Of a stretch of DNA of 43,336 bases, positions 1 through 43,336 are shown piece by piece (position 1 is the first letter of the stretch; the number at the start of each line of letters is the position of its first letter). The notes below the pieces were generated by a model. That model was not told the DNA's origin. It did not search any database and was given only the letters and a program-made list of their open reading frames with translations. A program made the position numbers and the translations under genes. The DNA is from a virus. The stretch lies in the IMG/VR virus record IMGVR_UViG_3300042478_002332. One strand, given 5' to 3'.

Positions 1-40
1 CAGTCGATGAGGCTGCCATGCTGCCTGTTCATGGCATTGC
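1..40. repeat. Terminal overlap: bases 1-40 are identical to 43297-43336. The contig closes on itself (circular or terminally redundant genome, unique length 43296 bp).
   Basis: Direct reading: cagtcgatgaggctgccatgctgcctgttcatggcattgc at both ends. An ORF reads in frame through the junction. Confidence 0.95.
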
Positions 41-109
41 AAAAAAACTCCTGCGAGTCGCGCAGCCCCGAGATAAGGTTGTCTCGCCGCTTAATTGCGT
101 TGTAGAGCA
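1..109 (-). CDS. N-terminal part of a hypothetical protein whose ORF crosses the circular junction and continues from 43296 down to 43131
   Basis: ATG at 109-107 preceded by ACAGGAGAATCGAA. It reads MLYNAIKRRDNLISGLRDSQEFFCNAMNRQHGSLIDW, in frame with the track ORF 43131..43328 once the 40-bp overlap is collapsed. Confidence 0.6.
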
Positions 110-357
110 TTTCGATTCTCCTGTTGTGTCATCCCGCAAACCACAGAACCACGCGATGCAGCGGACTGCGCCGCTGATCGCTGGCTGTCTCGCTCGATGG
201 TCGGCCCAGCCTCGCCTACATCAGCGACGGCGTCATCAGGAATCACCCAGCCGTAGCGTGTGTCCAGCCACACGCCGTCGCGCGTGTATCCGTAGCACAT
301 CGGCCCCTCCAGGCCATGGGTCGCTGCCGAGTCCTGCGGTGTCGTTGGATCACTCAT
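91..357 (-). CDS. hypothetical protein (88 aa)
   Basis: Track ORF. ATG 357 has GAGGA 5 nt upstream. It is tightly packed in the early operon. The 3' part contains the 37-bp repeat copy. Confidence 0.5.
   Translation of the reverse strand: MSDPTTPQDSAATHGLEGPMCYGYTRDGVWLDTRYGWVIPDDAVADVGEAGPTIERDSQRSAAQSAASRGSVVCGMTQQENRNALQRN
149..185 (-). repeat. 37-bp perfect direct repeat, copy 1 (copy 2 at 43085..43121). Folds as a bulged hairpin on the coding strand.
   Basis: ccacgcgatgcagcggactgcgccgctgatcgctggc is read at both sites. The minus strand gives GCGATCAGCGG-cgcagt-CCGCTGcATCGC. Confidence 0.9.
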
Positions 358-365
358 GCGTGTCC

Positions 366-584
366 TCAGCCTAGCCTCTTGAGTAGCCCCCGCAGCGTGT
401 CGGCCCTTTCATGCGCAGTCGCCGCCTCGTCGTCGGCAACGCACGCCGCAATTGCCTCCCGCTCCGTGTCGGTGAGCCGCAGGCGTGCGATCTCTGCCTC
501 CAGTTTCGCGACCTGGATCGCGCCGCTGGCGACAGCGTGCCGCAGCCAGTCGGCGGCGTCCACCGTATCCTGTGAGTCAGCCAT
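366..584 (-). CDS. hypothetical small protein (72 aa), paralogue of 577..840
   Basis: Start trimmed to ATG 584 (GGAGG 6 nt upstream, overlaps the upstream stop). Shares EIARLRLTD-ER-A...RGLL-R with its neighbour. Confidence 0.6.
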   Translation of the reverse strand: MADSQDTVDAADWLRHAVASGAIQVAKLEAEIARLRLTDTEREAIAACVADDEAATAHERADTLRGLLKRLG

Positions 585-840
585 TGCGGCCTCCAGTCCG
601 CTCCAACAGGCCGCGAAGCGTCCTCGCGACCCTCGCGCAGTCCTCGTCATCGTCGTTGTCCGCATACGACTCCGCAGCACACGCAACCGCCTGCCGCTCC
701 GCGTCGGTGAGTCGCAACCGCTCCACCTCCGCGTGCGCCGCCTGAAGTCGCAGCCTCGCTATCTCGGCGTCACCACGCAGATCATCCAGAATGATCTGGT
801 CGCTCATCTCGTCCGCTTGGCTTTTCTGTTGCTCACTCAT
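577..840 (-). CDS. hypothetical small protein (87 aa), paralogue of 366..584
   Basis: Track ORF with motif ERLRLTDAERQAV...ARTLRGLLERTG. The start overlaps the stop of the 49-aa ORF upstream (ATGAGTGA). Confidence 0.6.
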   Translation of the reverse strand: MSEQQKSQADEMSDQIILDDLRGDAEIARLRLQAAHAEVERLRLTDAERQAVACAAESYADNDDDEDCARVARTLRGLLERTGGRNG

Positions 841-982
841 TCCTCGCCTCCAAAGGTGTTCCGCACCATCCGCAAAAATGCGCGCAGGGAATGCAGCCGC
901 AGCGCAACCCGCTCAACAGCCCAACGCAAAAGGCCGCAAGCACGATCACAAAGGCCAGCGTGTAGCGTTCGCGGTTGCACAT
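833..982 (-). CDS. 49-aa Cys-rich hydrophobic micro-ORF, below the track cut-off
   Basis: Hand translation: MCNRERYTLAFVIVLAAFCVGLLSGLRCGCIPCAHFCGWCGTPLEARNE. GGGAAAAC lies before the ATG. The stop is coupled to the next start. Confidence 0.45.
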   Translation of the reverse strand: MCNRERYTLAFVIVLAAFCVGLLSGLRCGCIPCAHFCGWCGTPLEARNE

Positions 983-1063
983 CGTTTTCCCTAACGTTTC
1001 CCGCGAACCCTACCGCGGCGGCTGCGCAACCCCTCGCAACCGCCGCGGCGGGCCGCTCCCGGT

Positions 1064-1360
1064 TCAGTTCCCGTATCGAATGACCGCGTAATAACGACCG
1101 TTGGCGCCGCGCGACACGGCACGCTCACGGATCGTGTAGCGCCCGTAGTAGCAGCAATTGCGCAGGGCTTCCTGGGCCGTGCTGCCCATACCGATACCCT
1201 CGCGGCAGCCGCCGTTGCGTCCGCAATGGCGCAGGATGCCGGTTCGCGCCATTTCGTTCGCGGCATCCTGCGCGGTGAACACGTTCACGACCACGCGATC
1301 GGCAGCGAGCGCCGGCAAGCCGGCGACCGCGAGCATCGCTGAAAGAAAAATCCGTTTCAT
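1064..1360 (-). CDS. small secreted Cys-containing protein (98 aa)
   Basis: Start trimmed to ATG 1360 (GGAGGG upstream). The N-terminus MKRIFLSAMLAVAGLPALA-ADR looks like a signal peptide. Confidence 0.65.
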   Translation of the reverse strand: MKRIFLSAMLAVAGLPALAADRVVVNVFTAQDAANEMARTGILRHCGRNGGCREGIGMGSTAQEALRNCCYYGRYTIRERAVSRGANGRYYAVIRYGN

Positions 1361-1388
1361 TTTCTTACCCTCCGTGGAACGTTGCCGC

Positions 1389-1679
1389 CTAGCCGCGCCG
1401 GCTAGAGTTTTCGGCAACGTGTTTCATGTTGGCTTGCCGCTCAATGCGCGAGATTTCGCGCCGCAGATACCAAATTGCTTTTTCAAGGTCTTCGATTGCG
1501 GCCAACTGCGCATCGGCCGCGCCGTTGTCCTTCAGCCCGTGGCGCCAAACGTATTTCACAACGTTCGCCAAGTTTGCCGGCAGCCATTCGACAACGTCGA
1601 TGGCTTCGATGTGCCGGCCGCATTGCAGACACGCGCCGGGGAAACTGGTGTAGTGGGATGGATGGTCTACGTTGCTCAT
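1389..1679 (-). CDS. DUF3310-family phage protein
   Basis: MSNVDHPSHY...IEAIDVVE...NVVKYVWRHGLK...EDLEKAIWYLRREI matches the DUF3310 signature from memory. Start trimmed to ATG 1679, just after the upstream stop. Confidence 0.75.
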   Translation of the reverse strand: MSNVDHPSHYTSFPGACLQCGRHIEAIDVVEWLPANLANVVKYVWRHGLKDNGAADAQLAAIEDLEKAIWYLRREISRIERQANMKHVAENSSRRG

Positions 1680-1681
1680 GG

Positions 1682-2656
1682 TCAACCCTGCCCGCGGAGT
1701 TGCGCCGCCAATTTGCGTTTCGTGCGTTCGAATGCTGCCGCGTCTTCGCCCGTGAATTGTGCCGGCGGCGGGCGCTCGTCGCCCCCATGTCTGGCCGCGC
1801 CGCGCTTGGGCCGCGCGTAGTGATCGTTCGCGAGCCGATCCGCGAAGCCCTCGCCGCAAAATTGCGTCAGCGGCACGGGATCGGTGAAGAACTTCGCTTC
1901 CGCGAGTTTGGGAATGGCCGCGATGGCGGCATCCAGCCACCCAGGCTCCGCGAGCCGCTGCAACGCATTAGGCGGGGGCCGGCTGGAATCCCACCGCTGG
2001 CCCGCCCCAGCGTTCCACGCGGTTCGTAGACGATACCAGCGGGCTAGCGGGCCTTCGGGCGGGCCTTCCGTGGCTGCCCGTGGCTTGCCGGGGGATGGCG
2101 CAGCCTTTGGGGTGGTGGTGGTGGTGGCTGGAGCGGCTTGCCGCTCCTCCTCTACCTCCTCTCCTCTATCTCCTTTATTTCCTCTATTTAGTGTCTCACC
2201 ACCGTTACGGTTCGTAACGCTCCCGTAACGGTCATGCGTTACGGAAGCGTTACTACAGGGATTTGCCGGGGTTTTTGCGGTTTCTTCGCCGTTGTCGCCG
2301 CTTTCCCGCGCCCGATATTCCGACTGCCGGCGGGCATTTAATAGCCTAGCCTTCGCCGCTTTGCTAAATCGCGTATCCCACCCCGGCAGCGTAGCCCGCT
2401 CATTCTCTAAATCGAATTGCAGCCAGCCGACAGCCTCGACAGCCCGCCACCACTCCGCATCCCCACCGCACGCGAGCGCCATTAGTTCCGGCGTTGCGTC
2501 TAGCGTGCCGTCGCTGGAGTTGAGCGCGAACCATCCCCATAGCCGCCACAGGCGATAGACCACAACCTCACGCGGCAGCCCGGTTCGCGCGAGAAGTTTC
2601 AAAACCTCCGGTTTTGACTCTAGCGCGATATCGATCGGAATCCATTCCCCAGCCAT
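1682..2656 (-). CDS. putative replication protein (replisome-organiser-like N-terminus, low-complexity linker)
   Basis: 324-aa track ORF in the replication module. The N-terminal WIPIDIAL..KPEVLKL...LWRLWGW pattern is seen in phage replication initiators. Assignment is weak. Confidence 0.4.
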   Translation of the reverse strand: MAGEWIPIDIALESKPEVLKLLARTGLPREVVVYRLWRLWGWFALNSSDGTLDATPELMALACGGDAEWWRAVEAVGWLQFDLENERATLPGWDTRFSKAAKARLLNARRQSEYRARESGDNGEETAKTPANPCSNASVTHDRYGSVTNRNGGETLNRGNKGDRGEEVEEERQAAPATTTTTPKAAPSPGKPRAATEGPPEGPLARWYRLRTAWNAGAGQRWDSSRPPPNALQRLAEPGWLDAAIAAIPKLAEAKFFTDPVPLTQFCGEGFADRLANDHYARPKRGAARHGGDERPPPAQFTGEDAAAFERTKRKLAAQLRGQG

Positions 2657-2658
2657 GC

Positions 2659-3147
2659 CTATGCGCTCCTATGCAGTTCCGCGAACCACTCGCAATCAAA
2701 GACCCATGAATCAACCGCGTTACCGCTGCCGTCGCGGCTGCGATGCTGGTAGGTGTGCCGCTGCGCCTTGCCGTGGCGGATCGCGCGTTGTATGTCGCGA
2801 AGTGGCGCCACGCGGAGCGTGCGGTAATCGCCATAGTCAACGTCGAGAATCAACACGATATGCGGCCAGCGCTCCGCGTAGCGGGCAACGTCTTTGCAAT
2901 TGATCGTGACCGCAGACCGCGCGGGGATGCCGTACAACCGTTCGGCCGAATCAAACCGCGTGCGGATCGTCTTCAAGTCTGCGGGGCAGACGAAAAAGCA
3001 ATCGTGCGAATACTTGCAATCGGCCTTCGCTGGATTCGCGAACAGCGAACAGCCAGACGCAAAAGCCGGCCCCAGGAACGCGGCTTCGGCGCGTTCGCCT
3101 AGCCTGCACCATGCGGCCTTGTCTTCGTTATGTGGCTTCGCGTCCAT
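2659..3147 (-). CDS. hypothetical protein (162 aa), possible PD-(D/E)xK-type motif (D...DLK)
   Basis: Track ORF with tight coupling to both neighbours. The motif assignment is speculative. Confidence 0.5.
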   Translation of the reverse strand: MDAKPHNEDKAAWCRLGERAEAAFLGPAFASGCSLFANPAKADCKYSHDCFFVCPADLKTIRTRFDSAERLYGIPARSAVTINCKDVARYAERWPHIVLILDVDYGDYRTLRVAPLRDIQRAIRHGKAQRHTYQHRSRDGSGNAVDSWVFDCEWFAELHRSA

Positions 3148-3148
3148 G

Positions 3149-3340
3149 CTAGCCCTTTGCCCTGATGAACTCGCGTAGGAACTCTTTCCACGCCAACACG
3201 CGCCCGCTCGCAGCCCACGCTATGAATGCTTGTTCCGTGAGCGGGTCGCGCGTTTCTTCGTCGCGCCGCCGCCGATCCGCAAGCGCCGCCATTTCGCGGC
3301 GCCTGCGGTATTCGGCCGGCGTTAACCAATCGTCTGCCAC
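3149..3340 (-). CDS. hypothetical protein (63 aa, GTG start)
   Basis: The track ORF 3149..3481 overlaps the upstream gene heavily. It is trimmed to GTG 3340, so the overlap is 19 nt. Confidence 0.4.
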   Translation of the reverse strand: MADDWLTPAEYRRRREMAALADRRRRDEETRDPLTEQAFIAWAASGRVLAWKEFLREFIRAKG

Positions 3341-3747
3341 GGTTCCGCCTGACGCTTCGCGACGGTTTCCAGCGTGTCGCCAATGCGGCGCATTTCGAAC
3401 AGGATCGACCGCATCACCCCCAGCAAGGCGCCTTGATCGGCAGCCAGCGGCGCGGCTTCTTGCGTTGCCGCCTCGCGGCATTGCTCATCGCCGGCATCAA
3501 GATCAGCGGCAAGCAACGCGGCGGCTTGTTTCGCGTCAACGTACACGGGGCCGCACTTGTCGCTAGGCGTTCGCATCACCTTGCAGGCGCGGATGCGCTT
3601 TGTGCGCCATGCGTCTAGCAACAATTCATATTCAGGCGTTCCCGGCTTTCCAGAAACGCGCGTTCCGTAGTCCGCGAGCGGCACAAATCCGTGCGGAACG
3701 TCCGTAATACTGCCCACCACAAACTGCCGATTCGCTTCCTTGTCCAT
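3322..3747 (-). CDS. hypothetical protein (141 aa)
   Basis: Start trimmed to ATG 3747 (TAGGAG upstream): MDKEANRQFVVGSI... Confidence 0.55.
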   Translation of the reverse strand: MDKEANRQFVVGSITDVPHGFVPLADYGTRVSGKPGTPEYELLLDAWRTKRIRACKVMRTPSDKCGPVYVDAKQAAALLAADLDAGDEQCREAATQEAAPLAADQGALLGVMRSILFEMRRIGDTLETVAKRQAEPWQTIG

Positions 3748-3797
3748 TGCCACAACTCCTAAAAGAACCAACCCACAAGCCTCACACCGCGTGCGGC

Positions 3798-4031
3798 TCA
3801 ATCAATCAAATCCGACGAAATCGATTCCGAAACCTTTCCGTGGAACCGATACGAAAACAGCGTCTTTCCAGCCTGCCGCCGAAAGTGCAGCGCGTACCCA
3901 TACAACCGGCCGCGATGCGGCAGCGGGATCGACCGCGGAAACTTCGTGACGCCGCGAGCGTCAAACGTAGCCCCGCAAGCCGGCCCGCCGACGAACTCCG
4001 CGGGCGGCAGTTTCTTAGAACGGGATATCAT
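3798..4031 (-). CDS. hypothetical protein (77 aa)
   Basis: Track ORF. ATG 4031 overlaps the end of the upstream gene. Confidence 0.45.
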   Translation of the reverse strand: MISRSKKLPPAEFVGGPACGATFDARGVTKFPRSIPLPHRGRLYGYALHFRRQAGKTLFSYRFHGKVSESISSDLID

Positions 4032-4530
4032 CGCTTCCCCCTTCCCATGCGGGCTTTCCGCCGCGCTTCTTCGGCGCGGCCTTCGCTTCCTGCTTTGCAG
4101 CCGGCGGCGCGGCCTGCGGCATGATCCACCGCGATACGCTCGCGCGAACTTCGCCGGCCTTCGGCCCGTTTTGCACCGTGTAGGTGTTCGTTTCCACGCG
4201 GCAGGTTTTGCCGATCAACAGCGTTTCGTCCCAATCCGGTTCGCCACGCTGCGGCGGTTCCAGGCCGCAAGCCCGCGCGATCACTGCAATGCGGCGAATG
4301 TTCGTGATCGGAACCGTGACGAAAACTCGCTTCTTCGCGCCATCCTCCACGCAATCAAGCCAGATCGAAAGGCAGTCCCCGGTTGGGTTGTCATCGCTCA
4401 CGCGCCAGCCGGTTTGAATCGTGGCCTGTTCGATCGTGCCGTCATGCTCCCCAGGTGACAACGGCTCGCGGGCAACCGGAGGCGCTTCGTCCAATTCGTC
4501 GCTAGGAAACTTGTCCCAATCAATTCGCAT
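4015..4530 (-). CDS. SSB-like single-strand DNA-binding protein candidate (possibly DUF669-type)
   Basis: The C-terminus ...WEGGSDDIPF matches the acidic DDIPF tip of bacterial SSB. It sits next to the AAA_24 ATPase. Start trimmed to ATG 4530 (GGAGGT 8 nt upstream). Confidence 0.6.
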   Translation of the reverse strand: MRIDWDKFPSDELDEAPPVAREPLSPGEHDGTIEQATIQTGWRVSDDNPTGDCLSIWLDCVEDGAKKRVFVTVPITNIRRIAVIARACGLEPPQRGEPDWDETLLIGKTCRVETNTYTVQNGPKAGEVRASVSRWIMPQAAPPAAKQEAKAAPKKRGGKPAWEGGSDDIPF

Positions 4531-4720
4531 CGCTCTGTACCTCCGGTTGATGTCCATTGCCGATACGCACGATGCGATCGGCCTGCATTTCGTGTCGATC
4601 ACTCATCCCTGCCCCATAGCCCAGCGCGTAAGCCTTGCCTAGCGCGTAGTCGATGCTTATTTCCCCGGTTCGAACGTCTGCCGCAATCGCGGCGAGCGTG
4701 CTGGATTCGTTCGTGCTCAT
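4520..4720 (-). CDS. hypothetical protein (66 aa)
   Basis: Track ORF with an ATGA start/stop overlap with the ATPase gene. Confidence 0.5.
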   Translation of the reverse strand: MSTNESSTLAAIAADVRTGEISIDYALGKAYALGYGAGMSDRHEMQADRIVRIGNGHQPEVQSDAN

Positions 4721-5634
4721 GTTGTGACGGCTCCCAGTTCCTCGCGGCGGGCATCGATCGCGGCTTCGATCGTGGCCCGTTGATCCGCCGTTATTTCGCC
4801 GGCCGTTTGCCGTGCGGCAACCTTCGGCGCGAGCCGATCCAGGGCAGCCGCGGACGATGTAGCGATAGCCTGGAGCGTCGATTCGATCGACTGCGGCTTC
4901 GTTGCAACCTTCAGCGGCGGCGCGACGAACACGGGCGCCAGCGCCTCAATCGAAAGCGGCATTTCAGACGGCAAACCGAAACGATTCTTGGCATCGAATG
5001 ACGCGGAGCGTTCCGCGTACATGACGCGGCTTTTTCCGCCGATGCCCTTTTTCCTGCCGTCTTGCCCCTCGACTAGCCGCGTCTGGAACGACACGAACAA
5101 CAGCAAATCCGCCCACTCTTTGAACAGCGGTGCGCATTGCTTCGATAGTTTCAATTCGTAGCGATCGTACCCGTCTGTCTGATCCGGCGGGCTGCAACGC
5201 TTTACGCCAGCGTGCGCGATGAAAGCCACGTTCACGCCGCGCGCGATCAGATCGTCAGCCACGGCAATAAACTTTGCCATTCGTTCCGCGAGGAGCGTCC
5301 AGCCTTTGCCGAAGCCGAAATCCTCAATCGATTTCTTGTTGGCGTTGCGGACAATCATTTCGACCAGCGAGCGCTCTGCCCAATCGATCGAATCGATTAC
5401 CACCGTTTCGAAGCCCTGCGCATCGCGCACCAGTTCGTGCATTGCCGCCTCCACTTCCGCGAACGTCGCGCAATGCACGCGGGAAACGTCTAGATGGCGG
5501 CTGCCGTCTTCAACGTCTAGAAAAAGCGGCTTCGGAAACTGCGCGGCTAACGTTGTTTTTCCGCTGCCTTCGTCCCCGTAGACAACGATACGCGCGGCCG
5601 ACTTCTGAACCCCTCGCGAAATCTGCAATCCCAT
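4717..5634 (-). CDS. AAA_24 / Sak4-like RecA-fold ATPase (recombination)
   Basis: Walker A VVYGDEGSGKTT, Walker B VVIDSID, and ...KNRFGLP near the C-terminus. Start trimmed to ATG 5634 (AAGGAAAGGAAC upstream). Confidence 0.8.
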   Translation of the reverse strand: MGLQISRGVQKSAARIVVYGDEGSGKTTLAAQFPKPLFLDVEDGSRHLDVSRVHCATFAEVEAAMHELVRDAQGFETVVIDSIDWAERSLVEMIVRNANKKSIEDFGFGKGWTLLAERMAKFIAVADDLIARGVNVAFIAHAGVKRCSPPDQTDGYDRYELKLSKQCAPLFKEWADLLLFVSFQTRLVEGQDGRKKGIGGKSRVMYAERSASFDAKNRFGLPSEMPLSIEALAPVFVAPPLKVATKPQSIESTLQAIATSSAAALDRLAPKVAARQTAGEITADQRATIEAAIDARREELGAVTT

Positions 5635-5638
5635 TGCT

Positions 5639-5845
5639 CTAGTTCCTTTCCTTGGTTTCTTCGAACACTCGTTCCCCGTCCTCCCGCAGCATTGCCCGCC
5701 AAACTTCGCGCCGATGAATCGACACGCTATCCGGCGCTTCAATGCCGATCCGCACCGTATCGCCGGCTATGCCGCCGACTACAATCTCAACGTCTAGCCC
5801 CGGCAATACGATTGCCTCGCCTTCCCTGCGCCTAAGCCAAAGCAT
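5639..5845 (-). CDS. csrA: CsrA-family RNA-binding translational regulator homologue
   Basis: MLWLRRREGEAIVL...VEIVVGGIAGDTVRIGIEAPDSVSIHRREVW aligns by eye with the CsrA consensus ML.LtRr.GE.i.I......v....g..VriGi.AP..v.v.ReE. Confidence 0.85.
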   Translation of the reverse strand: MLWLRRREGEAIVLPGLDVEIVVGGIAGDTVRIGIEAPDSVSIHRREVWRAMLREDGERVFEETKERN

Positions 5846-5867
5846 CCGTTGCCCCTTCTTTTGCAGT

Positions 5868-5895
5868 GACCGGCGGCATTCCGTTGCCGCCGGTC
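5868..5895 (-). promoter_or_regulatory. 10-bp-stem hairpin with a GGA-containing loop in the csrA leader
   Basis: Minus strand: GACCGGCGGC-AACGGAAT-GCCGCCGGTC. Further GGA motifs lie at GGAGG upstream and ACGGATG at the start codon. Confidence 0.6.
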
Positions 5896-5913
5896 GCGTC
5901 AGCCTCCGTGCCG

Positions 5914-6306
5914 TCAGCCGCGATCCATCGCGGCGCCCCCGTCCGTTGGTTTGTCGCCGTCGATGAACAGCGCGAAGCCGCGCGAAACTCGCCGCGCCAT
6001 TACCTCAACCTTTGCCGGTGTTCCCGGCGCGGCATCCGTTGCCGGCGTGGCCTGCATGGCGCTATCGATCGAATCGTGAATCGACGTTAGTTCCCCAATG
6101 GCGACGATCAGCGCATCCGCGAGGATCGTTTGATCCCCGGCCAGCGCCCGCGCCCGCCATTCATTCGTGCCGCTCGCGCTCTTGCGTTCGCGACCATAAA
6201 GCCGAATGACGTTGCATAGGTGAGCGTGGACGCGCGACGTTCGCCGCAGCCATCCGGCAAGCCGCCGGCCGATCGTGGCCGATAGCCGCGTGCGGCGGTT
6301 CGTCAC
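5914..6306 (-). CDS. hypothetical protein (130 aa, GTG start coupled to the upstream stop)
   Basis: The C-terminal two-thirds of track ORF 5914..6576 look protein-like. GTGA overlaps the stop of 6303..6521. Confidence 0.45.
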   Translation of the reverse strand: MTNRRTRLSATIGRRLAGWLRRTSRVHAHLCNVIRLYGRERKSASGTNEWRARALAGDQTILADALIVAIGELTSIHDSIDSAMQATPATDAAPGTPAKVEVMARRVSRGFALFIDGDKPTDGGAAMDRG

Positions 6307-6521
6307 CTCCGCAACGCTGCCGCCGCTGCCCAATCCGAATCCGTCCAGCCGGCGCGGATCGCCTCGCAGCCCGCGCGTATTTCTTCGGGGCTTGGCGCCC
6401 ATGCGTTCATCTGCCGCGACAGCCCGCGCACCTCCTCGCGGCTTATCCCTAGCCGCTGCGCTATCTGCGCCGTTGTCTGCCCTGCGTCCAGCCATTCGCG
6501 CACCGTTTGCTCTATGTCCAT
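6303..6521 (-). CDS. small helix-turn-helix DNA-binding protein, first gene of the early operon
   Basis: MDIEQTVREWLDAGQTTAQIAQRLGISREEVRGLSRQM is a classic HTH pattern. Start trimmed to ATG 6521. Confidence 0.65.
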   Translation of the reverse strand: MDIEQTVREWLDAGQTTAQIAQRLGISREEVRGLSRQMNAWAPSPEEIRAGCEAIRAGWTDSDWAAAAALRR

Positions 6522-6622
6522 GCGCCCCCCAGTTGGCAACTAGGGCCGCGGCGCTGCGTCCGTGCGTAGCAATCATCCGCCAGCCCCGTCGATGGTTCCT
6601 GCCGTCGCTCCATGCGGCGGCG

Positions 6623-6664
6623 CGTTGAACAAATCGAAGCCAGCGACGGTTTCGACGTTCAACG
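6623..6664. promoter_or_regulatory. 42-bp nested inverted repeat in the divergent early control region
   Basis: CGTTGAAC-aaaTCGAAgccagcgacggTTTCGAc-GTTCAACG, between the HTH gene start (6521) and the methyltransferase start (6720). Confidence 0.6.
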
Positions 6665-6719
6665 TGGGGGGGATACTACGAACCATTGGAAACTACTGTC
6701 AAGAGGAGTTTTTGCATTT

Positions 6720-7922
6720 ATGGGGAATCCCAAATCCGGCCGCGACGATGGGCAAAACGGGCAGGATATGCAGCCGGAAACGCGGATCATTGCGGGCGAT
6801 TGCTTGCAAGGAATGGCAACGCTGCCCGATAGCAGCGTGCATTGCGCGATCACCTCGCCGCCCTACTGGGGGCTTCGTGACTACGGCAACGCTGGGCAAA
6901 TCGGGTTAGAACCCACGCCGGAAGCCTACGTCGCCCGCATGGTGGAAGTGTTCCGCGAGGTGCGTCGAGTGCTGCGGGAGGACGGTACTTGCTGGATCAA
7001 CCTTGGGGATTCGTACAGCGGGAACGCTTCCAGCGGTGGCAAAAACTCCAACGACGGCGGGCCTGCCGTTCGTGTTGTTGGGGTTCCGACAAAACGTGGC
7101 GACGGCCTTAAGCCCAAAGACCTCGTAGGCATCCCTTGGCGTGTCGCCTTCGCCCTCCAGGCGGACGGATGGTGGCTGCGGCAGGATATCATCTGGCACA
7201 AGCCCAACCCTATGCCGGAAAGCGTGCGCGATCGCTGCACTAAGGCGCACGAATACGTGTTTTTGCTTGCGAAAAGCGTTGACTATTTTTTTGATGCAAA
7301 GGCAATCGACGAACCGCTAGCGACAAAGCCCCATGCGCCTGGGAACAAGGCAGGAAAAGATGGGGGCCACCTTCGAAATGATTTTGGAACGGATGCGATG
7401 GCGCGAGTATGGGGCGCTTCTGGAAGACGCAACCGGCGTTCAGTTTGGAAGATTGCCACGCGCCCATACCGCGGCGCACATTTCGCGGTCATGCCGCCGG
7501 CATTAGTTGCTGACTGCCTTCGCGCGGGAACCAGCGCCGCGGGTTGCTGTGCGGAATGCGGCGCTCCGATTCGCCGCGTTGTCTCGCGGGAGCGCGTTGC
7601 CACGCGCCCCGGCACGGACACAAAGACAACCGGCAACGCGGCGCGCGAAGGGAACCGCGATCCGCTGCGGCACGTTACGCAAACCGAAACGGTTGGATGG
7701 GAACCGTCGTGCGCCTGCAACGCCGCGCGAATCCCGGCGACCGTCTTTGACCCGTTCGCCGGCAGCGGAACTACGCTAGCCGTTGCCGTGGCGAATGGCC
7801 GAAGCGGGATCGGCTGCGAACTGAACCCCGACTATATCGCGCTCGCGGAACAACGGATCAGCGAGGCGCGATCAGTTTCGCCACTGGAACGCCAAGCGCT
7901 TCCGCCAGCGCGGACAGCGTAG
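6720..7922 (+). CDS. DNA methyltransferase, N4/N6 beta-class (PF01555-like), with no partner endonuclease recognised
   Basis: Motif IV is ITSPPYWGLRDYG near the N-terminus. Motif I is FDPFAGSGTTLAVA near the C-terminus. The start is ATG 6720 (AGAGGAG upstream) or ATG 6768. Confidence 0.85.
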   Translation: MGNPKSGRDDGQNGQDMQPETRIIAGDCLQGMATLPDSSVHCAITSPPYWGLRDYGNAGQIGLEPTPEAYVARMVEVFREVRRVLREDGTCWINLGDSYSGNASSGGKNSNDGGPAVRVVGVPTKRGDGLKPKDLVGIPWRVAFALQADGWWLRQDIIWHKPNPMPESVRDRCTKAHEYVFLLAKSVDYFFDAKAIDEPLATKPHAPGNKAGKDGGHLRNDFGTDAMARVWGASGRRNRRSVWKIATRPYRGAHFAVMPPALVADCLRAGTSAAGCCAECGAPIRRVVSRERVATRPGTDTKTTGNAAREGNRDPLRHVTQTETVGWEPSCACNAARIPATVFDPFAGSGTTLAVAVANGRSGIGCELNPDYIALAEQRISEARSVSPLERQALPPARTA

Positions 7923-8127
7923 ACACGCGCGGATCGGTAATGCGGCCGGTTGAAATGCGGTAGATCGTTTCCAGGCTCACGCCGGACGCCTCCGCGATTT
8001 CGTCTAGGTGTTTGTGCCGCCGCGCGGCTAGCCGCTCAATGCGGCGCCCTAGTTCCGTGCGCTCCAACTGTCGCGGCCTTCCGCCCGCGCCGCGTTCCCC
8101 GGCTTTTGCGTTGTTTACTGTCGCCAT
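7858..8127 (-). CDS. XRE/Cro-CI-type HTH regulator (repressor candidate)
   Basis: LDEIAEASGVSLETIYRISTGRITDPRVSTLSALAEALGV is an XRE-type HTH. Start trimmed to ATG 8127. The gene lies next to attP and int. Confidence 0.75.
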   Translation of the reverse strand: MATVNNAKAGERGAGGRPRQLERTELGRRIERLAARRHKHLDEIAEASGVSLETIYRISTGRITDPRVSTLSALAEALGVPVAKLIAPR

Positions 8128-8197
8128 TTCAATTCCATCCCTGGAGTTTGACCCGGCGCCCGTCGCGCCGCCACAATGGCGGCAGACGGGAACCGAA

Positions 8198-8250
8198 TAC
8201 ACCCGGCAGGGATCGAACCTGCAACCTTCGGTTCCGTAGACCGATGCGAC
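8198..8250 (-). other. attP core candidate: 3' portion of a tRNA-Arg(ACG) gene (anticodon arm to acceptor 3' strand), not a complete tRNA
   Basis: Minus strand: TCGGT-CTACGGA-ACCGA AGGTT GCAGG-TTCGATC-CCTGC CGGGTGT A. No complementary 5' acceptor strand or D-arm lies upstream. Confidence 0.75.
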
Positions 8251-8339
8251 ATATGGGGGGGAGGCCACCCGTAGGGATTGTGTTGATTTTGCTTTCCAAT
8301 TTTTTGATTGGGAGGGGAACGCACCACGCGGAAGGGCTA

Positions 8340-8370
8340 GTCACCGCGAGGGAGTGACGCTACCTATATC
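8340..8370 (+). promoter_or_regulatory. int control region: inverted repeat GTCAC-N9-GTGAC followed by TATATC, 8 nt before the int ATG (leaderless-type spacing)
   Basis: Direct reading. No Shine-Dalgarno sequence lies within 20 nt of ATG 8379. Confidence 0.4.
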
Positions 8371-8378
8371 GGCCACAC

Positions 8379-9260
8379 ATGATCCGCAGCAATTCGCCAA
8401 AGACTCTTGCCGGTTACGTTTCCGCGTATGCGCTCACGCATCCGCTAGAGCGCGAATCCATTCGGCAATACGAAATCGCCGTTCGCCTCCTCGACCGCTG
8501 GGCCGGTCATGCCGTGCGGCTTGACGAACTCGACGCGCCGCTAGTCTCGCAATGGATCGCGGACTATTCGCAGACGGTGGCGCCGCAGACCGCGCGGAGC
8601 AAGCGCCGCCAAATCGTTTCCCTATGGCGCTCCGCGGTCGATGATGGGCTATGCGATCCCGTGGCGCTCATGCGCCGCGTTCGCCCGGTGCGCTGCCCGT
8701 GGAAACCGCCCGTGGCATGGACGCGCGAGGAAGTGCAACGGCTCATCAATGCGTGCGCGGCTATCCCGCGGTGGCATCGCTGCGGGCTGCGGCGCTCTGA
8801 ATGGTGGGCGCTCGCGATCCGCGTTGCCTACGATTCGGGGCTACGGTGGGAGGATCAAATGTTCCGCCTTCGCGTGGATCAAATCACGGAGGAAGGTTTC
8901 ATAGCGTGGCCGCAGCATAAGACAGGGAGGGTTGTCGTTTGCCAGTTGTCGGAACCAACGTTGGCCGCGCTGCGGCTATCGCTGCAACGTTGCGCGCGCG
9001 AACTCGCTACCCCGTGGCTGGGCAGCCATGAAACGTTTTCCGATCAAGTGCGAACGATCGTTCGCCGCGCGGGCATTCGCAGCGGTACATGGAAATGGAT
9101 TCGCCGCACGGGGGCGACCGAATGCGAAATACAGGAACCGGGATCAGCCGGCCGGCATTTAGGACACGCCCCAGGAAGCAAACTCGCCTATTTGGCCTAT
9201 GTCGATCCTGCCCAGGTTGCCGCAGCCCGCGGGAAAACAACGCCGCGCGCCCTCGCTTGA
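8379..9260 (+). CDS. int: tyrosine recombinase / phage integrase
   Basis: AYDSGLRWED (Arg I), WIRRTGATE (box II Arg), HLGHAPGSKLAYLAYVD (His...Tyr). Adjacent to the tRNA fragment. Confidence 0.85.
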   Translation: MIRSNSPKTLAGYVSAYALTHPLERESIRQYEIAVRLLDRWAGHAVRLDELDAPLVSQWIADYSQTVAPQTARSKRRQIVSLWRSAVDDGLCDPVALMRRVRPVRCPWKPPVAWTREEVQRLINACAAIPRWHRCGLRRSEWWALAIRVAYDSGLRWEDQMFRLRVDQITEEGFIAWPQHKTGRVVVCQLSEPTLAALRLSLQRCARELATPWLGSHETFSDQVRTIVRRAGIRSGTWKWIRRTGATECEIQEPGSAGRHLGHAPGSKLAYLAYVDPAQVAAARGKTTPRALA

Positions 9261-9291
9261 CCGCTGGCAGCCGATCGGCAATACTGTAGGC
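9257..9291 (+). promoter_or_regulatory. Variant cassette promoter P7 for xis: TTGACC-N17 (contains GCCGATCGGC)-AATACT, 6 nt before the ATG
   Basis: Same palindrome and same register as P1-P6. The -35 overlaps the int stop codon. Confidence 0.5.
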
Positions 9292-9522
9292 ATGGCAAAA
9301 ATCGACCCCTCGCTATATGTGACGATCGGCAACGCCGCGAGAATCGCAGACGTTGATCGATTTTGGATGCGGCAACTCGTCAAGGCCGGCAAGATTTCCG
9401 GCGTGGAAATCGACGGGCAATGGTTTGCCCTGCGGTCTGCGGTCGAGAAATACCAGCGTTCCGACACGGGGCGCCCCCGTCTGCCGCGGGCTGCAAAATC
9501 CGCCGGCCCCAAAAAAGCCTAG
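9292..9522 (+). CDS. xis: excisionase-family HTH protein
   Basis: YVTIGNAARIADVDRFWMRQLVKAGKISGVEIDGQWFALRSAVEKY resembles the excisionase/MerR-type HTH. It sits directly after int. Start trimmed to ATG 9292. Confidence 0.65.
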   Translation: MAKIDPSLYVTIGNAARIADVDRFWMRQLVKAGKISGVEIDGQWFALRSAVEKYQRSDTGRPRLPRAAKSAGPKKA

Positions 9523-9567
9523 GTTTCGCGGGGTTTTTCCAGGGGAAAGATTTTTTGGGTTAAGGGC

Positions 9568-9625
9568 TGGACAGGGTATTGCCGATCGGATATAGTGTTG
9601 GCATGACGCGGACGATTGAGCCGCG
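9568..9625 (+). promoter_or_regulatory. Cassette promoter P1: TGGACA-N17-TATAGT plus a 5' hairpin
   Basis: TGGACAgggtATTGCCGATCGGaTATAGTgttggcATGACGCGGacgattgagCCGCG. Confidence 0.65.
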
Positions 9626-9650
9626 GCAAACTTCAAAAGGAACCCAAGCC

Positions 9651-9890
9651 ATGACGAACTCCCAGTTTTCCGCTGCCGTCGAAATCGCCAAGGGCAACGC
9701 CGATCTTTCCCGCGTTGATACCGAAATCCTTTTCGGCTACGGGCTGCGGAACTTCGCCCCCGTCGCTGCCACCGTGGAAACCGTCGCCGCCGTGATTCGC
9801 TGGGATTGCTTGATGCTGAACGGCGAGTTTGACTCCGTGGCCCTCGACAACCTCCACAGCATCTTCCGCCGCAAAGTGACGGTTGTTTGA
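9651..9890 (+). CDS. hypothetical protein (79 aa)
   Basis: ATG preceded by the conserved AAAGGAACCCAAGCC. Confidence 0.6.
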   Translation: MTNSQFSAAVEIAKGNADLSRVDTEILFGYGLRNFAPVAATVETVAAVIRWDCLMLNGEFDSVALDNLHSIFRRKVTVV

Positions 9891-9904
9891 CCGCAAACCC
9901 ACCG

Positions 9905-9929
9905 CCCCCGCGGCACTTCGCCGCGGGGG
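9905..9929 (+). terminator. GC hairpin CCCCCGCGG-cacttcg-CCGCGGGGG (no U-tract)
   Basis: Direct reading. The same stem recurs at 10555..10579. Confidence 0.45.
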
Positions 9930-9960
9930 CCGCAACCCCCAGCCACTAGGAACCCCAGCC

Positions 9961-10146
9961 ATGACCACCGCCGAAAAAAACCTCGCAATCTCAACCGCCA
10001 TCGTCGCTCACCGGCTCGCCGGGAAAACCATCCGCGAAGCCGTGGACGCGGTTTTCGGCCCCGGCGGATACCAGCAAATCGCCGGCATCATTTGGGAAAT
10101 GCTGCGGGAAGCGGAAGGAATCGCCCCCGTGGAAAAATCCGCTTGA
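9961..10146 (+). CDS. hypothetical protein (61 aa)
   Basis: ATG preceded by TAGGAACCCCAGCC. Confidence 0.55.
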   Translation: MTTAEKNLAISTAIVAHRLAGKTIREAVDAVFGPGGYQQIAGIIWEMLREAEGIAPVEKSA

Positions 10147-10197
10147 CGGGCTATTGCCGTCCGGCTATACTTCCACCATGACGCGGCAACGAGCCGC
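10143..10197 (+). promoter_or_regulatory. Cassette promoter P2: TTGACG-N17-TATACT plus a 5' hairpin
   Basis: TTGACGggctATTGCCGTCCGGcTATACTtccaccATGACGCGGcaacgagCCGCG. The -35 overlaps the upstream stop codon. Confidence 0.65.
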
Positions 10198-10229
10198 GAG
10201 GAACCCACGAAAGAAAAGGAACCCAAGCC

Positions 10230-10544
10230 ATGACCGCGACCGAATCCAACGCGATTGCAACCGAAATCCTCAACCAGTTGGGCGGGGGGCGATTCGTCGC
10301 CATGACAGGCGCAAAGAATATTGCCCATGATGCGGGCGCCCTCCGCTTCCGCCTCCCCTCGCGGTTCGCCCGCGGCGGCATCAACGCGGTTCGCGTGACG
10401 CTGACCGCGGCCGACGATTATACGATCGAATACGGCAAGGTCTGGGGGCTGAACTATCGCGTTATCAAAACGCAAGCCGGCGTTTATGCGGACACGCTGC
10501 GGGCTTCGTTCAAGGCTGCGACGGGGCTGGATTGCACGCTCTAG
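10230..10544 (+). CDS. hypothetical protein (104 aa)
   Basis: ATG preceded by AAAGGAACCCAAGCC. Confidence 0.65.
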   Translation: MTATESNAIATEILNQLGGGRFVAMTGAKNIAHDAGALRFRLPSRFARGGINAVRVTLTAADDYTIEYGKVWGLNYRVIKTQAGVYADTLRASFKAATGLDCTL

Positions 10545-10554
10545 GAATCACAAG

Positions 10555-10579
10555 CCCCCGCGGCATTGGGCCGCGGGGG
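10555..10579 (+). terminator. GC hairpin CCCCCGCGG-cattggg-CCGCGGGGG
   Basis: Direct reading. Confidence 0.45.
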
Positions 10580-10610
10580 CAATCGACCACAAGCAAAAAG
10601 GAAAATCACA

Positions 10611-10835
10611 ATGGCGAAGGCAACGAAGATTGACGCGAATAGTTGGATTTATTGCGGCGTTCGAATTGAGCGAGGCGAGCATAGCCGAACGTATGTTCCT
10701 GCAATCAATGACGGGCAATGCCGCTCCTGCCGGCGCTTGAGCGATGCGGTTTTGGAAATCGACCTAGCCCGCTACCGCGCATGGGAAGCCGCCCAGCGCA
10801 ATGCCAAAGCCGCAGCCCCCACCCCCAGCCCGTGA
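10611..10835 (+). CDS. hypothetical protein (74 aa)
   Basis: ATG preceded by AAAAAGGAAAATCACA. Start trimmed from track ORF 10566. Confidence 0.55.
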   Translation: MAKATKIDANSWIYCGVRIERGEHSRTYVPAINDGQCRSCRRLSDAVLEIDLARYRAWEAAQRNAKAAAPTPSP

Positions 10836-10920
10836 CGGGCCGGGGGTGGCCGGGGGCCGCGGGGGCAAACCCCCGGTTTCCCGGCCGAAAACCCCACGAA
10901 AGATTTTTCCGCTCAAGGGC

Positions 10921-10978
10921 TTGTATCGATATTGCCGAATGGCTATACTAGAACCAACGCGAGCAAATGAGACTCGCG
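10921..10978 (+). promoter_or_regulatory. Cassette promoter P3: TTGTAT-N17-TATACT plus a 5' hairpin
   Basis: TTGTATcgatATTGCCGAATGGcTATACTagaaccAACGCGAGcaaatgagaCTCGCG. Confidence 0.6.
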
Positions 10979-11004
10979 GGAATGAAACGAAAGGAACCCC
11001 AGCC

Positions 11005-11184
11005 ATGTATCGGATCACCTTCGCAAACGGAACGGTTGAAAGCGGAATCAACTTCATCGTTGCGTGCCAGCAAATCCAGAATCGGCCTAGCGTCAACTGG
11101 CGTGCCGACATTGGCGAGTGGATCGGCGGGGTTTGCAAGGTGCGGCTGGATGGCCGAATCATCGCGACGATCACCGCAGCCTAA
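11005..11184 (+). CDS. hypothetical protein (59 aa)
   Basis: ATG preceded by AAAGGAACCCCAGCC. In frame with track ORF 10801..11184. Confidence 0.55.
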   Translation: MYRITFANGTVESGINFIVACQQIQNRPSVNWRADIGEWIGGVCKVRLDGRIIATITAA

Positions 11185-11193
11185 CCAAACCAA

Positions 11194-11222
11194 CCCCCAG
11201 CCGGCACGTTGCCGGCTGGGGG
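11194..11222 (+). terminator. GC hairpin CCCCCAGCCGGC-acgtt-GCCGGCTGGGGG
   Basis: Direct reading. Confidence 0.45.
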
Positions 11223-11257
11223 CAGCCCAACCCCAGGAAAGAACAGGAACCCCAGCA

Positions 11258-11551
11258 ATGACCACCGAAACCGCAACCGCCCCCGCCGTCGTTAAGTTCG
11301 CCGTTGGCACAACCTACTACACGCGAAGCGCTGGCGACCACAATTGCATATGGCGTTTCACGATCGTGCGCCGCAGCGCGTCTAGCGTTTGGATTGCCCA
11401 CGAAGGCGACCGCGGCCCCACGGTTGAACGCCGCAAGATCAGCGAATACAACGGGCGCGAAACGTTCGCCCCGTTTGGCCGATACTCCATGTCGCCTACG
11501 GTCTGGGCGGATCGCGTGGCCGATGGCGTGGCCGATCGCCGGGATTGGTAG
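11258..11551 (+). CDS. hypothetical protein (97 aa)
   Basis: ATG preceded by ACAGGAACCCCAGCA. In frame with track ORF 10967..11551. Confidence 0.55.
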   Translation: MTTETATAPAVVKFAVGTTYYTRSAGDHNCIWRFTIVRRSASSVWIAHEGDRGPTVERRKISEYNGRETFAPFGRYSMSPTVWADRVADGVADRRDW

Positions 11552-11562
11552 TCGAGAGGATA

Positions 11563-11587
11563 GCCCGCCGGCACGGGGCCGGCGGGC
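11563..11587 (+). terminator. GC hairpin GCCCGCCGGC-acggg-GCCGGCGGGC
   Basis: Direct reading. Confidence 0.45.
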
Positions 11588-11627
11588 GGTGGTCGCTTAT
11601 CAACGCTCAACGAGTAGGAAAACAACA

Positions 11628-11912
11628 ATGGGACGCGCCGCAAGCAAAAACGAAATCGCCGCCGCAGCCGAACGGAAAACTTTTGAGGTTTTCCACGATG
11701 CTTTTCGTGGCCGTTACTATGTGATCGATAGCCAGCAAGACGCAAACGGCAAGCGCATTTTTGAACACGATTCGCAAGCCTGCGAAAAGGCGATCGAACT
11801 TAACCTATCAACGATTTCCGAACTGCTCGCGCTCAATGCCAAACTACAGGCGCGGCTAGTCCATGCCACCGCGCAGGAAACGGCGCGGATTTGTTCCGGC
11901 AACGATAAGTAG
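11628..11912 (+). CDS. hypothetical protein (94 aa)
   Basis: ATG preceded by GTAGGAAAACAACA. In frame with track ORF 11304..11912. Confidence 0.55.
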   Translation: MGRAASKNEIAAAAERKTFEVFHDAFRGRYYVIDSQQDANGKRIFEHDSQACEKAIELNLSTISELLALNAKLQARLVHATAQETARICSGNDK

Positions 11913-11997
11913 CCGCCCCGGCCGGGGGGCTGCCGCAATCCGGCAGCCACCGTTTTCCCCGCGGAAAACAGCCCAAAAAATAATTCGGCTCAAGGGC

Positions 11998-12051
11998 TTG
12001 TCCTGATATTGCCGATCGGCTATAGTGTATCCAACGCGGTGAGGAACCGCG
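11998..12051 (+). promoter_or_regulatory. Cassette promoter P4: TTGTCC-N17-TATAGT plus a 5' hairpin
   Basis: TTGTCCtgatATTGCCGATCGGcTATAGTgtatccAACGCGGTgaggaACCGCG. Confidence 0.65.
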
Positions 12052-12078
12052 GAACCCAAAAGAAAAGGAAACCTAGCA

Positions 12079-12465
12079 ATGGCAACGAATTATGTGGTTC
12101 GCGGGATGGCTGAAGAAGGCAAGTGCGAGCATTGCGGCGCGAACTGCCCGAAGCGCCGCGTCTACGTTCAGCCGGTCTACGCGGACGGCGACCGCGGCGA
12201 GGTCGAAGCCTGGGGCGTGATTTGCGCCAGCAAGGCACGCGGCGAGCGTGGCACCGTGACCGATGGAAAGTATCTGACCCAGTTTGCGAAGCATTGCGAT
12301 CGCGTCCGGGCGATCGTCGCGGCCGGCGGCGGCTACAACGAAATCAACCGCGGCACGGTCTACAACTACCCGTTTGATATTCTCCGCGGGGTGGTGCGGG
12401 TTTTCACCTACGGCAACCGCACGAACTTTGCAGACGTTGAAATCCCCATGCCGGTGATCGGCTGA
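12079..12465 (+). CDS. hypothetical protein (128 aa) with an N-terminal CxxC...C cluster
   Basis: ATG preceded by AAAGGAAACCTAGCA. Contains CEHCGANCP. Confidence 0.65.
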   Translation: MATNYVVRGMAEEGKCEHCGANCPKRRVYVQPVYADGDRGEVEAWGVICASKARGERGTVTDGKYLTQFAKHCDRVRAIVAAGGGYNEINRGTVYNYPFDILRGVVRVFTYGNRTNFADVEIPMPVIG

Positions 12466-12588
12466 CGGCAGCCGCCCCCGCCGGCCGCGGTGGCCGGCGG
12501 GGGGTTCCCGGCCCCCGGCCGGCTGCCGGCCGAAACCCCCGGTTTCGCCCGCGAAAATCACGGTTCCAAAAAAAATCTGGATTGCCGC

Positions 12589-12647
12589 TTGACCTATTGC
12601 CGATCGGCTATATACTGGGAACATGACGCGAGCAAATGAGACTCGCG
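12589..12647 (+). promoter_or_regulatory. Cassette promoter P5: TTGACC-N16-TATACT plus a 5' hairpin identical to that of P3
   Basis: TTGACCtATTGCCGATCGGctaTATACTgggaacATGACGCGAGcaaatgagaCTCGCG. Confidence 0.6.
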
Positions 12648-12673
12648 GCAGGATTTCCGAAGGAACCAAAGCC

Positions 12674-13018
12674 ATGAAGACCGCCACCAAGACCAAGACC
12701 AGCCCGAAGGTTGCCGCCCTGGAGTTTCTGAACGCTTGCCAGCGTCAAGGCTGGACGGTTCGCGCCGATGAGGAAACCCGCGTCGTGACCATCACCAAGC
12801 ATTTCGCCCCCGGCGATAACGCCGCGTTCGTCGCCCTCGACGGCGAATATTACGATCTTCTCTCGCGGCTGCCGGCCCGCGGCGGTTCCATGTGGGGAAC
12901 GGACGGCAGCGGCGTGGGCGGCTACTCCGCGATCCTGCACGGTTGTTTCACGATGAACCTTTCCGGCGTGAGCGCGGCCGCCGTTCGCACCATCTACGGA
13001 ATCCTTTCCCGCGACTAA
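12674..13018 (+). CDS. hypothetical protein (114 aa)
   Basis: ATG preceded by GAAGGAACCAAAGCC. Start trimmed from track ORF 12623. Confidence 0.6.
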   Translation: MKTATKTKTSPKVAALEFLNACQRQGWTVRADEETRVVTITKHFAPGDNAAFVALDGEYYDLLSRLPARGGSMWGTDGSGVGGYSAILHGCFTMNLSGVSAAAVRTIYGILSRD

Positions 13019-13029
13019 CCGACAACCGC

Positions 13030-13053
13030 CCCCGGCGGCATCCGCCGCCGGGG
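13030..13053 (+). terminator. GC hairpin CCCCGGCGGC-atcc-GCCGCCGGGG
   Basis: Direct reading. Confidence 0.45.
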
Positions 13054-13068
13054 AAGGGGGGGCTACCA

Positions 13069-13284
13069 ATGCCGCAACTGCTGGCCGATCTAATGACGAA
13101 TCCCAACCTAGCCCGCGCGGATGCCGCGTGGCTTGCGTCCGCAATCGCTAGCGATTGCCTTCGGCGCTGCAACGTGGACGAACTGCCGCGATTGCTCGCG
13201 ACGATCGGCGCATGGCGTGCCGATGTGCTGGCCGCGATCCGCGCGAACTTTCCGCAGCATTGCGAGGGGGCCGGCAATGGCTAA
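13069..13284 (+). CDS. hypothetical protein (71 aa)
   Basis: In frame with track ORF 12892..13284. The first ATG after the hairpin. Confidence 0.5.
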   Translation: MPQLLADLMTNPNLARADAAWLASAIASDCLRRCNVDELPRLLATIGAWRADVLAAIRANFPQHCEGAGNG

Positions 13285-13486
13285 CCGAAAGCCGCAACTA
13301 TTCGACCGCTGGGAATCGCCGGCATTTGCCGCCATGCTGCTAGCGTGGGCCGACAACCTCGACCGTTGCTATGCAGACGCGGCGGCTTTTGATGCCGCCC
13401 GCGCGGAAGCCTGCGAGGATAGCGAGGAAGCCGAAACCGCCGATCCCGTGCGCGATGGCTGGATCGGAAAGGACGGGCAGCCATGA
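13277..13486 (+). CDS. hypothetical acidic protein (69 aa)
   Basis: In frame with track ORF 13121..13486. The ATG overlaps the upstream gene end. Confidence 0.5.
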   Translation: MANRKPQLFDRWESPAFAAMLLAWADNLDRCYADAAAFDAARAEACEDSEEAETADPVRDGWIGKDGQP

Positions 13487-13614
13487 AAAGCCACGTTGAC
13501 GCGGCATTGCGGGCGCTGCTGCTGGTCAAGATCGGGCAGGAACTAGGCGCCGATTCGCCGCTCGCGCGGGCGGTTCACGATGCGATTTCCGCAATCATCG
13601 CGATGGCGCTCTAA
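13483..13614 (+). CDS. hypothetical micro-ORF (43 aa), below the track cut-off
   Basis: ATGA overlap with the upstream stop. Hand translation: MKSHVDAALRALLLVKIGQELGADSPLARAVHDAISAIIAMAL. Confidence 0.35.
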   Translation: MKSHVDAALRALLLVKIGQELGADSPLARAVHDAISAIIAMAL

Positions 13615-13984
13615 CGGCGGCAACGCATTGGCAAATGGCGTGGCGGGCTTCCTTGCTGCCAAACCATAGGTTGCAAACCTCGACCACCACCGCTTTCATC
13701 AGCAAATCAATTGCCCGCACGGTGGCCGGTTTCGCGCCCCACCGCGCTTCTAGTTGCTCGCGGCATCGCGCCGTGAGAACGGCAATCGTCGCCACCGTAT
13801 CGGCGCCAGCCCGCGGCGGTTCCGGCTTTTTTGCTAGCACGGTCATTTGTGCGATCGGAAACCAGCGTAGGCACTCTTGCACCATGACATCGGTGGTATG
13901 CGCGAGCGCATCCGCCGGCGCGCCGATGCGGGCGCGAACTTCCTCTTGCAGTTGCCCGATTAGCACCCCCGCCGCATCCCCCAC
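13595..13984 (-). CDS. hypothetical protein (about 129 aa), last gene of the late/lysis strand
   Basis: Track ORF 13595..14089 trimmed to GTG 13984 (GGGAGG 4 nt upstream) so that it starts after the upstream stop. Confidence 0.4.
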   Translation of the reverse strand: MGDAAGVLIGQLQEEVRARIGAPADALAHTTDVMVQECLRWFPIAQMTVLAKKPEPPRAGADTVATIAVLTARCREQLEARWGAKPATVRAIDLLMKAVVVEVCNLWFGSKEARHAICQCVAAVRAPSR

Positions 13985-13998
13985 CGGAGCCTCCCGCG

Positions 13999-14346
13999 TC
14001 AATGGCTGGCCGGCTTCGCAGGCGCGGGGGATGCGGCCGGGGCGCAGTTGCCGCCGGGGCAGTTCGTTTTGCCGGCCTTGCATTTGCAATTAGGCGGGCA
14101 AGGGCAGGGGGTGGTGTGTCCATCCCCATGCCGGATAACCCCCGTTCCTGCGCAATCCTGGCAGCATTTGGAGGGGGTCGGCGGGGCCGGGGCCGGATTG
14201 GGCGCGGCCTCGACCGCAAAGGCCGCATAGGCAGCGGCGCACGCGGCGGCAGCCTTTGGGGCTTCGGCATCGATCGCGGCCGGATCAGAGGACAGCCAGA
14301 CCAGAAACGCGGTCAGCCACCGCCATAGCGCCAGCATGATTACCAT
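13999..14346 (-). CDS. membrane-anchored Cys-rich protein with a DnaJ-like CxxCxGxG motif
   Basis: N-terminal TM MVIMLALWRWLTAFLVWL, an Ala/Pro linker, then CCQDCAGTGVIRHGDGHTTPCPCPPNCKCKAGKTNCPGGNC. Confidence 0.6.
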   Translation of the reverse strand: MVIMLALWRWLTAFLVWLSSDPAAIDAEAPKAAAACAAAYAAFAVEAAPNPAPAPPTPSKCCQDCAGTGVIRHGDGHTTPCPCPPNCKCKAGKTNCPGGNCAPAASPAPAKPASH

Positions 14347-14603
14347 CCTTCCCCGTGGCGAACGGTTCGCACATCATCCGGCCGCGCCCGCGCGTGAACG
14401 AATTGCGCCGGCTGCCCGTCATCCTGCGGCGGTTGCTCCGCGGCAAGCATGATCCAAAGCCCGGTTTTCGCGAGCCGCGCAAGCGCCTTGAGGAATGGCC
14501 GATCGGCCAGCGGCGCGGGCTTCGGCGGCGACGAGTGCCACCAACCGACAGCGAGACAGACGGCGCAGATGAGCGCGAGCGTGCGCGGCTTAATCGTAAC
14601 CAT
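14340..14603 (-). CDS. small membrane protein (87 aa)
   Basis: TM segment TLALICAVCLAVGWW. AGGGG lies before the ATG. Sits in the lysis cassette. Confidence 0.55.
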   Translation of the reverse strand: MVTIKPRTLALICAVCLAVGWWHSSPPKPAPLADRPFLKALARLAKTGLWIMLAAEQPPQDDGQPAQFVHARARPDDVRTVRHGEGW

Positions 14604-14610
14604 GAAACCC

Positions 14611-15723
14611 CTAGCGATTGGAAATTGTTTCGATGGGCGGCTGCACCCAGCCGCCGTGATCTAGTTCGCGGAACCGGAAACCATCGACGCCAGCAATCGA
14701 GAAACTATCGCCCTCACTCAACGCGCGTTGCGCATCTTCGAACGTGATCCAATATGAGCCGTCCGGTTGATCGGCTGGATTCTTGCCGCCGCCCTGCCAG
14801 TTCGAACCCCACGAATTGATAATTAGGATTCCGTCGCGCGGGTTCCGCATCGTGCCGGCGGCATTCTTTGCGTAGCGAACCGCTATCGCGCATTGACAAT
14901 GCGCCCAGCCCTGCGGCGTGCGCTTCGCGAAACCGTCCTCGTCGCGTGTCGTGGAGAAGGACAACCCGCAACAGATCACCACAGGAAACCCAGACTCCAA
15001 ACTGGCCGCGCATTGCTCGACGGTTTCAATCAAGGCAACGTTTCGCGCGCGGTGTTCGTTCGCGAGTTTGTCGAGCCGGCCGGCGTCATTCTTTCCGCCG
15101 CAGCCATACGCGCCCCATTCTTTCGCGCGGGCAGGATCGTACACGCGAAGATCGGCGCCGTTGCCGTAGTCCTGACGATAGAGAATCCCGCCGATCCCCG
15201 ATTTCATGCCGGCGCACCACCGCGCCGCCGCGGCCCCGTACGATCCATCCGAATAGCCGGCGTATGTGATGCCGCGCGATTCGCAACGGCTTCCCCCATA
15301 GATCGCTTCCGTTGCGACCAGCAACGGCGGGGCCGGAAGCCGGCCGAGCGCATGGTCTACGCTTTGGCCTACGAATGACCCCATAGCCCAGCCCATCGAA
15401 ACACAGTCCCCGATTCCCTGTTTCCAGGGGCCGAACGGCTGCCCGTATACTTCGCGGTGCGCTTTGTCCGCGAAGCGCCACAGAAAAGCGTCTTTGCCTT
15501 GCGCCTTCGCGACAACTTCGGCGCCGGCCTGCGCGAACCGCGGCTTATCAAGTTCCGCGAGAAATTGCCGCGTGGCTTCGGGGTTTGGCGTGTAGCCGAA
15601 GTTCCTGCCGTCGATCGTAGATTCGATCCGCCGCATCATCGCTGCGGCAAACAGCGCGCACGCGATGCCAGCAATGGCAACGCCAATCAACAGCCAATCT
15701 ACTCGCTGACTATCGCGCCGCAT
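14611..15723 (-). CDS. signal-anchored papain-like (C1-type) cysteine peptidase, endolysin candidate
   Basis: N-terminal TM WLLIGVAIAGIACALFAAAMM. Motifs QGIGDCVSMGW (Gln/Cys), WAHCQCAIAV (His) and INSWGSNWQGGG (Asn-Ser-Trp). Confidence 0.65.
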   Translation of the reverse strand: MRRDSQRVDWLLIGVAIAGIACALFAAAMMRRIESTIDGRNFGYTPNPEATRQFLAELDKPRFAQAGAEVVAKAQGKDAFLWRFADKAHREVYGQPFGPWKQGIGDCVSMGWAMGSFVGQSVDHALGRLPAPPLLVATEAIYGGSRCESRGITYAGYSDGSYGAAAARWCAGMKSGIGGILYRQDYGNGADLRVYDPARAKEWGAYGCGGKNDAGRLDKLANEHRARNVALIETVEQCAASLESGFPVVICCGLSFSTTRDEDGFAKRTPQGWAHCQCAIAVRYAKNAAGTMRNPRDGILIINSWGSNWQGGGKNPADQPDGSYWITFEDAQRALSEGDSFSIAGVDGFRFRELDHGGWVQPPIETISNR

Positions 15724-16171
15724 CGGCCGCAGCCCTCGCGATCGTGCGGAACGCGGCTACCCATTGCGCCCGCTGCTCTGGCGTGATTGGCCCGCCATCG
15801 GTTCCCAGCGTGTCGGTCATGTACCGATCGATTTCCGCTCGCACCTTCGGCTGCCGCGCGCCGAGCGAATCGCCGCGAAGGCGGATTTCGCGGGCGCACA
15901 TCCGCAGATCGTCCAGCGCGGCCCCCGTCCGCAACCGCGGTTCCGGTTGCATCCCGTCATATTCGACCACCGCCCCCAGTTCGTCGGTCAGCGCCGACAG
16001 CGTAGCCGCGTCTGCGCTGGCGGTGGGGCCGATGAATCGCCCGCGCAACTGCACATCGTTTTCCGGCAGCGGCGCCGGCGTGGGAGCGCGGCTGCCGGCA
16101 TTCGACAGATACGAAAGCAACGCGCCGGCCGCGAGCGCGAGCGCGAGAATGTACCGCGTGCGTGCGTTCAT
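15710..16171 (-). CDS. secreted or membrane-anchored protein (153 aa)
   Basis: N-terminus MNARTRYILALALAAGALLSYLSNAG. ATGA coupling to the upstream gene. Confidence 0.55.
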   Translation of the reverse strand: MNARTRYILALALAAGALLSYLSNAGSRAPTPAPLPENDVQLRGRFIGPTASADAATLSALTDELGAVVEYDGMQPEPRLRTGAALDDLRMCAREIRLRGDSLGARQPKVRAEIDRYMTDTLGTDGGPITPEQRAQWVAAFRTIARAAADAAR

Positions 16172-16413
16172 ACGCGATCACTCCCGTTGACCAGCGCCAG
16201 CGTCAACGCATCGACGGCGGAGCGCTCCTTGTCCCCCAGCAATTCGGTAGCCAGCAACCGCCCGCGCACAACGGAAAGCGCTTGGATTGCGTCTGCGTAG
16301 CCGGCGTGCGCCGGCGAGGGGACAACCGGGGCGGGCAGCCGGAACGGCAGCGCGGCAGCCCGCATCGGCCAAAGCGCCACGGCAGCCGCAGCAAGGGCTA
16401 GAGCAATCGTCAT
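16168..16413 (-). CDS. small secreted protein (81 aa)
   Basis: Trimmed to ATG 16413 (ATGA overlap with the upstream gene). N-terminus MTIALALAAAAVALWPMRAAA. Confidence 0.5.
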   Translation of the reverse strand: MTIALALAAAAVALWPMRAAALPFRLPAPVVPSPAHAGYADAIQALSVVRGRLLATELLGDKERSAVDALTLALVNGSDRV

Positions 16414-16781
16414 TTCGCGAGCCTCACCAGCGGCAACAGGGATTCGATGGCGCCGGCCGCAAACATCAGCACCAGCGACCGCACGGCAGGCCGCGCCACG
16501 ATCCAAAACGGATAAGCGAGCGCCGGCACCGCGTAATCAGCAAGCGAATCGAAGACCACGCCAACGGCGGCGATTACCATTGCCTTTTTCGCGGCGCCGT
16601 CTGACGGCAGCGCATCGACGGCGGCAATCGCCATCCGCATAGCCGCGATGAGTAATTCCCCGAACTCCGCGACGGTGATTCCACCGTAAGCCTTGAGCCT
16701 CGCAATAGCGAGGAACGCGCCCAACTTGTCTTCGAATCCCAATTGGTCGCGGGCTGCGGTGGTGGGGGCTTCGCTAATCAA
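16410..16781 (-). CDS. membrane protein, holin candidate (123 aa)
   Basis: Hydrophobic segments AMVIAAVGVVFDSLA and SLVLMFAAGAIESLL. First gene of the membrane-protein run upstream of the peptidase. Confidence 0.45.
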   Translation of the reverse strand: MISEAPTTAARDQLGFEDKLGAFLAIARLKAYGGITVAEFGELLIAAMRMAIAAVDALPSDGAAKKAMVIAAVGVVFDSLADYAVPALAYPFWIVARPAVRSLVLMFAAGAIESLLPLVRLAK

Positions 16782-17278
16782 TCTAAGACTCCCGCTATAT
16801 AGATATCCACGGACGCGGCAGCGGTTGTGGAAAGGTTTTCGATTACAACTTTTCGCGACGAACCGCTGACCGTGTAGCCGCTCGCGGCATCCAGCGCGAA
16901 CAGCGTGGCGCCGGCCGGCAGCGCGATAGCCCCGGCGCTATAGCCGGCCCAGCGATCCGCGTCCGCTTCGCCAAACGAAACCGCGGCGGCTGCGGAACGG
17001 TTGATCACCGCGAGCATTTTGACTTTCCACAGCGCGACCGTACCCGTTCCGCCGAACGCGACCATAGGCAGCGCGTATAAATCCAGCGTGACCGAATCGC
17101 CGGCCGGGATCGCGACCAGATCGCGCCAATAGGCATTCGCCTGCCCTGCGGCGCTGCCATGCGTAAGCGCGATCGATTGCACCACGGTTGCCGTATCGGT
17201 AACGGCGGTTGCGGTCAGATCGTCAACCCACCGCGGCACCAATCGCAGCAAGCCCGACAGCGAAAACGTGGACGGCAT
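16778..17278 (-). CDS. hypothetical (probably structural) protein, paralogue of 17285..17794
   Basis: Shares IPAGDSVTLDLYALP, WKVKMLAVINRS and VVIENLSTTAAASVDIYIAG with its neighbour in the same order. Confidence 0.6.
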   Translation of the reverse strand: MPSTFSLSGLLRLVPRWVDDLTATAVTDTATVVQSIALTHGSAAGQANAYWRDLVAIPAGDSVTLDLYALPMVAFGGTGTVALWKVKMLAVINRSAAAAVSFGEADADRWAGYSAGAIALPAGATLFALDAASGYTVSGSSRKVVIENLSTTAAASVDIYIAGVLD

Positions 17279-17284
17279 ACGGGG

Positions 17285-17794
17285 CTACTCCGCTTCGACC
17301 GATGTTCCGATCAGCACGATCGAATACGAAACCGGATCGGTATTGATGTTCGCGATCCGCAGCACGCTATTTGCCGCGTCAACCGGCCATGCGTCCGCGT
17401 TATTGATCGACAGCATTTCGGAGCCTGGGCCAACTTCGAATGCGTAGGTTTCGCCGGTCGCGTCGGCGCCCACGCGGATCGACATTCCCGGCTCCGTTTC
17501 CGCGTTGACGATGCGCACCGCGCGGAGTTGCCGAATCGTGCAAGGCACGGACACGCCGAGCGTCGTTTGCGTCAGCGACAACAGATCGATGGCGTCAATC
17601 GACTCTGCGGGGATCGTGCGGCTATCGGCCCAGACCACATCGGCCGCGCCCGTGCCGGAACCGTCACCGATGGAGTAGGTCGCGCTGACTACGTTTCGAT
17701 TGGTGATCGATCCGTTTTCCTGCGTATCGACCCGCGCCCATTGCATCCGCGTAGCAATCGATCCGCTGAAAACGTCGCTTGTGGAATCCGCCAT
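17285..17794 (-). CDS. hypothetical (probably structural) protein, paralogue of 16778..17278
   Basis: Contains IPAESIDAIDLLSLT, RQLRAVRIVNAE and LRIANINTDPVSYSIVLIGT. Confidence 0.6.
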   Translation of the reverse strand: MADSTSDVFSGSIATRMQWARVDTQENGSITNRNVVSATYSIGDGSGTGAADVVWADSRTIPAESIDAIDLLSLTQTTLGVSVPCTIRQLRAVRIVNAETEPGMSIRVGADATGETYAFEVGPGSEMLSINNADAWPVDAANSVLRIANINTDPVSYSIVLIGTSVEAE

Positions 17795-18024
17795 TACAAC
17801 AGCCCTTCCGCGATTGCCCGCTTAACAGCCTCGACCGTGCAGCCCAGTTTCCAGGCCAGATATTCAAGGTCGCTCCGCGTCAGCCGCGGGCGGCTTGTGA
17901 TCTTGCCCCAACAGTTATGCGATACCGTGTAGTCGCTGACTGCCGATTGCGATTCGCCGGCAGCGGCGATCGCTTCGCGCCCGTCAGCGCCTCCGCGGCG
18001 CCAATGGTTCCAACGCGAAATCAC
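17794..18024 (-). CDS. hypothetical protein (76 aa, GTG start)
   Basis: Track ORF with GGAGG 9 nt upstream of the GTG. Confidence 0.45.
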   Translation of the reverse strand: MISRWNHWRRGGADGREAIAAAGESQSAVSDYTVSHNCWGKITSRPRLTRSDLEYLAWKLGCTVEAVKRAIAEGLL

Positions 18025-18042
18025 GCCAGCGCCTCCGCGTTC

Positions 18043-18077
18043 AGCCTACGCGCGGGGGGCTACGGTGGGCCGGTCTA
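18043..18077 (-). promoter_or_regulatory. Bipartite motif copy c: TAGACC-N23-TAGGCT
   Basis: Minus strand: CCATAGACCggcccaccgtagccccccgcgcgTAGGCT. The TAG is the stop codon of 18075..18686. Confidence 0.45.
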
Positions 18078-18686
18078 TGGTTCGCCGGCTTCGCATTCGG
18101 CAAGGCAGCCGGCATAGCCCGCGATATCGACGGGGGTATCGTTCGTTTTCCGGTCGCCTTGATGCCGCGCGGCTTTGTCGAGAATCATAATCAAAGCCCA
18201 ATCCGCAGCCGTGAACGGCTCGCGGAGTTTCGCCGCGAAAATTGCATTGATCGCGCCAACCGTCCGCGCGAAATGCTCGCGCGGCGGCGAGTAGTTCGCC
18301 CGCCGTTCGCGCGTCGTGTCCGCGGCCAGCCGCAACAGCCGTTCCGCCTCGCTTTCGGCAGCCGCGGTTAGCCCATCCCCCAGCATCCGCGGCGCCGGCT
18401 CGCGCGGTTCCTCGCGGCCGGCTCGCAACTCGCGATCCCCGCGCAGAATCCAATCGGAAGGGTGGGCATCCGTGGCCGCTTCCGCGACCGGCGGCAGGAT
18501 GCCGGCTTGCGTGTCTAGTTTCATCGCTTGCAACTCCTTTTGCAGCCCATCGATATAGCCCAGCAACCGCAGCACATCGGCCGCGAGGCTGCCAGACGTT
18601 CCCGCGTCAAGGCAGCCCGCGAACCGCAACGCGCGGCGCTTGGCTGCCGCGAAATACTCGTCATTGAGTTTATACGGCAGCGCCAT
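18075..18686 (-). CDS. hypothetical protein with a DUF6378-like C-terminal domain (assignment from memory)
   Basis: ANYSPPREHFARTVGAINAIF...FTAADWALIMILDKAARHQGD...DTPVDIAGYAGC. Start trimmed to ATG 18686. Confidence 0.5.
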   Translation of the reverse strand: MALPYKLNDEYFAAAKRRALRFAGCLDAGTSGSLAADVLRLLGYIDGLQKELQAMKLDTQAGILPPVAEAATDAHPSDWILRGDRELRAGREEPREPAPRMLGDGLTAAAESEAERLLRLAADTTRERRANYSPPREHFARTVGAINAIFAAKLREPFTAADWALIMILDKAARHQGDRKTNDTPVDIAGYAGCLAECEAGEP

Positions 18687-18716
18687 TATCCACGCGAAGC
18701 CCTGCAATGCCAGAGT

Positions 18717-19712
18717 TTAGGAAGACCTAACCGAACCATCGTCGGCAATGCGATAGTTGCGCACATCGAAGGAACCGCCGGCGCCAACGTCGCAAATGGC
18801 GAAGCCATGATTCCAAGAGTTGATAACCGAATAGGCCGGGGTGAGGTCAGCAAGGCAGCCGCAAGACCACGAAAACGTTTCTTCGTGCCACATATTCGGC
18901 TCACTGTGTCCGCTGGTGCGGTGATGATGCCCGACTAGCACGGTTGTTTTTGTCCGCACCCACGCGCCCCGCGCGGCGTTGACGGGGGACGCAAGTTGCC
19001 GCGGCAATTCGTGGCCGTGCAGCACGGTGAGTTTTCCCAGCATGACCGGGCGTTGATCCTCGACTAGATCGATGCCGTGTCGCGCAAGATGCAGCCAATT
19101 CGATAGCCCCATTTCCGGCATATCGGAGATTTCCGGCGCATGCTGAAAGAGCCACGATTGCCAACGTTCCTCATGGTTTCCCAATTTGAGAACGATCGGA
19201 ATCCGGCGGAACTCTTGCCGCAGCCACGCGAAAAATTGGCGCGACTGATCTAGTTCGCGTTTGAAATCGCGTTCCGCGGGATTCTTTTCCCATCGCGAAA
19301 TCGAATAGAAATCAACCGCATCCCCGTTGATGAGGATGCCGCGCACCTTATCACGCTTGAGTTTTGCCACCGCAGCCGCGAGCGCGAAATCGGAATGGTA
19401 GGGAATGTGGATATCCGACAAGATGCCAACGGGGCCGGTTGCGGGGAACTCATATCGCAGCCACGGCTTCGCCACGGAAACCGGGGCCGCGATGCCCTGC
19501 CCAGGCTCGCGCGGGGCGCGTTTGAATGCCGGCTGTTTGCGCCCCTTGTTGTTTATCAACCCAAGTTCGCGGCGCACCCGCGAGCGCGCCGCGTCTAGCG
19601 TAATCGCGCCGTTTGATTTCTCGACCAGCGCCCGCGCGAGCGATCGCGCCGGATGGTCAGGGTAGCGAGCGATGATGCGTTGCGCAATTCGCGCGATCGG
19701 GTCGAGTGGCAT
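18717..19712 (-). CDS. calcineurin-like metallophosphoesterase with an N-terminal extension of about 80 aa
   Basis: All motifs are present: LSDIHIPYH, INGDAVD, LGNHEE, VLHGHE, VGHHHR. Confidence 0.85.
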   Translation of the reverse strand: MPLDPIARIAQRIIARYPDHPARSLARALVEKSNGAITLDAARSRVRRELGLINNKGRKQPAFKRAPREPGQGIAAPVSVAKPWLRYEFPATGPVGILSDIHIPYHSDFALAAAVAKLKRDKVRGILINGDAVDFYSISRWEKNPAERDFKRELDQSRQFFAWLRQEFRRIPIVLKLGNHEERWQSWLFQHAPEISDMPEMGLSNWLHLARHGIDLVEDQRPVMLGKLTVLHGHELPRQLASPVNAARGAWVRTKTTVLVGHHHRTSGHSEPNMWHEETFSWSCGCLADLTPAYSVINSWNHGFAICDVGAGGSFDVRNYRIADDGSVRSS

Positions 19713-19991
19713 TTAATCCTCTTGATCGTCAGGCTGCCGGAAGCGGTAGGCGTGAATGACCGCGGAAAGTTCGTCCGCGGATTCCGAAACCACGGATTCG
19801 GAGAAATCAGGCCACCGCGCGTGTATCCATTCGTGTAGCAACACGTTTAGGAAATCTTCGCCGTGGAGTTTGCTCGACACGCGGATAGTGCGCGTGTTGT
19901 AGTCACAATCGCCGTGTATCGTTTTTGGTACGCGGCAATGGCGAATCGTCCAGCGCTCGCCGTTAACGTAGATCGTCCGCGCGCTAGCCAT
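19713..19991 (-). CDS. small HExxH zinc-metallopeptidase-like protein (SprT/WLM-like minimal domain)
   Basis: NVLLHEWIHARWP. The stop abuts the ATG of the phosphoesterase gene (TAAATG). Confidence 0.55.
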   Translation of the reverse strand: MASARTIYVNGERWTIRHCRVPKTIHGDCDYNTRTIRVSSKLHGEDFLNVLLHEWIHARWPDFSESVVSESADELSAVIHAYRFRQPDDQED

Positions 19992-19997
19992 GCCGCG

Positions 19998-20033
19998 GTT
20001 ATACGGGGCCGCGGAGGGGTTCCGGCCGGTCTA
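19998..20033 (-). promoter_or_regulatory. Bipartite motif copy e: TAGACC-N24-TATAAC, 6 nt before ATG 19991
   Basis: Minus strand: CACTAGACCggccggaacccctccgcggccccgTATAACcgcggcATG. The TAG is the stop codon of 20031..20402. Confidence 0.45.
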
Positions 20034-20402
20034 GTGCGAGCCGAAATAGAAGTGCTGCGCGGCCCTCGCGGCATCCCTGACCGCATATTGCGCACGGTTC
20101 CCGGCCTCCGTAAGCCACCGCTTTCGGGCGGCGCAGCCGCAGCCCCCCGGCCTGCCGGCCGTTCGCGTCCATTTCTCGACGCGCTCTTGCGTGATGCCGA
20201 TCGCGGTAAGCCCGCGCTCCACCAGCGCGCCAACGTCAATCGGCCTCCAATCGTCAGTTTTCGGCCGCGGGTAGGCAGGGTGGTCAACGTCAACGAGCCA
20301 GCGGTCGCCGTCCTGCTCGACCACGCACGGCATCACCTCCGCGAGCGTATAGCCACGCTGCTCGCACCGCGCTTCAAGGTGCTTTCGGTGGCAGCGAATC
20401 AC
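20031..20402 (-). CDS. hypothetical protein (123 aa, GTG start)
   Basis: Track ORF 20031..20516 trimmed to GTG 20402, which overlaps the fibre-gene stop (GTGA). Confidence 0.4.
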   Translation of the reverse strand: MIRCHRKHLEARCEQRGYTLAEVMPCVVEQDGDRWLVDVDHPAYPRPKTDDWRPIDVGALVERGLTAIGITQERVEKWTRTAGRPGGCGCAARKRWLTEAGNRAQYAVRDAARAAQHFYFGSH

Positions 20403-22819
20403 GGCAGCACCGAGAAGGTGAAAGTCGGCTTCCCTGGGTCTTGGCAGACAGCATCCTCGGTCATGTATTTCCCTTCTGGGTCGTAGTTTTCTAACCACCA
20501 CGCACCCGGCCCCCATGTGCTAAATACGGCATCACCTAGTTCAATGCTGATCGGGGTCATGGTTTCTTCGTCATGCACGATACGAAGTATCGGATAGCAC
20601 CATAAGCATTGGCGGTATGTGTTGTTCCAGTTTCCGCCGAACCCGACCATCCGCTCAATCGTGCCACACACAAAAGAACCGTCTTGAAACCATCCCGGCT
20701 GATTGTTCCATTCCCATCCGCATGTATCAGTGCGAACAATGCGAAGGGTGACGCTAGGCAAGGCGTGGTATTCGAAGCATCGTCCACCTACCGACGCAAA
20801 TATATCCTTCCAGTCCTCGCACCACTGCCCGGTGGTATCTACTTGTCCACCAATGGAAACGGACGAACTCCATCCACACCCACTACCGGAGTCTGCGCTG
20901 CTTGAAGAAAAGGCTCCCCAGGTGACTTCGGCGTAAAGGGCATTCATGTCTTCGGCCGAAATCCGCCTACATGCGTCCACTTCCTCGTATTCGCCGCCGC
21001 TTTGAACGTGCGCCGTCGCGCCGTCTGTCGATTGCGTTGCAGGATGTGACCAAGCCGGAACTGGCAAGCCGTTTGCCGTGATGTCAATTTCGGAGCAATC
21101 CTGTACGTTCTCCGATGCTACGAAGTAGCCATAGGCCGCATGATACAAATAACCGCCACCCAGCGGCAGATTCCCCTGCCCGCGTTGATGCAAATACAGA
21201 TTGATGGTCATTGGTTCATCCGGCCCGCGATACTGCACTAGCACGGCTTCGGCTTCCAACGCGCAACTGTCGATGTTGGCGCATGTGTATCCGTAGGTAC
21301 ATTCGTCAGGCGAACCTGCCATCGGGAAGAACCCGTAGATCGAAGCCGACCAGTATGTGTATTTCCGCTTCACGACGATGGATCGGCCGTTGAACCTGTT
21401 GAGGCAACTCTCAAACACTTCGTGCGCCAGATAACCGTCGCCGCCTTCATCTACGTTGACCCCCGTGATCTGCCCAAACGTCTCGCTCTCTGGATCGTCA
21501 TCGACCACACCAGACAGAACTGCCCCACTCCCGTTGCTTGGGGCAATGTTAGAGGCGCTTGCAGTGACCTCCGCAACATATGGCGGTTCGTCCGCATCTT
21601 CGCGGTAGTAAGAGCCGCCTTCATCGATATCGACACTATCCGCCTCGCCGGAATCCCCGTAGTAGATGCCGCCGTTAGTAACCTCGACAGCGGTGATTGG
21701 GCCTCCCTTTAGATACTCGCCGCCGCTCCATAGCGTGATTGACAGAATGGCGCCGGAAGCATCAACGGATTCAACCCATGCGAAGCACGAATACCGAGTT
21801 ATACCATCATCCGCTATTACATCGACCGTATTGTAGACCTCGTATCCGCTGCCTGCATCTTCAATGGTGATCGCGGAAACCTCCCACGCATCCGATCCAT
21901 CGTAGGACACAACCGGCGCCAGCGTGATCGACAGCGCGGCGCCCGTTCCTGCGGTGGTCGAAACGGAAGCCGAAACGGTGGGTTCCGCGTGCGCGGCTTT
22001 CACGAAGAAATCAGCCGGCCCCACGGTTATCGTGTTCGTGGATGGAGTGAGCGTGGCAACGTCGCCCGTAACGTACAAATCTCCAGCGGTATCAACGGTG
22101 ACGCTATCGACGCGCCATTGCGGTGGATCGCCTGGGATAGCGTCAAACGATACGCTTATCATCGCGCCTGTGCCTTGCTCCGAACTCACCTCAATCGTTG
22201 CTTCCGGCTCAAGGCGAACTGTTTGCAGCCGCGCCACCGCGGCCGATTGTTCCGAATCGCCCTCCGCAGCCGAAAAGGTGATAGATTGATTGTCAACATA
22301 CCCCGAGCCACCGGTCACCACAGAAACCTTGGAAACTTTCCAATAGTCAAGGTTGCAAGAGTCCTTTGCCGCCGCGAGCGTTATGGATAACTCCGCGCCG
22401 CTGCCGCCGTCTGCGGTCGCTGTGACGGTGGGAATCACGCGCCCCAGCCTCGCGTAGCCGCTGCCGCCGTTTGTGACCGTTGCGGCCGTAATGGGGCCGC
22501 GGTCATTTTCATAGTCGCTGGCCGGCGCTGACTGCACCGGCGCCGCGGCGTGTCCGGCGGCACCACTGCCGTAGCAAGACGAGAAAGAAAGCGTGACAAG
22601 CGGCGGGCCGAGCGTCGTTGACGGGATGCCCGAAATGGCAACGGTCAACGTTTCCGGCAGCGTTCCCTCGGCGCATTGCCCGCACGCGCCGCAGCACGCG
22701 CTACACTCCGAACCCAGCATAAATCCAAAGGGGTACATCCCCGCGGCCAGTGCGACCACAAGCCAAAGCGGAACCGCGGTTGGATCGGCCGCAATTGCGG
22801 CCAGCATTTCGATTAGCAT
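20399..22819 (-). CDS. large tail fibre / receptor-binding-type protein with six GG(S/D)GY modules, an N-terminal hydrophobic segment and a Cys cluster
   Basis: Modules: TNGGSGYARLG, VTGGSGYVDNQ, EDAGSGYEVYN, TNGGIYYGDSG, DEGGSYYRED, DEGGDGYLAHE. N-terminus PLWLVVALAAGMYPFGFML-GSECSACCGACGQCAEG. The start ATG 22819 overlaps the upstream stop (ATGCTAA). Confidence 0.6.
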   Translation of the reverse strand: MLIEMLAAIAADPTAVPLWLVVALAAGMYPFGFMLGSECSACCGACGQCAEGTLPETLTVAISGIPSTTLGPPLVTLSFSSCYGSGAAGHAAAPVQSAPASDYENDRGPITAATVTNGGSGYARLGRVIPTVTATADGGSGAELSITLAAAKDSCNLDYWKVSKVSVVTGGSGYVDNQSITFSAAEGDSEQSAAVARLQTVRLEPEATIEVSSEQGTGAMISVSFDAIPGDPPQWRVDSVTVDTAGDLYVTGDVATLTPSTNTITVGPADFFVKAAHAEPTVSASVSTTAGTGAALSITLAPVVSYDGSDAWEVSAITIEDAGSGYEVYNTVDVIADDGITRYSCFAWVESVDASGAILSITLWSGGEYLKGGPITAVEVTNGGIYYGDSGEADSVDIDEGGSYYREDADEPPYVAEVTASASNIAPSNGSGAVLSGVVDDDPESETFGQITGVNVDEGGDGYLAHEVFESCLNRFNGRSIVVKRKYTYWSASIYGFFPMAGSPDECTYGYTCANIDSCALEAEAVLVQYRGPDEPMTINLYLHQRGQGNLPLGGGYLYHAAYGYFVASENVQDCSEIDITANGLPVPAWSHPATQSTDGATAHVQSGGEYEEVDACRRISAEDMNALYAEVTWGAFSSSSADSGSGCGWSSSVSIGGQVDTTGQWCEDWKDIFASVGGRCFEYHALPSVTLRIVRTDTCGWEWNNQPGWFQDGSFVCGTIERMVGFGGNWNNTYRQCLWCYPILRIVHDEETMTPISIELGDAVFSTWGPGAWWLENYDPEGKYMTEDAVCQDPGKPTFTFSVLP

Positions 22820-23601
22820 TCCGCCGCCACTAGATGCCATGTGCCGTCGATGTTCGCGCACGCCACCCAGCGTGGCGCCGTTGTCGTGACGGTGGCGAAA
22901 CGGTTAATCGCTTCGAACGTAGGATCAGAATCCTCGTCTTCGTATTCCGTGCCGTCGCCGTTGTATCGCGTGACTGTCTTTGTCGATCCCTTGGCCCATG
23001 TGCTTAAAATCTTGCCCAGCCGGATGCCCTGCGGAACGTGCGAAACGCGCGAAGACAGCATGACCAGCGCCCATTTTCCGGCGCCGGTTCCCGATTGTTT
23101 CCAGATGATTGGATACCCAACGGAGCCGGAAGTCTTCATTTCCGCGACTTCGTTGTATTTCGTTGTCGCGAGCGTATGCGAGGCCGATTTGATATCGATC
23201 CGCGCTTGCACAACGCCAGACACGGCGACCATGCCAACGCTGCCGGCGGGGATGGGCTGGATGGCAATTACGGCAATCGTTTCTTCGCCATACGGCAAGT
23301 CGCCGCGAATCACGGGCTGCGATTGAAATTGCAACGTTTCGGCATCGCTTGCCGTTGATGTAGGCTCAATCTCCAAACTCTCTATTGCTAGCACTCCGTA
23401 CCGCGGAACATCTTCCGCCGAATTGTTTTTGCATGGCAGCACAACATAGGGAGCGATCGCCGTCCGCGGCCCCGCCGCATTCATCCCAGCGCCTGCGCCA
23501 AGAACAATATCGGCGGCATCCTGCGCGCGGTTCCACGCGCGCGCCGAAATGGCCGACTCCAACGGCTGCCCCGGCTCAATGCGTCCGTTTGGCGCCGCCA
23601 T
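22813..23601 (-). CDS. tail-tip / baseplate-region structural protein (262 aa)
   Basis: Position between the distal tail gene and the fibre gene. Coupled starts and stops. Confidence 0.45.
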   Translation of the reverse strand: MAAPNGRIEPGQPLESAISARAWNRAQDAADIVLGAGAGMNAAGPRTAIAPYVVLPCKNNSAEDVPRYGVLAIESLEIEPTSTASDAETLQFQSQPVIRGDLPYGEETIAVIAIQPIPAGSVGMVAVSGVVQARIDIKSASHTLATTKYNEVAEMKTSGSVGYPIIWKQSGTGAGKWALVMLSSRVSHVPQGIRLGKILSTWAKGSTKTVTRYNGDGTEYEDEDSDPTFEAINRFATVTTTAPRWVACANIDGTWHLVAAEC

Positions 23602-24476
23602 TAGTTCGTGCCGATTCCCAATTTAGAAAAATCGCCGTCGCGGTAAACCTTGTTTACATAAACATGGCGCGGCTTTTTGATGAGTGTTTTTTGTGATACG
23701 TCGGCTTCGTACCGCACCCACATATATTCGTGGCCTTTTTTCTCTATGTCTGCAATATCGCCAATCGACAGCGCCGGCAGCGTGGCGCCCGATCCGGCGT
23801 TTGGGGATGCGATAAACTTAAACGCGAGCGACCAAGGCCCATCCCCTTTTTTTTCGTCCCATTCCTGTTGCCCGCTGCACCCCACAAAAAGCACCTCGCC
23901 GGCTGCGAACGTGCGGAACGCGGATTCATTCGTCGTTCCGGTGAGGGAAGCCACGGTCTTGATCCACTCCGCTGTAACGTATTGCGCCGGAACATCGTAG
24001 GTTTCAGACCATTGCAGCGCCGGCACCACGATATCGACGCCGCCTACGCGCTCATCGTCAACGCCGATTGCCTTTTTCTGATCGGGCGCGTTCGTGCCGA
24101 ACCGCGATTCCGAAATGGCTTGCGTGATGTGATGCGTGCCGCCGCCCGTGTCGAATGAGCGGGCGCGCTTCAGCGGCTCCGGTTCGTTGTCATCGTCCGC
24201 ACCTTTCTTTTCATAATTGATGGTCAGTTGCCAGCACTGATCCCCCAAATACGAAAGCGTGTACGATTCGACCGTGCATTGCGCCGTGGAGTATGGGTAT
24301 TGCCAATAATAGAGGCTATCCATCACGGTCTGCGAAACGTCGGCATGGACAACCTGATCATCGTCGCTACCGAAAATCTTGAACGACTTCGTATAGGAAG
24401 CCGTTCCGCGCGTGCCGGCGCGCACGATGGTCGCCGCGCGGCTTGCCTTGTCTTCGATCCAGGTTAATCCCGGCAT
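23601..24476 (-). CDS. distal tail protein candidate (291 aa)
   Basis: Lies immediately downstream of the tape measure gene. Called by position only. Confidence 0.45.
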   Translation of the reverse strand: MPGLTWIEDKASRAATIVRAGTRGTASYTKSFKIFGSDDDQVVHADVSQTVMDSLYYWQYPYSTAQCTVESYTLSYLGDQCWQLTINYEKKGADDDNEPEPLKRARSFDTGGGTHHITQAISESRFGTNAPDQKKAIGVDDERVGGVDIVVPALQWSETYDVPAQYVTAEWIKTVASLTGTTNESAFRTFAAGEVLFVGCSGQQEWDEKKGDGPWSLAFKFIASPNAGSGATLPALSIGDIADIEKKGHEYMWVRYEADVSQKTLIKKPRHVYVNKVYRDGDFSKLGIGTN

Positions 24477-27400
24477 TATTCTCCCACCTTTGGCTTCTTG
24501 GGATCGCGGGTATTCTTCGCGGTTTCCTCCGTGGCCTTTGCGATCCGCTCTTGCAGCGTTGACCCGAAGCCCATGCCGGCCGCGGCGACCGCGGAGAATG
24601 TGCCGGCAACCTCGCTTTTAGATTTCATCGAATCATTGCCCGCAGCCTGCGCGCCGTCTTCGGTCGCCTTCCGCGTGGCCTCCGCGTTGTCTTGCTCGCG
24701 CGCCGCGATTTCCTCCTGCTTGATTCCAAGTTGTTCCTGCATCCGCAGAAACTCCTCCTCCGTGAGCCGGCCGGCGGCGTTCAATGCGTGGAGTTGTGCG
24801 GCGAGGTCGTGCAATTCGTCCATCGTCTGCGCGGAGCCGATGCCTTGCTCTAGTTCCGCGGCTTGCTCGCGCTGGACGCGGTTTTCCTTGCCGGCCCGCG
24901 TCTTTTGGTCAAGGTTGCTTTCCGCGGCAACCGTAGCCGCGCGGCGCTCATCCGCGCGGCGCTGATTCTCGCGCTCGCGGTCTGCCTTCGTTTGCTCCGC
25001 GCCGGCAGCCATTGCGCCCTGACGCTGCGCGGCTTCGGCTTTCATTTGGTCGCCTTGCTCGCGGGCTGCGCGTTGCCGGCCCTCAATCCCAGGCCGCGAC
25101 TGCGCCCGCTGCTCCGCGCGGGCTTCGTTTTCGTTGTCGATCGCCTTGATGCGCTCTTCGGTATCCTTCGCGCCGGTAATGAAACCTTGAACGCGAATCC
25201 AGGCTTTTTGCACGCTGGCGACAAGCCAATCAAACGTCGCCATTACCGTGTTGGCGATGTTGTCAAAAACGCCAATGATCGCGGCGCCGATTTGCGTTGT
25301 GGCAAGCGTTGTCCACATTTGATCCCAAAGGATCGCGATATTCGTTCCTAAATCCGTGAACACGTTTTGCAGCGCGGTAATCCACGGATCGACATAGGAC
25401 ATGATCGCTTCGACGCCGCGCAGCCATCCGGCGACAAGCCCAGCCCAAAGGATATCCATCGCGCCGGATAGGTCGCCCGCGGTGATCGCTTCGTAGATGC
25501 CGCCGAAAGTTTTCGTGGCCGTGCTGTAAAGATCACCCATCACTACCGCGCCATCGGCCACGGCGGCATTAAACCCCGTCCCTAGCGCGGAGGCGGCTTG
25601 CCCGACAAGATCACCAACCGGCGCGAGCGCCGATCGAATCTGCCCGCCGAAGTTGTAGACCAGCGCCCCGGCGCCAGCGATGGCGGCGCCGATCGCGAGG
25701 ATGGGCGCCGCGGGCGCCAGCCACGCCGCAGCCACCGCGGCGGCGCTGGCAACCGATCCGGCGACCACTCGCGCGGCCCCGGCCAGATAGCCCCCGAATG
25801 CGGAAGCCGCCGCCCCGGCAAACGCTGCCAGCCCCGGCATTCCGCCGGCTACCCAGGCTGCCGCGATCCTGGCCGCATTAGCGACGGTTGCAGCCGCCGC
25901 GGCTGCCGTCTGGGCAATGTATCGCCCTAGGGACGCTGCGGCCTGCACAGCGAAAGCGGTGAGCGCTGGGAAGGTTTTCGCCAGCCATGCCCCGGCGATA
26001 GCCGCGGCCCCGCTGACGGTTGCCCCGACAGCGGCGACAACCTCGCCAACGTAGACCGCAAGCGACGTTCCGGCAGCCGCCACGGTCGCGGCCACGGCGC
26101 GGGCGACGGTCGCGGCCCACGCGGCAGCCATCCGCGCGGCCCCGGTGACGGTCGCGGCCACCGCGGTAGCCACGGATGCCGCGTAGCGGCGGATGCCTGC
26201 GGTCGATTCGACCGCGAAGCGGGCGACGGCGGTTCCCGCCTCGCGGCCAATGGCAACGCCCATCGCGACGAACTCCGCAGCCGCGCGGCGAGCCGGCCCC
26301 GTGAGCCGCGCAAGGTCGCTGGCAAGCGCGGAGCCGAAACCGCCAATGCCGCCGATTGCGTTCCTCAACAGCGCGATAGATGCAATCTGCCCGCGAACCC
26401 CGCGAGCGAAGGCGACGAAAAACCCGCTGCCGGCAGCGGTGGCGCGACCAAAGCCGGTGACGAACGCGGGGAAGGCTGCCGCCGCGGTGGATGCCGCAAG
26501 CGCGCCGAACGTCCGCAGCGCGTTGACGCCTGCGGCCCCAAACGCGAGCGAAGCCCGCACGGCAGAACCCATTGCCGCCGCCATCGATCCCAGCGCGCTC
26601 GCGGCCCCGGTTGCGGCGGAAATCATCTTGCCACCCAGCCCAACGGCAACCCCGGCGAGCGATACGGCAGCGGATGCCGCCGCGGTCGCGAGGCTGGACG
26701 CGAGGCCCACAAGCAAGCCCACCGGCGCTAGCACCGCTTTTGCAGCCCCCAGCACGCCACCCAGGCCAAACGCCACCGTTTGCAGCACTACCCCCAGCCC
26801 CACCAGCGCCCCGCCGGCAGCGACCGCGCCAAAGGCTACGTTTGAAAGCGTGGCAACTAGCGCCGCGTTTTTCGTGGCGAAATTGGTAATGGCATTAATC
26901 AATCCCAGGATCGGCGGCAGCGTCGATTGAATGCCGCCCGCGAGCGCGTCGGAAATGGCAATCGCTAGCCGCTCCATAGCGGCGGAAATCTTCATACCAG
27001 CGCCGGAAAGGCCGCTCATCAGCGCCTGGAACTTTTGCGATACGGGCATTGCGTTGCCCATCGCATCGGTCATCGATTCGAAGCCTTCGACGCCAACCCG
27101 CGTAAAGATTTCCGCAGCGCGAATCGCATCCTGACCAAACACGCGGCGAAAGATATCGTCGCGCAGTGTTTTGTCCATATCGCGCGTGGCGTCGGATATG
27201 GTGCGAATAATGTCCACCATCGGTTTCATCGTTCCATCCGCATTGCGGAACGACATAACCGATAGGCCCATTTCCGCCAGCGCTTCCTGCGCTTCGTCTA
27301 CCGGCGCCTTCAATCGCAAAAGCATTGTCTTTAGCGATGTGCCGGCGTCACTGCCCTTAACGCCATTATTCGACAGCACGGCAAGCGCGGCGGAAACGTC

Positions 27401-28003
27401 GCCAATCGATTGATTCGACTGCGCCGCCACGGCGGCGACCATCGAAAACGATTCGGCCATTTTCGCAATCGATGTGCTGGACGAATCCGCCGCGGCGCTC
27501 AACGTGTTCGCGGCGGTTTCCGCCGACACGCCAAAAACGGTCATCGCGTCAGACATGACCACCGCAGCGGTCGCAACGTCTAATTCGCCAACCTTGGCAA
27601 ACTCAATCGCGGATTTTCCGGCGCCGCCAAGAACGTCGCCTAGGCTCATGCCAGCCTTTAGCAACTCCAGCATTCCCTGCGTGGCCTGCGTTGGGCCAAC
27701 GCCGAGCGCCTGCGACATTTGCATAGCCGCAGCGCGAACCGCATCCAGTTCCGCCGCGGTGGCGCCGGTCGATGCGCGGATCGCCAACAGCGTATCTTGA
27801 AACTTCGTGCCGGCCGCGATGCTCGCCACGAACGGCGCCGCCAGCCCAACACCGGCGCCGCCTAGGCGCGCGCCTATCGATGATAGGTCGCGGCCTAGGC
27901 CGGCAATCCGTGCGTTAATCTTCTTCAGCGCGCCGAAAAACTTCGAAGGATCGGCGCCGATTTCGACATAGACTTGCCCGCTGCGTACCTTCGAACTGCT
28001 CAT
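24476..28003 (-). CDS. tail tape measure protein
   Basis: 1175 aa. Has a TP901-type core (KAGMSLGDVLGGAGKSAIEFAKVGELDVATAAVVMSDAMTVFG), long Ala/Gly-rich helical repeats and a coiled-coil tail. Confidence 0.9.
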   Translation of the reverse strand: MSSSKVRSGQVYVEIGADPSKFFGALKKINARIAGLGRDLSSIGARLGGAGVGLAAPFVASIAAGTKFQDTLLAIRASTGATAAELDAVRAAAMQMSQALGVGPTQATQGMLELLKAGMSLGDVLGGAGKSAIEFAKVGELDVATAAVVMSDAMTVFGVSAETAANTLSAAADSSSTSIAKMAESFSMVAAVAAQSNQSIGDVSAALAVLSNNGVKGSDAGTSLKTMLLRLKAPVDEAQEALAEMGLSVMSFRNADGTMKPMVDIIRTISDATRDMDKTLRDDIFRRVFGQDAIRAAEIFTRVGVEGFESMTDAMGNAMPVSQKFQALMSGLSGAGMKISAAMERLAIAISDALAGGIQSTLPPILGLINAITNFATKNAALVATLSNVAFGAVAAGGALVGLGVVLQTVAFGLGGVLGAAKAVLAPVGLLVGLASSLATAAASAAVSLAGVAVGLGGKMISAATGAASALGSMAAAMGSAVRASLAFGAAGVNALRTFGALAASTAAAAFPAFVTGFGRATAAGSGFFVAFARGVRGQIASIALLRNAIGGIGGFGSALASDLARLTGPARRAAAEFVAMGVAIGREAGTAVARFAVESTAGIRRYAASVATAVAATVTGAARMAAAWAATVARAVAATVAAAGTSLAVYVGEVVAAVGATVSGAAAIAGAWLAKTFPALTAFAVQAAASLGRYIAQTAAAAAATVANAARIAAAWVAGGMPGLAAFAGAAASAFGGYLAGAARVVAGSVASAAAVAAAWLAPAAPILAIGAAIAGAGALVYNFGGQIRSALAPVGDLVGQAASALGTGFNAAVADGAVVMGDLYSTATKTFGGIYEAITAGDLSGAMDILWAGLVAGWLRGVEAIMSYVDPWITALQNVFTDLGTNIAILWDQMWTTLATTQIGAAIIGVFDNIANTVMATFDWLVASVQKAWIRVQGFITGAKDTEERIKAIDNENEARAEQRAQSRPGIEGRQRAAREQGDQMKAEAAQRQGAMAAGAEQTKADRERENQRRADERRAATVAAESNLDQKTRAGKENRVQREQAAELEQGIGSAQTMDELHDLAAQLHALNAAGRLTEEEFLRMQEQLGIKQEEIAAREQDNAEATRKATEDGAQAAGNDSMKSKSEVAGTFSAVAAAGMGFGSTLQERIAKATEETAKNTRDPKKPKVGE

Positions 28004-28760
28004 ACGAACTTAGCCCAATCGGGGCCGAAAAGCCGCTTCAAGTCTTCTGGCGTGGCTTGCTTTGGCTTCGGCTTTTTGATGAACGGATGAAACTTCGAAG
28101 GCTCCGCGGTTGGTTTACTCTGCGGCTTGTTGGCGTTGTAGAACTGCGCCAACAGGTTTGCCGTATGCCACCAATCGCTTTCTAGGCGGGCATCCCTTGC
28201 GGCGAATAGTTGTCGGATTGTCCATTCACCGGGATGGCATCCGATGATGCCGGCAGATTCCCAGACGGCATCCCAGATGGTGCGGCGAGGCTTTCCGCCG
28301 TCGCTTCGTTTACCTGCGCCTCCGCGCGGCCCAACATTTCGGCGCTCACTTCGTCCATCTTCGCGCCGATCAGCCGAACCATCTTTCGGAGGCGCTGCGG
28401 GAAAAAATCGGCTAACTCGCTTTCAAGCGCCCGCGTTGCGCTCTCCAGCGAATCACCGCGCAGCCCGTCTAGAAATTGCTCTTTCGTCAGCCCTTTTTCC
28501 GCAACCTGTGCGATGAGGATTGCATAAAGCACTTCGCCCGCTTTCACGAACTGGCTGCGCAGGATTTGGAACGTCTGGCCGATCGTGGAAACGTCGCCAA
28601 TATCGAACGGCACTTGCACGCGAACGCGCTTGATCGTGCCGTCTTCCTGCGGCTGTTCCTCCACCGTGTCGATGCTGACCATATCGCGGACACGCAGCGC
28701 GGCGCCGATCGTCAGCGCCAGCCGCCACGGTCGCCCCTCATCATCGCGGAACTCAATCAC
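28000..28760 (-). CDS. tail assembly chaperone GT-type fusion product made by a -1 programmed frameshift (candidate)
   Basis: The -1 frame is open from the slippery site to a TGA at 28002-28000 that overlaps the tape-measure ATG (ATGA). That frame has no ATG or GTG anywhere along it. Confidence 0.55.
28182..28760 (-). CDS. tail assembly chaperone (G-like, 192 aa)
   Basis: Lies between the tail-tube genes and the tape measure. The C-terminus is acidic. Confidence 0.65.
   Translation of the reverse strand: MIEFRDDEGRPWRLALTIGAALRVRDMVSIDTVEEQPQEDGTIKRVRVQVPFDIGDVSTIGQTFQILRSQFVKAGEVLYAILIAQVAEKGLTKEQFLDGLRGDSLESATRALESELADFFPQRLRKMVRLIGAKMDEVSAEMLGRAEAQVNEATAESLAAPSGMPSGNLPASSDAIPVNGQSDNYSPQGMPA
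28401..28407 (-). promoter_or_regulatory. Candidate slippery heptamer U_UUU_UUC in frame 0 of the chaperone gene
   Basis: Minus strand GAT TTT TTC (ADFFPQ). The codon register was checked against ORF coordinates. Confidence 0.45.
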
Positions 28761-28788
28761 GATCTACCCTCCGTGCAAATGGTGCGGA

Positions 28789-29142
28789 CTAGAAAATCTG
28801 CCGCCCCAATTTTGCTTCGACCGTGAAGGTTGCTACCCCGTCTATGGGATCGGTTTCGGAAACCGAAGTGACAATGGCGGGAAAAGACCATCCGCCGGCG
28901 CCGCCGGAAACAGTCAACAGCGTCCCATCCTTCAGCGCGTCAAACGCGCCCCCCAGGTCGCTGCTATCGTTGAACTCAATGGAAACGGACGCATCCCAGC
29001 CGACAGAGTAGACGGCAGCCTCGCGGCTGCCGAACTCCTCAATTTCGATTGTTCGCGCCGTGCCGCTAAACGTGACACTGCGAGCGCTGGCAACGGTTCC
29101 ACCGCATGAAACGGTGCAATCTTTGCCGAGCGTAATCGCCAC
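28789..29142 (-). CDS. tail-tube-like protein, paralogue 3 (GTG start)
   Basis: MAITLGKD...IEIEEFG...SIEF...IVTSVSETDPIDGVATFTVEA, with AAGGAAGG upstream. Confidence 0.6.
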   Translation of the reverse strand: MAITLGKDCTVSCGGTVASARSVTFSGTARTIEIEEFGSREAAVYSVGWDASVSIEFNDSSDLGGAFDALKDGTLLTVSGGAGGWSFPAIVTSVSETDPIDGVATFTVEAKLGRQIF

Positions 29143-29146
29143 GTTA

Positions 29147-29467
29147 TCAGCCTTCCTTGATCGTCAGCGTATAGGTCACAGCGCCATCGACGCTGATATT
29201 CTCGCTCACGCTCATTACGGAAAACTGGCCGCTCGTTGCTTGCGCCTGAAGGCTAGTGATAACCCCCGTTGCGTCGTGGCATTCGACTTCCCACGTTCGC
29301 GTAGTAAACCCAGCCATGTTTGCTTTGTAGCCGGGGGCGCCGGTCGAGCCGCCGCAGTTGTCGCGATTCGTCACATCGACAACTTCTTGATCTTCTGTGT
29401 AAGAAGCACTGATGATGCCGGCGCCAAACGGCGGCGCCGATCCATCCTTACCGAGCGCAATAGCCAT
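29147..29467 (-). CDS. tail-tube-like protein, paralogue 2
   Basis: MAIALGKD...VVDVTNRD...EVECHD...VMSVSENISVDGAVTYTLT. Confidence 0.6.
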   Translation of the reverse strand: MAIALGKDGSAPPFGAGIISASYTEDQEVVDVTNRDNCGGSTGAPGYKANMAGFTTRTWEVECHDATGVITSLQAQATSGQFSVMSVSENISVDGAVTYTLTIKEG

Positions 29468-29502
29468 GCGGCATATCCTCTATGTGGTGCGGGGTTGCTT
29501 GA

Positions 29503-29826
29503 TTACTGAATCGCGCGAGCGGCCGAAACCGTATAGGTTTTTATGCCGTCGATCGGATCGTCAGACTTCACGGAAGTGACGATGAAATCAGCGGAGCCGG
29601 TTTCGGTTCCGCCGAGCGTGAACGTGTCGCCGGCCTCGACGCCGGGATCGTCCACGCATTCGACTTCGCAAGTCTGCTCAATGAGCGCCTTGCGAAAGCG
29701 CCGCGAAGTGTCGCCAAACTTGGTTACGTCTACTTCGCTTGCGGTGTTCGTAACCGTGCAACTGCGGGCATTGCTAATGCCCGTAACGGTCACATCTTTT
29801 CCCAGCAAAATCGTCGCGGAAGGCAT
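29503..29826 (-). CDS. tail-tube-like protein, paralogue 1
   Basis: Trimmed to ATG 29826 (CAGGAGC upstream). Reads MPSATILLGKD...EVDVTKFGD...EVECVDD...IVTSVKSDDPIDGIKTYTVSA. Confidence 0.6.
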   Translation of the reverse strand: MPSATILLGKDVTVTGISNARSCTVTNTASEVDVTKFGDTSRRFRKALIEQTCEVECVDDPGVEAGDTFTLGGTETGSADFIVTSVKSDDPIDGIKTYTVSAARAIQ

Positions 29827-29855
29827 ATTGAAAATGCTCCTGGGGCAATACCGCG

Positions 29856-29890
29856 AGCCTATCGCGGCTGGAGCAATCCGCGCGGGTCTA
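29856..29890 (-). promoter_or_regulatory. Bipartite motif copy a: TAGACC-N23-TAGGCT
   Basis: Minus strand: TGACCATAGACCcgcgcggattgctccagccgcgaTAGGCT, 29 nt before the ATG of tube paralogue 1. Confidence 0.45.
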
Positions 29891-29893
29891 TGG

Positions 29894-30604
29894 TCAGACC
29901 GCGCGTACCTTGTCGCGGAAATACTGCGGCAGTTTGGCGAGCGCCTTTTGCACGCTCGCGCTCCCCATGTAGGGCCGCGCCGGGTATCGCGCCTGCTTGG
30001 AAATGCTGGTACGTTCCCAGTTCCGCGAACGAAATCCGCGGCTAGTCCATAGCAGCGATCCAACGTGCAATTGCCCATTGGCCCGCCGCGCGATCGCGCG
30101 GCCTTTGCGCCGGCGCTCGCGTGCCATGTAGGCCGCACGCACGTTGATGCGGTAAGCGGTGAGCGTCAGCGTGCCGCCGAACTCATGGAGTTGATTGAGC
30201 CACGCGGCTTTTTCCGGCCCGATCACTACGCTTTTTGTGGAGCGATCGTAGTAGTCGCGAACGTCGCGATATAGCCAGCGTTTCGGCTCCCACGATTTCG
30301 CCGGCTGCCCAGCCGCCCGCGGCTTGCCGCTGCCGTAGGGGGTGATATCTTGATAAAGCCCGCCGACGAACTCGACTAATCGGCCTTGCTTGCTGGCCTT
30401 TTTCCATGTCTTCGTTTTCTTTGGCGCCCTTTGGCCTATCGCGCGCTTTGTCGCCTCGCGCACATCGTGGCCGGCTTTGTTCAACGCGCGGAACTGCATT
30501 TCTCCCAGCGTGCGGCGCACGCTGGCAACGTCGAAATACCCGCGGCGCATGCGGAACCGCATCGCGAGCCGCGCTTGATATTCGGCCGACTGAACGCGAG
30601 CCAC
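29894..30604 (-). CDS. neck / tail-completion protein candidate (236 aa)
   Basis: Lies between the head-closure genes and the tube genes. Called by position only. Confidence 0.4.
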   Translation of the reverse strand: MARVQSAEYQARLAMRFRMRRGYFDVASVRRTLGEMQFRALNKAGHDVREATKRAIGQRAPKKTKTWKKASKQGRLVEFVGGLYQDITPYGSGKPRAAGQPAKSWEPKRWLYRDVRDYYDRSTKSVVIGPEKAAWLNQLHEFGGTLTLTAYRINVRAAYMARERRRKGRAIARRANGQLHVGSLLWTSRGFRSRNWERTSISKQARYPARPYMGSASVQKALAKLPQYFRDKVRAV

Positions 30605-30605
30605 G

Positions 30606-31049
30606 CTAGGTTTCCGTAGTGCAGACGCGGTAGGTCGCGCTGATCACGGCGCGCCATACGTTGCGCTCATCTAGGGCATCGTCAGGATTGATTTCGATGG
30701 AAACCGAAATAGGCGAGGTTACGCCATAGGGCCACGGCGATTGCCAGTTGTGCGCCCGCACAAGCGCCAGGATTTCTTCGGCTAGGTCGAGCATCCCGTC
30801 CGCGTCCGCGTCCGCTGTAACGTGGCGCCCTAGGAACACGTTCGCCGTGTAATCGGTTTGATGCTGCGTGCGCCCGATCCGCTCCGATTGGATGCCGCCG
30901 GGGGTGACGAAGACGATCGGATGCGTCATATCCTCCGCGGACACGGCAGCCCAGTTCCGGCGCTGTACCGTAGTGCTGGCAATCTCCATTGCCGTTCCGG
31001 TCAGCGAGCCGGCGAGCGCGTCACAGATCGCGAGGAGTGGGGAAGCCAT
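30606..31049 (-). CDS. head-tail connector protein candidate (147 aa)
   Basis: Called by position only. Confidence 0.4.
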   Translation of the reverse strand: MASPLLAICDALAGSLTGTAMEIASTTVQRRNWAAVSAEDMTHPIVFVTPGGIQSERIGRTQHQTDYTANVFLGRHVTADADADGMLDLAEEILALVRAHNWQSPWPYGVTSPISVSIEINPDDALDERNVWRAVISATYRVCTTET

Positions 31050-31052
31050 TCG

Positions 31053-31319
31053 TTATTCCTCCACGCTTTCCGCCGGCAGCAACGCCAGCGCATCCGCCCA
31101 CGGGATCACCTCGACCGCGGGCAGCAAAACCGACCGATCGGCCGCGGCCCACATTCCGTGCAGCAATCCGCCTTCGCCCACTTCCGTTAAAACGTCGCCG
31201 CAGAGCATGAGCCGGCCGTCGATGAGCGTCCGCGGCATCGGAACGCAATTCGTATTGCCATGCTCCGCGTGCAGTTCCGCGAGCCGGGCGGCGAGCGATT
31301 GAGTGAGTTGCGCGATCAT
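31053..31319 (-). CDS. hypothetical protein (88 aa)
   Basis: Track ORF in the late operon. Confidence 0.45.
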   Translation of the reverse strand: MIAQLTQSLAARLAELHAEHGNTNCVPMPRTLIDGRLMLCGDVLTEVGEGGLLHGMWAAADRSVLLPAVEVIPWADALALLPAESVEE

Positions 31320-31348
31320 TTGCTTGCCGCCGAGGTGTGTGACGCGAC

Positions 31349-31657
31349 TTATCGCACCGGCTGCGGCCTGACAAACAGAGCCTCCAGCCCCGCCTTCACA
31401 TCACTGCCCAGCAACTCCAGCACGCGGGCTTCAACCTGCGACTGCGTGTAGTCGCCAGCCGTGTCGTAGGCGGCGCCTTCCCACAGGGCGATTGCCTGCG
31501 GGCAGGGCCGAATCCGCGCCACGCAGGTCTTCGTCTTCGCGTTGTCGATGATCGTCACATCTATTTCGGTCAGCGTGATTGGCTGAAACGTGCGAACCTC
31601 GCCGCTGGCGCGGGTGATCGCTGGAGGCTGAATGGTGACGGGCTGGGACAGATTCAT
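31349..31657 (-). CDS. hypothetical protein (102 aa)
   Basis: Track ORF. The start abuts the stop of the repeat protein gene. Confidence 0.5.
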   Translation of the reverse strand: MNLSQPVTIQPPAITRASGEVRTFQPITLTEIDVTIIDNAKTKTCVARIRPCPQAIALWEGAAYDTAGDYTQSQVEARVLELLGSDVKAGLEALFVRPQPVR

Positions 31658-31658
31658 G

Positions 31659-32948
31659 TCAGATAACTCCCAGAATAGAGGAACCGTTGATACCTAACTG
31701 CGCTCGGGAAAAGGTGAACGTGCCATTTGTGATGCTATTTGTGAGTCCGGCGGTAGCCATCACAGGATCGCCATAGATTGTGAGACCGCCGTTGAACGAG
31801 CCGCCAGAACGAACGTCCGAACGATCGTAGAACTCCGCGAAGCCGCTGACGGAGCCGCCAGTGAAGTACGAGTTGTCGAAGAACTTCGTATCGGCTCCGT
31901 TGAAGGTGCCGTAGCCTTGAGAGTTGTCGTAGAACGTCGCGTTGCCATTGACGGTGGCGCTGTAGTTTTGCGAGTAGTCATTGAATGTCGCGTTGTTAGT
32001 GATGGTGCCGCCGTTCTCGTTGGTCGAATACTCATAGAATGTCGCGCTGCCGAGAGTGCCGTTGTTTGACGCAGTGCCGTAGAATGTGGCGCTGCCGTTG
32101 ACGGTGCCGCTATAAAAGTTGTCAGCATCTATGTAAAACGTGGCGTCTCCGAGGACGGTGCCGTAGTTGCCGGTCGCACCGGTGTGGAACGTCGCGTTGA
32201 TATCGACGATGCCGTAGTTTTTTGCATCACCGTAGAACGCGGCGCCGCCCCAGACGGTGCCGTTGTTGTCGCCGTAGAACGTCGCGCTTCCGCTAACCGT
32301 GCCGTTGTTGGCTGAATTGTGGCCGTTGAACGTCGCGTCTCCGCTGACGGTGCCGTTGGTGCTGTTGGCTGAATCAGTGCCGTTAAACTCCGCGTCTCCG
32401 CTGACGGTGCCGTCGTTGATTGAAAAAGTGCCGTTAAACTCCGCGTCTCCGCCGACGGTGCCGCCGATGTTGTTGCACGAAGAATCGTCGTTGAACGTCG
32501 CGTCTCCGCTGACGGTGCCGTTGTTTCGCGAGACGCTGTTGAACGTCGCGTCTCCGCTGACGGTGCCGTTGTTTTCCCAATTGCCGTTGAACGTCGCGTC
32601 TCCGCTGACGGTGCCGTAGTTGATGCCCCAGCCGTCAACAAAATTGGCTCGCCCGGTATATGTCAGCGTCCTTCCTGCGGCGAGATATCCCCTAACGAAC
32701 TCCACAGTGCCGGTGCCGGTGACCGTGATGTCCAGGTCGATATTCGTTTGATTCGCGGTCAGATTGGCTACTGTTGGCTGCGCCCCGCTGTTGGTGCATT
32801 CAGGGCCGTAAATGTGAACGCTGTCGCTGCTCGTCGGCAGCGCTGCGGCAGCGTTTCGTGGATCGGCTTCGGGCGGGTCTGTCCACCAGTTGCCCAGAGT
32901 TTGCCAATCGGAGTCGCCGCCGTTGTTGTCAAAATACAGAGTTGCCAT
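31659..32948 (-). CDS. beta-solenoid-type repeat protein (about 17 copies of G-T-V-S-G-D-A-T-F-N/Y-G...N-N)
   Basis: Units read directly: NYGTVSGDATFNGNWEN, NGTVSGDATFNSVSRN, NGTVSGDATFNDD..., GTVSGDAEFNG..., through GSVSGFAEFYD. Confidence 0.7.
   Translation of the reverse strand: MATLYFDNNGGDSDWQTLGNWWTDPPEADPRNAAAALPTSSDSVHIYGPECTNSGAQPTVANLTANQTNIDLDITVTGTGTVEFVRGYLAAGRTLTYTGRANFVDGWGINYGTVSGDATFNGNWENNGTVSGDATFNSVSRNNGTVSGDATFNDDSSCNNIGGTVGGDAEFNGTFSINDGTVSGDAEFNGTDSANSTNGTVSGDATFNGHNSANNGTVSGSATFYGDNNGTVWGGAAFYGDAKNYGIVDINATFHTGATGNYGTVLGDATFYIDADNFYSGTVNGSATFYGTASNNGTLGSATFYEYSTNENGGTITNNATFNDYSQNYSATVNGNATFYDNSQGYGTFNGADTKFFDNSYFTGGSVSGFAEFYDRSDVRSGGSFNGGLTIYGDPVMATAGLTNSITNGTFTFSRAQLGINGSSILGVI
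32321..32620. repeat. Six near-identical DNA copies of cgcgtctccgc(t/c)gacggtgcc(g) with a period of 47-57 bp, inside the repeat-protein gene
   Basis: Direct reading of lines 32281-32640. Confidence 0.85.
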
Positions 32949-32951
32949 GTC

Positions 32952-33590
32952 TTAGTACCCCATCACAAATGCGATGATGTCCCACTTGTCCCGCCCCGCG
33001 TGATACGTTGCAGCCAGAATGTCCATCCTGTTTGCCGCCGTCGAGAACGGCAGCGGCGATGTGGCCGACGAGGGGATGACGAACTTGTTGCCCAGCGTCA
33101 CCGTCCTGCTGCCAGTGCCATCCTGTGTGATCCGCCAGCGGATCGTCTTGCCATCGACGGGGTTCGTCGGATTGGCGAGCGTGACGTTGCCAGTGAGGGT
33201 GAGGTCGAAGATGTCGCCAGCACTGGCGTCGGTGGTGACGGTGGCGGCGTAAGTCAGGGCGACGACTTTTGGTGCCGTGCCAGCGTTGAACGCAACCGGC
33301 GAATCGAAATGAATCGTTTGCGGCGCGAACGATGGGTCGCCGATCATCACGCTGCGAATCCGACCGCCCTGCCAGTTCAGTTCGTAGCCCACGGCGCAGA
33401 ACAGCGAGATGCCGTTCGCCCCGCCGGTCATGTTGTCGAACGTGCCTACAAGGATCTTGGTTCCGTTGTAGAGACCGAACTCCCCGCCGTTTCCAAGCGA
33501 CACATCGGAGAACGTCACACTGTCAGTCGTGTTTAGTGATTGGTCATACGAACCACCGCCGCCGGTCGCCGGGATCGAATAGAATGGCAT
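32952..33590 (-). CDS. fibre-like protein (212 aa)
   Basis: The N-terminus GGGGSYDQSLNTTDSVTFSDVSL resembles phage fibre N-termini. The location inside the head-connector block is unusual. Confidence 0.45.
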   Translation of the reverse strand: MPFYSIPATGGGGSYDQSLNTTDSVTFSDVSLGNGGEFGLYNGTKILVGTFDNMTGGANGISLFCAVGYELNWQGGRIRSVMIGDPSFAPQTIHFDSPVAFNAGTAPKVVALTYAATVTTDASAGDIFDLTLTGNVTLANPTNPVDGKTIRWRITQDGTGSRTVTLGNKFVIPSSATSPLPFSTAANRMDILAATYHAGRDKWDIIAFVMGY

Positions 33591-33600
33591 GAGTTGCTTC

Positions 33601-33969
33601 CTACGTTGTCACGCCCACGCGCTTCGTATGCACGCGGATAGTCGAATGGAACGGGTCGCCGTGATGGTAAAGCGGCACGCCGCGCGGCGAAACCACTTCG
33701 AACACAACCGAAACCCCGGCCAACGTTTCTACGATGCGATCCCCGCGCTTCGGCTCGCTATGCGGAAAATCCGCCGTGCGAAAAATGTAGTCACGGGCTT
33801 CCCAGGTTTCCGAAACGCCGGATTGGTCTTGCGATTCAAACACGCTGCGCCCGACAACCGCCGTCGCCGTGGCCGAAGCCACGCCGCGGCGATACTCGAC
33901 CGCGGTTCCGGCGCTGGCTTTCAGTTGATCGGCCAGCCACGCGGCGCCGCTGCGGATTGTGTCTGCCAT
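33601..33969 (-). CDS. head-tail adaptor candidate (122 aa)
   Basis: Lies after the capsid and decoration genes. Called by position only. Confidence 0.4.
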   Translation of the reverse strand: MADTIRSGAAWLADQLKASAGTAVEYRRGVASATATAVVGRSVFESQDQSGVSETWEARDYIFRTADFPHSEPKRGDRIVETLAGVSVVFEVVSPRGVPLYHHGDPFHSTIRVHTKRVGVTT

Positions 33970-34048
33970 TGCGCCGCTCCCATCCCACGCAAGACCCCCG
34001 GCGCGCCCGGTTGGGCCGCGGCCGGGGGCTTGCGGTGGGAATCAAAAA

Positions 34049-34372
34049 TCAACCCATGTTGATCGCAACGAACACGGAAGCGTCACCGCTGGCCGCGGCG
34101 ACCGCGGCCTTACCGGCGCGCTTGTTGCCGCTGGCGGTGGTAGTCATGTTGGAATTGGCCGAATCCCAGTAGACCAGCGCACCCTGACCGATCGCGCCCG
34201 CAGCCTTGGGGAACGAAAACACACCATCGACCGCGACGGCGCCGAGCGTGTTCGCCGCGATCGGGCGATCCGCAACGGCAATCGTGTCATTGAGAACCAC
34301 CACGGCGCCAACGGCGACCGCGCTCCCCGGCGTGTAGTCCCACTTCTTGCCAACTTGCACAAAAGAAGCCAT
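34049..34372 (-). CDS. DUF2190-family protein (capsid decoration/cement-type)
   Basis: YTPGSAVAVGAVVVLNDTIAVADRPIAANTLGAVAVDGVFSFPKAAGAIGQGALVYWD is the DUF2190 pattern from memory. Confidence 0.65.
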   Translation of the reverse strand: MASFVQVGKKWDYTPGSAVAVGAVVVLNDTIAVADRPIAANTLGAVAVDGVFSFPKAAGAIGQGALVYWDSANSNMTTTASGNKRAGKAAVAAASGDASVFVAINMG

Positions 34373-34410
34373 GAAACCCTACTTTCTATCGATTGGTTTT
34401 GATTAGTCAT

Positions 34411-34444
34411 GCCACCGCGGCGGCGCCTATGCCGCCGCGGTGGC
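34411..34444 (-). terminator. 14-bp-stem hairpin between the capsid gene and the DUF2190 gene (attenuator or terminator candidate)
   Basis: GCCACCGCGGCGGC-ataggc-GCCGCCGCGGTGGC. Confidence 0.55.
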
Positions 34445-34461
34445 TACGGTTCGAATCAACG

Positions 34462-36297
34462 TCAAGCGGTCGCCATGCGGTAGGCCGCGAGCGATTCGCC
34501 CTTGGCGCAACCGAAGTCCATGTAGCCGCGGAGCGTCACGCCCAGCACGGAAGCATCGGCCTCGACCTGTTCGATCGTCGGCGCCTGCTGCCCGTTCAAG
34601 AAAACAACGTCCATCGCGGGCAGATCGGCCGCATCCGCACACAGCCACCAAGTAGAGGCGCTGGAGAGATACGCGGACGAAACCACGCGATAGCGACCGG
34701 CGAGAACGTTGGCGTTCCCCTGGGCCGTCGTGTTGCCGCTGATGAGGAGCGAACTCGACATCATTTCCGCGGCAGTCAACTCCAGTTCCGGCGGAACCAG
34801 AAGCACGCGCGGCGCGATGCCGAGCGGGTTCCCATCGGGATCGGTCAACTTCCGATAGGCAGTAGCGGCAGCCTTCAGCGAGGTGAGCGACAGCGCGTTA
34901 CCGCTGCCAGCCGTGGCCTTGCTGTAATAGGTGCTATTGCTGCTCTGGAACTCACCCCAGATCACATCGTTCATCGCGAGGGCCGCACCGCGACCAATGC
35001 GCGAAGTGACCGCGCTAAGCGCGTTCATATCGTCATTGATCAGATCGGTGCGCGTGATGCTAGAAGTGACACCGTAGGTTTCCGCCGAAACGGAACGCTT
35101 GCTATCGCTCGCGTCAGCCGATTTCAGTTCGCCACCGTTGCCAACCTTCGAAAACTTGAACGAACCGTTCAAGCGGAAAAGGTTAATCGCCTTCAGATCG
35201 GAAACGCTACGGGTCTGCGAAACCGAATCCCAAGTCCGCTCCACGGCATTGAAACCGGAAAGGAGGAACTTGTTCGCGACGGCCGACAGAATGTCGGAAA
35301 TCGCGTGCGTGGCGAAGGCCGCGCGGATCACCTGGGGGAGATTCGTCGCGCTGATCCGGTGCGAACCGTTGTAGCCGTTCGCGCGGGCAGCCTCGACAAA
35401 CACATCACCAAGCGAAACCGTGCGCTTAATCTTCTCCGCGGCTTCGATCGTCCGCTCGTCGAAAGCCTTATCAGCATTCGGCAGACCGGCCTGGAGACAC
35501 AGCGCGGCCTCGACCACGCGACCCTGATCGACCGTATCGGCCACAACATGAACGGCCGGGGCGCGACTCTCGCGCGTGGCCTGCAACTTCTGCATGGTTT
35601 CGACTTTCTCCGTAAGGGCAGCGACCGCAGCCTTAAGGCCGGCGGAATCGTCGGCGGTAGCGGTGATGGCGGGGGCTTCCACGGCGACGGTCGCCGGGGC
35701 TTCCGTTGCGGCCGAAATCGGCTCAACGGGCGTATCGTTGGCGTCGTGCGCCATAGGTGTTTCCTCCGCGTCTGCGGCGATTTGCACGGCGGTTGCGTCA
35801 TCCGCGCCAAGGGTGACAAAAGAAACCTCCCGCAACGTGGAGGCTTTTACGATTCGGATCGGGCCGTGGAACGATTGCCCGTTCACGCTTACGGTTTGAT
35901 CGGCCGGGATGCGCTCATGGCGCGAAACGTCGGCGCCGATGGAGGCTTGCCAGCGGAAGCCCTTATCGGCCAACTCCAGCACGCGCGAGGCGCTATCGGT
36001 GGAAGCCAGCATTTCGGCTTCTACGATCAACTGCCCGCCTTCGATGCCGTTTGCGGTGGTCTGCCCCAGGATGGAACCGAGCGCGTAATCGTGGCCCAGC
36101 ACGATCGGGATTTGCTGCCGCAGTTTCATTCCGGCAAGGTCAATCACGATCGGCTCGCGCGACCATCCCTGCCGGATGGCGCCGCCCGTGTAGGCGACGA
36201 TGCGAACCTTGCGCGGGCCAACGCTTTCGCCTTCGGCCGCAGCGGCAGCCGCGACGAACTCCACCGGCATTTCCGAAAAACAGACTTTGGTTTTCAT
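34462..36297 (-). CDS. fusion of an HK97-type prohead protease (S78-like), an Ala-rich linker/scaffold and a major capsid protein
   Basis: The N-terminus QIPIVLGHDYALGSILGQT...REVSFVTLGAD is the protease pattern. The C-terminal 350 aa or so look like an HK97-fold/Mu gpT-like capsid. ATGA overlap with the portal stop. Confidence 0.65.
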   Translation of the reverse strand: MKTKVCFSEMPVEFVAAAAAAEGESVGPRKVRIVAYTGGAIRQGWSREPIVIDLAGMKLRQQIPIVLGHDYALGSILGQTTANGIEGGQLIVEAEMLASTDSASRVLELADKGFRWQASIGADVSRHERIPADQTVSVNGQSFHGPIRIVKASTLREVSFVTLGADDATAVQIAADAEETPMAHDANDTPVEPISAATEAPATVAVEAPAITATADDSAGLKAAVAALTEKVETMQKLQATRESRAPAVHVVADTVDQGRVVEAALCLQAGLPNADKAFDERTIEAAEKIKRTVSLGDVFVEAARANGYNGSHRISATNLPQVIRAAFATHAISDILSAVANKFLLSGFNAVERTWDSVSQTRSVSDLKAINLFRLNGSFKFSKVGNGGELKSADASDSKRSVSAETYGVTSSITRTDLINDDMNALSAVTSRIGRGAALAMNDVIWGEFQSSNSTYYSKATAGSGNALSLTSLKAAATAYRKLTDPDGNPLGIAPRVLLVPPELELTAAEMMSSSLLISGNTTAQGNANVLAGRYRVVSSAYLSSASTWWLCADAADLPAMDVVFLNGQQAPTIEQVEADASVLGVTLRGYMDFGCAKGESLAAYRMATA

Positions 36298-37724
36298 GCG
36301 TCCTGCGGCTCCGCTTCGGGTTGCATCGCGGGCGAAGCCGGCGCGATATCCGGCAGCCCTAGTTCGCGCTGGAGCGCGATTTCCGCGGCACGCTGCCGCA
36401 ATTCGGTTTCCCAGTTTTTCCCGGCCTTCGCGTATTCGGCGGCAAGCGTTGTCGTGTTCGTGCGCAGCCGCGTTTCGGTCGCGGTGGCTTCCTTCGCCGG
36501 GTCAACGTGCTCGCGACCGTCCCAAACCCAAGCCCAATTCCATTCCGCGATCGGCGGCAAGCCGGCGGGGATCATGCCTTCGATTAGCGCGGCTTCGTCA
36601 AGCCACGCGAGGAACACGCGATCAAGGCAGATGCGTTCCAACTCGTCGCGCATAACGCGCGTGTTCGCCTGATGGATGGTCGAATCCATCCGGCCGGAAG
36701 CGTAGTTGTATGAGGACGAATCGAGCGCTGAAATGTTGAAGGGCAGACCTACCGAGCGCCCGATTTCTCCTACGATTTCGCGCTTGAACGCGGCATAGGT
36801 GCTAGTCGGTTGCTCCGCTTTCAACTGCGAAACGCTCCAGCCTTCCGGCAGCGTCACCAGCGAACGCTTCTCAATGTCCATCGATTCGAACGGGGTAACC
36901 TCGTCCACTTCCGCGGCGGGGCTGTTCGAATGGATGAACGCGGCAAGATCGGCCGCGGTTTCCGCGGCGGCAATCGTGGCTTCCGTGTAGCGGCGCAGAT
37001 TCGCGAACAGCCGCAGCGATGGCGCGATTTCCGAAACGCCGCGGTTTTGCTGCGGGCGAATGCGGTTGAACCAATGCACCATATTCCGCGCGTCCACGCG
37101 CGTGAAATCCGTGGCTGCCGTGTACCAGTTGCTACCGGGGTGGTAGCGCAGCACGCGGTAGGCAATCACGTTGCCCGCGGCGTCAAACTCCAGCCCATCG
37201 ACCGCGGAGCCTTCGGGCGTGATGCCTTCGTCCATGCCGAGCGGCGTGGCAACCATTTCGGCTTCGATAAGCCGAATGTCGAGTTGCACGCCATCCAACG
37301 CCGGATTGCTGAACAGTTGCGCGAATGCCTCGCCATCGATAAGCCTCGCCTGCCGCATCGTGCGGAGTTTCGCCGGCAAATCGATGCGCCACATATCATC
37401 GAAAAAGCGCTTTTCGACTTCGCGATCGGCTTCCGGCGCGCCGGTGGTGAGTTGCAGCCGCGGCCCCGTTCCCACCAAATCCACCGCGAGCGTTTCCGCG
37501 ATGCCGGCGAGATAGGAATTGTTAATGCGTTCGTATCGGGCGCGATTGCGCATCCGCGCCCGCTTCAGCGGCGTAAGCGCCCCGTCCATCGACAGATAAT
37601 CGGCATTGGCCCAATGCCGGTGATCGTCGGTTGATTCTGCCGCATCGAAGCCCGCGCGCACGCGAGCGGGCGGCGCCGCAACCCGCGCCCGCTTCTGCCC
37701 GAACATACGCGACAGCATTCCCAC
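36294..37724 (-). CDS. portal protein (lambda-family-like)
   Basis: 476 aa. RARYERINNSYLAGIAETLAVDLVGTGPRLQ resembles the lambda-type portal N-region. Lies after the gpW-like gene. Confidence 0.75.
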   Translation of the reverse strand: MGMLSRMFGQKRARVAAPPARVRAGFDAAESTDDHRHWANADYLSMDGALTPLKRARMRNRARYERINNSYLAGIAETLAVDLVGTGPRLQLTTGAPEADREVEKRFFDDMWRIDLPAKLRTMRQARLIDGEAFAQLFSNPALDGVQLDIRLIEAEMVATPLGMDEGITPEGSAVDGLEFDAAGNVIAYRVLRYHPGSNWYTAATDFTRVDARNMVHWFNRIRPQQNRGVSEIAPSLRLFANLRRYTEATIAAAETAADLAAFIHSNSPAAEVDEVTPFESMDIEKRSLVTLPEGWSVSQLKAEQPTSTYAAFKREIVGEIGRSVGLPFNISALDSSSYNYASGRMDSTIHQANTRVMRDELERICLDRVFLAWLDEAALIEGMIPAGLPPIAEWNWAWVWDGREHVDPAKEATATETRLRTNTTTLAAEYAKAGKNWETELRQRAAEIALQRELGLPDIAPASPAMQPEAEPQDA

Positions 37725-37921
37725 TAGTACGATCCCGGCGGAATCAACTTGTTGAACCGAAGGCCGCGCGACTTCGTTCCGGCGGCAGCCTTCGCGGCCA
37801 AATACTTGTCCGCTTCGATCTGCTTGGAAATGTCCTGCGATTCGACTTCCCCGGCATCCGTGCGCACCCTCCTGGGGCCGGTCGCCGTGGATTCGATCGC
37901 TTCGCGCAGTTCGTCGCCCAT
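37724..37921 (-). CDS. gpW-like head-tail joining protein (65 aa)
   Basis: Called by size and position directly upstream of the portal. Sequence pattern is weak. Confidence 0.5.
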   Translation of the reverse strand: MGDELREAIESTATGPRRVRTDAGEVESQDISKQIEADKYLAAKAAAGTKSRGLRFNKLIPPGSY

Positions 37922-37929
37922 ATGCCCTA

Positions 37930-37964
37930 ACGCTACGCGCTATCGCGCCGCGTGTACGGGTCTA
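37930..37964 (-). promoter_or_regulatory. Bipartite motif copy b: TAGACC-N23-TAGCGT, 8 nt before the gpW-like ATG
   Basis: Minus strand: CCATAGACCcgtacacgcggcgcgatagcgcgTAGCGTtagggcatATG. The TAG is the GNAT stop codon. Confidence 0.45.
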
Positions 37965-38384
37965 TGGCTGCGAGCGCACCCAATCGGCGCCGTTCCATTC
38001 GAAGCGCCTAACGTCTGGGAATAGCATCCGCTCCGCGATGCGCTGCGTAGTCTCGCTGAATACCGCGAGCGTCTGCCCGCGGTCGAGAATGCCCGCAGCC
38101 ATGAGGAACGTAGACAGCGCGGACGCAATGCCGCGACCGTGGAAACGTTCGTCCGTGAACATTTCCAGCGTTTGCATTTCGCGCCAGCGGTGGGAGCAAG
38201 CCCACGCGGCTAGGCAGCCATCCGAATGCCAAAGGGCTATCGGGGTGGCGCTGGAACCCTCGCCGTTGAGAACGCGCAGAATCTCAATCTGGAACTCGCT
38301 GCCCGAATGCGTGAGCCGGCGAGCAATCGCCACGGCATCGGATTCGGCTAGACCATCGGCAGCGATGAGCGAAATTGTTTCCAT
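37962..38384 (-). CDS. GNAT-family N-acetyltransferase
   Basis: ...TDERFHGRGIASALSTFLM is the motif A R-G-x-G-x-A pattern. 140 aa. Confidence 0.7.
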   Translation of the reverse strand: METISLIAADGLAESDAVAIARRLTHSGSEFQIEILRVLNGEGSSATPIALWHSDGCLAAWACSHRWREMQTLEMFTDERFHGRGIASALSTFLMAAGILDRGQTLAVFSETTQRIAERMLFPDVRRFEWNGADWVRSQP

Positions 38385-38390
38385 GCCGGC

Positions 38391-38426
38391 AGGCTACGCG
38401 GCGAGGCCGCGCGGCCTGCGGGTCTG
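38391..38426 (-). promoter_or_regulatory. Bipartite motif copy d: CAGACC-N24-TAGCCT, 6 nt before the GNAT ATG
   Basis: Minus strand: CCACAGACCcgcaggccgcgcggcctcgccgcgTAGCCTgccggcATG. Confidence 0.4.
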
Positions 38427-38549
38427 TGGCCTAGTCGCCCCACGCGGCAATCCGGTGGGCATCGTGATCGTGCGGGGGAATCCACATTCTCGCCTTACCC
38501 CTAGCCGCAGCCGCCAAATAGGAGCGAATGCACCGCGCGGCGCATCGCA

Positions 38550-38861
38550 TCATCGGTTCCCGCCATTCGATCGCGTTGGTTTCGGCCCAACGCCACGCTT
38601 GCGCTTCTTTGTCGATCCGCCGGCCGGCGCGGCGCCACCATCCAGCACAACCGGCGCGGTGGTTTCGATCCAGACCCTAGCCCCGCACGAAAGCGGCTTG
38701 CACGGCGAATAGACCACCGCGCTAGGCCCAAGAATCTGCACGGAGTGGCAATAGGTGTTGCTGCCGCCTGCCTTGACTGTCAGCGCCGGCGCCGCCTCGC
38801 CGGTCTTTGCGTTGCGGCGGATAACGTGTTGATTAACGTGGATTCGCGTGATGCGTGGCAT
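38550..38861 (-). CDS. hypothetical protein (103 aa)
   Basis: Track ORF trimmed to ATG 38861: MPRITRIHVNQHVIRRNAKTGE... Confidence 0.45.
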   Translation of the reverse strand: MPRITRIHVNQHVIRRNAKTGEAAPALTVKAGGSNTYCHSVQILGPSAVVYSPCKPLSCGARVWIETTAPVVLDGGAAPAGGSTKKRKRGVGPKPTRSNGGNR

Positions 38862-38877
38862 GGGTTGCGCCCTGCGA

Positions 38878-39024
38878 TTACTTGGCTTTTTTCCAGTGTC
38901 CAGCAATGACCATTTTCCGCCCAGTGATGCCGCACGTTTTGCGATGCCCCTCAACCCAAACGAATGCCGCGCGACCGTCAACGAACCAGATCCGTTTGCC
39001 GTTAATCTCTTTTACTGCGTTCAT
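38878..39024 (-). CDS. hypothetical micro-ORF (48 aa)
   Basis: In frame with track ORF 38878..39285. ATG 39024 lies after AAGAGAATCCA. Reads MNAVKEINGKRIWFVDGRAAFVWVEGH... Confidence 0.4.
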   Translation of the reverse strand: MNAVKEINGKRIWFVDGRAAFVWVEGHRKTCGITGRKMVIAGHWKKAK

Positions 39025-39073
39025 TGGATTCTCTTTCGGTTTGTGGTTTTTCAGTTGGAATTGTTTTTTGATT

Positions 39074-39334
39074 TTATTTGATTTTGATTTCACCGCTTGC
39101 GATAGCGCGCCCCAGAACCGCCGTTGCCTGCTCTGCGATACCGGGCGAGTTGTCGGCTTCCGAACGATACCAGCGCACGCCCCGATCCCATGACCTATGG
39201 GAATAGCGGCTAACGTATCCGTGCTGGCGAAGGATTTTCGCAGCAAGGCGGGCAGCCTTTTGTGGCGACCGATGGCACTCCCCATCAGTCATTCCGATTA
39301 CCTTTGCAACAGCCGAAGAAACAGGAAAACGCAT
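39074..39334 (-). CDS. hypothetical protein (86 aa), first gene behind cassette promoter P6
   Basis: ATG 39334 preceded by GAAAGGGCTAGCA. Confidence 0.5.
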   Translation of the reverse strand: MRFPVSSAVAKVIGMTDGECHRSPQKAARLAAKILRQHGYVSRYSHRSWDRGVRWYRSEADNSPGIAEQATAVLGRAIASGEIKIK

Positions 39335-39354
39335 TGCTAGCCCTTTCGTAATTG

Positions 39355-39412
39355 GTCGCGTCCAATTTGCTCGCGACTGCCCTACTATAGCCTATCGGCA
39401 ATAGCCTGTCCA
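39355..39412 (-). promoter_or_regulatory. Cassette promoter P6, the only minus-strand copy: TGGACA-N17-TATAGT plus a 5' hairpin
   Basis: Minus strand: TGGACAggctATTGCCGATAGGcTATAGTagggcAGTCGCGAGcaaattggaCGCGAC. Confidence 0.65.
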
Positions 39413-39458
39413 GCCCTCCACCAATTATTTTTTTGGGGCCGGTTTTTGCGGGGGAAAC

Positions 39459-39474
39459 GCGGCCTTCCGGCCGC
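39459..39474 (-). terminator. hairpin GCGGCC-ggaa-GGCCGC followed by GTTT, directly after the terminase stop
   Basis: Direct reading. Confidence 0.45.
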
Positions 39475-39482
39475 GGCCCCGG

Positions 39483-41627
39483 CTAGCCAGTTCGCCGGCG
39501 CACCGTGATTTTCCCGCCGTTGCCCTTCGGCAGTTCCACGCGGCGGCGCGTCCGCGTGCCGGTTTCGGTGGCGGCTGGGGATAGCCCCGCGATCGATGCC
39601 GCCACCGCGCTACCCACTAGGCAGTCTAGCCAATGGTTATCCCGGCCTAGGGTCTTCCATTCATCGACCACGCGCCCGCGAGCCTCGACGCGCACCGGGT
39701 ATTCAGCGGTGAGGTGTTCCGCGAGTAGTTCATGCTGCCCAGCGCACAGCGCGAGCGCTTCGGGATCACCCAGCGGCAGCCGCAGCCGCGCGGCTACGAA
39801 TGATTTCCACCAGTTCGTATCGTATAGCGCGGATCGCTGGCCCGCGCTGACTTGACCTACGCGCCAATTCAGCCCCATGCGATCGCCGCGCGCCTTGCCC
39901 TTGTCGGTGAGCGGTTGCCCCGATGCGCCGATGCCGCGCCCGTGGCTAGGGAGAATGTTCGCCGCGAACGCGGAGCGCCGCGCGAACGTTCGCACGGTGG
40001 TAGTCGATTGCCCCCAGTTGGCATCGATCATCATTTGCCGCACGCGCATTGCCGTTCCATCCTCGCGCATCCACTCGCGGCCCATGAGCGCGACCGTAGC
40101 CGCTTCCAGGCCAGCCGATAGCGAGGCTTCGAAGCCGGCGCCGTTGCTCGCGAGCGAAAGCGTCCGCTTCGCGTGCGAGGCTTCGAAGAATGAAACCGAC
40201 TGATCGGGGTATGTGCCGTAGGCGACAACGTGACCCCCGAACGATTGCGACCAAGAAGCCACAAGCCAAAACAACAACTTTTCTTGAACGTCGATAAACG
40301 CGGTCAGCGTGTCATGCCCCAGCGGCACAACGCCGCGCGGTACGTTGGTCGCGCGGGCGGCAACGTCGCGCTTTTGCAGCCGGCCGGCTTCGTTCTGCTC
40401 GACTACGGGATCGTTTTGATATTCGGCCGCGAACGCGGATTCGCCGCGGTCAATGCGGAGGTTGTAAGCGTGCTGGAGCGCGGATAGTTCGTCATCATTT
40501 TTCCGCGCCTCCCAGCCCACGCGGGCGCCCGCGTCCATTTCCGCGCGGCGCTGCCGATAAAACTCCGTGGCCTCCGCGGTTCCCCGGCCCGTCCGCTGCC
40601 CGTCGCGGCGAAGTTCCGCATACTGCGCCCAAAGGTCTTCCGCCTGCGGCCAATCGTAGACCAGCCGCATCCGCTCGCCTTGCCACGCGGGGTGGCGTGA
40701 GCGGTCTAGTAGCCGATCGGCTAGATCGTCCGGTTTCACTACCGTGACCGTGCATAGGCCGGAAATCTTTTTGCCTGGGCCGGCAAGCCCCAGGATAGCG
40801 CCTTTTAAGACGCTTTCGCGCGTGGCTACTTGCGATGGGCTAGCCGCGCTTTCGTCGGTCTGCGGATCATCGATTAGCACAAGCGAAGGCCGCGCCTTCC
40901 TGCCGTCGCAAGCGCGCTTCGCGCTCATCCCGCGGATGCGTCCGGTGATGCCGGCCACGCGGATGATGGCGCCGCTCGTCTTCGATCCTTCGATCGTGGG
41001 GAACTGCACTTCGTTTGCCGTCCAAACGATGTTGGTGTTTTTGCCTTTGTAGAGTTGGCCCGCGGCGCGCTGGTGGATGTTTTCCAATGCCGCAATCGGG
41101 AAGATGGCTTCGGGGAAATCGTCCAAAAGCCTTTCGTTGGTTTCGCATTCCACCTTGATCGATTCCAGCATCGTCCGCGCGTGTTCCTCATCCGCGCCGA
41201 TGATTGCGACGAAATCGCGATAGCCGTAGAGCGCGCCCCACAACGCGGCGACTTCGGCAAGCGAGGTCTTGCCGCTGCCGCGCGGCATCGCATACGCGAA
41301 CAGATCACCCAGCCGCACGGATGATTCGATCGCCTGCATTACGCGAAGGTGATCGGGCGACCACTCAAGCGCGAAGGTCGCCGGGAAATACGATTCGCAA
41401 AACGCGCGGAACGATTCGCCCGCGGCAGCCTTTCGCGCGGGATCGACCACCGCGGGAAGCGGCCCAATGTCCCTACCGCTTTCGGATAGTTCCGCCTGCC
41501 GCCGCGCCATCCGCTCGCGGTGGGCTTCGTATTGCTGCCGGTTGACGGCGGCATCCGGCGCGGCTGCGGCCGGCTTCGCCGGCTGGCGCTTGGGCTTGCT
41601 CGCTTTGGCCGCGCCACGTTTCGCCAT
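39483..41627 (-). CDS. terL: terminase large subunit
   Basis: Walker A AMPRGSGKTS and Walker B SLVLIDDPQTDE. Nuclease Asp motifs FIDVQEK, MIDANWG and DNHWLDC. 714 aa. Confidence 0.85.
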   Translation of the reverse strand: MAKRGAAKASKPKRQPAKPAAAAPDAAVNRQQYEAHRERMARRQAELSESGRDIGPLPAVVDPARKAAAGESFRAFCESYFPATFALEWSPDHLRVMQAIESSVRLGDLFAYAMPRGSGKTSLAEVAALWGALYGYRDFVAIIGADEEHARTMLESIKVECETNERLLDDFPEAIFPIAALENIHQRAAGQLYKGKNTNIVWTANEVQFPTIEGSKTSGAIIRVAGITGRIRGMSAKRACDGRKARPSLVLIDDPQTDESAASPSQVATRESVLKGAILGLAGPGKKISGLCTVTVVKPDDLADRLLDRSRHPAWQGERMRLVYDWPQAEDLWAQYAELRRDGQRTGRGTAEATEFYRQRRAEMDAGARVGWEARKNDDELSALQHAYNLRIDRGESAFAAEYQNDPVVEQNEAGRLQKRDVAARATNVPRGVVPLGHDTLTAFIDVQEKLLFWLVASWSQSFGGHVVAYGTYPDQSVSFFEASHAKRTLSLASNGAGFEASLSAGLEAATVALMGREWMREDGTAMRVRQMMIDANWGQSTTTVRTFARRSAFAANILPSHGRGIGASGQPLTDKGKARGDRMGLNWRVGQVSAGQRSALYDTNWWKSFVAARLRLPLGDPEALALCAGQHELLAEHLTAEYPVRVEARGRVVDEWKTLGRDNHWLDCLVGSAVAASIAGLSPAATETGTRTRRRVELPKGNGGKITVRRRTG

Positions 41628-41998
41628 TAGATGCGGCCCGCCTCGCGGTTGCCGCCGAAGGCGGCAAGTCTACCGCGACGATTTCGGAAGGTCGCCGCGG
41701 CGCGGCAACTTCGCGCGGCGGATGCCGGCCGCGCGTTCGCAGGGCAGGGCATCGCGATCGCCGCGCGGGCTGCCGGCGGCGTCGGCGCGGTGCGAACGGA
41801 GCCGAAACCGCGCGCGTTCGCCGGGGCCGGCTGGGGGGCAGCCGAAAGAAAGTTTGATTGTTTTTGCGTAGGCTCGCGTGGCCCCCTTCCCGGCCCAAAC
41901 CCGCGGTAGTACCTTGGGGTGTAGCAAAATGCTACAGTGCGTTTGGGCCTACAAAAATAGGGGTTTTTGAGCATGATAGCGCGAAAGTGCCTAAAAAC

Positions 41999-42311
41999 AA
42001 GGGGTTTTCGCTTCATGCCGTTTCGGCACGCTCCGAGCAAGCCGAAATGACATGATGCGTTTATACCTTGTTTTCTAGTGTTTTATGCACATCGCGTGCG
42101 AATGTGCCGTATTTCCTAGTGGCAATATCAGTGGATGCAGGAATATAGGGCTTCCAGCACTTGATATGCGTTTCGTGCTGGAATTATGGGGTTTTTCGCT
42201 CTATGCCTATTCGGCACGCCATGAGCAAGCCGAAATGACATATCCATAAAATGCCCTTTTTTATGATGCGAAACGTACATCGCGTGCGAAAACCCCTTAT
42301 TTCCTAGTGGC
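41999..42311. repeat. AT-richer non-coding repeat region: a partial tandem duplication of about 187 bp, bounded by a 13-bp inverted repeat
   Basis: 41999-42011 AAGGGGTTTTCGC versus 42286-42298 GCGAAAACCCCTT. 42001-42053 is nearly the same as 42188-42241. 42087-42123 is nearly the same as 42275-42311. Confidence 0.8.
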
Positions 42312-42644
42312 TATATGGGCAGCGATTTTTTCGGCCACCGCTGGCAATGCGTCCAGTTCCACGATTGCTATCCATTTCTGCCCGTTGCGACGATGGCACA
42401 CCATCGCGGGAATGCCCGCGGGCGCGTCCGCGTTGGCCTGCGCCAGCGCTGCATATGCGTTCAGCGTTTCGGTTCGCTTGCATTCGATATGCAAGGGCAA
42501 CGCTAGGGCAACGTCGGGCGAGTCTGGCCCGCCTTGAAACTGAACCCCTCGCCTAGCGTTAGTGTGTTCGCCTAACACGCGATTCAACTCCGCGGCTAGG
42601 TCGCGCTCGCCGCGCTTGCCCTTCTGCCTAGACATTCTGCCCAT
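42297..42644 (-). CDS. PD-(D/E)xK nuclease, Holliday-junction-resolvase-like
   Basis: SRQKGKRGERDLAAEL...GGPDSPDVALALPLHIECKRTE has the D...ExK core and the KGxxGE N-terminus typical of small phage resolvases. Confidence 0.6.
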   Translation of the reverse strand: MGRMSRQKGKRGERDLAAELNRVLGEHTNARRGVQFQGGPDSPDVALALPLHIECKRTETLNAYAALAQANADAPAGIPAMVCHRRNGQKWIAIVELDALPAVAEKIAAHIATRK

Positions 42645-42831
42645 CGTTGCCCTTTGCTCTGCATTTGAGTTCGCAACTGAAGCGCCGCATATCGTCGATC
42701 ATGCCCGCGGGCGCATCGACTGCCGCGCGTAGCCTGCGGATTTCGACAACGGCAGCATGGAGCGCATGCGCGGCGTTGTGGTCGGTTGTGAGTTGCGCCG
42801 ACTGCTGCAATCGTTCCACTATGTCGCTCAT
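42628..42831 (-). CDS. hypothetical protein (67 aa)
   Basis: Track ORF in the early operon. Confidence 0.45.
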   Translation of the reverse strand: MSDIVERLQQSAQLTTDHNAAHALHAAVVEIRRLRAAVDAPAGMIDDMRRFSCELKCRAKGNDGQNV

Positions 42832-43070
42832 TTGATTTTTTCCGCCTTTAATGCTGCGCGTTCCTCGCGCCTTCGTATTTTTTCGTTTTCATGGTCGCAC
42901 GTTGCCGCGAGCCTCAACAACGCATCGGCAAGCCTTCGGCATTCATTCGCGCCAGCAAAACCGTCTTGCGTGCGATGTATTCTCACGCCAAACCGTTTGC
43001 AACAAAAATGCTTTTCTGCGTGCGCCCAATAGGTGCCGGTATCAACGCAATAGGTATTTTTCGTTTTCAT
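42828..43070 (-). CDS. hypothetical protein (80 aa)
   Basis: Track ORF trimmed to ATG 43070 (AACAGAGAATCT upstream) so that it starts after the 37-bp repeat. Confidence 0.5.
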   Translation of the reverse strand: MKTKNTYCVDTGTYWAHAEKHFCCKRFGVRIHRTQDGFAGANECRRLADALLRLAATCDHENEKIRRREERAALKAEKIK

Positions 43071-43084
43071 AGATTCTCTGTTTT

Positions 43085-43121
43085 CCACGCGATGCAGCGG
43101 ACTGCGCCGCTGATCGCTGGC
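43085..43121 (-). repeat. 37-bp perfect direct repeat, copy 2 (intergenic)
   Basis: Identical to 149..185. Confidence 0.9.
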
Positions 43122-43130
43122 GTTCTGTGG

Positions 43131-43336
43131 CTACTCTGCCTTCCACCCGTTGTGGATGTACGCCAGCACGGCATGAAATGCCGCCACCTCGCCAGCCGTC
43201 CTAGCGGCATCTGCGGTCAACGGCTCGCCGCCTGCCTTTGCGATCAGGCCGATAGTGTCTAGCCGCGTCTCGCGCTTCTCAATCTGCCACCGCATCCAGT
43301 CGATGAGGCTGCCATGCTGCCTGTTCATGGCATTGC
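43131..43336 (-). CDS. C-terminal part of the junction-spanning hypothetical protein (91 aa in total; the start is at window position 109)
   Basis: The track ORF 43131..43328 is truncated only by the window edge. Confidence 0.6.
   Translation of the reverse strand, partial: NAMNRQHGSLIDWMRWQIEKRETRLDTIGLIAKAGGEPLTADAARTAGEVAAFHAVLAYIHNGWKAE

Follow-up and report, generated by a model that had tools for sequence, protein, structure and literature searches.

The csrA homologue of a temperate siphophage is preceded by an array of three RNA hairpins (HP0, HP1 and HP2) which, as judged from aligned sequences, are conserved and covarying among related phages and have the geometry of canonical CsrA binding sites. 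Nowhere else in the genome does the motif A-N-GGA cluster as densely as in this leader. From this arrangement, and by analogy with csrA of E. coli, we consider it probable that the array mediates negative translational autoregulation of the phage gene.

A CsrA-family protein in a phage early operon

The DNA analysed here, a single stretch of 43,336 nucleotides which we call the window, is the complete circular genome of a temperate siphophage (43.3 kb, with a GC content of ~62%). Bases 1–40 are repeated exactly at 43297–43336, from which it follows that the contig is circular with a length of ~43.3 kb. Among 50,697 deposited phage genomes (INPHARED) no close relatives were found, the sole match being a methyltransferase fragment. 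Besides genes for a DNA methyltransferase, a tape-measure protein, a portal, a large terminase and a protease/capsid fusion, the following features were identified around csrA:

8379–9260, plus strand: integrase
7858–8268, minus strand: HTH regulator
6673..6702, minus strand: TTGACA-18-TAGTAT, candidate promoter for the leftward early operon (10/12 matches, from a consensus scan only)
6303..6521: small HTH-like protein, first cistron of the leftward early operon
5914..~6333, minus strand: upstream ORF without a family match, 130–162 aa depending on the start chosen, carrying HP0 at its 3' end
5639..5845, minus strand: csrA homologue, 68 aa, TAG stop, PF02599 at 64.6 bits
4717..5634, minus strand: Sak4-like AAA_24 ATPase (PHROG 124, 4.6e-48; PF13479 AAA_24, 3e-48)
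4015..4530: SSB-like protein with a C-terminal DDIPF, a tip of the SSB type
1682..2656: replication initiator, last-named gene of the leftward early operon

The leftward early operon apparently starts at the promoter-like site 6702..6673, and neither promoter-like nor terminator-like sites were found between this position and csrA. It encodes, in this order, the HTH-like protein, the upstream ORF, CsrA, the Sak4-like ATPase, a 66-aa ORF, the SSB-like protein, further ORFs and the replication initiator. The original prediction had placed csrA directly upstream of a Sak4-like ATPase, and with this the matches of the gene at 4717..5634 to PHROG 124 and PF13479 agree; the AUG of the sak4-like gene lies 5 nt past the csrA stop codon and its Shine-Dalgarno sequence lies within the 3' end of csrA. 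The upstream ORF is kept 5' of csrA in all subclades described below (identity 49% in L025 and 42% in L024). It has no match in Pfam, PHROG or NCBIfam and was thus dropped as a candidate for a known CsrA antagonist. Elsewhere in the window, an A-N-GGA cluster at 3841..3664 spans the 3' end of a 77-aa ORF (3798..4031) and the 5' end of the gene at 3322..3747, these two being separated by a spacer of ~50 nt.

The 68-aa ORF had been predicted to encode a CsrA homologue, which both a profile search and a structure prediction confirm. The product (MLWLRRREGEAIVL...HRREVW...) matches Pfam PF02599 with 64.6 bits (E 7.7e-18, against a cut-off of 27), its residues 1–51 corresponding to positions 1–50 of the 53 in the profile. 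It is also matched by PHROG 9500, annotated as “CsrA-like regulator” (1.7e-13), and by the CsrA/RsmA/RsmE sequences in the PDB (E ~1e-9). The cut-offs of the NCBIfam equivalogs NF002469 and TIGR00202 are missed (57.5 vs 73 and 52.9 vs 70.1 bits, respectively). The phage protein is thus a member of the CsrA family but not an equivalog of housekeeping CsrA. An AF2 monomer model, built on 29 sequences, reached a pLDDT of 87.1, and the top 14 Foldseek matches to this model in the PDB are all CsrA/RsmA/RsmE chains, with TM(target) of 0.69–0.88 and rmsd of 1.3–2.0 Å. In the model, DSSP assigns strands at residues 11–14, 19–25 and 31–36 and a helix at 46–67, and leaves the N-terminal and beta5 regions unassigned as strands.

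The counterparts of E. coli L2, L4, R6, I32, G33 and R44 do not vary in 29 sequences of the clade and its outgroups, the E. coli numbering having been transferred by alignment to CsrA-family sequences from the PDB (phage R45 corresponds to E. coli R44). The equivalents of L2, L4, R6 and R44, which are also kept in the nearest cellular relatives of the clade, are the RNA-contact positions of strands beta1 and beta5; their importance, with Arg44 as a critical residue, is well established. Phage R7 is represented by R or K in 27 of the 29 sequences and by S and N in the other two, and V41, I43 and V48 are conservatively substituted. By analogy with its relatives, the phage protein is presumably a homodimer with two RNA-binding faces.

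Protein searches place this CsrA in a distinct small phage clade with the signature MLWLRR(K/R)...GDTVRIG, amounting to ~30 clusters among 5.8 billion. In a tblastn search, 44 of 50,697 phage records matched the phage CsrA, at identities of 49% or less; some of these records are mislabelled bacterial DNA, and the csrA matches in “Acinetobacter phage MD-2021a” were discarded as belonging to a bacterial chromosome rather than to a phage. Related loci for which DNA is available are located on freshwater or environmental metagenomic contigs, phage-sized or smaller, and the contigs which encode the exact phage protein are all ≤50 kb and phage-only. The sole hint to a host is a weak one, namely two short contigs that were assigned to the MAG of an alphaproteobacterium, a member of the Beijerinckiaceae. 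Gene order around csrA is well kept. An AAA_24 gene follows directly 3' at every related locus whose downstream product has a Pfam match (in L022/L023 and L028 the contig ends within the downstream gene, and the truncated product has none), and in subclades A–C a set comprising HTH, methyltransferase and upstream ORF is found 5' of csrA wherever this flank was recovered.

The hairpin array in the csrA leader

The stop codon of the upstream ORF at 5916..5914 leaves a spacer at 5913..5846, in agreement with the 68-nt leader of the original prediction. Also recovered were the GGA-loop hairpin described there (GACCGGCGGC/GCCGCCGGUC with loop AACGGAAU at 5895..5868, to which RNAfold adds one A-U pair) and the two further GGA motifs, of which one is ACGGAGG at 5909..5903 and the other, ACGGAUG, overlaps the AUG at 5845..5843. 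When the end of the upstream ORF is included, four hairpins can be drawn:

HP0, 5917..5934, minus strand: GCCGCGA-UGGA-UCGCGGC, GGA at 5926..5924, within the 3'-terminal codons of the upstream ORF
HP1, 5900..5913, minus strand: CGGC-ACGGAG-GCUG, GGA at 5907..5905, corresponding to the upstream GGAGG of the original prediction
HP2, 5868..5895, minus strand: GACCGGCGGCA-ACGGAA-UGCCGCCGGUC, GGA at 5882..5880, the hairpin of the original prediction
HP3 (weak), 5839..5855, minus strand: GGGGCA-ACGGA-UGCUUU, GGA at 5847..5845, overlapping the AUG at 5845..5843

According to RNAfold, HP2 forms an 11-bp stem closed by the hexaloop ACGGAA (-23.1 kcal/mol, z = -6.5), and HP0 folds with -11.8 kcal/mol (z = -3.8). 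HP1 is weak when folded alone (-2.9 kcal/mol, with 14 of 200 shuffles folding as well), and HP3, also at -2.9 kcal/mol, pairs the G-run of the Shine-Dalgarno sequence with codons 1–3. Folding of the entire leader region places GGA in three loops (z = -4.0). The GGA triplets begin at 5926, 5907, 5882 and 5847, spaced by 19, 25 and 35 nt with the last one overlapping the AUG, so that the window shows the arrangement expected of CsrA sites, which is a spacing of 10–63 nt with one site at the Shine-Dalgarno sequence or start codon.

Four GGA per 98 nt are unremarkable, as this number is reached by 11.5% of such segments on this strand, and 27% of all genomic GGA triplets can be placed in a hairpin loop with at least 4 closing pairs. 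As both are common by chance, the window alone proves nothing, and the weight must come from what is conserved and covaries among relatives; neither the raw number of GGA nor the hairpins defined by a GGA loop motif are significant in this GC-rich genome, and both were dropped as evidence. A further ACGGA hairpin at 6044..6030 was discarded because it is not conserved among relatives. There is no sign of an intrinsic terminator, HP2 being followed by ACUGCAAAAG without a U tract, and no terminator-like site was detected on the minus strand within 5500..8500. A search of the leader region against Rfam returned nothing at the gathering threshold or at E <= 10. We rejected a Csr/Rsm sponge sRNA in the leader on account of this lack of an Rfam match and of flanking promoter-like or terminator-like sites.

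The alignment comprises 12 distinct related leaders from metagenomic phages, and a thirteenth (L031) agrees with it. HP0, HP1 and HP2 each show the loop A-N-GGA-N, in which the A and the GGA are present in 12/12 leaders and each N column contains 3–4 different bases; all three hairpins thus present A(N)GGA in a loop, as is typical of a CsrA site. In HP0, GA-N-GGA-UC is invariant (12/12) and the outer stem covaries, occurring as CGCGA/UCGCG, GCUGA/UCAGC and CGCCGA/UCGGCG, and in L031 as CCCGA/UCGGG. Pair 39–50 of HP1 is seen as GU, AU, CG and GC. For HP2, 94.7% of the cells in the 12 leaders are paired; three of its pairs show compensatory changes (A-U/G-C, C-G/G-C and G-C/C-G), and G-U variants occur as well. 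Taken over a handful of lineages, 10 of the 22 stem pairs show changes in both partners, with a covariation score of 0.267 compared to 0.109 for shuffled alignments (0/500 reach the observed value) and ≤0.079 for slid controls. RNAalifold recovers HP0, HP1 and HP2 with no structure supplied, and the 12 leaders total 76 GGA where 27 are expected. G-U pairs are confined to the csrA-sense strand, which identifies the array as an RNA feature. When the genomes were searched with a covariance model, exactly one array was found in each, always before csrA, with scores of 73–107 bits and the next match at ≤23 bits.

The array extends into the upstream gene, the stop codon of which is located 1–6 nt before HP2 in 10 of the 12 relatives. 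Since HP0 and HP1 overlap with codons, some of the conservation seen in them may reflect the encoded protein. In most relatives the GGA of HP1 is read in frame as a Gly codon; it is fixed although the bases around it vary and although GGA makes up just 12.5% of the Gly codons of the phage. In the window, a premature in-frame TGA renders the HP1 sequence non-coding, and the sequence has still been kept.

The region next to the start codon is less regular. HP3 does not align across relatives. In 11 of the 12 leaders, L004 being the exception, a GGA is found no more than ~20 nt from the AUG, but its position shifts and it is indistinguishable from an ordinary Shine-Dalgarno sequence. Subclade D (L022–L024) belongs to the same protein clade and has kept the upstream ORF (42% identity in L024) but has no array, which is thus not obligatory for the protein. 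No such leader was found at the other phage csrA genes sampled (Vibrio D279, Pseudomonas PP9W, Bacillus Dartukuta, L008 and L009).

Proposed autoregulation and alternative readings

We read the array as an autoregulatory operator because of its spacings (19, 25 and 35 nt), the position of the last GGA on the AUG, and the precedent of CsrA. Autoregulation was among the roles suggested in the original prediction, and the comparative data speak for it, with three covarying A-N-GGA-N hairpins in 12 leaders (13 with L031) and one array per genome, as far as can be concluded from sequence. We infer that the phage CsrA binds to the hairpins and that this binding is repressive. CsrA dimers bridge two sites which are 10–63 nt apart, and GGA in hexaloops characterises the high-affinity sites (PMC7652899).

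A possible course of events is as follows. As one of the inner cistrons of the leftward operon, csrA would be transcribed early, and once CsrA accumulates a dimer would dock on the very stable HP2. The second face of the dimer could then bridge to the GGA of the ribosome binding site (35 nt away in the window, ~23–26 nt in L005 and L006), and this bridging would block initiation and so hold CsrA at a set level. HP0 and HP1, with their spacings of 19 and 25 nt, might hold a second dimer or add avidity. Since these two hairpins are located in or just past the upstream ORF, with its stop codon abutting HP2 in most relatives, ribosomes on the upstream ORF may transiently melt them and thereby open the sites. 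Free CsrA would then be able to act on other GGA-bearing mRNAs of the phage or the host.

Several observations count against autoregulation. Among them are the irregular GGA near the start codon, missing in L004, the lack of the array in subclade D and at the other phage csrA genes sampled, the overlap of HP0 and HP1 with codons, and the small number of lineages behind the covariation. With its 11-bp GC stem, HP2 also exceeds typical CsrA sites in stability by a wide margin; ligands of CsrA obtained by SELEX mostly have no more than 4 contiguous pairs, and binding may suffer where a stem is very stable (PMC7652899). Finally, GC-rich hairpins without a U tract are placed after many genes in this phage, so that HP2 could in part be a generic intercistronic hairpin.

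Additional phage targets had been proposed in the small-gene cassettes. The plus-strand region 9540–13060 consists of repeated modules, each with a promoter-like element, a 5' hairpin, an initiation region of the AAGGAACC type and a small gene without assigned function, and such modules also occur in L005, L025 and L031. The promoter-like element carries the 18-mer TATTGCCG-N3-GG-N-TATA (11 matches vs 0.15 expected). The claim that AAGGAACC is the invariant ribosome binding site of the cassettes is correct as to its recurrence, with 5 copies vs 0.75 expected, four of them 6–7 nt 5' of the ATG of a small plus-strand gene, but “invariant” is too strong in view of four variants (TAGGAACC, CAGGAACC, AAGGAAAC and TAGGAAAA). 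It also holds that GAGGAACCCACGAAAGAAAAGGAACCC precedes the ATG at 10230. The suggestion that CsrA controls the cassette leaders could not be upheld. There are 1.78 GGA per leader in cassettes vs 1.33 in other genes, and a second upstream GGA is not enriched in cassette leaders (7 vs 4.2 expected, P = 0.14; in L031, 5 vs 5.2). The GGA of the cassettes is an ordinary Shine-Dalgarno signal, found at this position in all gene classes, and thus provides no evidence for CsrA control. With nothing beyond ordinary Shine-Dalgarno content and no enrichment of a second site, the cassette leaders were rejected as CsrA targets. The leader of the gene at 12079 alone has a GGA in a loop (GCGGU-GAGGA-ACCGC) together with two more GGAs, an arrangement kept in L005, and by its sequence is a candidate for a CsrA target.

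Of several alternatives for the csrA leader, the least unlikely is that the CsrA-bound array acts mainly as a decoy or timer, the abundant early polycistronic mRNA soaking up the protein and releasing it as early transcripts decay, or that binding controls the stability or polarity of the Sak4 and replication cistrons. Three high-quality sites next to a loosely conserved Shine-Dalgarno site would fit such a role, as would L004, which keeps HP0–HP2 without the GGA near its start codon. The start of sak4 abuts the csrA stop codon, so that downstream expression could be coupled, and sequestration of CsrA by multi-GGA hairpin arrays is known from CsrB and RsmZ (PMC7652899). We nevertheless regard a decoy or timer as an unlikely main function. 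The array has neither a promoter nor a terminator of its own and does not match any sponge family in Rfam, 3–4 sites per mRNA represent a small capacity, and in its layout the region resembles the leaders of glgC and csrA, which are repressed through a hairpin further upstream combined with a Shine-Dalgarno site (PMC7652899).

The hairpins might instead be targets of a CsrA/RsmA protein of the host. In that case the phage protein would have no targets but host mRNAs, or would compete or form heterodimers with the host protein, and the leader would subject phage csrA to host Csr control instead of self-control. The sites do fit the general CsrA consensus rather than one specific to the phage, and CsrA homologues of Pseudomonas phages alter quorum-sensing, motility and biofilm traits of their host (PMC7546807). 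Yet the sole host hint leads to a Beijerinckiaceae MAG, and according to a published survey some proteobacterial classes are devoid of CsrA and the alphaproteobacterium Sinorhizobium meliloti carries none on its chromosome (PMC7366521). The array occurs once per genome and only beside csrA, as would fit a self-target, and we judge control by a host protein to be distinctly improbable.

It is likewise hard to believe that the hairpins are RNA structures of a generic kind between cistrons, be it as stabilisers of 3' ends, as sites of RNase processing or as terminators without a U tract, and that their GGA loops have nothing to do with CsrA. It is true that many genes of the phage are followed by a GC-rich hairpin without a U tract, that HP2, 1–6 nt past the upstream stop codon in 10/12 relatives, occupies the usual spot for such hairpins, and that GGA-loop hairpins often arise by chance in this genome. 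However, generic hairpins leave their loops free to vary, and here the A and the GGA are kept in 12/12 leaders in three loops, and neighbouring bases and stems change; this invariance is the strongest argument against a generic origin. It is joined by the fixed Gly codon GGA of HP1, a minority codon (12.5%), and by the loops of other post-gene hairpins, which read ACUU, AUUGG and CACGUU and are free of GGA, and by the absence of a U tract on either strand. It is extremely unlikely that HP2 is a DNA palindrome serving as operator for a dimeric DNA-binding protein, despite its 11-bp perfect inverted arms and even though compensatory changes would preserve a palindrome as well. The G-U pairs in L001 and L018 would become A-C mismatches in DNA or in the opposite strand, A-N-GGA-N as the conserved centre lacks symmetry, there is no promoter nearby, and what HP0–HP2 have in common is the motif in their loops, not the sequence of their arms.

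Relation to known systems

CsrA homologues are rare in phages. A survey of 2,517 phage genomes reported them in 30, among which are phages whose hosts have no csrA on the chromosome (Sobrero and Valverde 2020, PMC7366521). The Bci/RsmM-type CsrA of the P. aeruginosa phage AUS531phi affects infection and quorum-sensing traits (PMC7546807), and gp28 of PTXU04 is another reported homologue (PMC11879866); knock-out or knock-down of reported phage CsrAs, two of which have phenotypes, alters infection efficiency, host traits or plaque size (PMC7546807, PMC11879866). Like these (PMC7366521, PMC7546807, PMC11879866, PHROG 9500), the protein described here is a rare phage-carried CsrA domain and a proposed reprogrammer of translation. 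It differs from them in belonging to a separate clade, at no more than 49% identity, that is tied to a Sak4-like gene, and the sampled examples of the others are without the array. No direct RNA or cis-target of a phage CsrA homologue is named in the papers on these proteins cited here (PMC7366521, PMC7546807, PMC11879866).

As phage CsrA homologues have already been published, the novelty is not a new kind of system. What is new is the MLWLRR(K/R)...GDTVRIG clade together with a conserved cis-element that is absent from Rfam. The clade offers a candidate target for a phage CsrA, namely a covariation-supported RNA element of ~100 nt beside the gene, and this makes the biochemistry of the phage protein directly testable. 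The array would also supply a defined motif with which further targets could be found in phage and host transcripts.

CsrA-type regulators have also been found on plasmids, for example RsmQ on pQBR103 (PMC9928087) and a csrA gene on pMBA19a in Sinorhizobium meliloti (cited in PMC7366521), an alphaproteobacterium without a chromosomal csrA (PMC7366521). In these cases, as in the phage, a mobile element imports a CsrA-type regulator, with pMBA19a bringing it into a host which has no csrA on its chromosome; unlike the phage gene, both are plasmid-borne and have other gene neighbourhoods. If the phage hosts were likewise without a Csr system, a “hijack” would mean imposing a new regulator rather than capturing an existing regulon, and the clade would be a natural case of a mobile element that imports a whole layer of post-transcriptional control. 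Extending this line of thought, phages of this clade may import a self-contained Csr module into hosts without Csr, possibly Alphaproteobacteria, with the array setting both the level and the timing of free CsrA and CsrA acting as a RegA-like translational switch on the many promoter-driven small-gene cassettes, their near-identical AAGGAACC regions serving as operators; we consider this extended scenario unlikely. RegA of phage T4 is a phage-encoded translational repressor which binds to initiation regions of early mRNAs, its own mRNA included. Its fold and recognition sequence are unrelated to those of phage CsrA, and the analogy is a functional one only.

With the sponges CsrB, CsrC, RsmY and RsmZ, which are bound cooperatively by CsrA dimers, the array has in common the repeated hairpins with GGA in the loop. 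The sponges are free-standing sRNAs which have their own promoter and terminator and contain 4–22 sites, whereas the phage array consists of 3–4 sites within an mRNA.

The csrA leader of E. coli is autoregulatory (Yakhnin et al. 2011, as summarised in PMC7652899). The phage array has no sequence similarity to that leader and no known sRNA antagonist, its sites are predicted ones, and it is intercistronic and partly overlaps an upstream ORF; its sites are also regular A-N-GGA-N loops, one of them on an unusually stable 11-bp stem. What the two leaders share is that several GGA sites precede the regulator's own gene, with one at the Shine-Dalgarno sequence or start codon and with distances in the 10–63 nt bridging range, and by this analogy the expected outcome in the phage would be the same, translational self-repression of csrA.

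The repeated 18-mer and the small-gene cassettes

The plus strand of the window between 9540 and 13060 is occupied by about nine small genes (59–128 aa), none with a Pfam match, which are arranged in repeated modules with the order promoter, 5' hairpin, AAGGAACC-type RBS and gene, several of them closed by a GC-rich hairpin that lacks a U tract. Every promoter-driven cassette is headed by an 18-mer, TATTGCCG-N3-GG-N-TATA, for which 11 matches were found in the window against an expectation of 0.15. This sequence is near-palindromic and overlaps a TATACT/TATAGT -10 box. It looks like a promoter/operator common to the cassettes, and the same 18-mer-headed modules occur in three related metagenomic phages (L005, L025 and L031).

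Copies of the 18-mer in the window
9577-9594, plus strand, 18-mer
10152-10169, plus strand, 18-mer
10930-10947, plus strand, 18-mer
12007-12024, plus strand, 18-mer
12595-12612, plus strand, 18-mer
39403-39386, minus strand, 18-mer
42110-42127, degenerate copy
42298-42315, degenerate copy

Within the cassette region there is also a 92-nt direct repeat (10870-10961 vs 11947-12038, 77% identity).

Genome ends and other repeats

Positions 1-40 are repeated exactly at 43297-43336, and this 40-nt terminal direct repeat marks the contig as a closed circular genome with a length of about 43.3 kb. The second pair, a 42-nt near-repeat, is found at 149-190 and 43085-43126. Directly upstream of the terminase region, at 42001-42128 and 42189-42316, lie two further repeat families of 53 nt (85% identity) and 66 nt (73% identity), each with two copies 188 nt apart, which hold degenerate copies of the TATTGCC motif. 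Inside the structural module, a 429-aa ORF (31659-32948, minus strand) without a PHROG match contains nine imperfect repeats spaced 48–153 nt from start to start (48–57 nt for the last five), and may encode a repeat-rich fibre or decoration protein.

GGA motifs and the csrA leader

In the late genes (minus strand, 14000-42000), GGA occurs 9 times at -45 to -18 versus 17.6 expected from the local background; its frequency there is at or above expectation in the early-left genes and the cassettes.

Among 12 aligned relatives, the ORF upstream of csrA stops 1–6 nt 5' of the conserved GGA-loop hairpin HP2 in 10. The window retains this stop (TGA at 5901..5899, minus strand) and has an additional in-frame TGA 15 nt before it (region 5899-5916, minus strand); in L001-L003 the stop is gone and the ORF reads through HP2.

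The csrA matches labelled 'Acinetobacter phage MD-2021a', including L016 (CAKLQH020000034.1), were rejected as bacterial chromosome (thrA-csrA-rnhB), so that 'phage' csrA counts in the phages collection are slightly inflated.

Neighbours in the early region

In an odd arrangement, a DNA methyltransferase gene (6612-7922, plus strand) separates the csrA operon from the Cro-like HTH gene and points against the early operon. The relatives of subclades A-C with a recovered upstream flank (L001, L021, L025 and L029-L032) retain this arrangement, and a methyltransferase is missing from the corresponding position in subclade D (L022, L024).

Downstream of Sak4, a 171-aa protein (4015-4530, minus strand), which has no match in Pfam, PHROGs or NCBIfam, ends in GGSDDIPF; acidic tips of this kind are typical of SSB proteins.

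Follow-up and report, generated by a model that had tools for sequence, protein, structure and literature searches.

A putative portable promoter cassette, repeated six times in front of small ORFan genes, in the genome of an uncultivated temperate siphophage

Six sites (P1 to P6) in the 43,336-bp window analysed here, i.e. the whole of the viral record IMGVR_UViG_3300042478_002332, are probably copies of one portable, co-regulated expression cassette that populates two hyperplastic regions, and a seventh site (P7) is a simpler form of it; we put the probability of this reading at roughly 0.68. The source genome is that of an uncultivated, temperate lambda-like siphophage, and its only genome match was a contig of 4.7 kb from the bin of a Beijerinckiaceae MAG. 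The cassette is made up of a near-consensus sigma-70 promoter with an 18-bp dyad over its spacer and -10, preceded by a GC-only hairpin, an imperfect GTTTCC/GGAAAC repeat and an A/T tract, and followed by a 5'-proximal hairpin whose arms covary and by a GGA-containing start region.

A search of the window with TATTGCCGNNNGGNTATA (no more than one mismatch allowed) gave six exact matches, P1 to P6, where 0.00 were expected from 100 dinucleotide shuffles. All six sites are intergenic and have the orientation of the next gene. A 73-nt nhmmer profile recovered from the whole window P1 to P6 only (E 5e-9 to 1e-15), plus a weak P7, and all seven sites were found at the coordinates claimed for them. 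A sigma-70 scan recovered P1, P2, P4, P5 and P7, with eight promoter-like sites in 9 kb versus 2.4 +/- 1.7 expected. The architecture of four parts that had been described (promoter, dyad operator, transcript-proximal hairpin, common translation start) is kept in about 40 non-identical copies in related phages; the cassette family occurs in about 30 uncultivated phage contigs, and the full architecture precedes different genes in IMG/VR and other contigs.

On the plus strand, P1 (9522..9653) consists of an inverted repeat (9522-9540), an A/T tract (9545-9559), the -35 TGGACA (9568-9573), the dyad (9577-9594), the -10 TATAGT (9591-9596), the hairpin (9607-9625), GGA (9639-9641) and the ATG (9651). 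P2 (10143..10232) has the -35 TTGACG (10143-10148), which overlaps the stop codon of the preceding gene (9961-10146), the dyad (10152-10169), the -10 TATACT (10166-10171), the hairpin (10182-10198) and the ATG (10230); it is without upstream terminator, A/T tract or upstream palindrome. P3 (10850..11007) carries a GC hairpin (10850-10876), inverted repeat (10875-10893), A/T tract (10898-10910), -35 TTGTAT (10921-10926), dyad (10930-10947), -10 TATACT (10944-10949), hairpin (10958-10978) and ATG (11005). The corresponding parts of P4 (11928..12081) are GC hairpin 11928-11948, inverted repeat 11952-11969, A/T tract 11972-11985, -35 TTGTCC 11998-12003, dyad 12007-12024, -10 TATAGT 12021-12026, hairpin 12035-12051 (loop GAGGA) and ATG 12079, and those of P5 (12475..12676) are 12475-12504, 12541-12559, 12566-12578, TTGACC 12589-12594, 12595-12612, TATACT 12611-12616, 12627-12647 and 12674, respectively. 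P6 (39332..39490, minus strand) lies between the terminase large subunit gene and the gpW-like/portal genes, with a terminator-like hairpin and A/T tract, -35 TGGACA (39412-39407), dyad (39403-39386), -10 TATAGT (39389-39384), hairpin (39377-39355) and ATG (39334). The -35 hexamer of P3 is poor, with three of six positions matching.

P7 (9257..9294, plus strand) is the predicted promoter of an xis-like gene. Its -35 TTGACC (9257-9262) contains the int stop codon, and its dyad (9266-9283), with a perfect half-site TCGGCAATA in inverted orientation, overlaps the -10 AATACT (9280-9285). The xis promoters carry the 9-mer TATTGCCGA in inverted form, mirrored about the same centre, and P7, first listed as a variant, is indeed a mirrored form of the cassette promoter. 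It has neither 5' hairpin nor leader; the ATG (9292) is 6 nt past the -10, where transcription is expected to start, hence the mRNA is predicted to be leaderless.

The dyad, TATTGCC-N4-GGNWATA, is 18 bp long, spans the spacer and overlaps the -10; in P5-type copies it is shifted 2 nt upstream relative to the -10, compared with the other cassettes. It had been described as a near-perfect palindrome; conservation is confined to its outer half-sites (TATTGCC/GGNWATA), and the central 4 bp are free to vary. The left half is invariant (2.0 bits per position, versus 0.4-1.1 bits in the -35 region), an invariance that is partly ascertainment, because the cassette copies were gathered with patterns and profiles that themselves include the dyad. 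The right half occurs as GGCTATA, GGATATA or GGTAATA, and the left half shows no change that would compensate. The best reading of these features is a predicted protein-binding site rather than a hairpin. In T4 PeSLs the stem-loop is mostly placed between -35 and -10 or overlapping the -10, and for one of them termination of transcription has been demonstrated (PMC2839356); by analogy the dyad could be a stem-loop attenuator or terminator of upstream transcription instead of a protein site. This is very improbable, for the dyad stem would not exceed 7 bp, would include a T.T mismatch and has no U tract, the right-arm changes are uncompensated while the left arm is sequence-invariant and not covarying, and much stronger GC hairpins are already present upstream.

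Three proteins or groups of proteins were considered as binders of the predicted site. An XRE-family (Cro/CI-type) HTH protein (7858..8127, minus strand) is encoded adjoining attP and int, a frequent place for lysogeny repressors; its gene has the same position in the phage L022, and homologues occur in many relatives. Dyads of about 18 bp are typical targets of XRE proteins, which bind them as dimers, and xis, which must be off in a lysogen, carries the dyad; TATTGCCGATCGGCTATA could therefore be the operator of a CI/Cro-type repressor, with the cassettes and xis silent in the lysogen and firing together on induction. The initial annotation had named this protein and a 78-aa HTH protein as candidates, but both are poor ones: they share only 27% and 35% identity, respectively, between the window and L022, and yet all the phages compared have one and the same dyad. 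Among these phages the XRE recognition helix takes different forms (SLETIYRI, ANATLYRI, TPPSMWAL, STSGLHGI, NGSTLWRW), and since it diverges while the dyad stays constant, the XRE protein is disfavoured as binder. Neither the promoter of the XRE gene itself nor the promoter-like site of the divergent early operon yielded a copy of the dyad. Immunity repressors co-evolve with their sites in well-studied systems (PMC6550527), a further point against the XRE protein, and we consider its role here unlikely.

The xis-like protein itself (HTH_17, 76 aa; 9292..9522, plus strand; Xis/BldC/MerR-like winged-helix fold) is a tentative candidate, as a Cox/Apl-like excisionase and transcription factor that would autoregulate P7 and stop the cassettes after an early burst. 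Of the three HTH proteins that were compared (xis-like, XRE and 78-aa HTH) it is the best conserved: its gene heads the array in 31 related loci, found by searching with the protein (50-96% identity), always under a leaderless dyad-bearing promoter, and R23, W25, M26 and R27 are invariant in the closest relatives. This conservation is independent of the integrase (61% identity in xis alongside only 26% in int). Foldseek matched the fold to Pukovnik Xis, BldC, MerR-family proteins and a phage P2 DNA-binding protein, though with E-values of at least 0.08, which are not significant. Apl and Cox are both excisionase and repressor (PMC7498355, PMC3936717), yet such proteins bind direct repeats one helical turn apart and not dyads (PMC7498355). 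Moreover, the 76-aa protein is without an evident dimerisation element, silencing of P7 in a lysogen needs something other than Xis, and a co-variation search of helix variants (WMR or WML) versus site variants was inconsistent.

A host regulator, e.g. LexA, is likewise a tentative candidate: a shared host factor would yield an invariant site across phages with divergent regulators and would explain xis silence in lysogens, with xis and the cassette genes under host control, for instance SOS-inducible. Against this, we know of no published LexA or global-regulator consensus that matches the dyad.

The 5' hairpin is specific to the cassettes. Its covariance model gave exactly six matches in the window, all at P1 to P6, and matched cassettes only across 371 kb; the hairpins of P3 and P5 are identical (both ACGCGAGCAAATGAGACTCGCGG), as the initial annotation had stated. 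The hairpin is under selection, and the covariation support is an arm-swap test on 19 distinct stems: the mean stem was 6.05 bp with the native partner versus 5.00 bp in chimeras, and none of 2000 permutations reached the native stem length. Five G.U pairs in the stems are compatible with the sense strand alone. When covariation was tested in a single register on the covariance-model alignment, the signal was weak: 16-18 of 500 shuffles attained the observed values, and an alternative register scored as high. The loops are conserved (CAAATGAGA, ACGATTGAG, CGAGTGA), more so than stability alone would need, and very stable hairpins separate units of two or three genes, whose distal genes must be transcribed through them. 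The 5' hairpin might accordingly be a nut/put-like site that loads an antitermination or processivity factor for passing the intergenic GC hairpins, and not a stabiliser of the mRNA end; this is quite unlikely, given that no N-like or Q-like protein was found, that the GC hairpins have no U tracts and may not terminate, that 5 of 39 cassettes are without the 5' hairpin, and that in 16 of 39 the hairpin region lies within a possible in-frame leaderless reading frame.

An almost invariant start region had been assigned to seven genes. Within the window the pattern AGGAAMC..AGCMATG marks the starts of exactly seven genes, all on the plus strand, and no other real gene start carries it; two of these genes (9961 and 11258) are promoterless and are preceded by a GC hairpin alone. 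The start region behind P6 deviates (AAAGGGCTAGCAATG). A phage CsrA homologue (68 aa; 5639..5845, minus strand) is a possible, putative translational regulator of GGA-containing leaders.

The downstream cluster consists, as previously stated, of twelve genes of 43-128 aa. They form hyperplastic region 1 (9651..13614, plus strand; 9651-9890, 9961-10146, 10230-10544, 10611-10835, 11005-11184, 11258-11551, 11628-11912, 12079-12465, 12674-13018, 13069-13284, 13277-13486 and 13483-13614), the last of which (43 aa) is kept in nearly all relatives and is the right-hand anchor. Hyperplastic region 2, behind P6 (37962..39334, minus strand), contains 39334-39074 (86 aa), 39024-38878 (48 aa), 38861-38550 (103 aa) and 38384-37962 (140 aa, weak GNAT-like match). 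Homologues of the small ORFs differ mostly at third codon positions, as real genes do, and the cargo proteins are ORFans under purifying selection: no significant Pfam match was obtained for any of the 27 distinct cargo families, only one matched a PHROG (of unknown function), and the proteins of the window had no PADLOC match. The anti-defence or host-takeover role proposed for these genes in the initial annotation is speculative. Between the genes are GC-only hairpins, one at 9904..9930 (plus strand; 11-bp stem, no U tract) with a nearly identical second copy at 10554..10580 (plus strand), and others at 11194-11222, 11563-11587 and 13030-13053; because U tracts are absent, their terminator function is uncertain.

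Between relatives, homology is interrupted at cassettes, at start codons or at intergenic hairpins. The distance from xis to the 43-aa anchor gene ranges from 236 bp (no cassette) to 4.2 kb (five cassettes). At P3 and P5 the cassettes are 86-88% identical to those of the closest relatives, and homology stops 7-14 nt into the downstream genes. The module of gene 9961, P2 and gene 10230 is flanked by the near-identical hairpins 9904-9930 and 10554-10580 and is absent from the closest relative, L081. The genes behind P6 differ among contigs with an identical terminase protein, and one of these contigs has a deletion that ends within the hairpin loop. Such breakpoints, in a handful of contigs, point to a role of cassettes and hairpins in recombination. 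Gene shuffling at these elements was absent from the initial annotation.

We infer the following model for promoter activity, repression at the dyad, hairpin role and recombination mechanism; promoter use, start sites and repression at the cassettes are predictions from sequence. The GC-only hairpin closing the preceding unit may insulate it or stabilise its 3' end. The A/T tract, at about -58 to -48, has the position of an UP element, and the near-consensus promoter (-35, 17-bp spacer, -10) would be read by host RNA polymerase with the primary sigma factor, unless occluded by a dimeric DNA-binding protein on the dyad; as the dyad is found at xis and the cassettes, xis and all cassette genes would belong to one regulon. 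The dyad is absent from the main early promoter region, where a prophage repressor should act as well, which counts against this part of the model. The short hairpin, 0-4 nt from the predicted mRNA 5' end, most likely protects that end, and its conserved loop may bind a factor, whereas the fixed start region, with GGA at -12, would provide strong, perhaps regulated, translation. Cassettes and repeated GC hairpins would supply shared sequence between otherwise unrelated ORFan genes, and recombination there would insert, delete and swap genes, giving rise to the two hyperplastic regions, one between xis and the 43-aa anchor gene and the other between terL and gpW.

Lambdoid morons carry promoters of their own. 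T4-type phages have about 50 PeSL promoter cassettes each, mostly preceding ORFans (PMC2839356). Together with the morons they contradict the initial statement that a promoter for every one to three genes is unusual in a phage. PeSLs are a precedent for the cassettes (PMC2839356, PMC4122927): both are promoter cassettes before ORFans, but P1 to P6 are found in a temperate, high-GC phage and have, in addition, a predicted sequence-specific operator. The cassettes would thus be a temperate, high-GC analogue of the T4 PeSLs, of a kind already known with an operator added, and they mark points where related phages swapped small genes of unknown function.

The window (62% GC, zero tRNA genes) reads as the genome of a temperate lambda-like siphophage. 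On the minus strand are predicted a gpA-type large terminase (39483-41627), a lambda-family portal (36294-37724), a protease-capsid fusion (34462-36297), an AAA_24 ATPase, a CsrA homologue (5639-5845; Pfam E-value 7.7e-18), a 78-aa sigma-r4/LuxR-like helix-turn-helix (HTH) protein (6303-6539) and an XRE-family HTH protein (7858-8127). Among the plus-strand genes are an N6/N4 methyltransferase, a tyrosine integrase (int, 8379-9260), a 76-aa xis-like HTH_17 gene (9292-9522) and twelve small genes, the last of which ends at 13614. The convergent 3' ends of the methyltransferase and XRE genes overlap by about 65 nt (7858-7922). Between the XRE gene and int lies a 3' fragment of tRNA-Arg(ACG) (8198-8256, minus strand; Rfam tRNA score 28.1 bits, just below threshold), which is likely the attP core and provides a handle for a host search.

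A DNA search of GenBank phages gave zero matches to the window, and in a protein search with the terminase the isolated phages reached only 26% identity, so no clue to the host was obtained. The genome-wide DNA pattern scan returned 47 loci with one true relative, a 4.7-kb contig binned with a Beijerinckiaceae metagenome-assembled genome (MAG); this single binned contig is too weak for naming the Beijerinckiaceae as host. The metagenome pattern scan gave mainly chance matches and three true relatives. In all, about 30 related viral contigs were gathered by pattern scans and by a scan anchored on the xis-like protein, and 39 non-identical cassettes were taken from the first contig set.

The initial annotation had described six expression cassettes (P1-P5 on the plus strand, ahead of the small genes; P6 on the minus strand, 39332-39490) and a simpler variant, P7, at the xis-like gene, and every element described is present in the window. 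In silico, the cassette is a sigma-70-like promoter with an upstream A/T tract, and it ends in a Shine-Dalgarno sequence and start codon. A search with TATTGCCGNNNGGNTATA, with one mismatch or fewer allowed, gave six exact matches, which are P1-P6 (0.00 expected); a 73-nt profile built from the family matched, within the 43 kb, P1-P6 only, plus weakly P7. A consensus promoter scan found eight sites in 9 kb (2.4 +/- 1.7 expected), five of which are P sites. All P sites are intergenic and in the same orientation as the next gene, and the six copies fall within two variable regions. On closer comparison the architecture proposed for the cassettes held, with the qualification that the -35 of P3 is weak and that P2 is without the upstream elements. 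The upstream motif SGRAAAMC was rejected as a specific site, being too degenerate (44 matches against 19 expected) and spread genome-wide. The stop codons of int (9258-9260) and of gene 9961-10146 (10144-10146) lie inside the -35 of P7 (TTGACC) and of P2 (TTGACG), respectively.

The order of parts is constant across the family: a GC hairpin, an imperfect GGTTTCCC..GGGAAAAC repeat (inverted or direct), an A6-T6-like tract, (a)agGGCTTGAC, an inverted site (the dyad), TATAMT, about 6-10 nt, a short hairpin, and AAAGGAACCCAAGCC-ATG. One hairpin type can front different genes, and one gene can be fronted by different cassette types. Judged by where homology breaks off, it is at the cassettes that close relatives differ. 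In the comparison with the nearest relative (L081/L142), homology runs across the P3 and P5 cassettes (86%) and ends 7 nt into unrelated downstream genes, and the break at P5 is the same in another related contig (L008). A module of gene 9961, P2 and gene 10230 lies between near-identical GC hairpins (9904-9930 and 10554-10580); in L081 the module is missing and a single hairpin is present. Behind P6, contigs with identical terminases carry an 86-aa, 135-aa or 89-aa gene, or none, and in the related contig L073 a deletion has its endpoint inside the hairpin loop. In 31 loci, the conserved 43-aa gene on the right-hand side lies 236 bp away from xis where there is no cassette, 0.7-2.1 kb away where there are one or two, and 3.5-4.2 kb away where there are three to five. 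Strong GC hairpins, without U tracts, precede five of the six cassettes. In each intergenic gap of the cluster there is a GC-only hairpin, its stem 10-13 bp long and again without a U tract (9904-9930, 10554-10580, 11194-11222, 11563-11587, 13030-13053).

The small genes behind the cassettes (the cargo) are real genes: their homologues differ mainly at the third codon position (e.g. 32/7/68 and 97/66/266 differences at positions 1/2/3). All 27 cargo families are ORFans in Pfam and PHROGs searches, and PADLOC and PDB sequence searches with the cargo proteins of the window matched nothing. An integron-like reading was also considered for the combination of integrase, cassette array and imperfect palindromes, and was rejected: the palindromes are without attC core sites, the integrase is of the phage type, and attP is tRNA-derived.

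The dyad (TATTGCCGATCGGCTATA) is an 18-bp inverted site across the promoter spacer and the -10. At its positions 1-8 (TATTGCCG) there is no variation (2.0 bits each), in part by ascertainment since the copies were gathered with patterns and profiles containing the dyad; the dyad centre is free, and the -35 region holds 0.4-1.1 bits. The right half varies (GGCTATA, GGATATA, GGTAATA, TGCAATA) and the left half shows no compensating change, which argues for selection on sequence, not on pairing. A stem-loop is thus an unlikely interpretation of the dyad. The xis promoters of many relatives carry the same 9-mer inverted (TCGGCAATA), overlapping the -10 in mirror position about the same centre, and in P5-type copies the dyad lies 2 nt further upstream of the -10. 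Taken together, the invariant left half, the uncompensated right half, the mirrored site at xis and the offset in P5-type copies point to a symmetric site, at which a dimeric protein would occlude RNA polymerase. A methylation-sensitive promoter (GATC or CGATCG in the dyad, together with the phage methyltransferase) was rejected as the mechanism in general, since from copy to copy the central 4 bp are free to vary.

Dyad-like sequences were also found at two other places. A 188-bp tandem duplication (42001-42316), located in the AT-richer stretch upstream of terL, carries in its copies the minus-strand sites TATTGCC-ACTA-GGAAATA (42110-42127) and TATAGCC-ACTA-GGAAATA (42298-42315), the second of which overlaps the 3' end of a 115-aa ORF; the pair could represent additional binding sites, or else a single chance match copied by the duplication. 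In two Solirubrobacterales MAG contigs (L053 and L056), a leaderless ribbon-helix-helix gene follows the same 18-mer and its -10 (TATTGCCGARAGGCTATACT); these loci share no proteins with the phage, and the matches are therefore probably coincidental.

As candidates for binding the dyad, the initial annotation had named the XRE protein and the 78-aa HTH protein. Between the window and the related contig L022 these are 27% and 35% identical, respectively, and the recognition helix of the XRE protein differs widely between phages. In cluster A mycobacteriophages the repressor and its sites co-evolve (PMC6550527), whereas here the dyad stays constant despite the change of helix; the XRE protein is thus disfavoured, and co-evolution of an immunity repressor with multiple, stoperator-like operators was rejected on the same observations. 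The best conserved of the HTH proteins compared is the xis-like protein (50-96% identity), which always heads the array. Its fold and its position next to int would fit a small winged-helix excisionase; its conservation does not follow that of the integrase. Structures similar to its model (pLDDT 75) are those of Pukovnik Xis, BldC, MerR-family proteins and a phage P2 DNA-binding protein, at E-values of 0.08 or higher. It would in this be like Cox of P2 and Apl of 186, small winged-helix proteins encoded beside int, in that it might regulate early promoters plus excision, and Apl and Cox can also repress promoters; they bind arrays of direct repeats, however, whereas the putative site here is a dyad (PMC7498355, PMC3936717). 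Covariation between helix variants of the xis-like protein and site variants was inconsistent. A host factor binding the dyad would also account for the invariance of the dyad and could keep xis silent in lysogens. A second xis-like paralogue (motif DVTEQWLRQLV) is found in more distant relatives (L144, L149, L154, L156, L158, L162, L163, L165, L166, L168), and these loci also carry two or three copies of GGACAACCCGGG or GGACAACCCATAGCC repeats upstream of their xis promoters.

A hairpin starting 6-11 nt past the -10, i.e. 0-4 nt from the predicted 5' end, is formed in 34 of the 39 cassettes. RNAalifold on MAFFT-aligned leaders gave no consensus structure, and single-register pair counts on a covariance-model alignment were weak, because two hairpin registers are mixed. 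In an arm-swap permutation test with 19 distinct stems, native partner arms formed a mean of 6.05 bp and chimeras 5.00 bp, with 0 of 2000 permutations reaching the native value. Compensated changes turn CGCGAG:CTCGCG into CGCAAG:CTTGCG, and further examples of compensated stems are CGCGAC:GTCGCG, CGCGGT:ACCGCG, CGGGC:GCCCG and GTGATGC:GCATCGC; five G.U pairs are compatible with the sense strand only. The covariance model, when run on 371 kb, found cassettes only. Identity with a lambda-type nut site was rejected: the loops of 5-11 nt are unlike boxB, Rfam searches of the cassettes found nothing, and no N-like gene was recognised among the proteins of the window. We read the hairpin as a probable stabiliser of the 5' end, since mRNAs such as ompA are protected by stem-loops at the 5' terminus; the loop sequences, being conserved, would leave room for a binding partner.

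The near-invariant start region proposed by the initial annotation, AGGAAMC..AGCMATG, occurs at seven genes of the cluster, and no other real gene start has it; for most other phage genes a Shine-Dalgarno sequence is not obvious. Not all of the related details stood, as the start region behind P6 deviates, two of the genes with the shared start region are promoterless, and P7 appears leaderless. The start codon of the xis-like gene lies 6-7 nt past the -10 in the window (9280-9294) and in most relatives that keep the GGCAATA half-site in the xis promoter, and in these (xis promoters of L142-L172) the gene is predicted to be leaderless. An ATG at the predicted transcription start (ggcATGACGCGG) is kept in 16 of the 39 cassettes (e.g. 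at 9603, 10178 and 12623 in the window), and 12 of these 16 are in frame with, and open to, the main ATG, with five spacings represented (36, 45, 48, 51 and 54 nt). Such a pattern points to an additional, leaderless start or else to upstream ORFs being selected against when out of frame.

The phage CsrA homologue is conserved in at least ten related contigs (40-92% identity). A GGA is present at -12 in 33 of 37 leaders, and between about half and 26 of the 37 contain at least two GGA; the enrichment of GGA is modest (2.00 against 1.55 +/- 0.13), and the hairpin loops mostly carry GAG, not GGA. Genes for CsrA are reported in about 1.2% of phage genomes, with no function assigned to phage-encoded CsrA (PMC7366521).

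These features could be joined in a phage-borne regulon of two layers over a self-expanding store of ORFans, a reading to which we give roughly one chance in eight. Transcription would be gated at the dyad by one conserved DNA-binding protein, either a Cox/Apl-like protein of the xis type or a host factor, and translation by the phage CsrA, which would bind two GGA, the invariant one at -12 and another next to the 5' hairpin, an action that would resemble the shut-off of early mRNAs by RegA of T4. In some copies the in-frame 5'-terminal AUG would give dual starts, one leaderless and one led by the Shine-Dalgarno sequence. Should this reading hold, a phage-encoded CsrA would for the first time have a defined set of targets; the leaders are concrete candidates for it. 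The shuffling of ORFans at regulatory cassettes, known from lytic T4-type phages, is here found in a temperate, high-GC, lambda-like lineage represented by metagenomes only, with the addition of a sequence-specific putative operator common to the excision gene. The cassette also offers a set of testable parts (UP-like tract, promoter, operator, leader hairpin, start region) for a host system that is uncultivated, and the signature of dyad and hairpin a marker for hot spots of accessory genes in related viral contigs.

Several known systems resemble parts of this arrangement. Start-associated sequences of cluster K mycobacteriophages are near-invariant stretches of about 13 nt directly upstream of some start codons; the start region here differs in being tied to a promoter cassette or GC hairpin, in belonging to seven accessory genes only, and in its fixed GGA at -12. 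Morons of lambdoid phages are individually unrelated insertions. The P6 unit is like a moron in that promoter, cargo and hairpins stand between the conserved late genes terL and gpW/portal and in that its presence varies among close relatives, but each unit here uses the same operator-bearing cassette. Early promoters of phiC31 reportedly carry conserved inverted repeats. Like these repeats, the stoperators of cluster A mycobacteriophages, which are multi-copy repressor sites (PMC9283540, PMC6550527), share with the dyad that one short site recurs at many promoters or gaps of a temperate phage and ties genes to one DNA-binding protein. Stoperators are asymmetric sites of 13-14 bp in at least 24 copies per genome; they block elongation as well, and they evolve jointly with the immunity repressor. 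The dyad, in contrast, has 7-9 copies, is always in a promoter and shows no covariation with the XRE candidate. Multi-site repressor systems and morons are thus resembled, and neither fits.

Of the known systems, the closest are the PeSL cassettes of T4-type phages, in which a composite motif likewise recurs in intergenic DNA (Arbiol et al. 2010, PMC2839356; Comeau et al. 2014, PMC4122927). Both have a strong sigma-70-like promoter preceded by an AT-rich tract, a dyad or stem-loop element that mostly stands between -35 and -10, and a Shine-Dalgarno sequence with start codon at the 3' edge; both are concentrated in hyperplastic regions before ORFans, and insertions, deletions and replacements between relatives map to the cassettes. 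The phage of the window falls outside the T4-like myovirus lineage, with a gpA terminase, a lambda-family portal and an integrase, and it is a temperate siphovirus of 62% GC with 6-7 copies, as compared with about 50 in the lytic T4-type myoviruses. Furthermore, the T4 PeSL element is read as a terminator stem-loop, whereas the element between -35 and -10 is here invariant and uncompensated and behaves as a protein site, accompanied by a separate leader hairpin with covarying arms, a near-invariant start region, and a xis-like gene under the same site.
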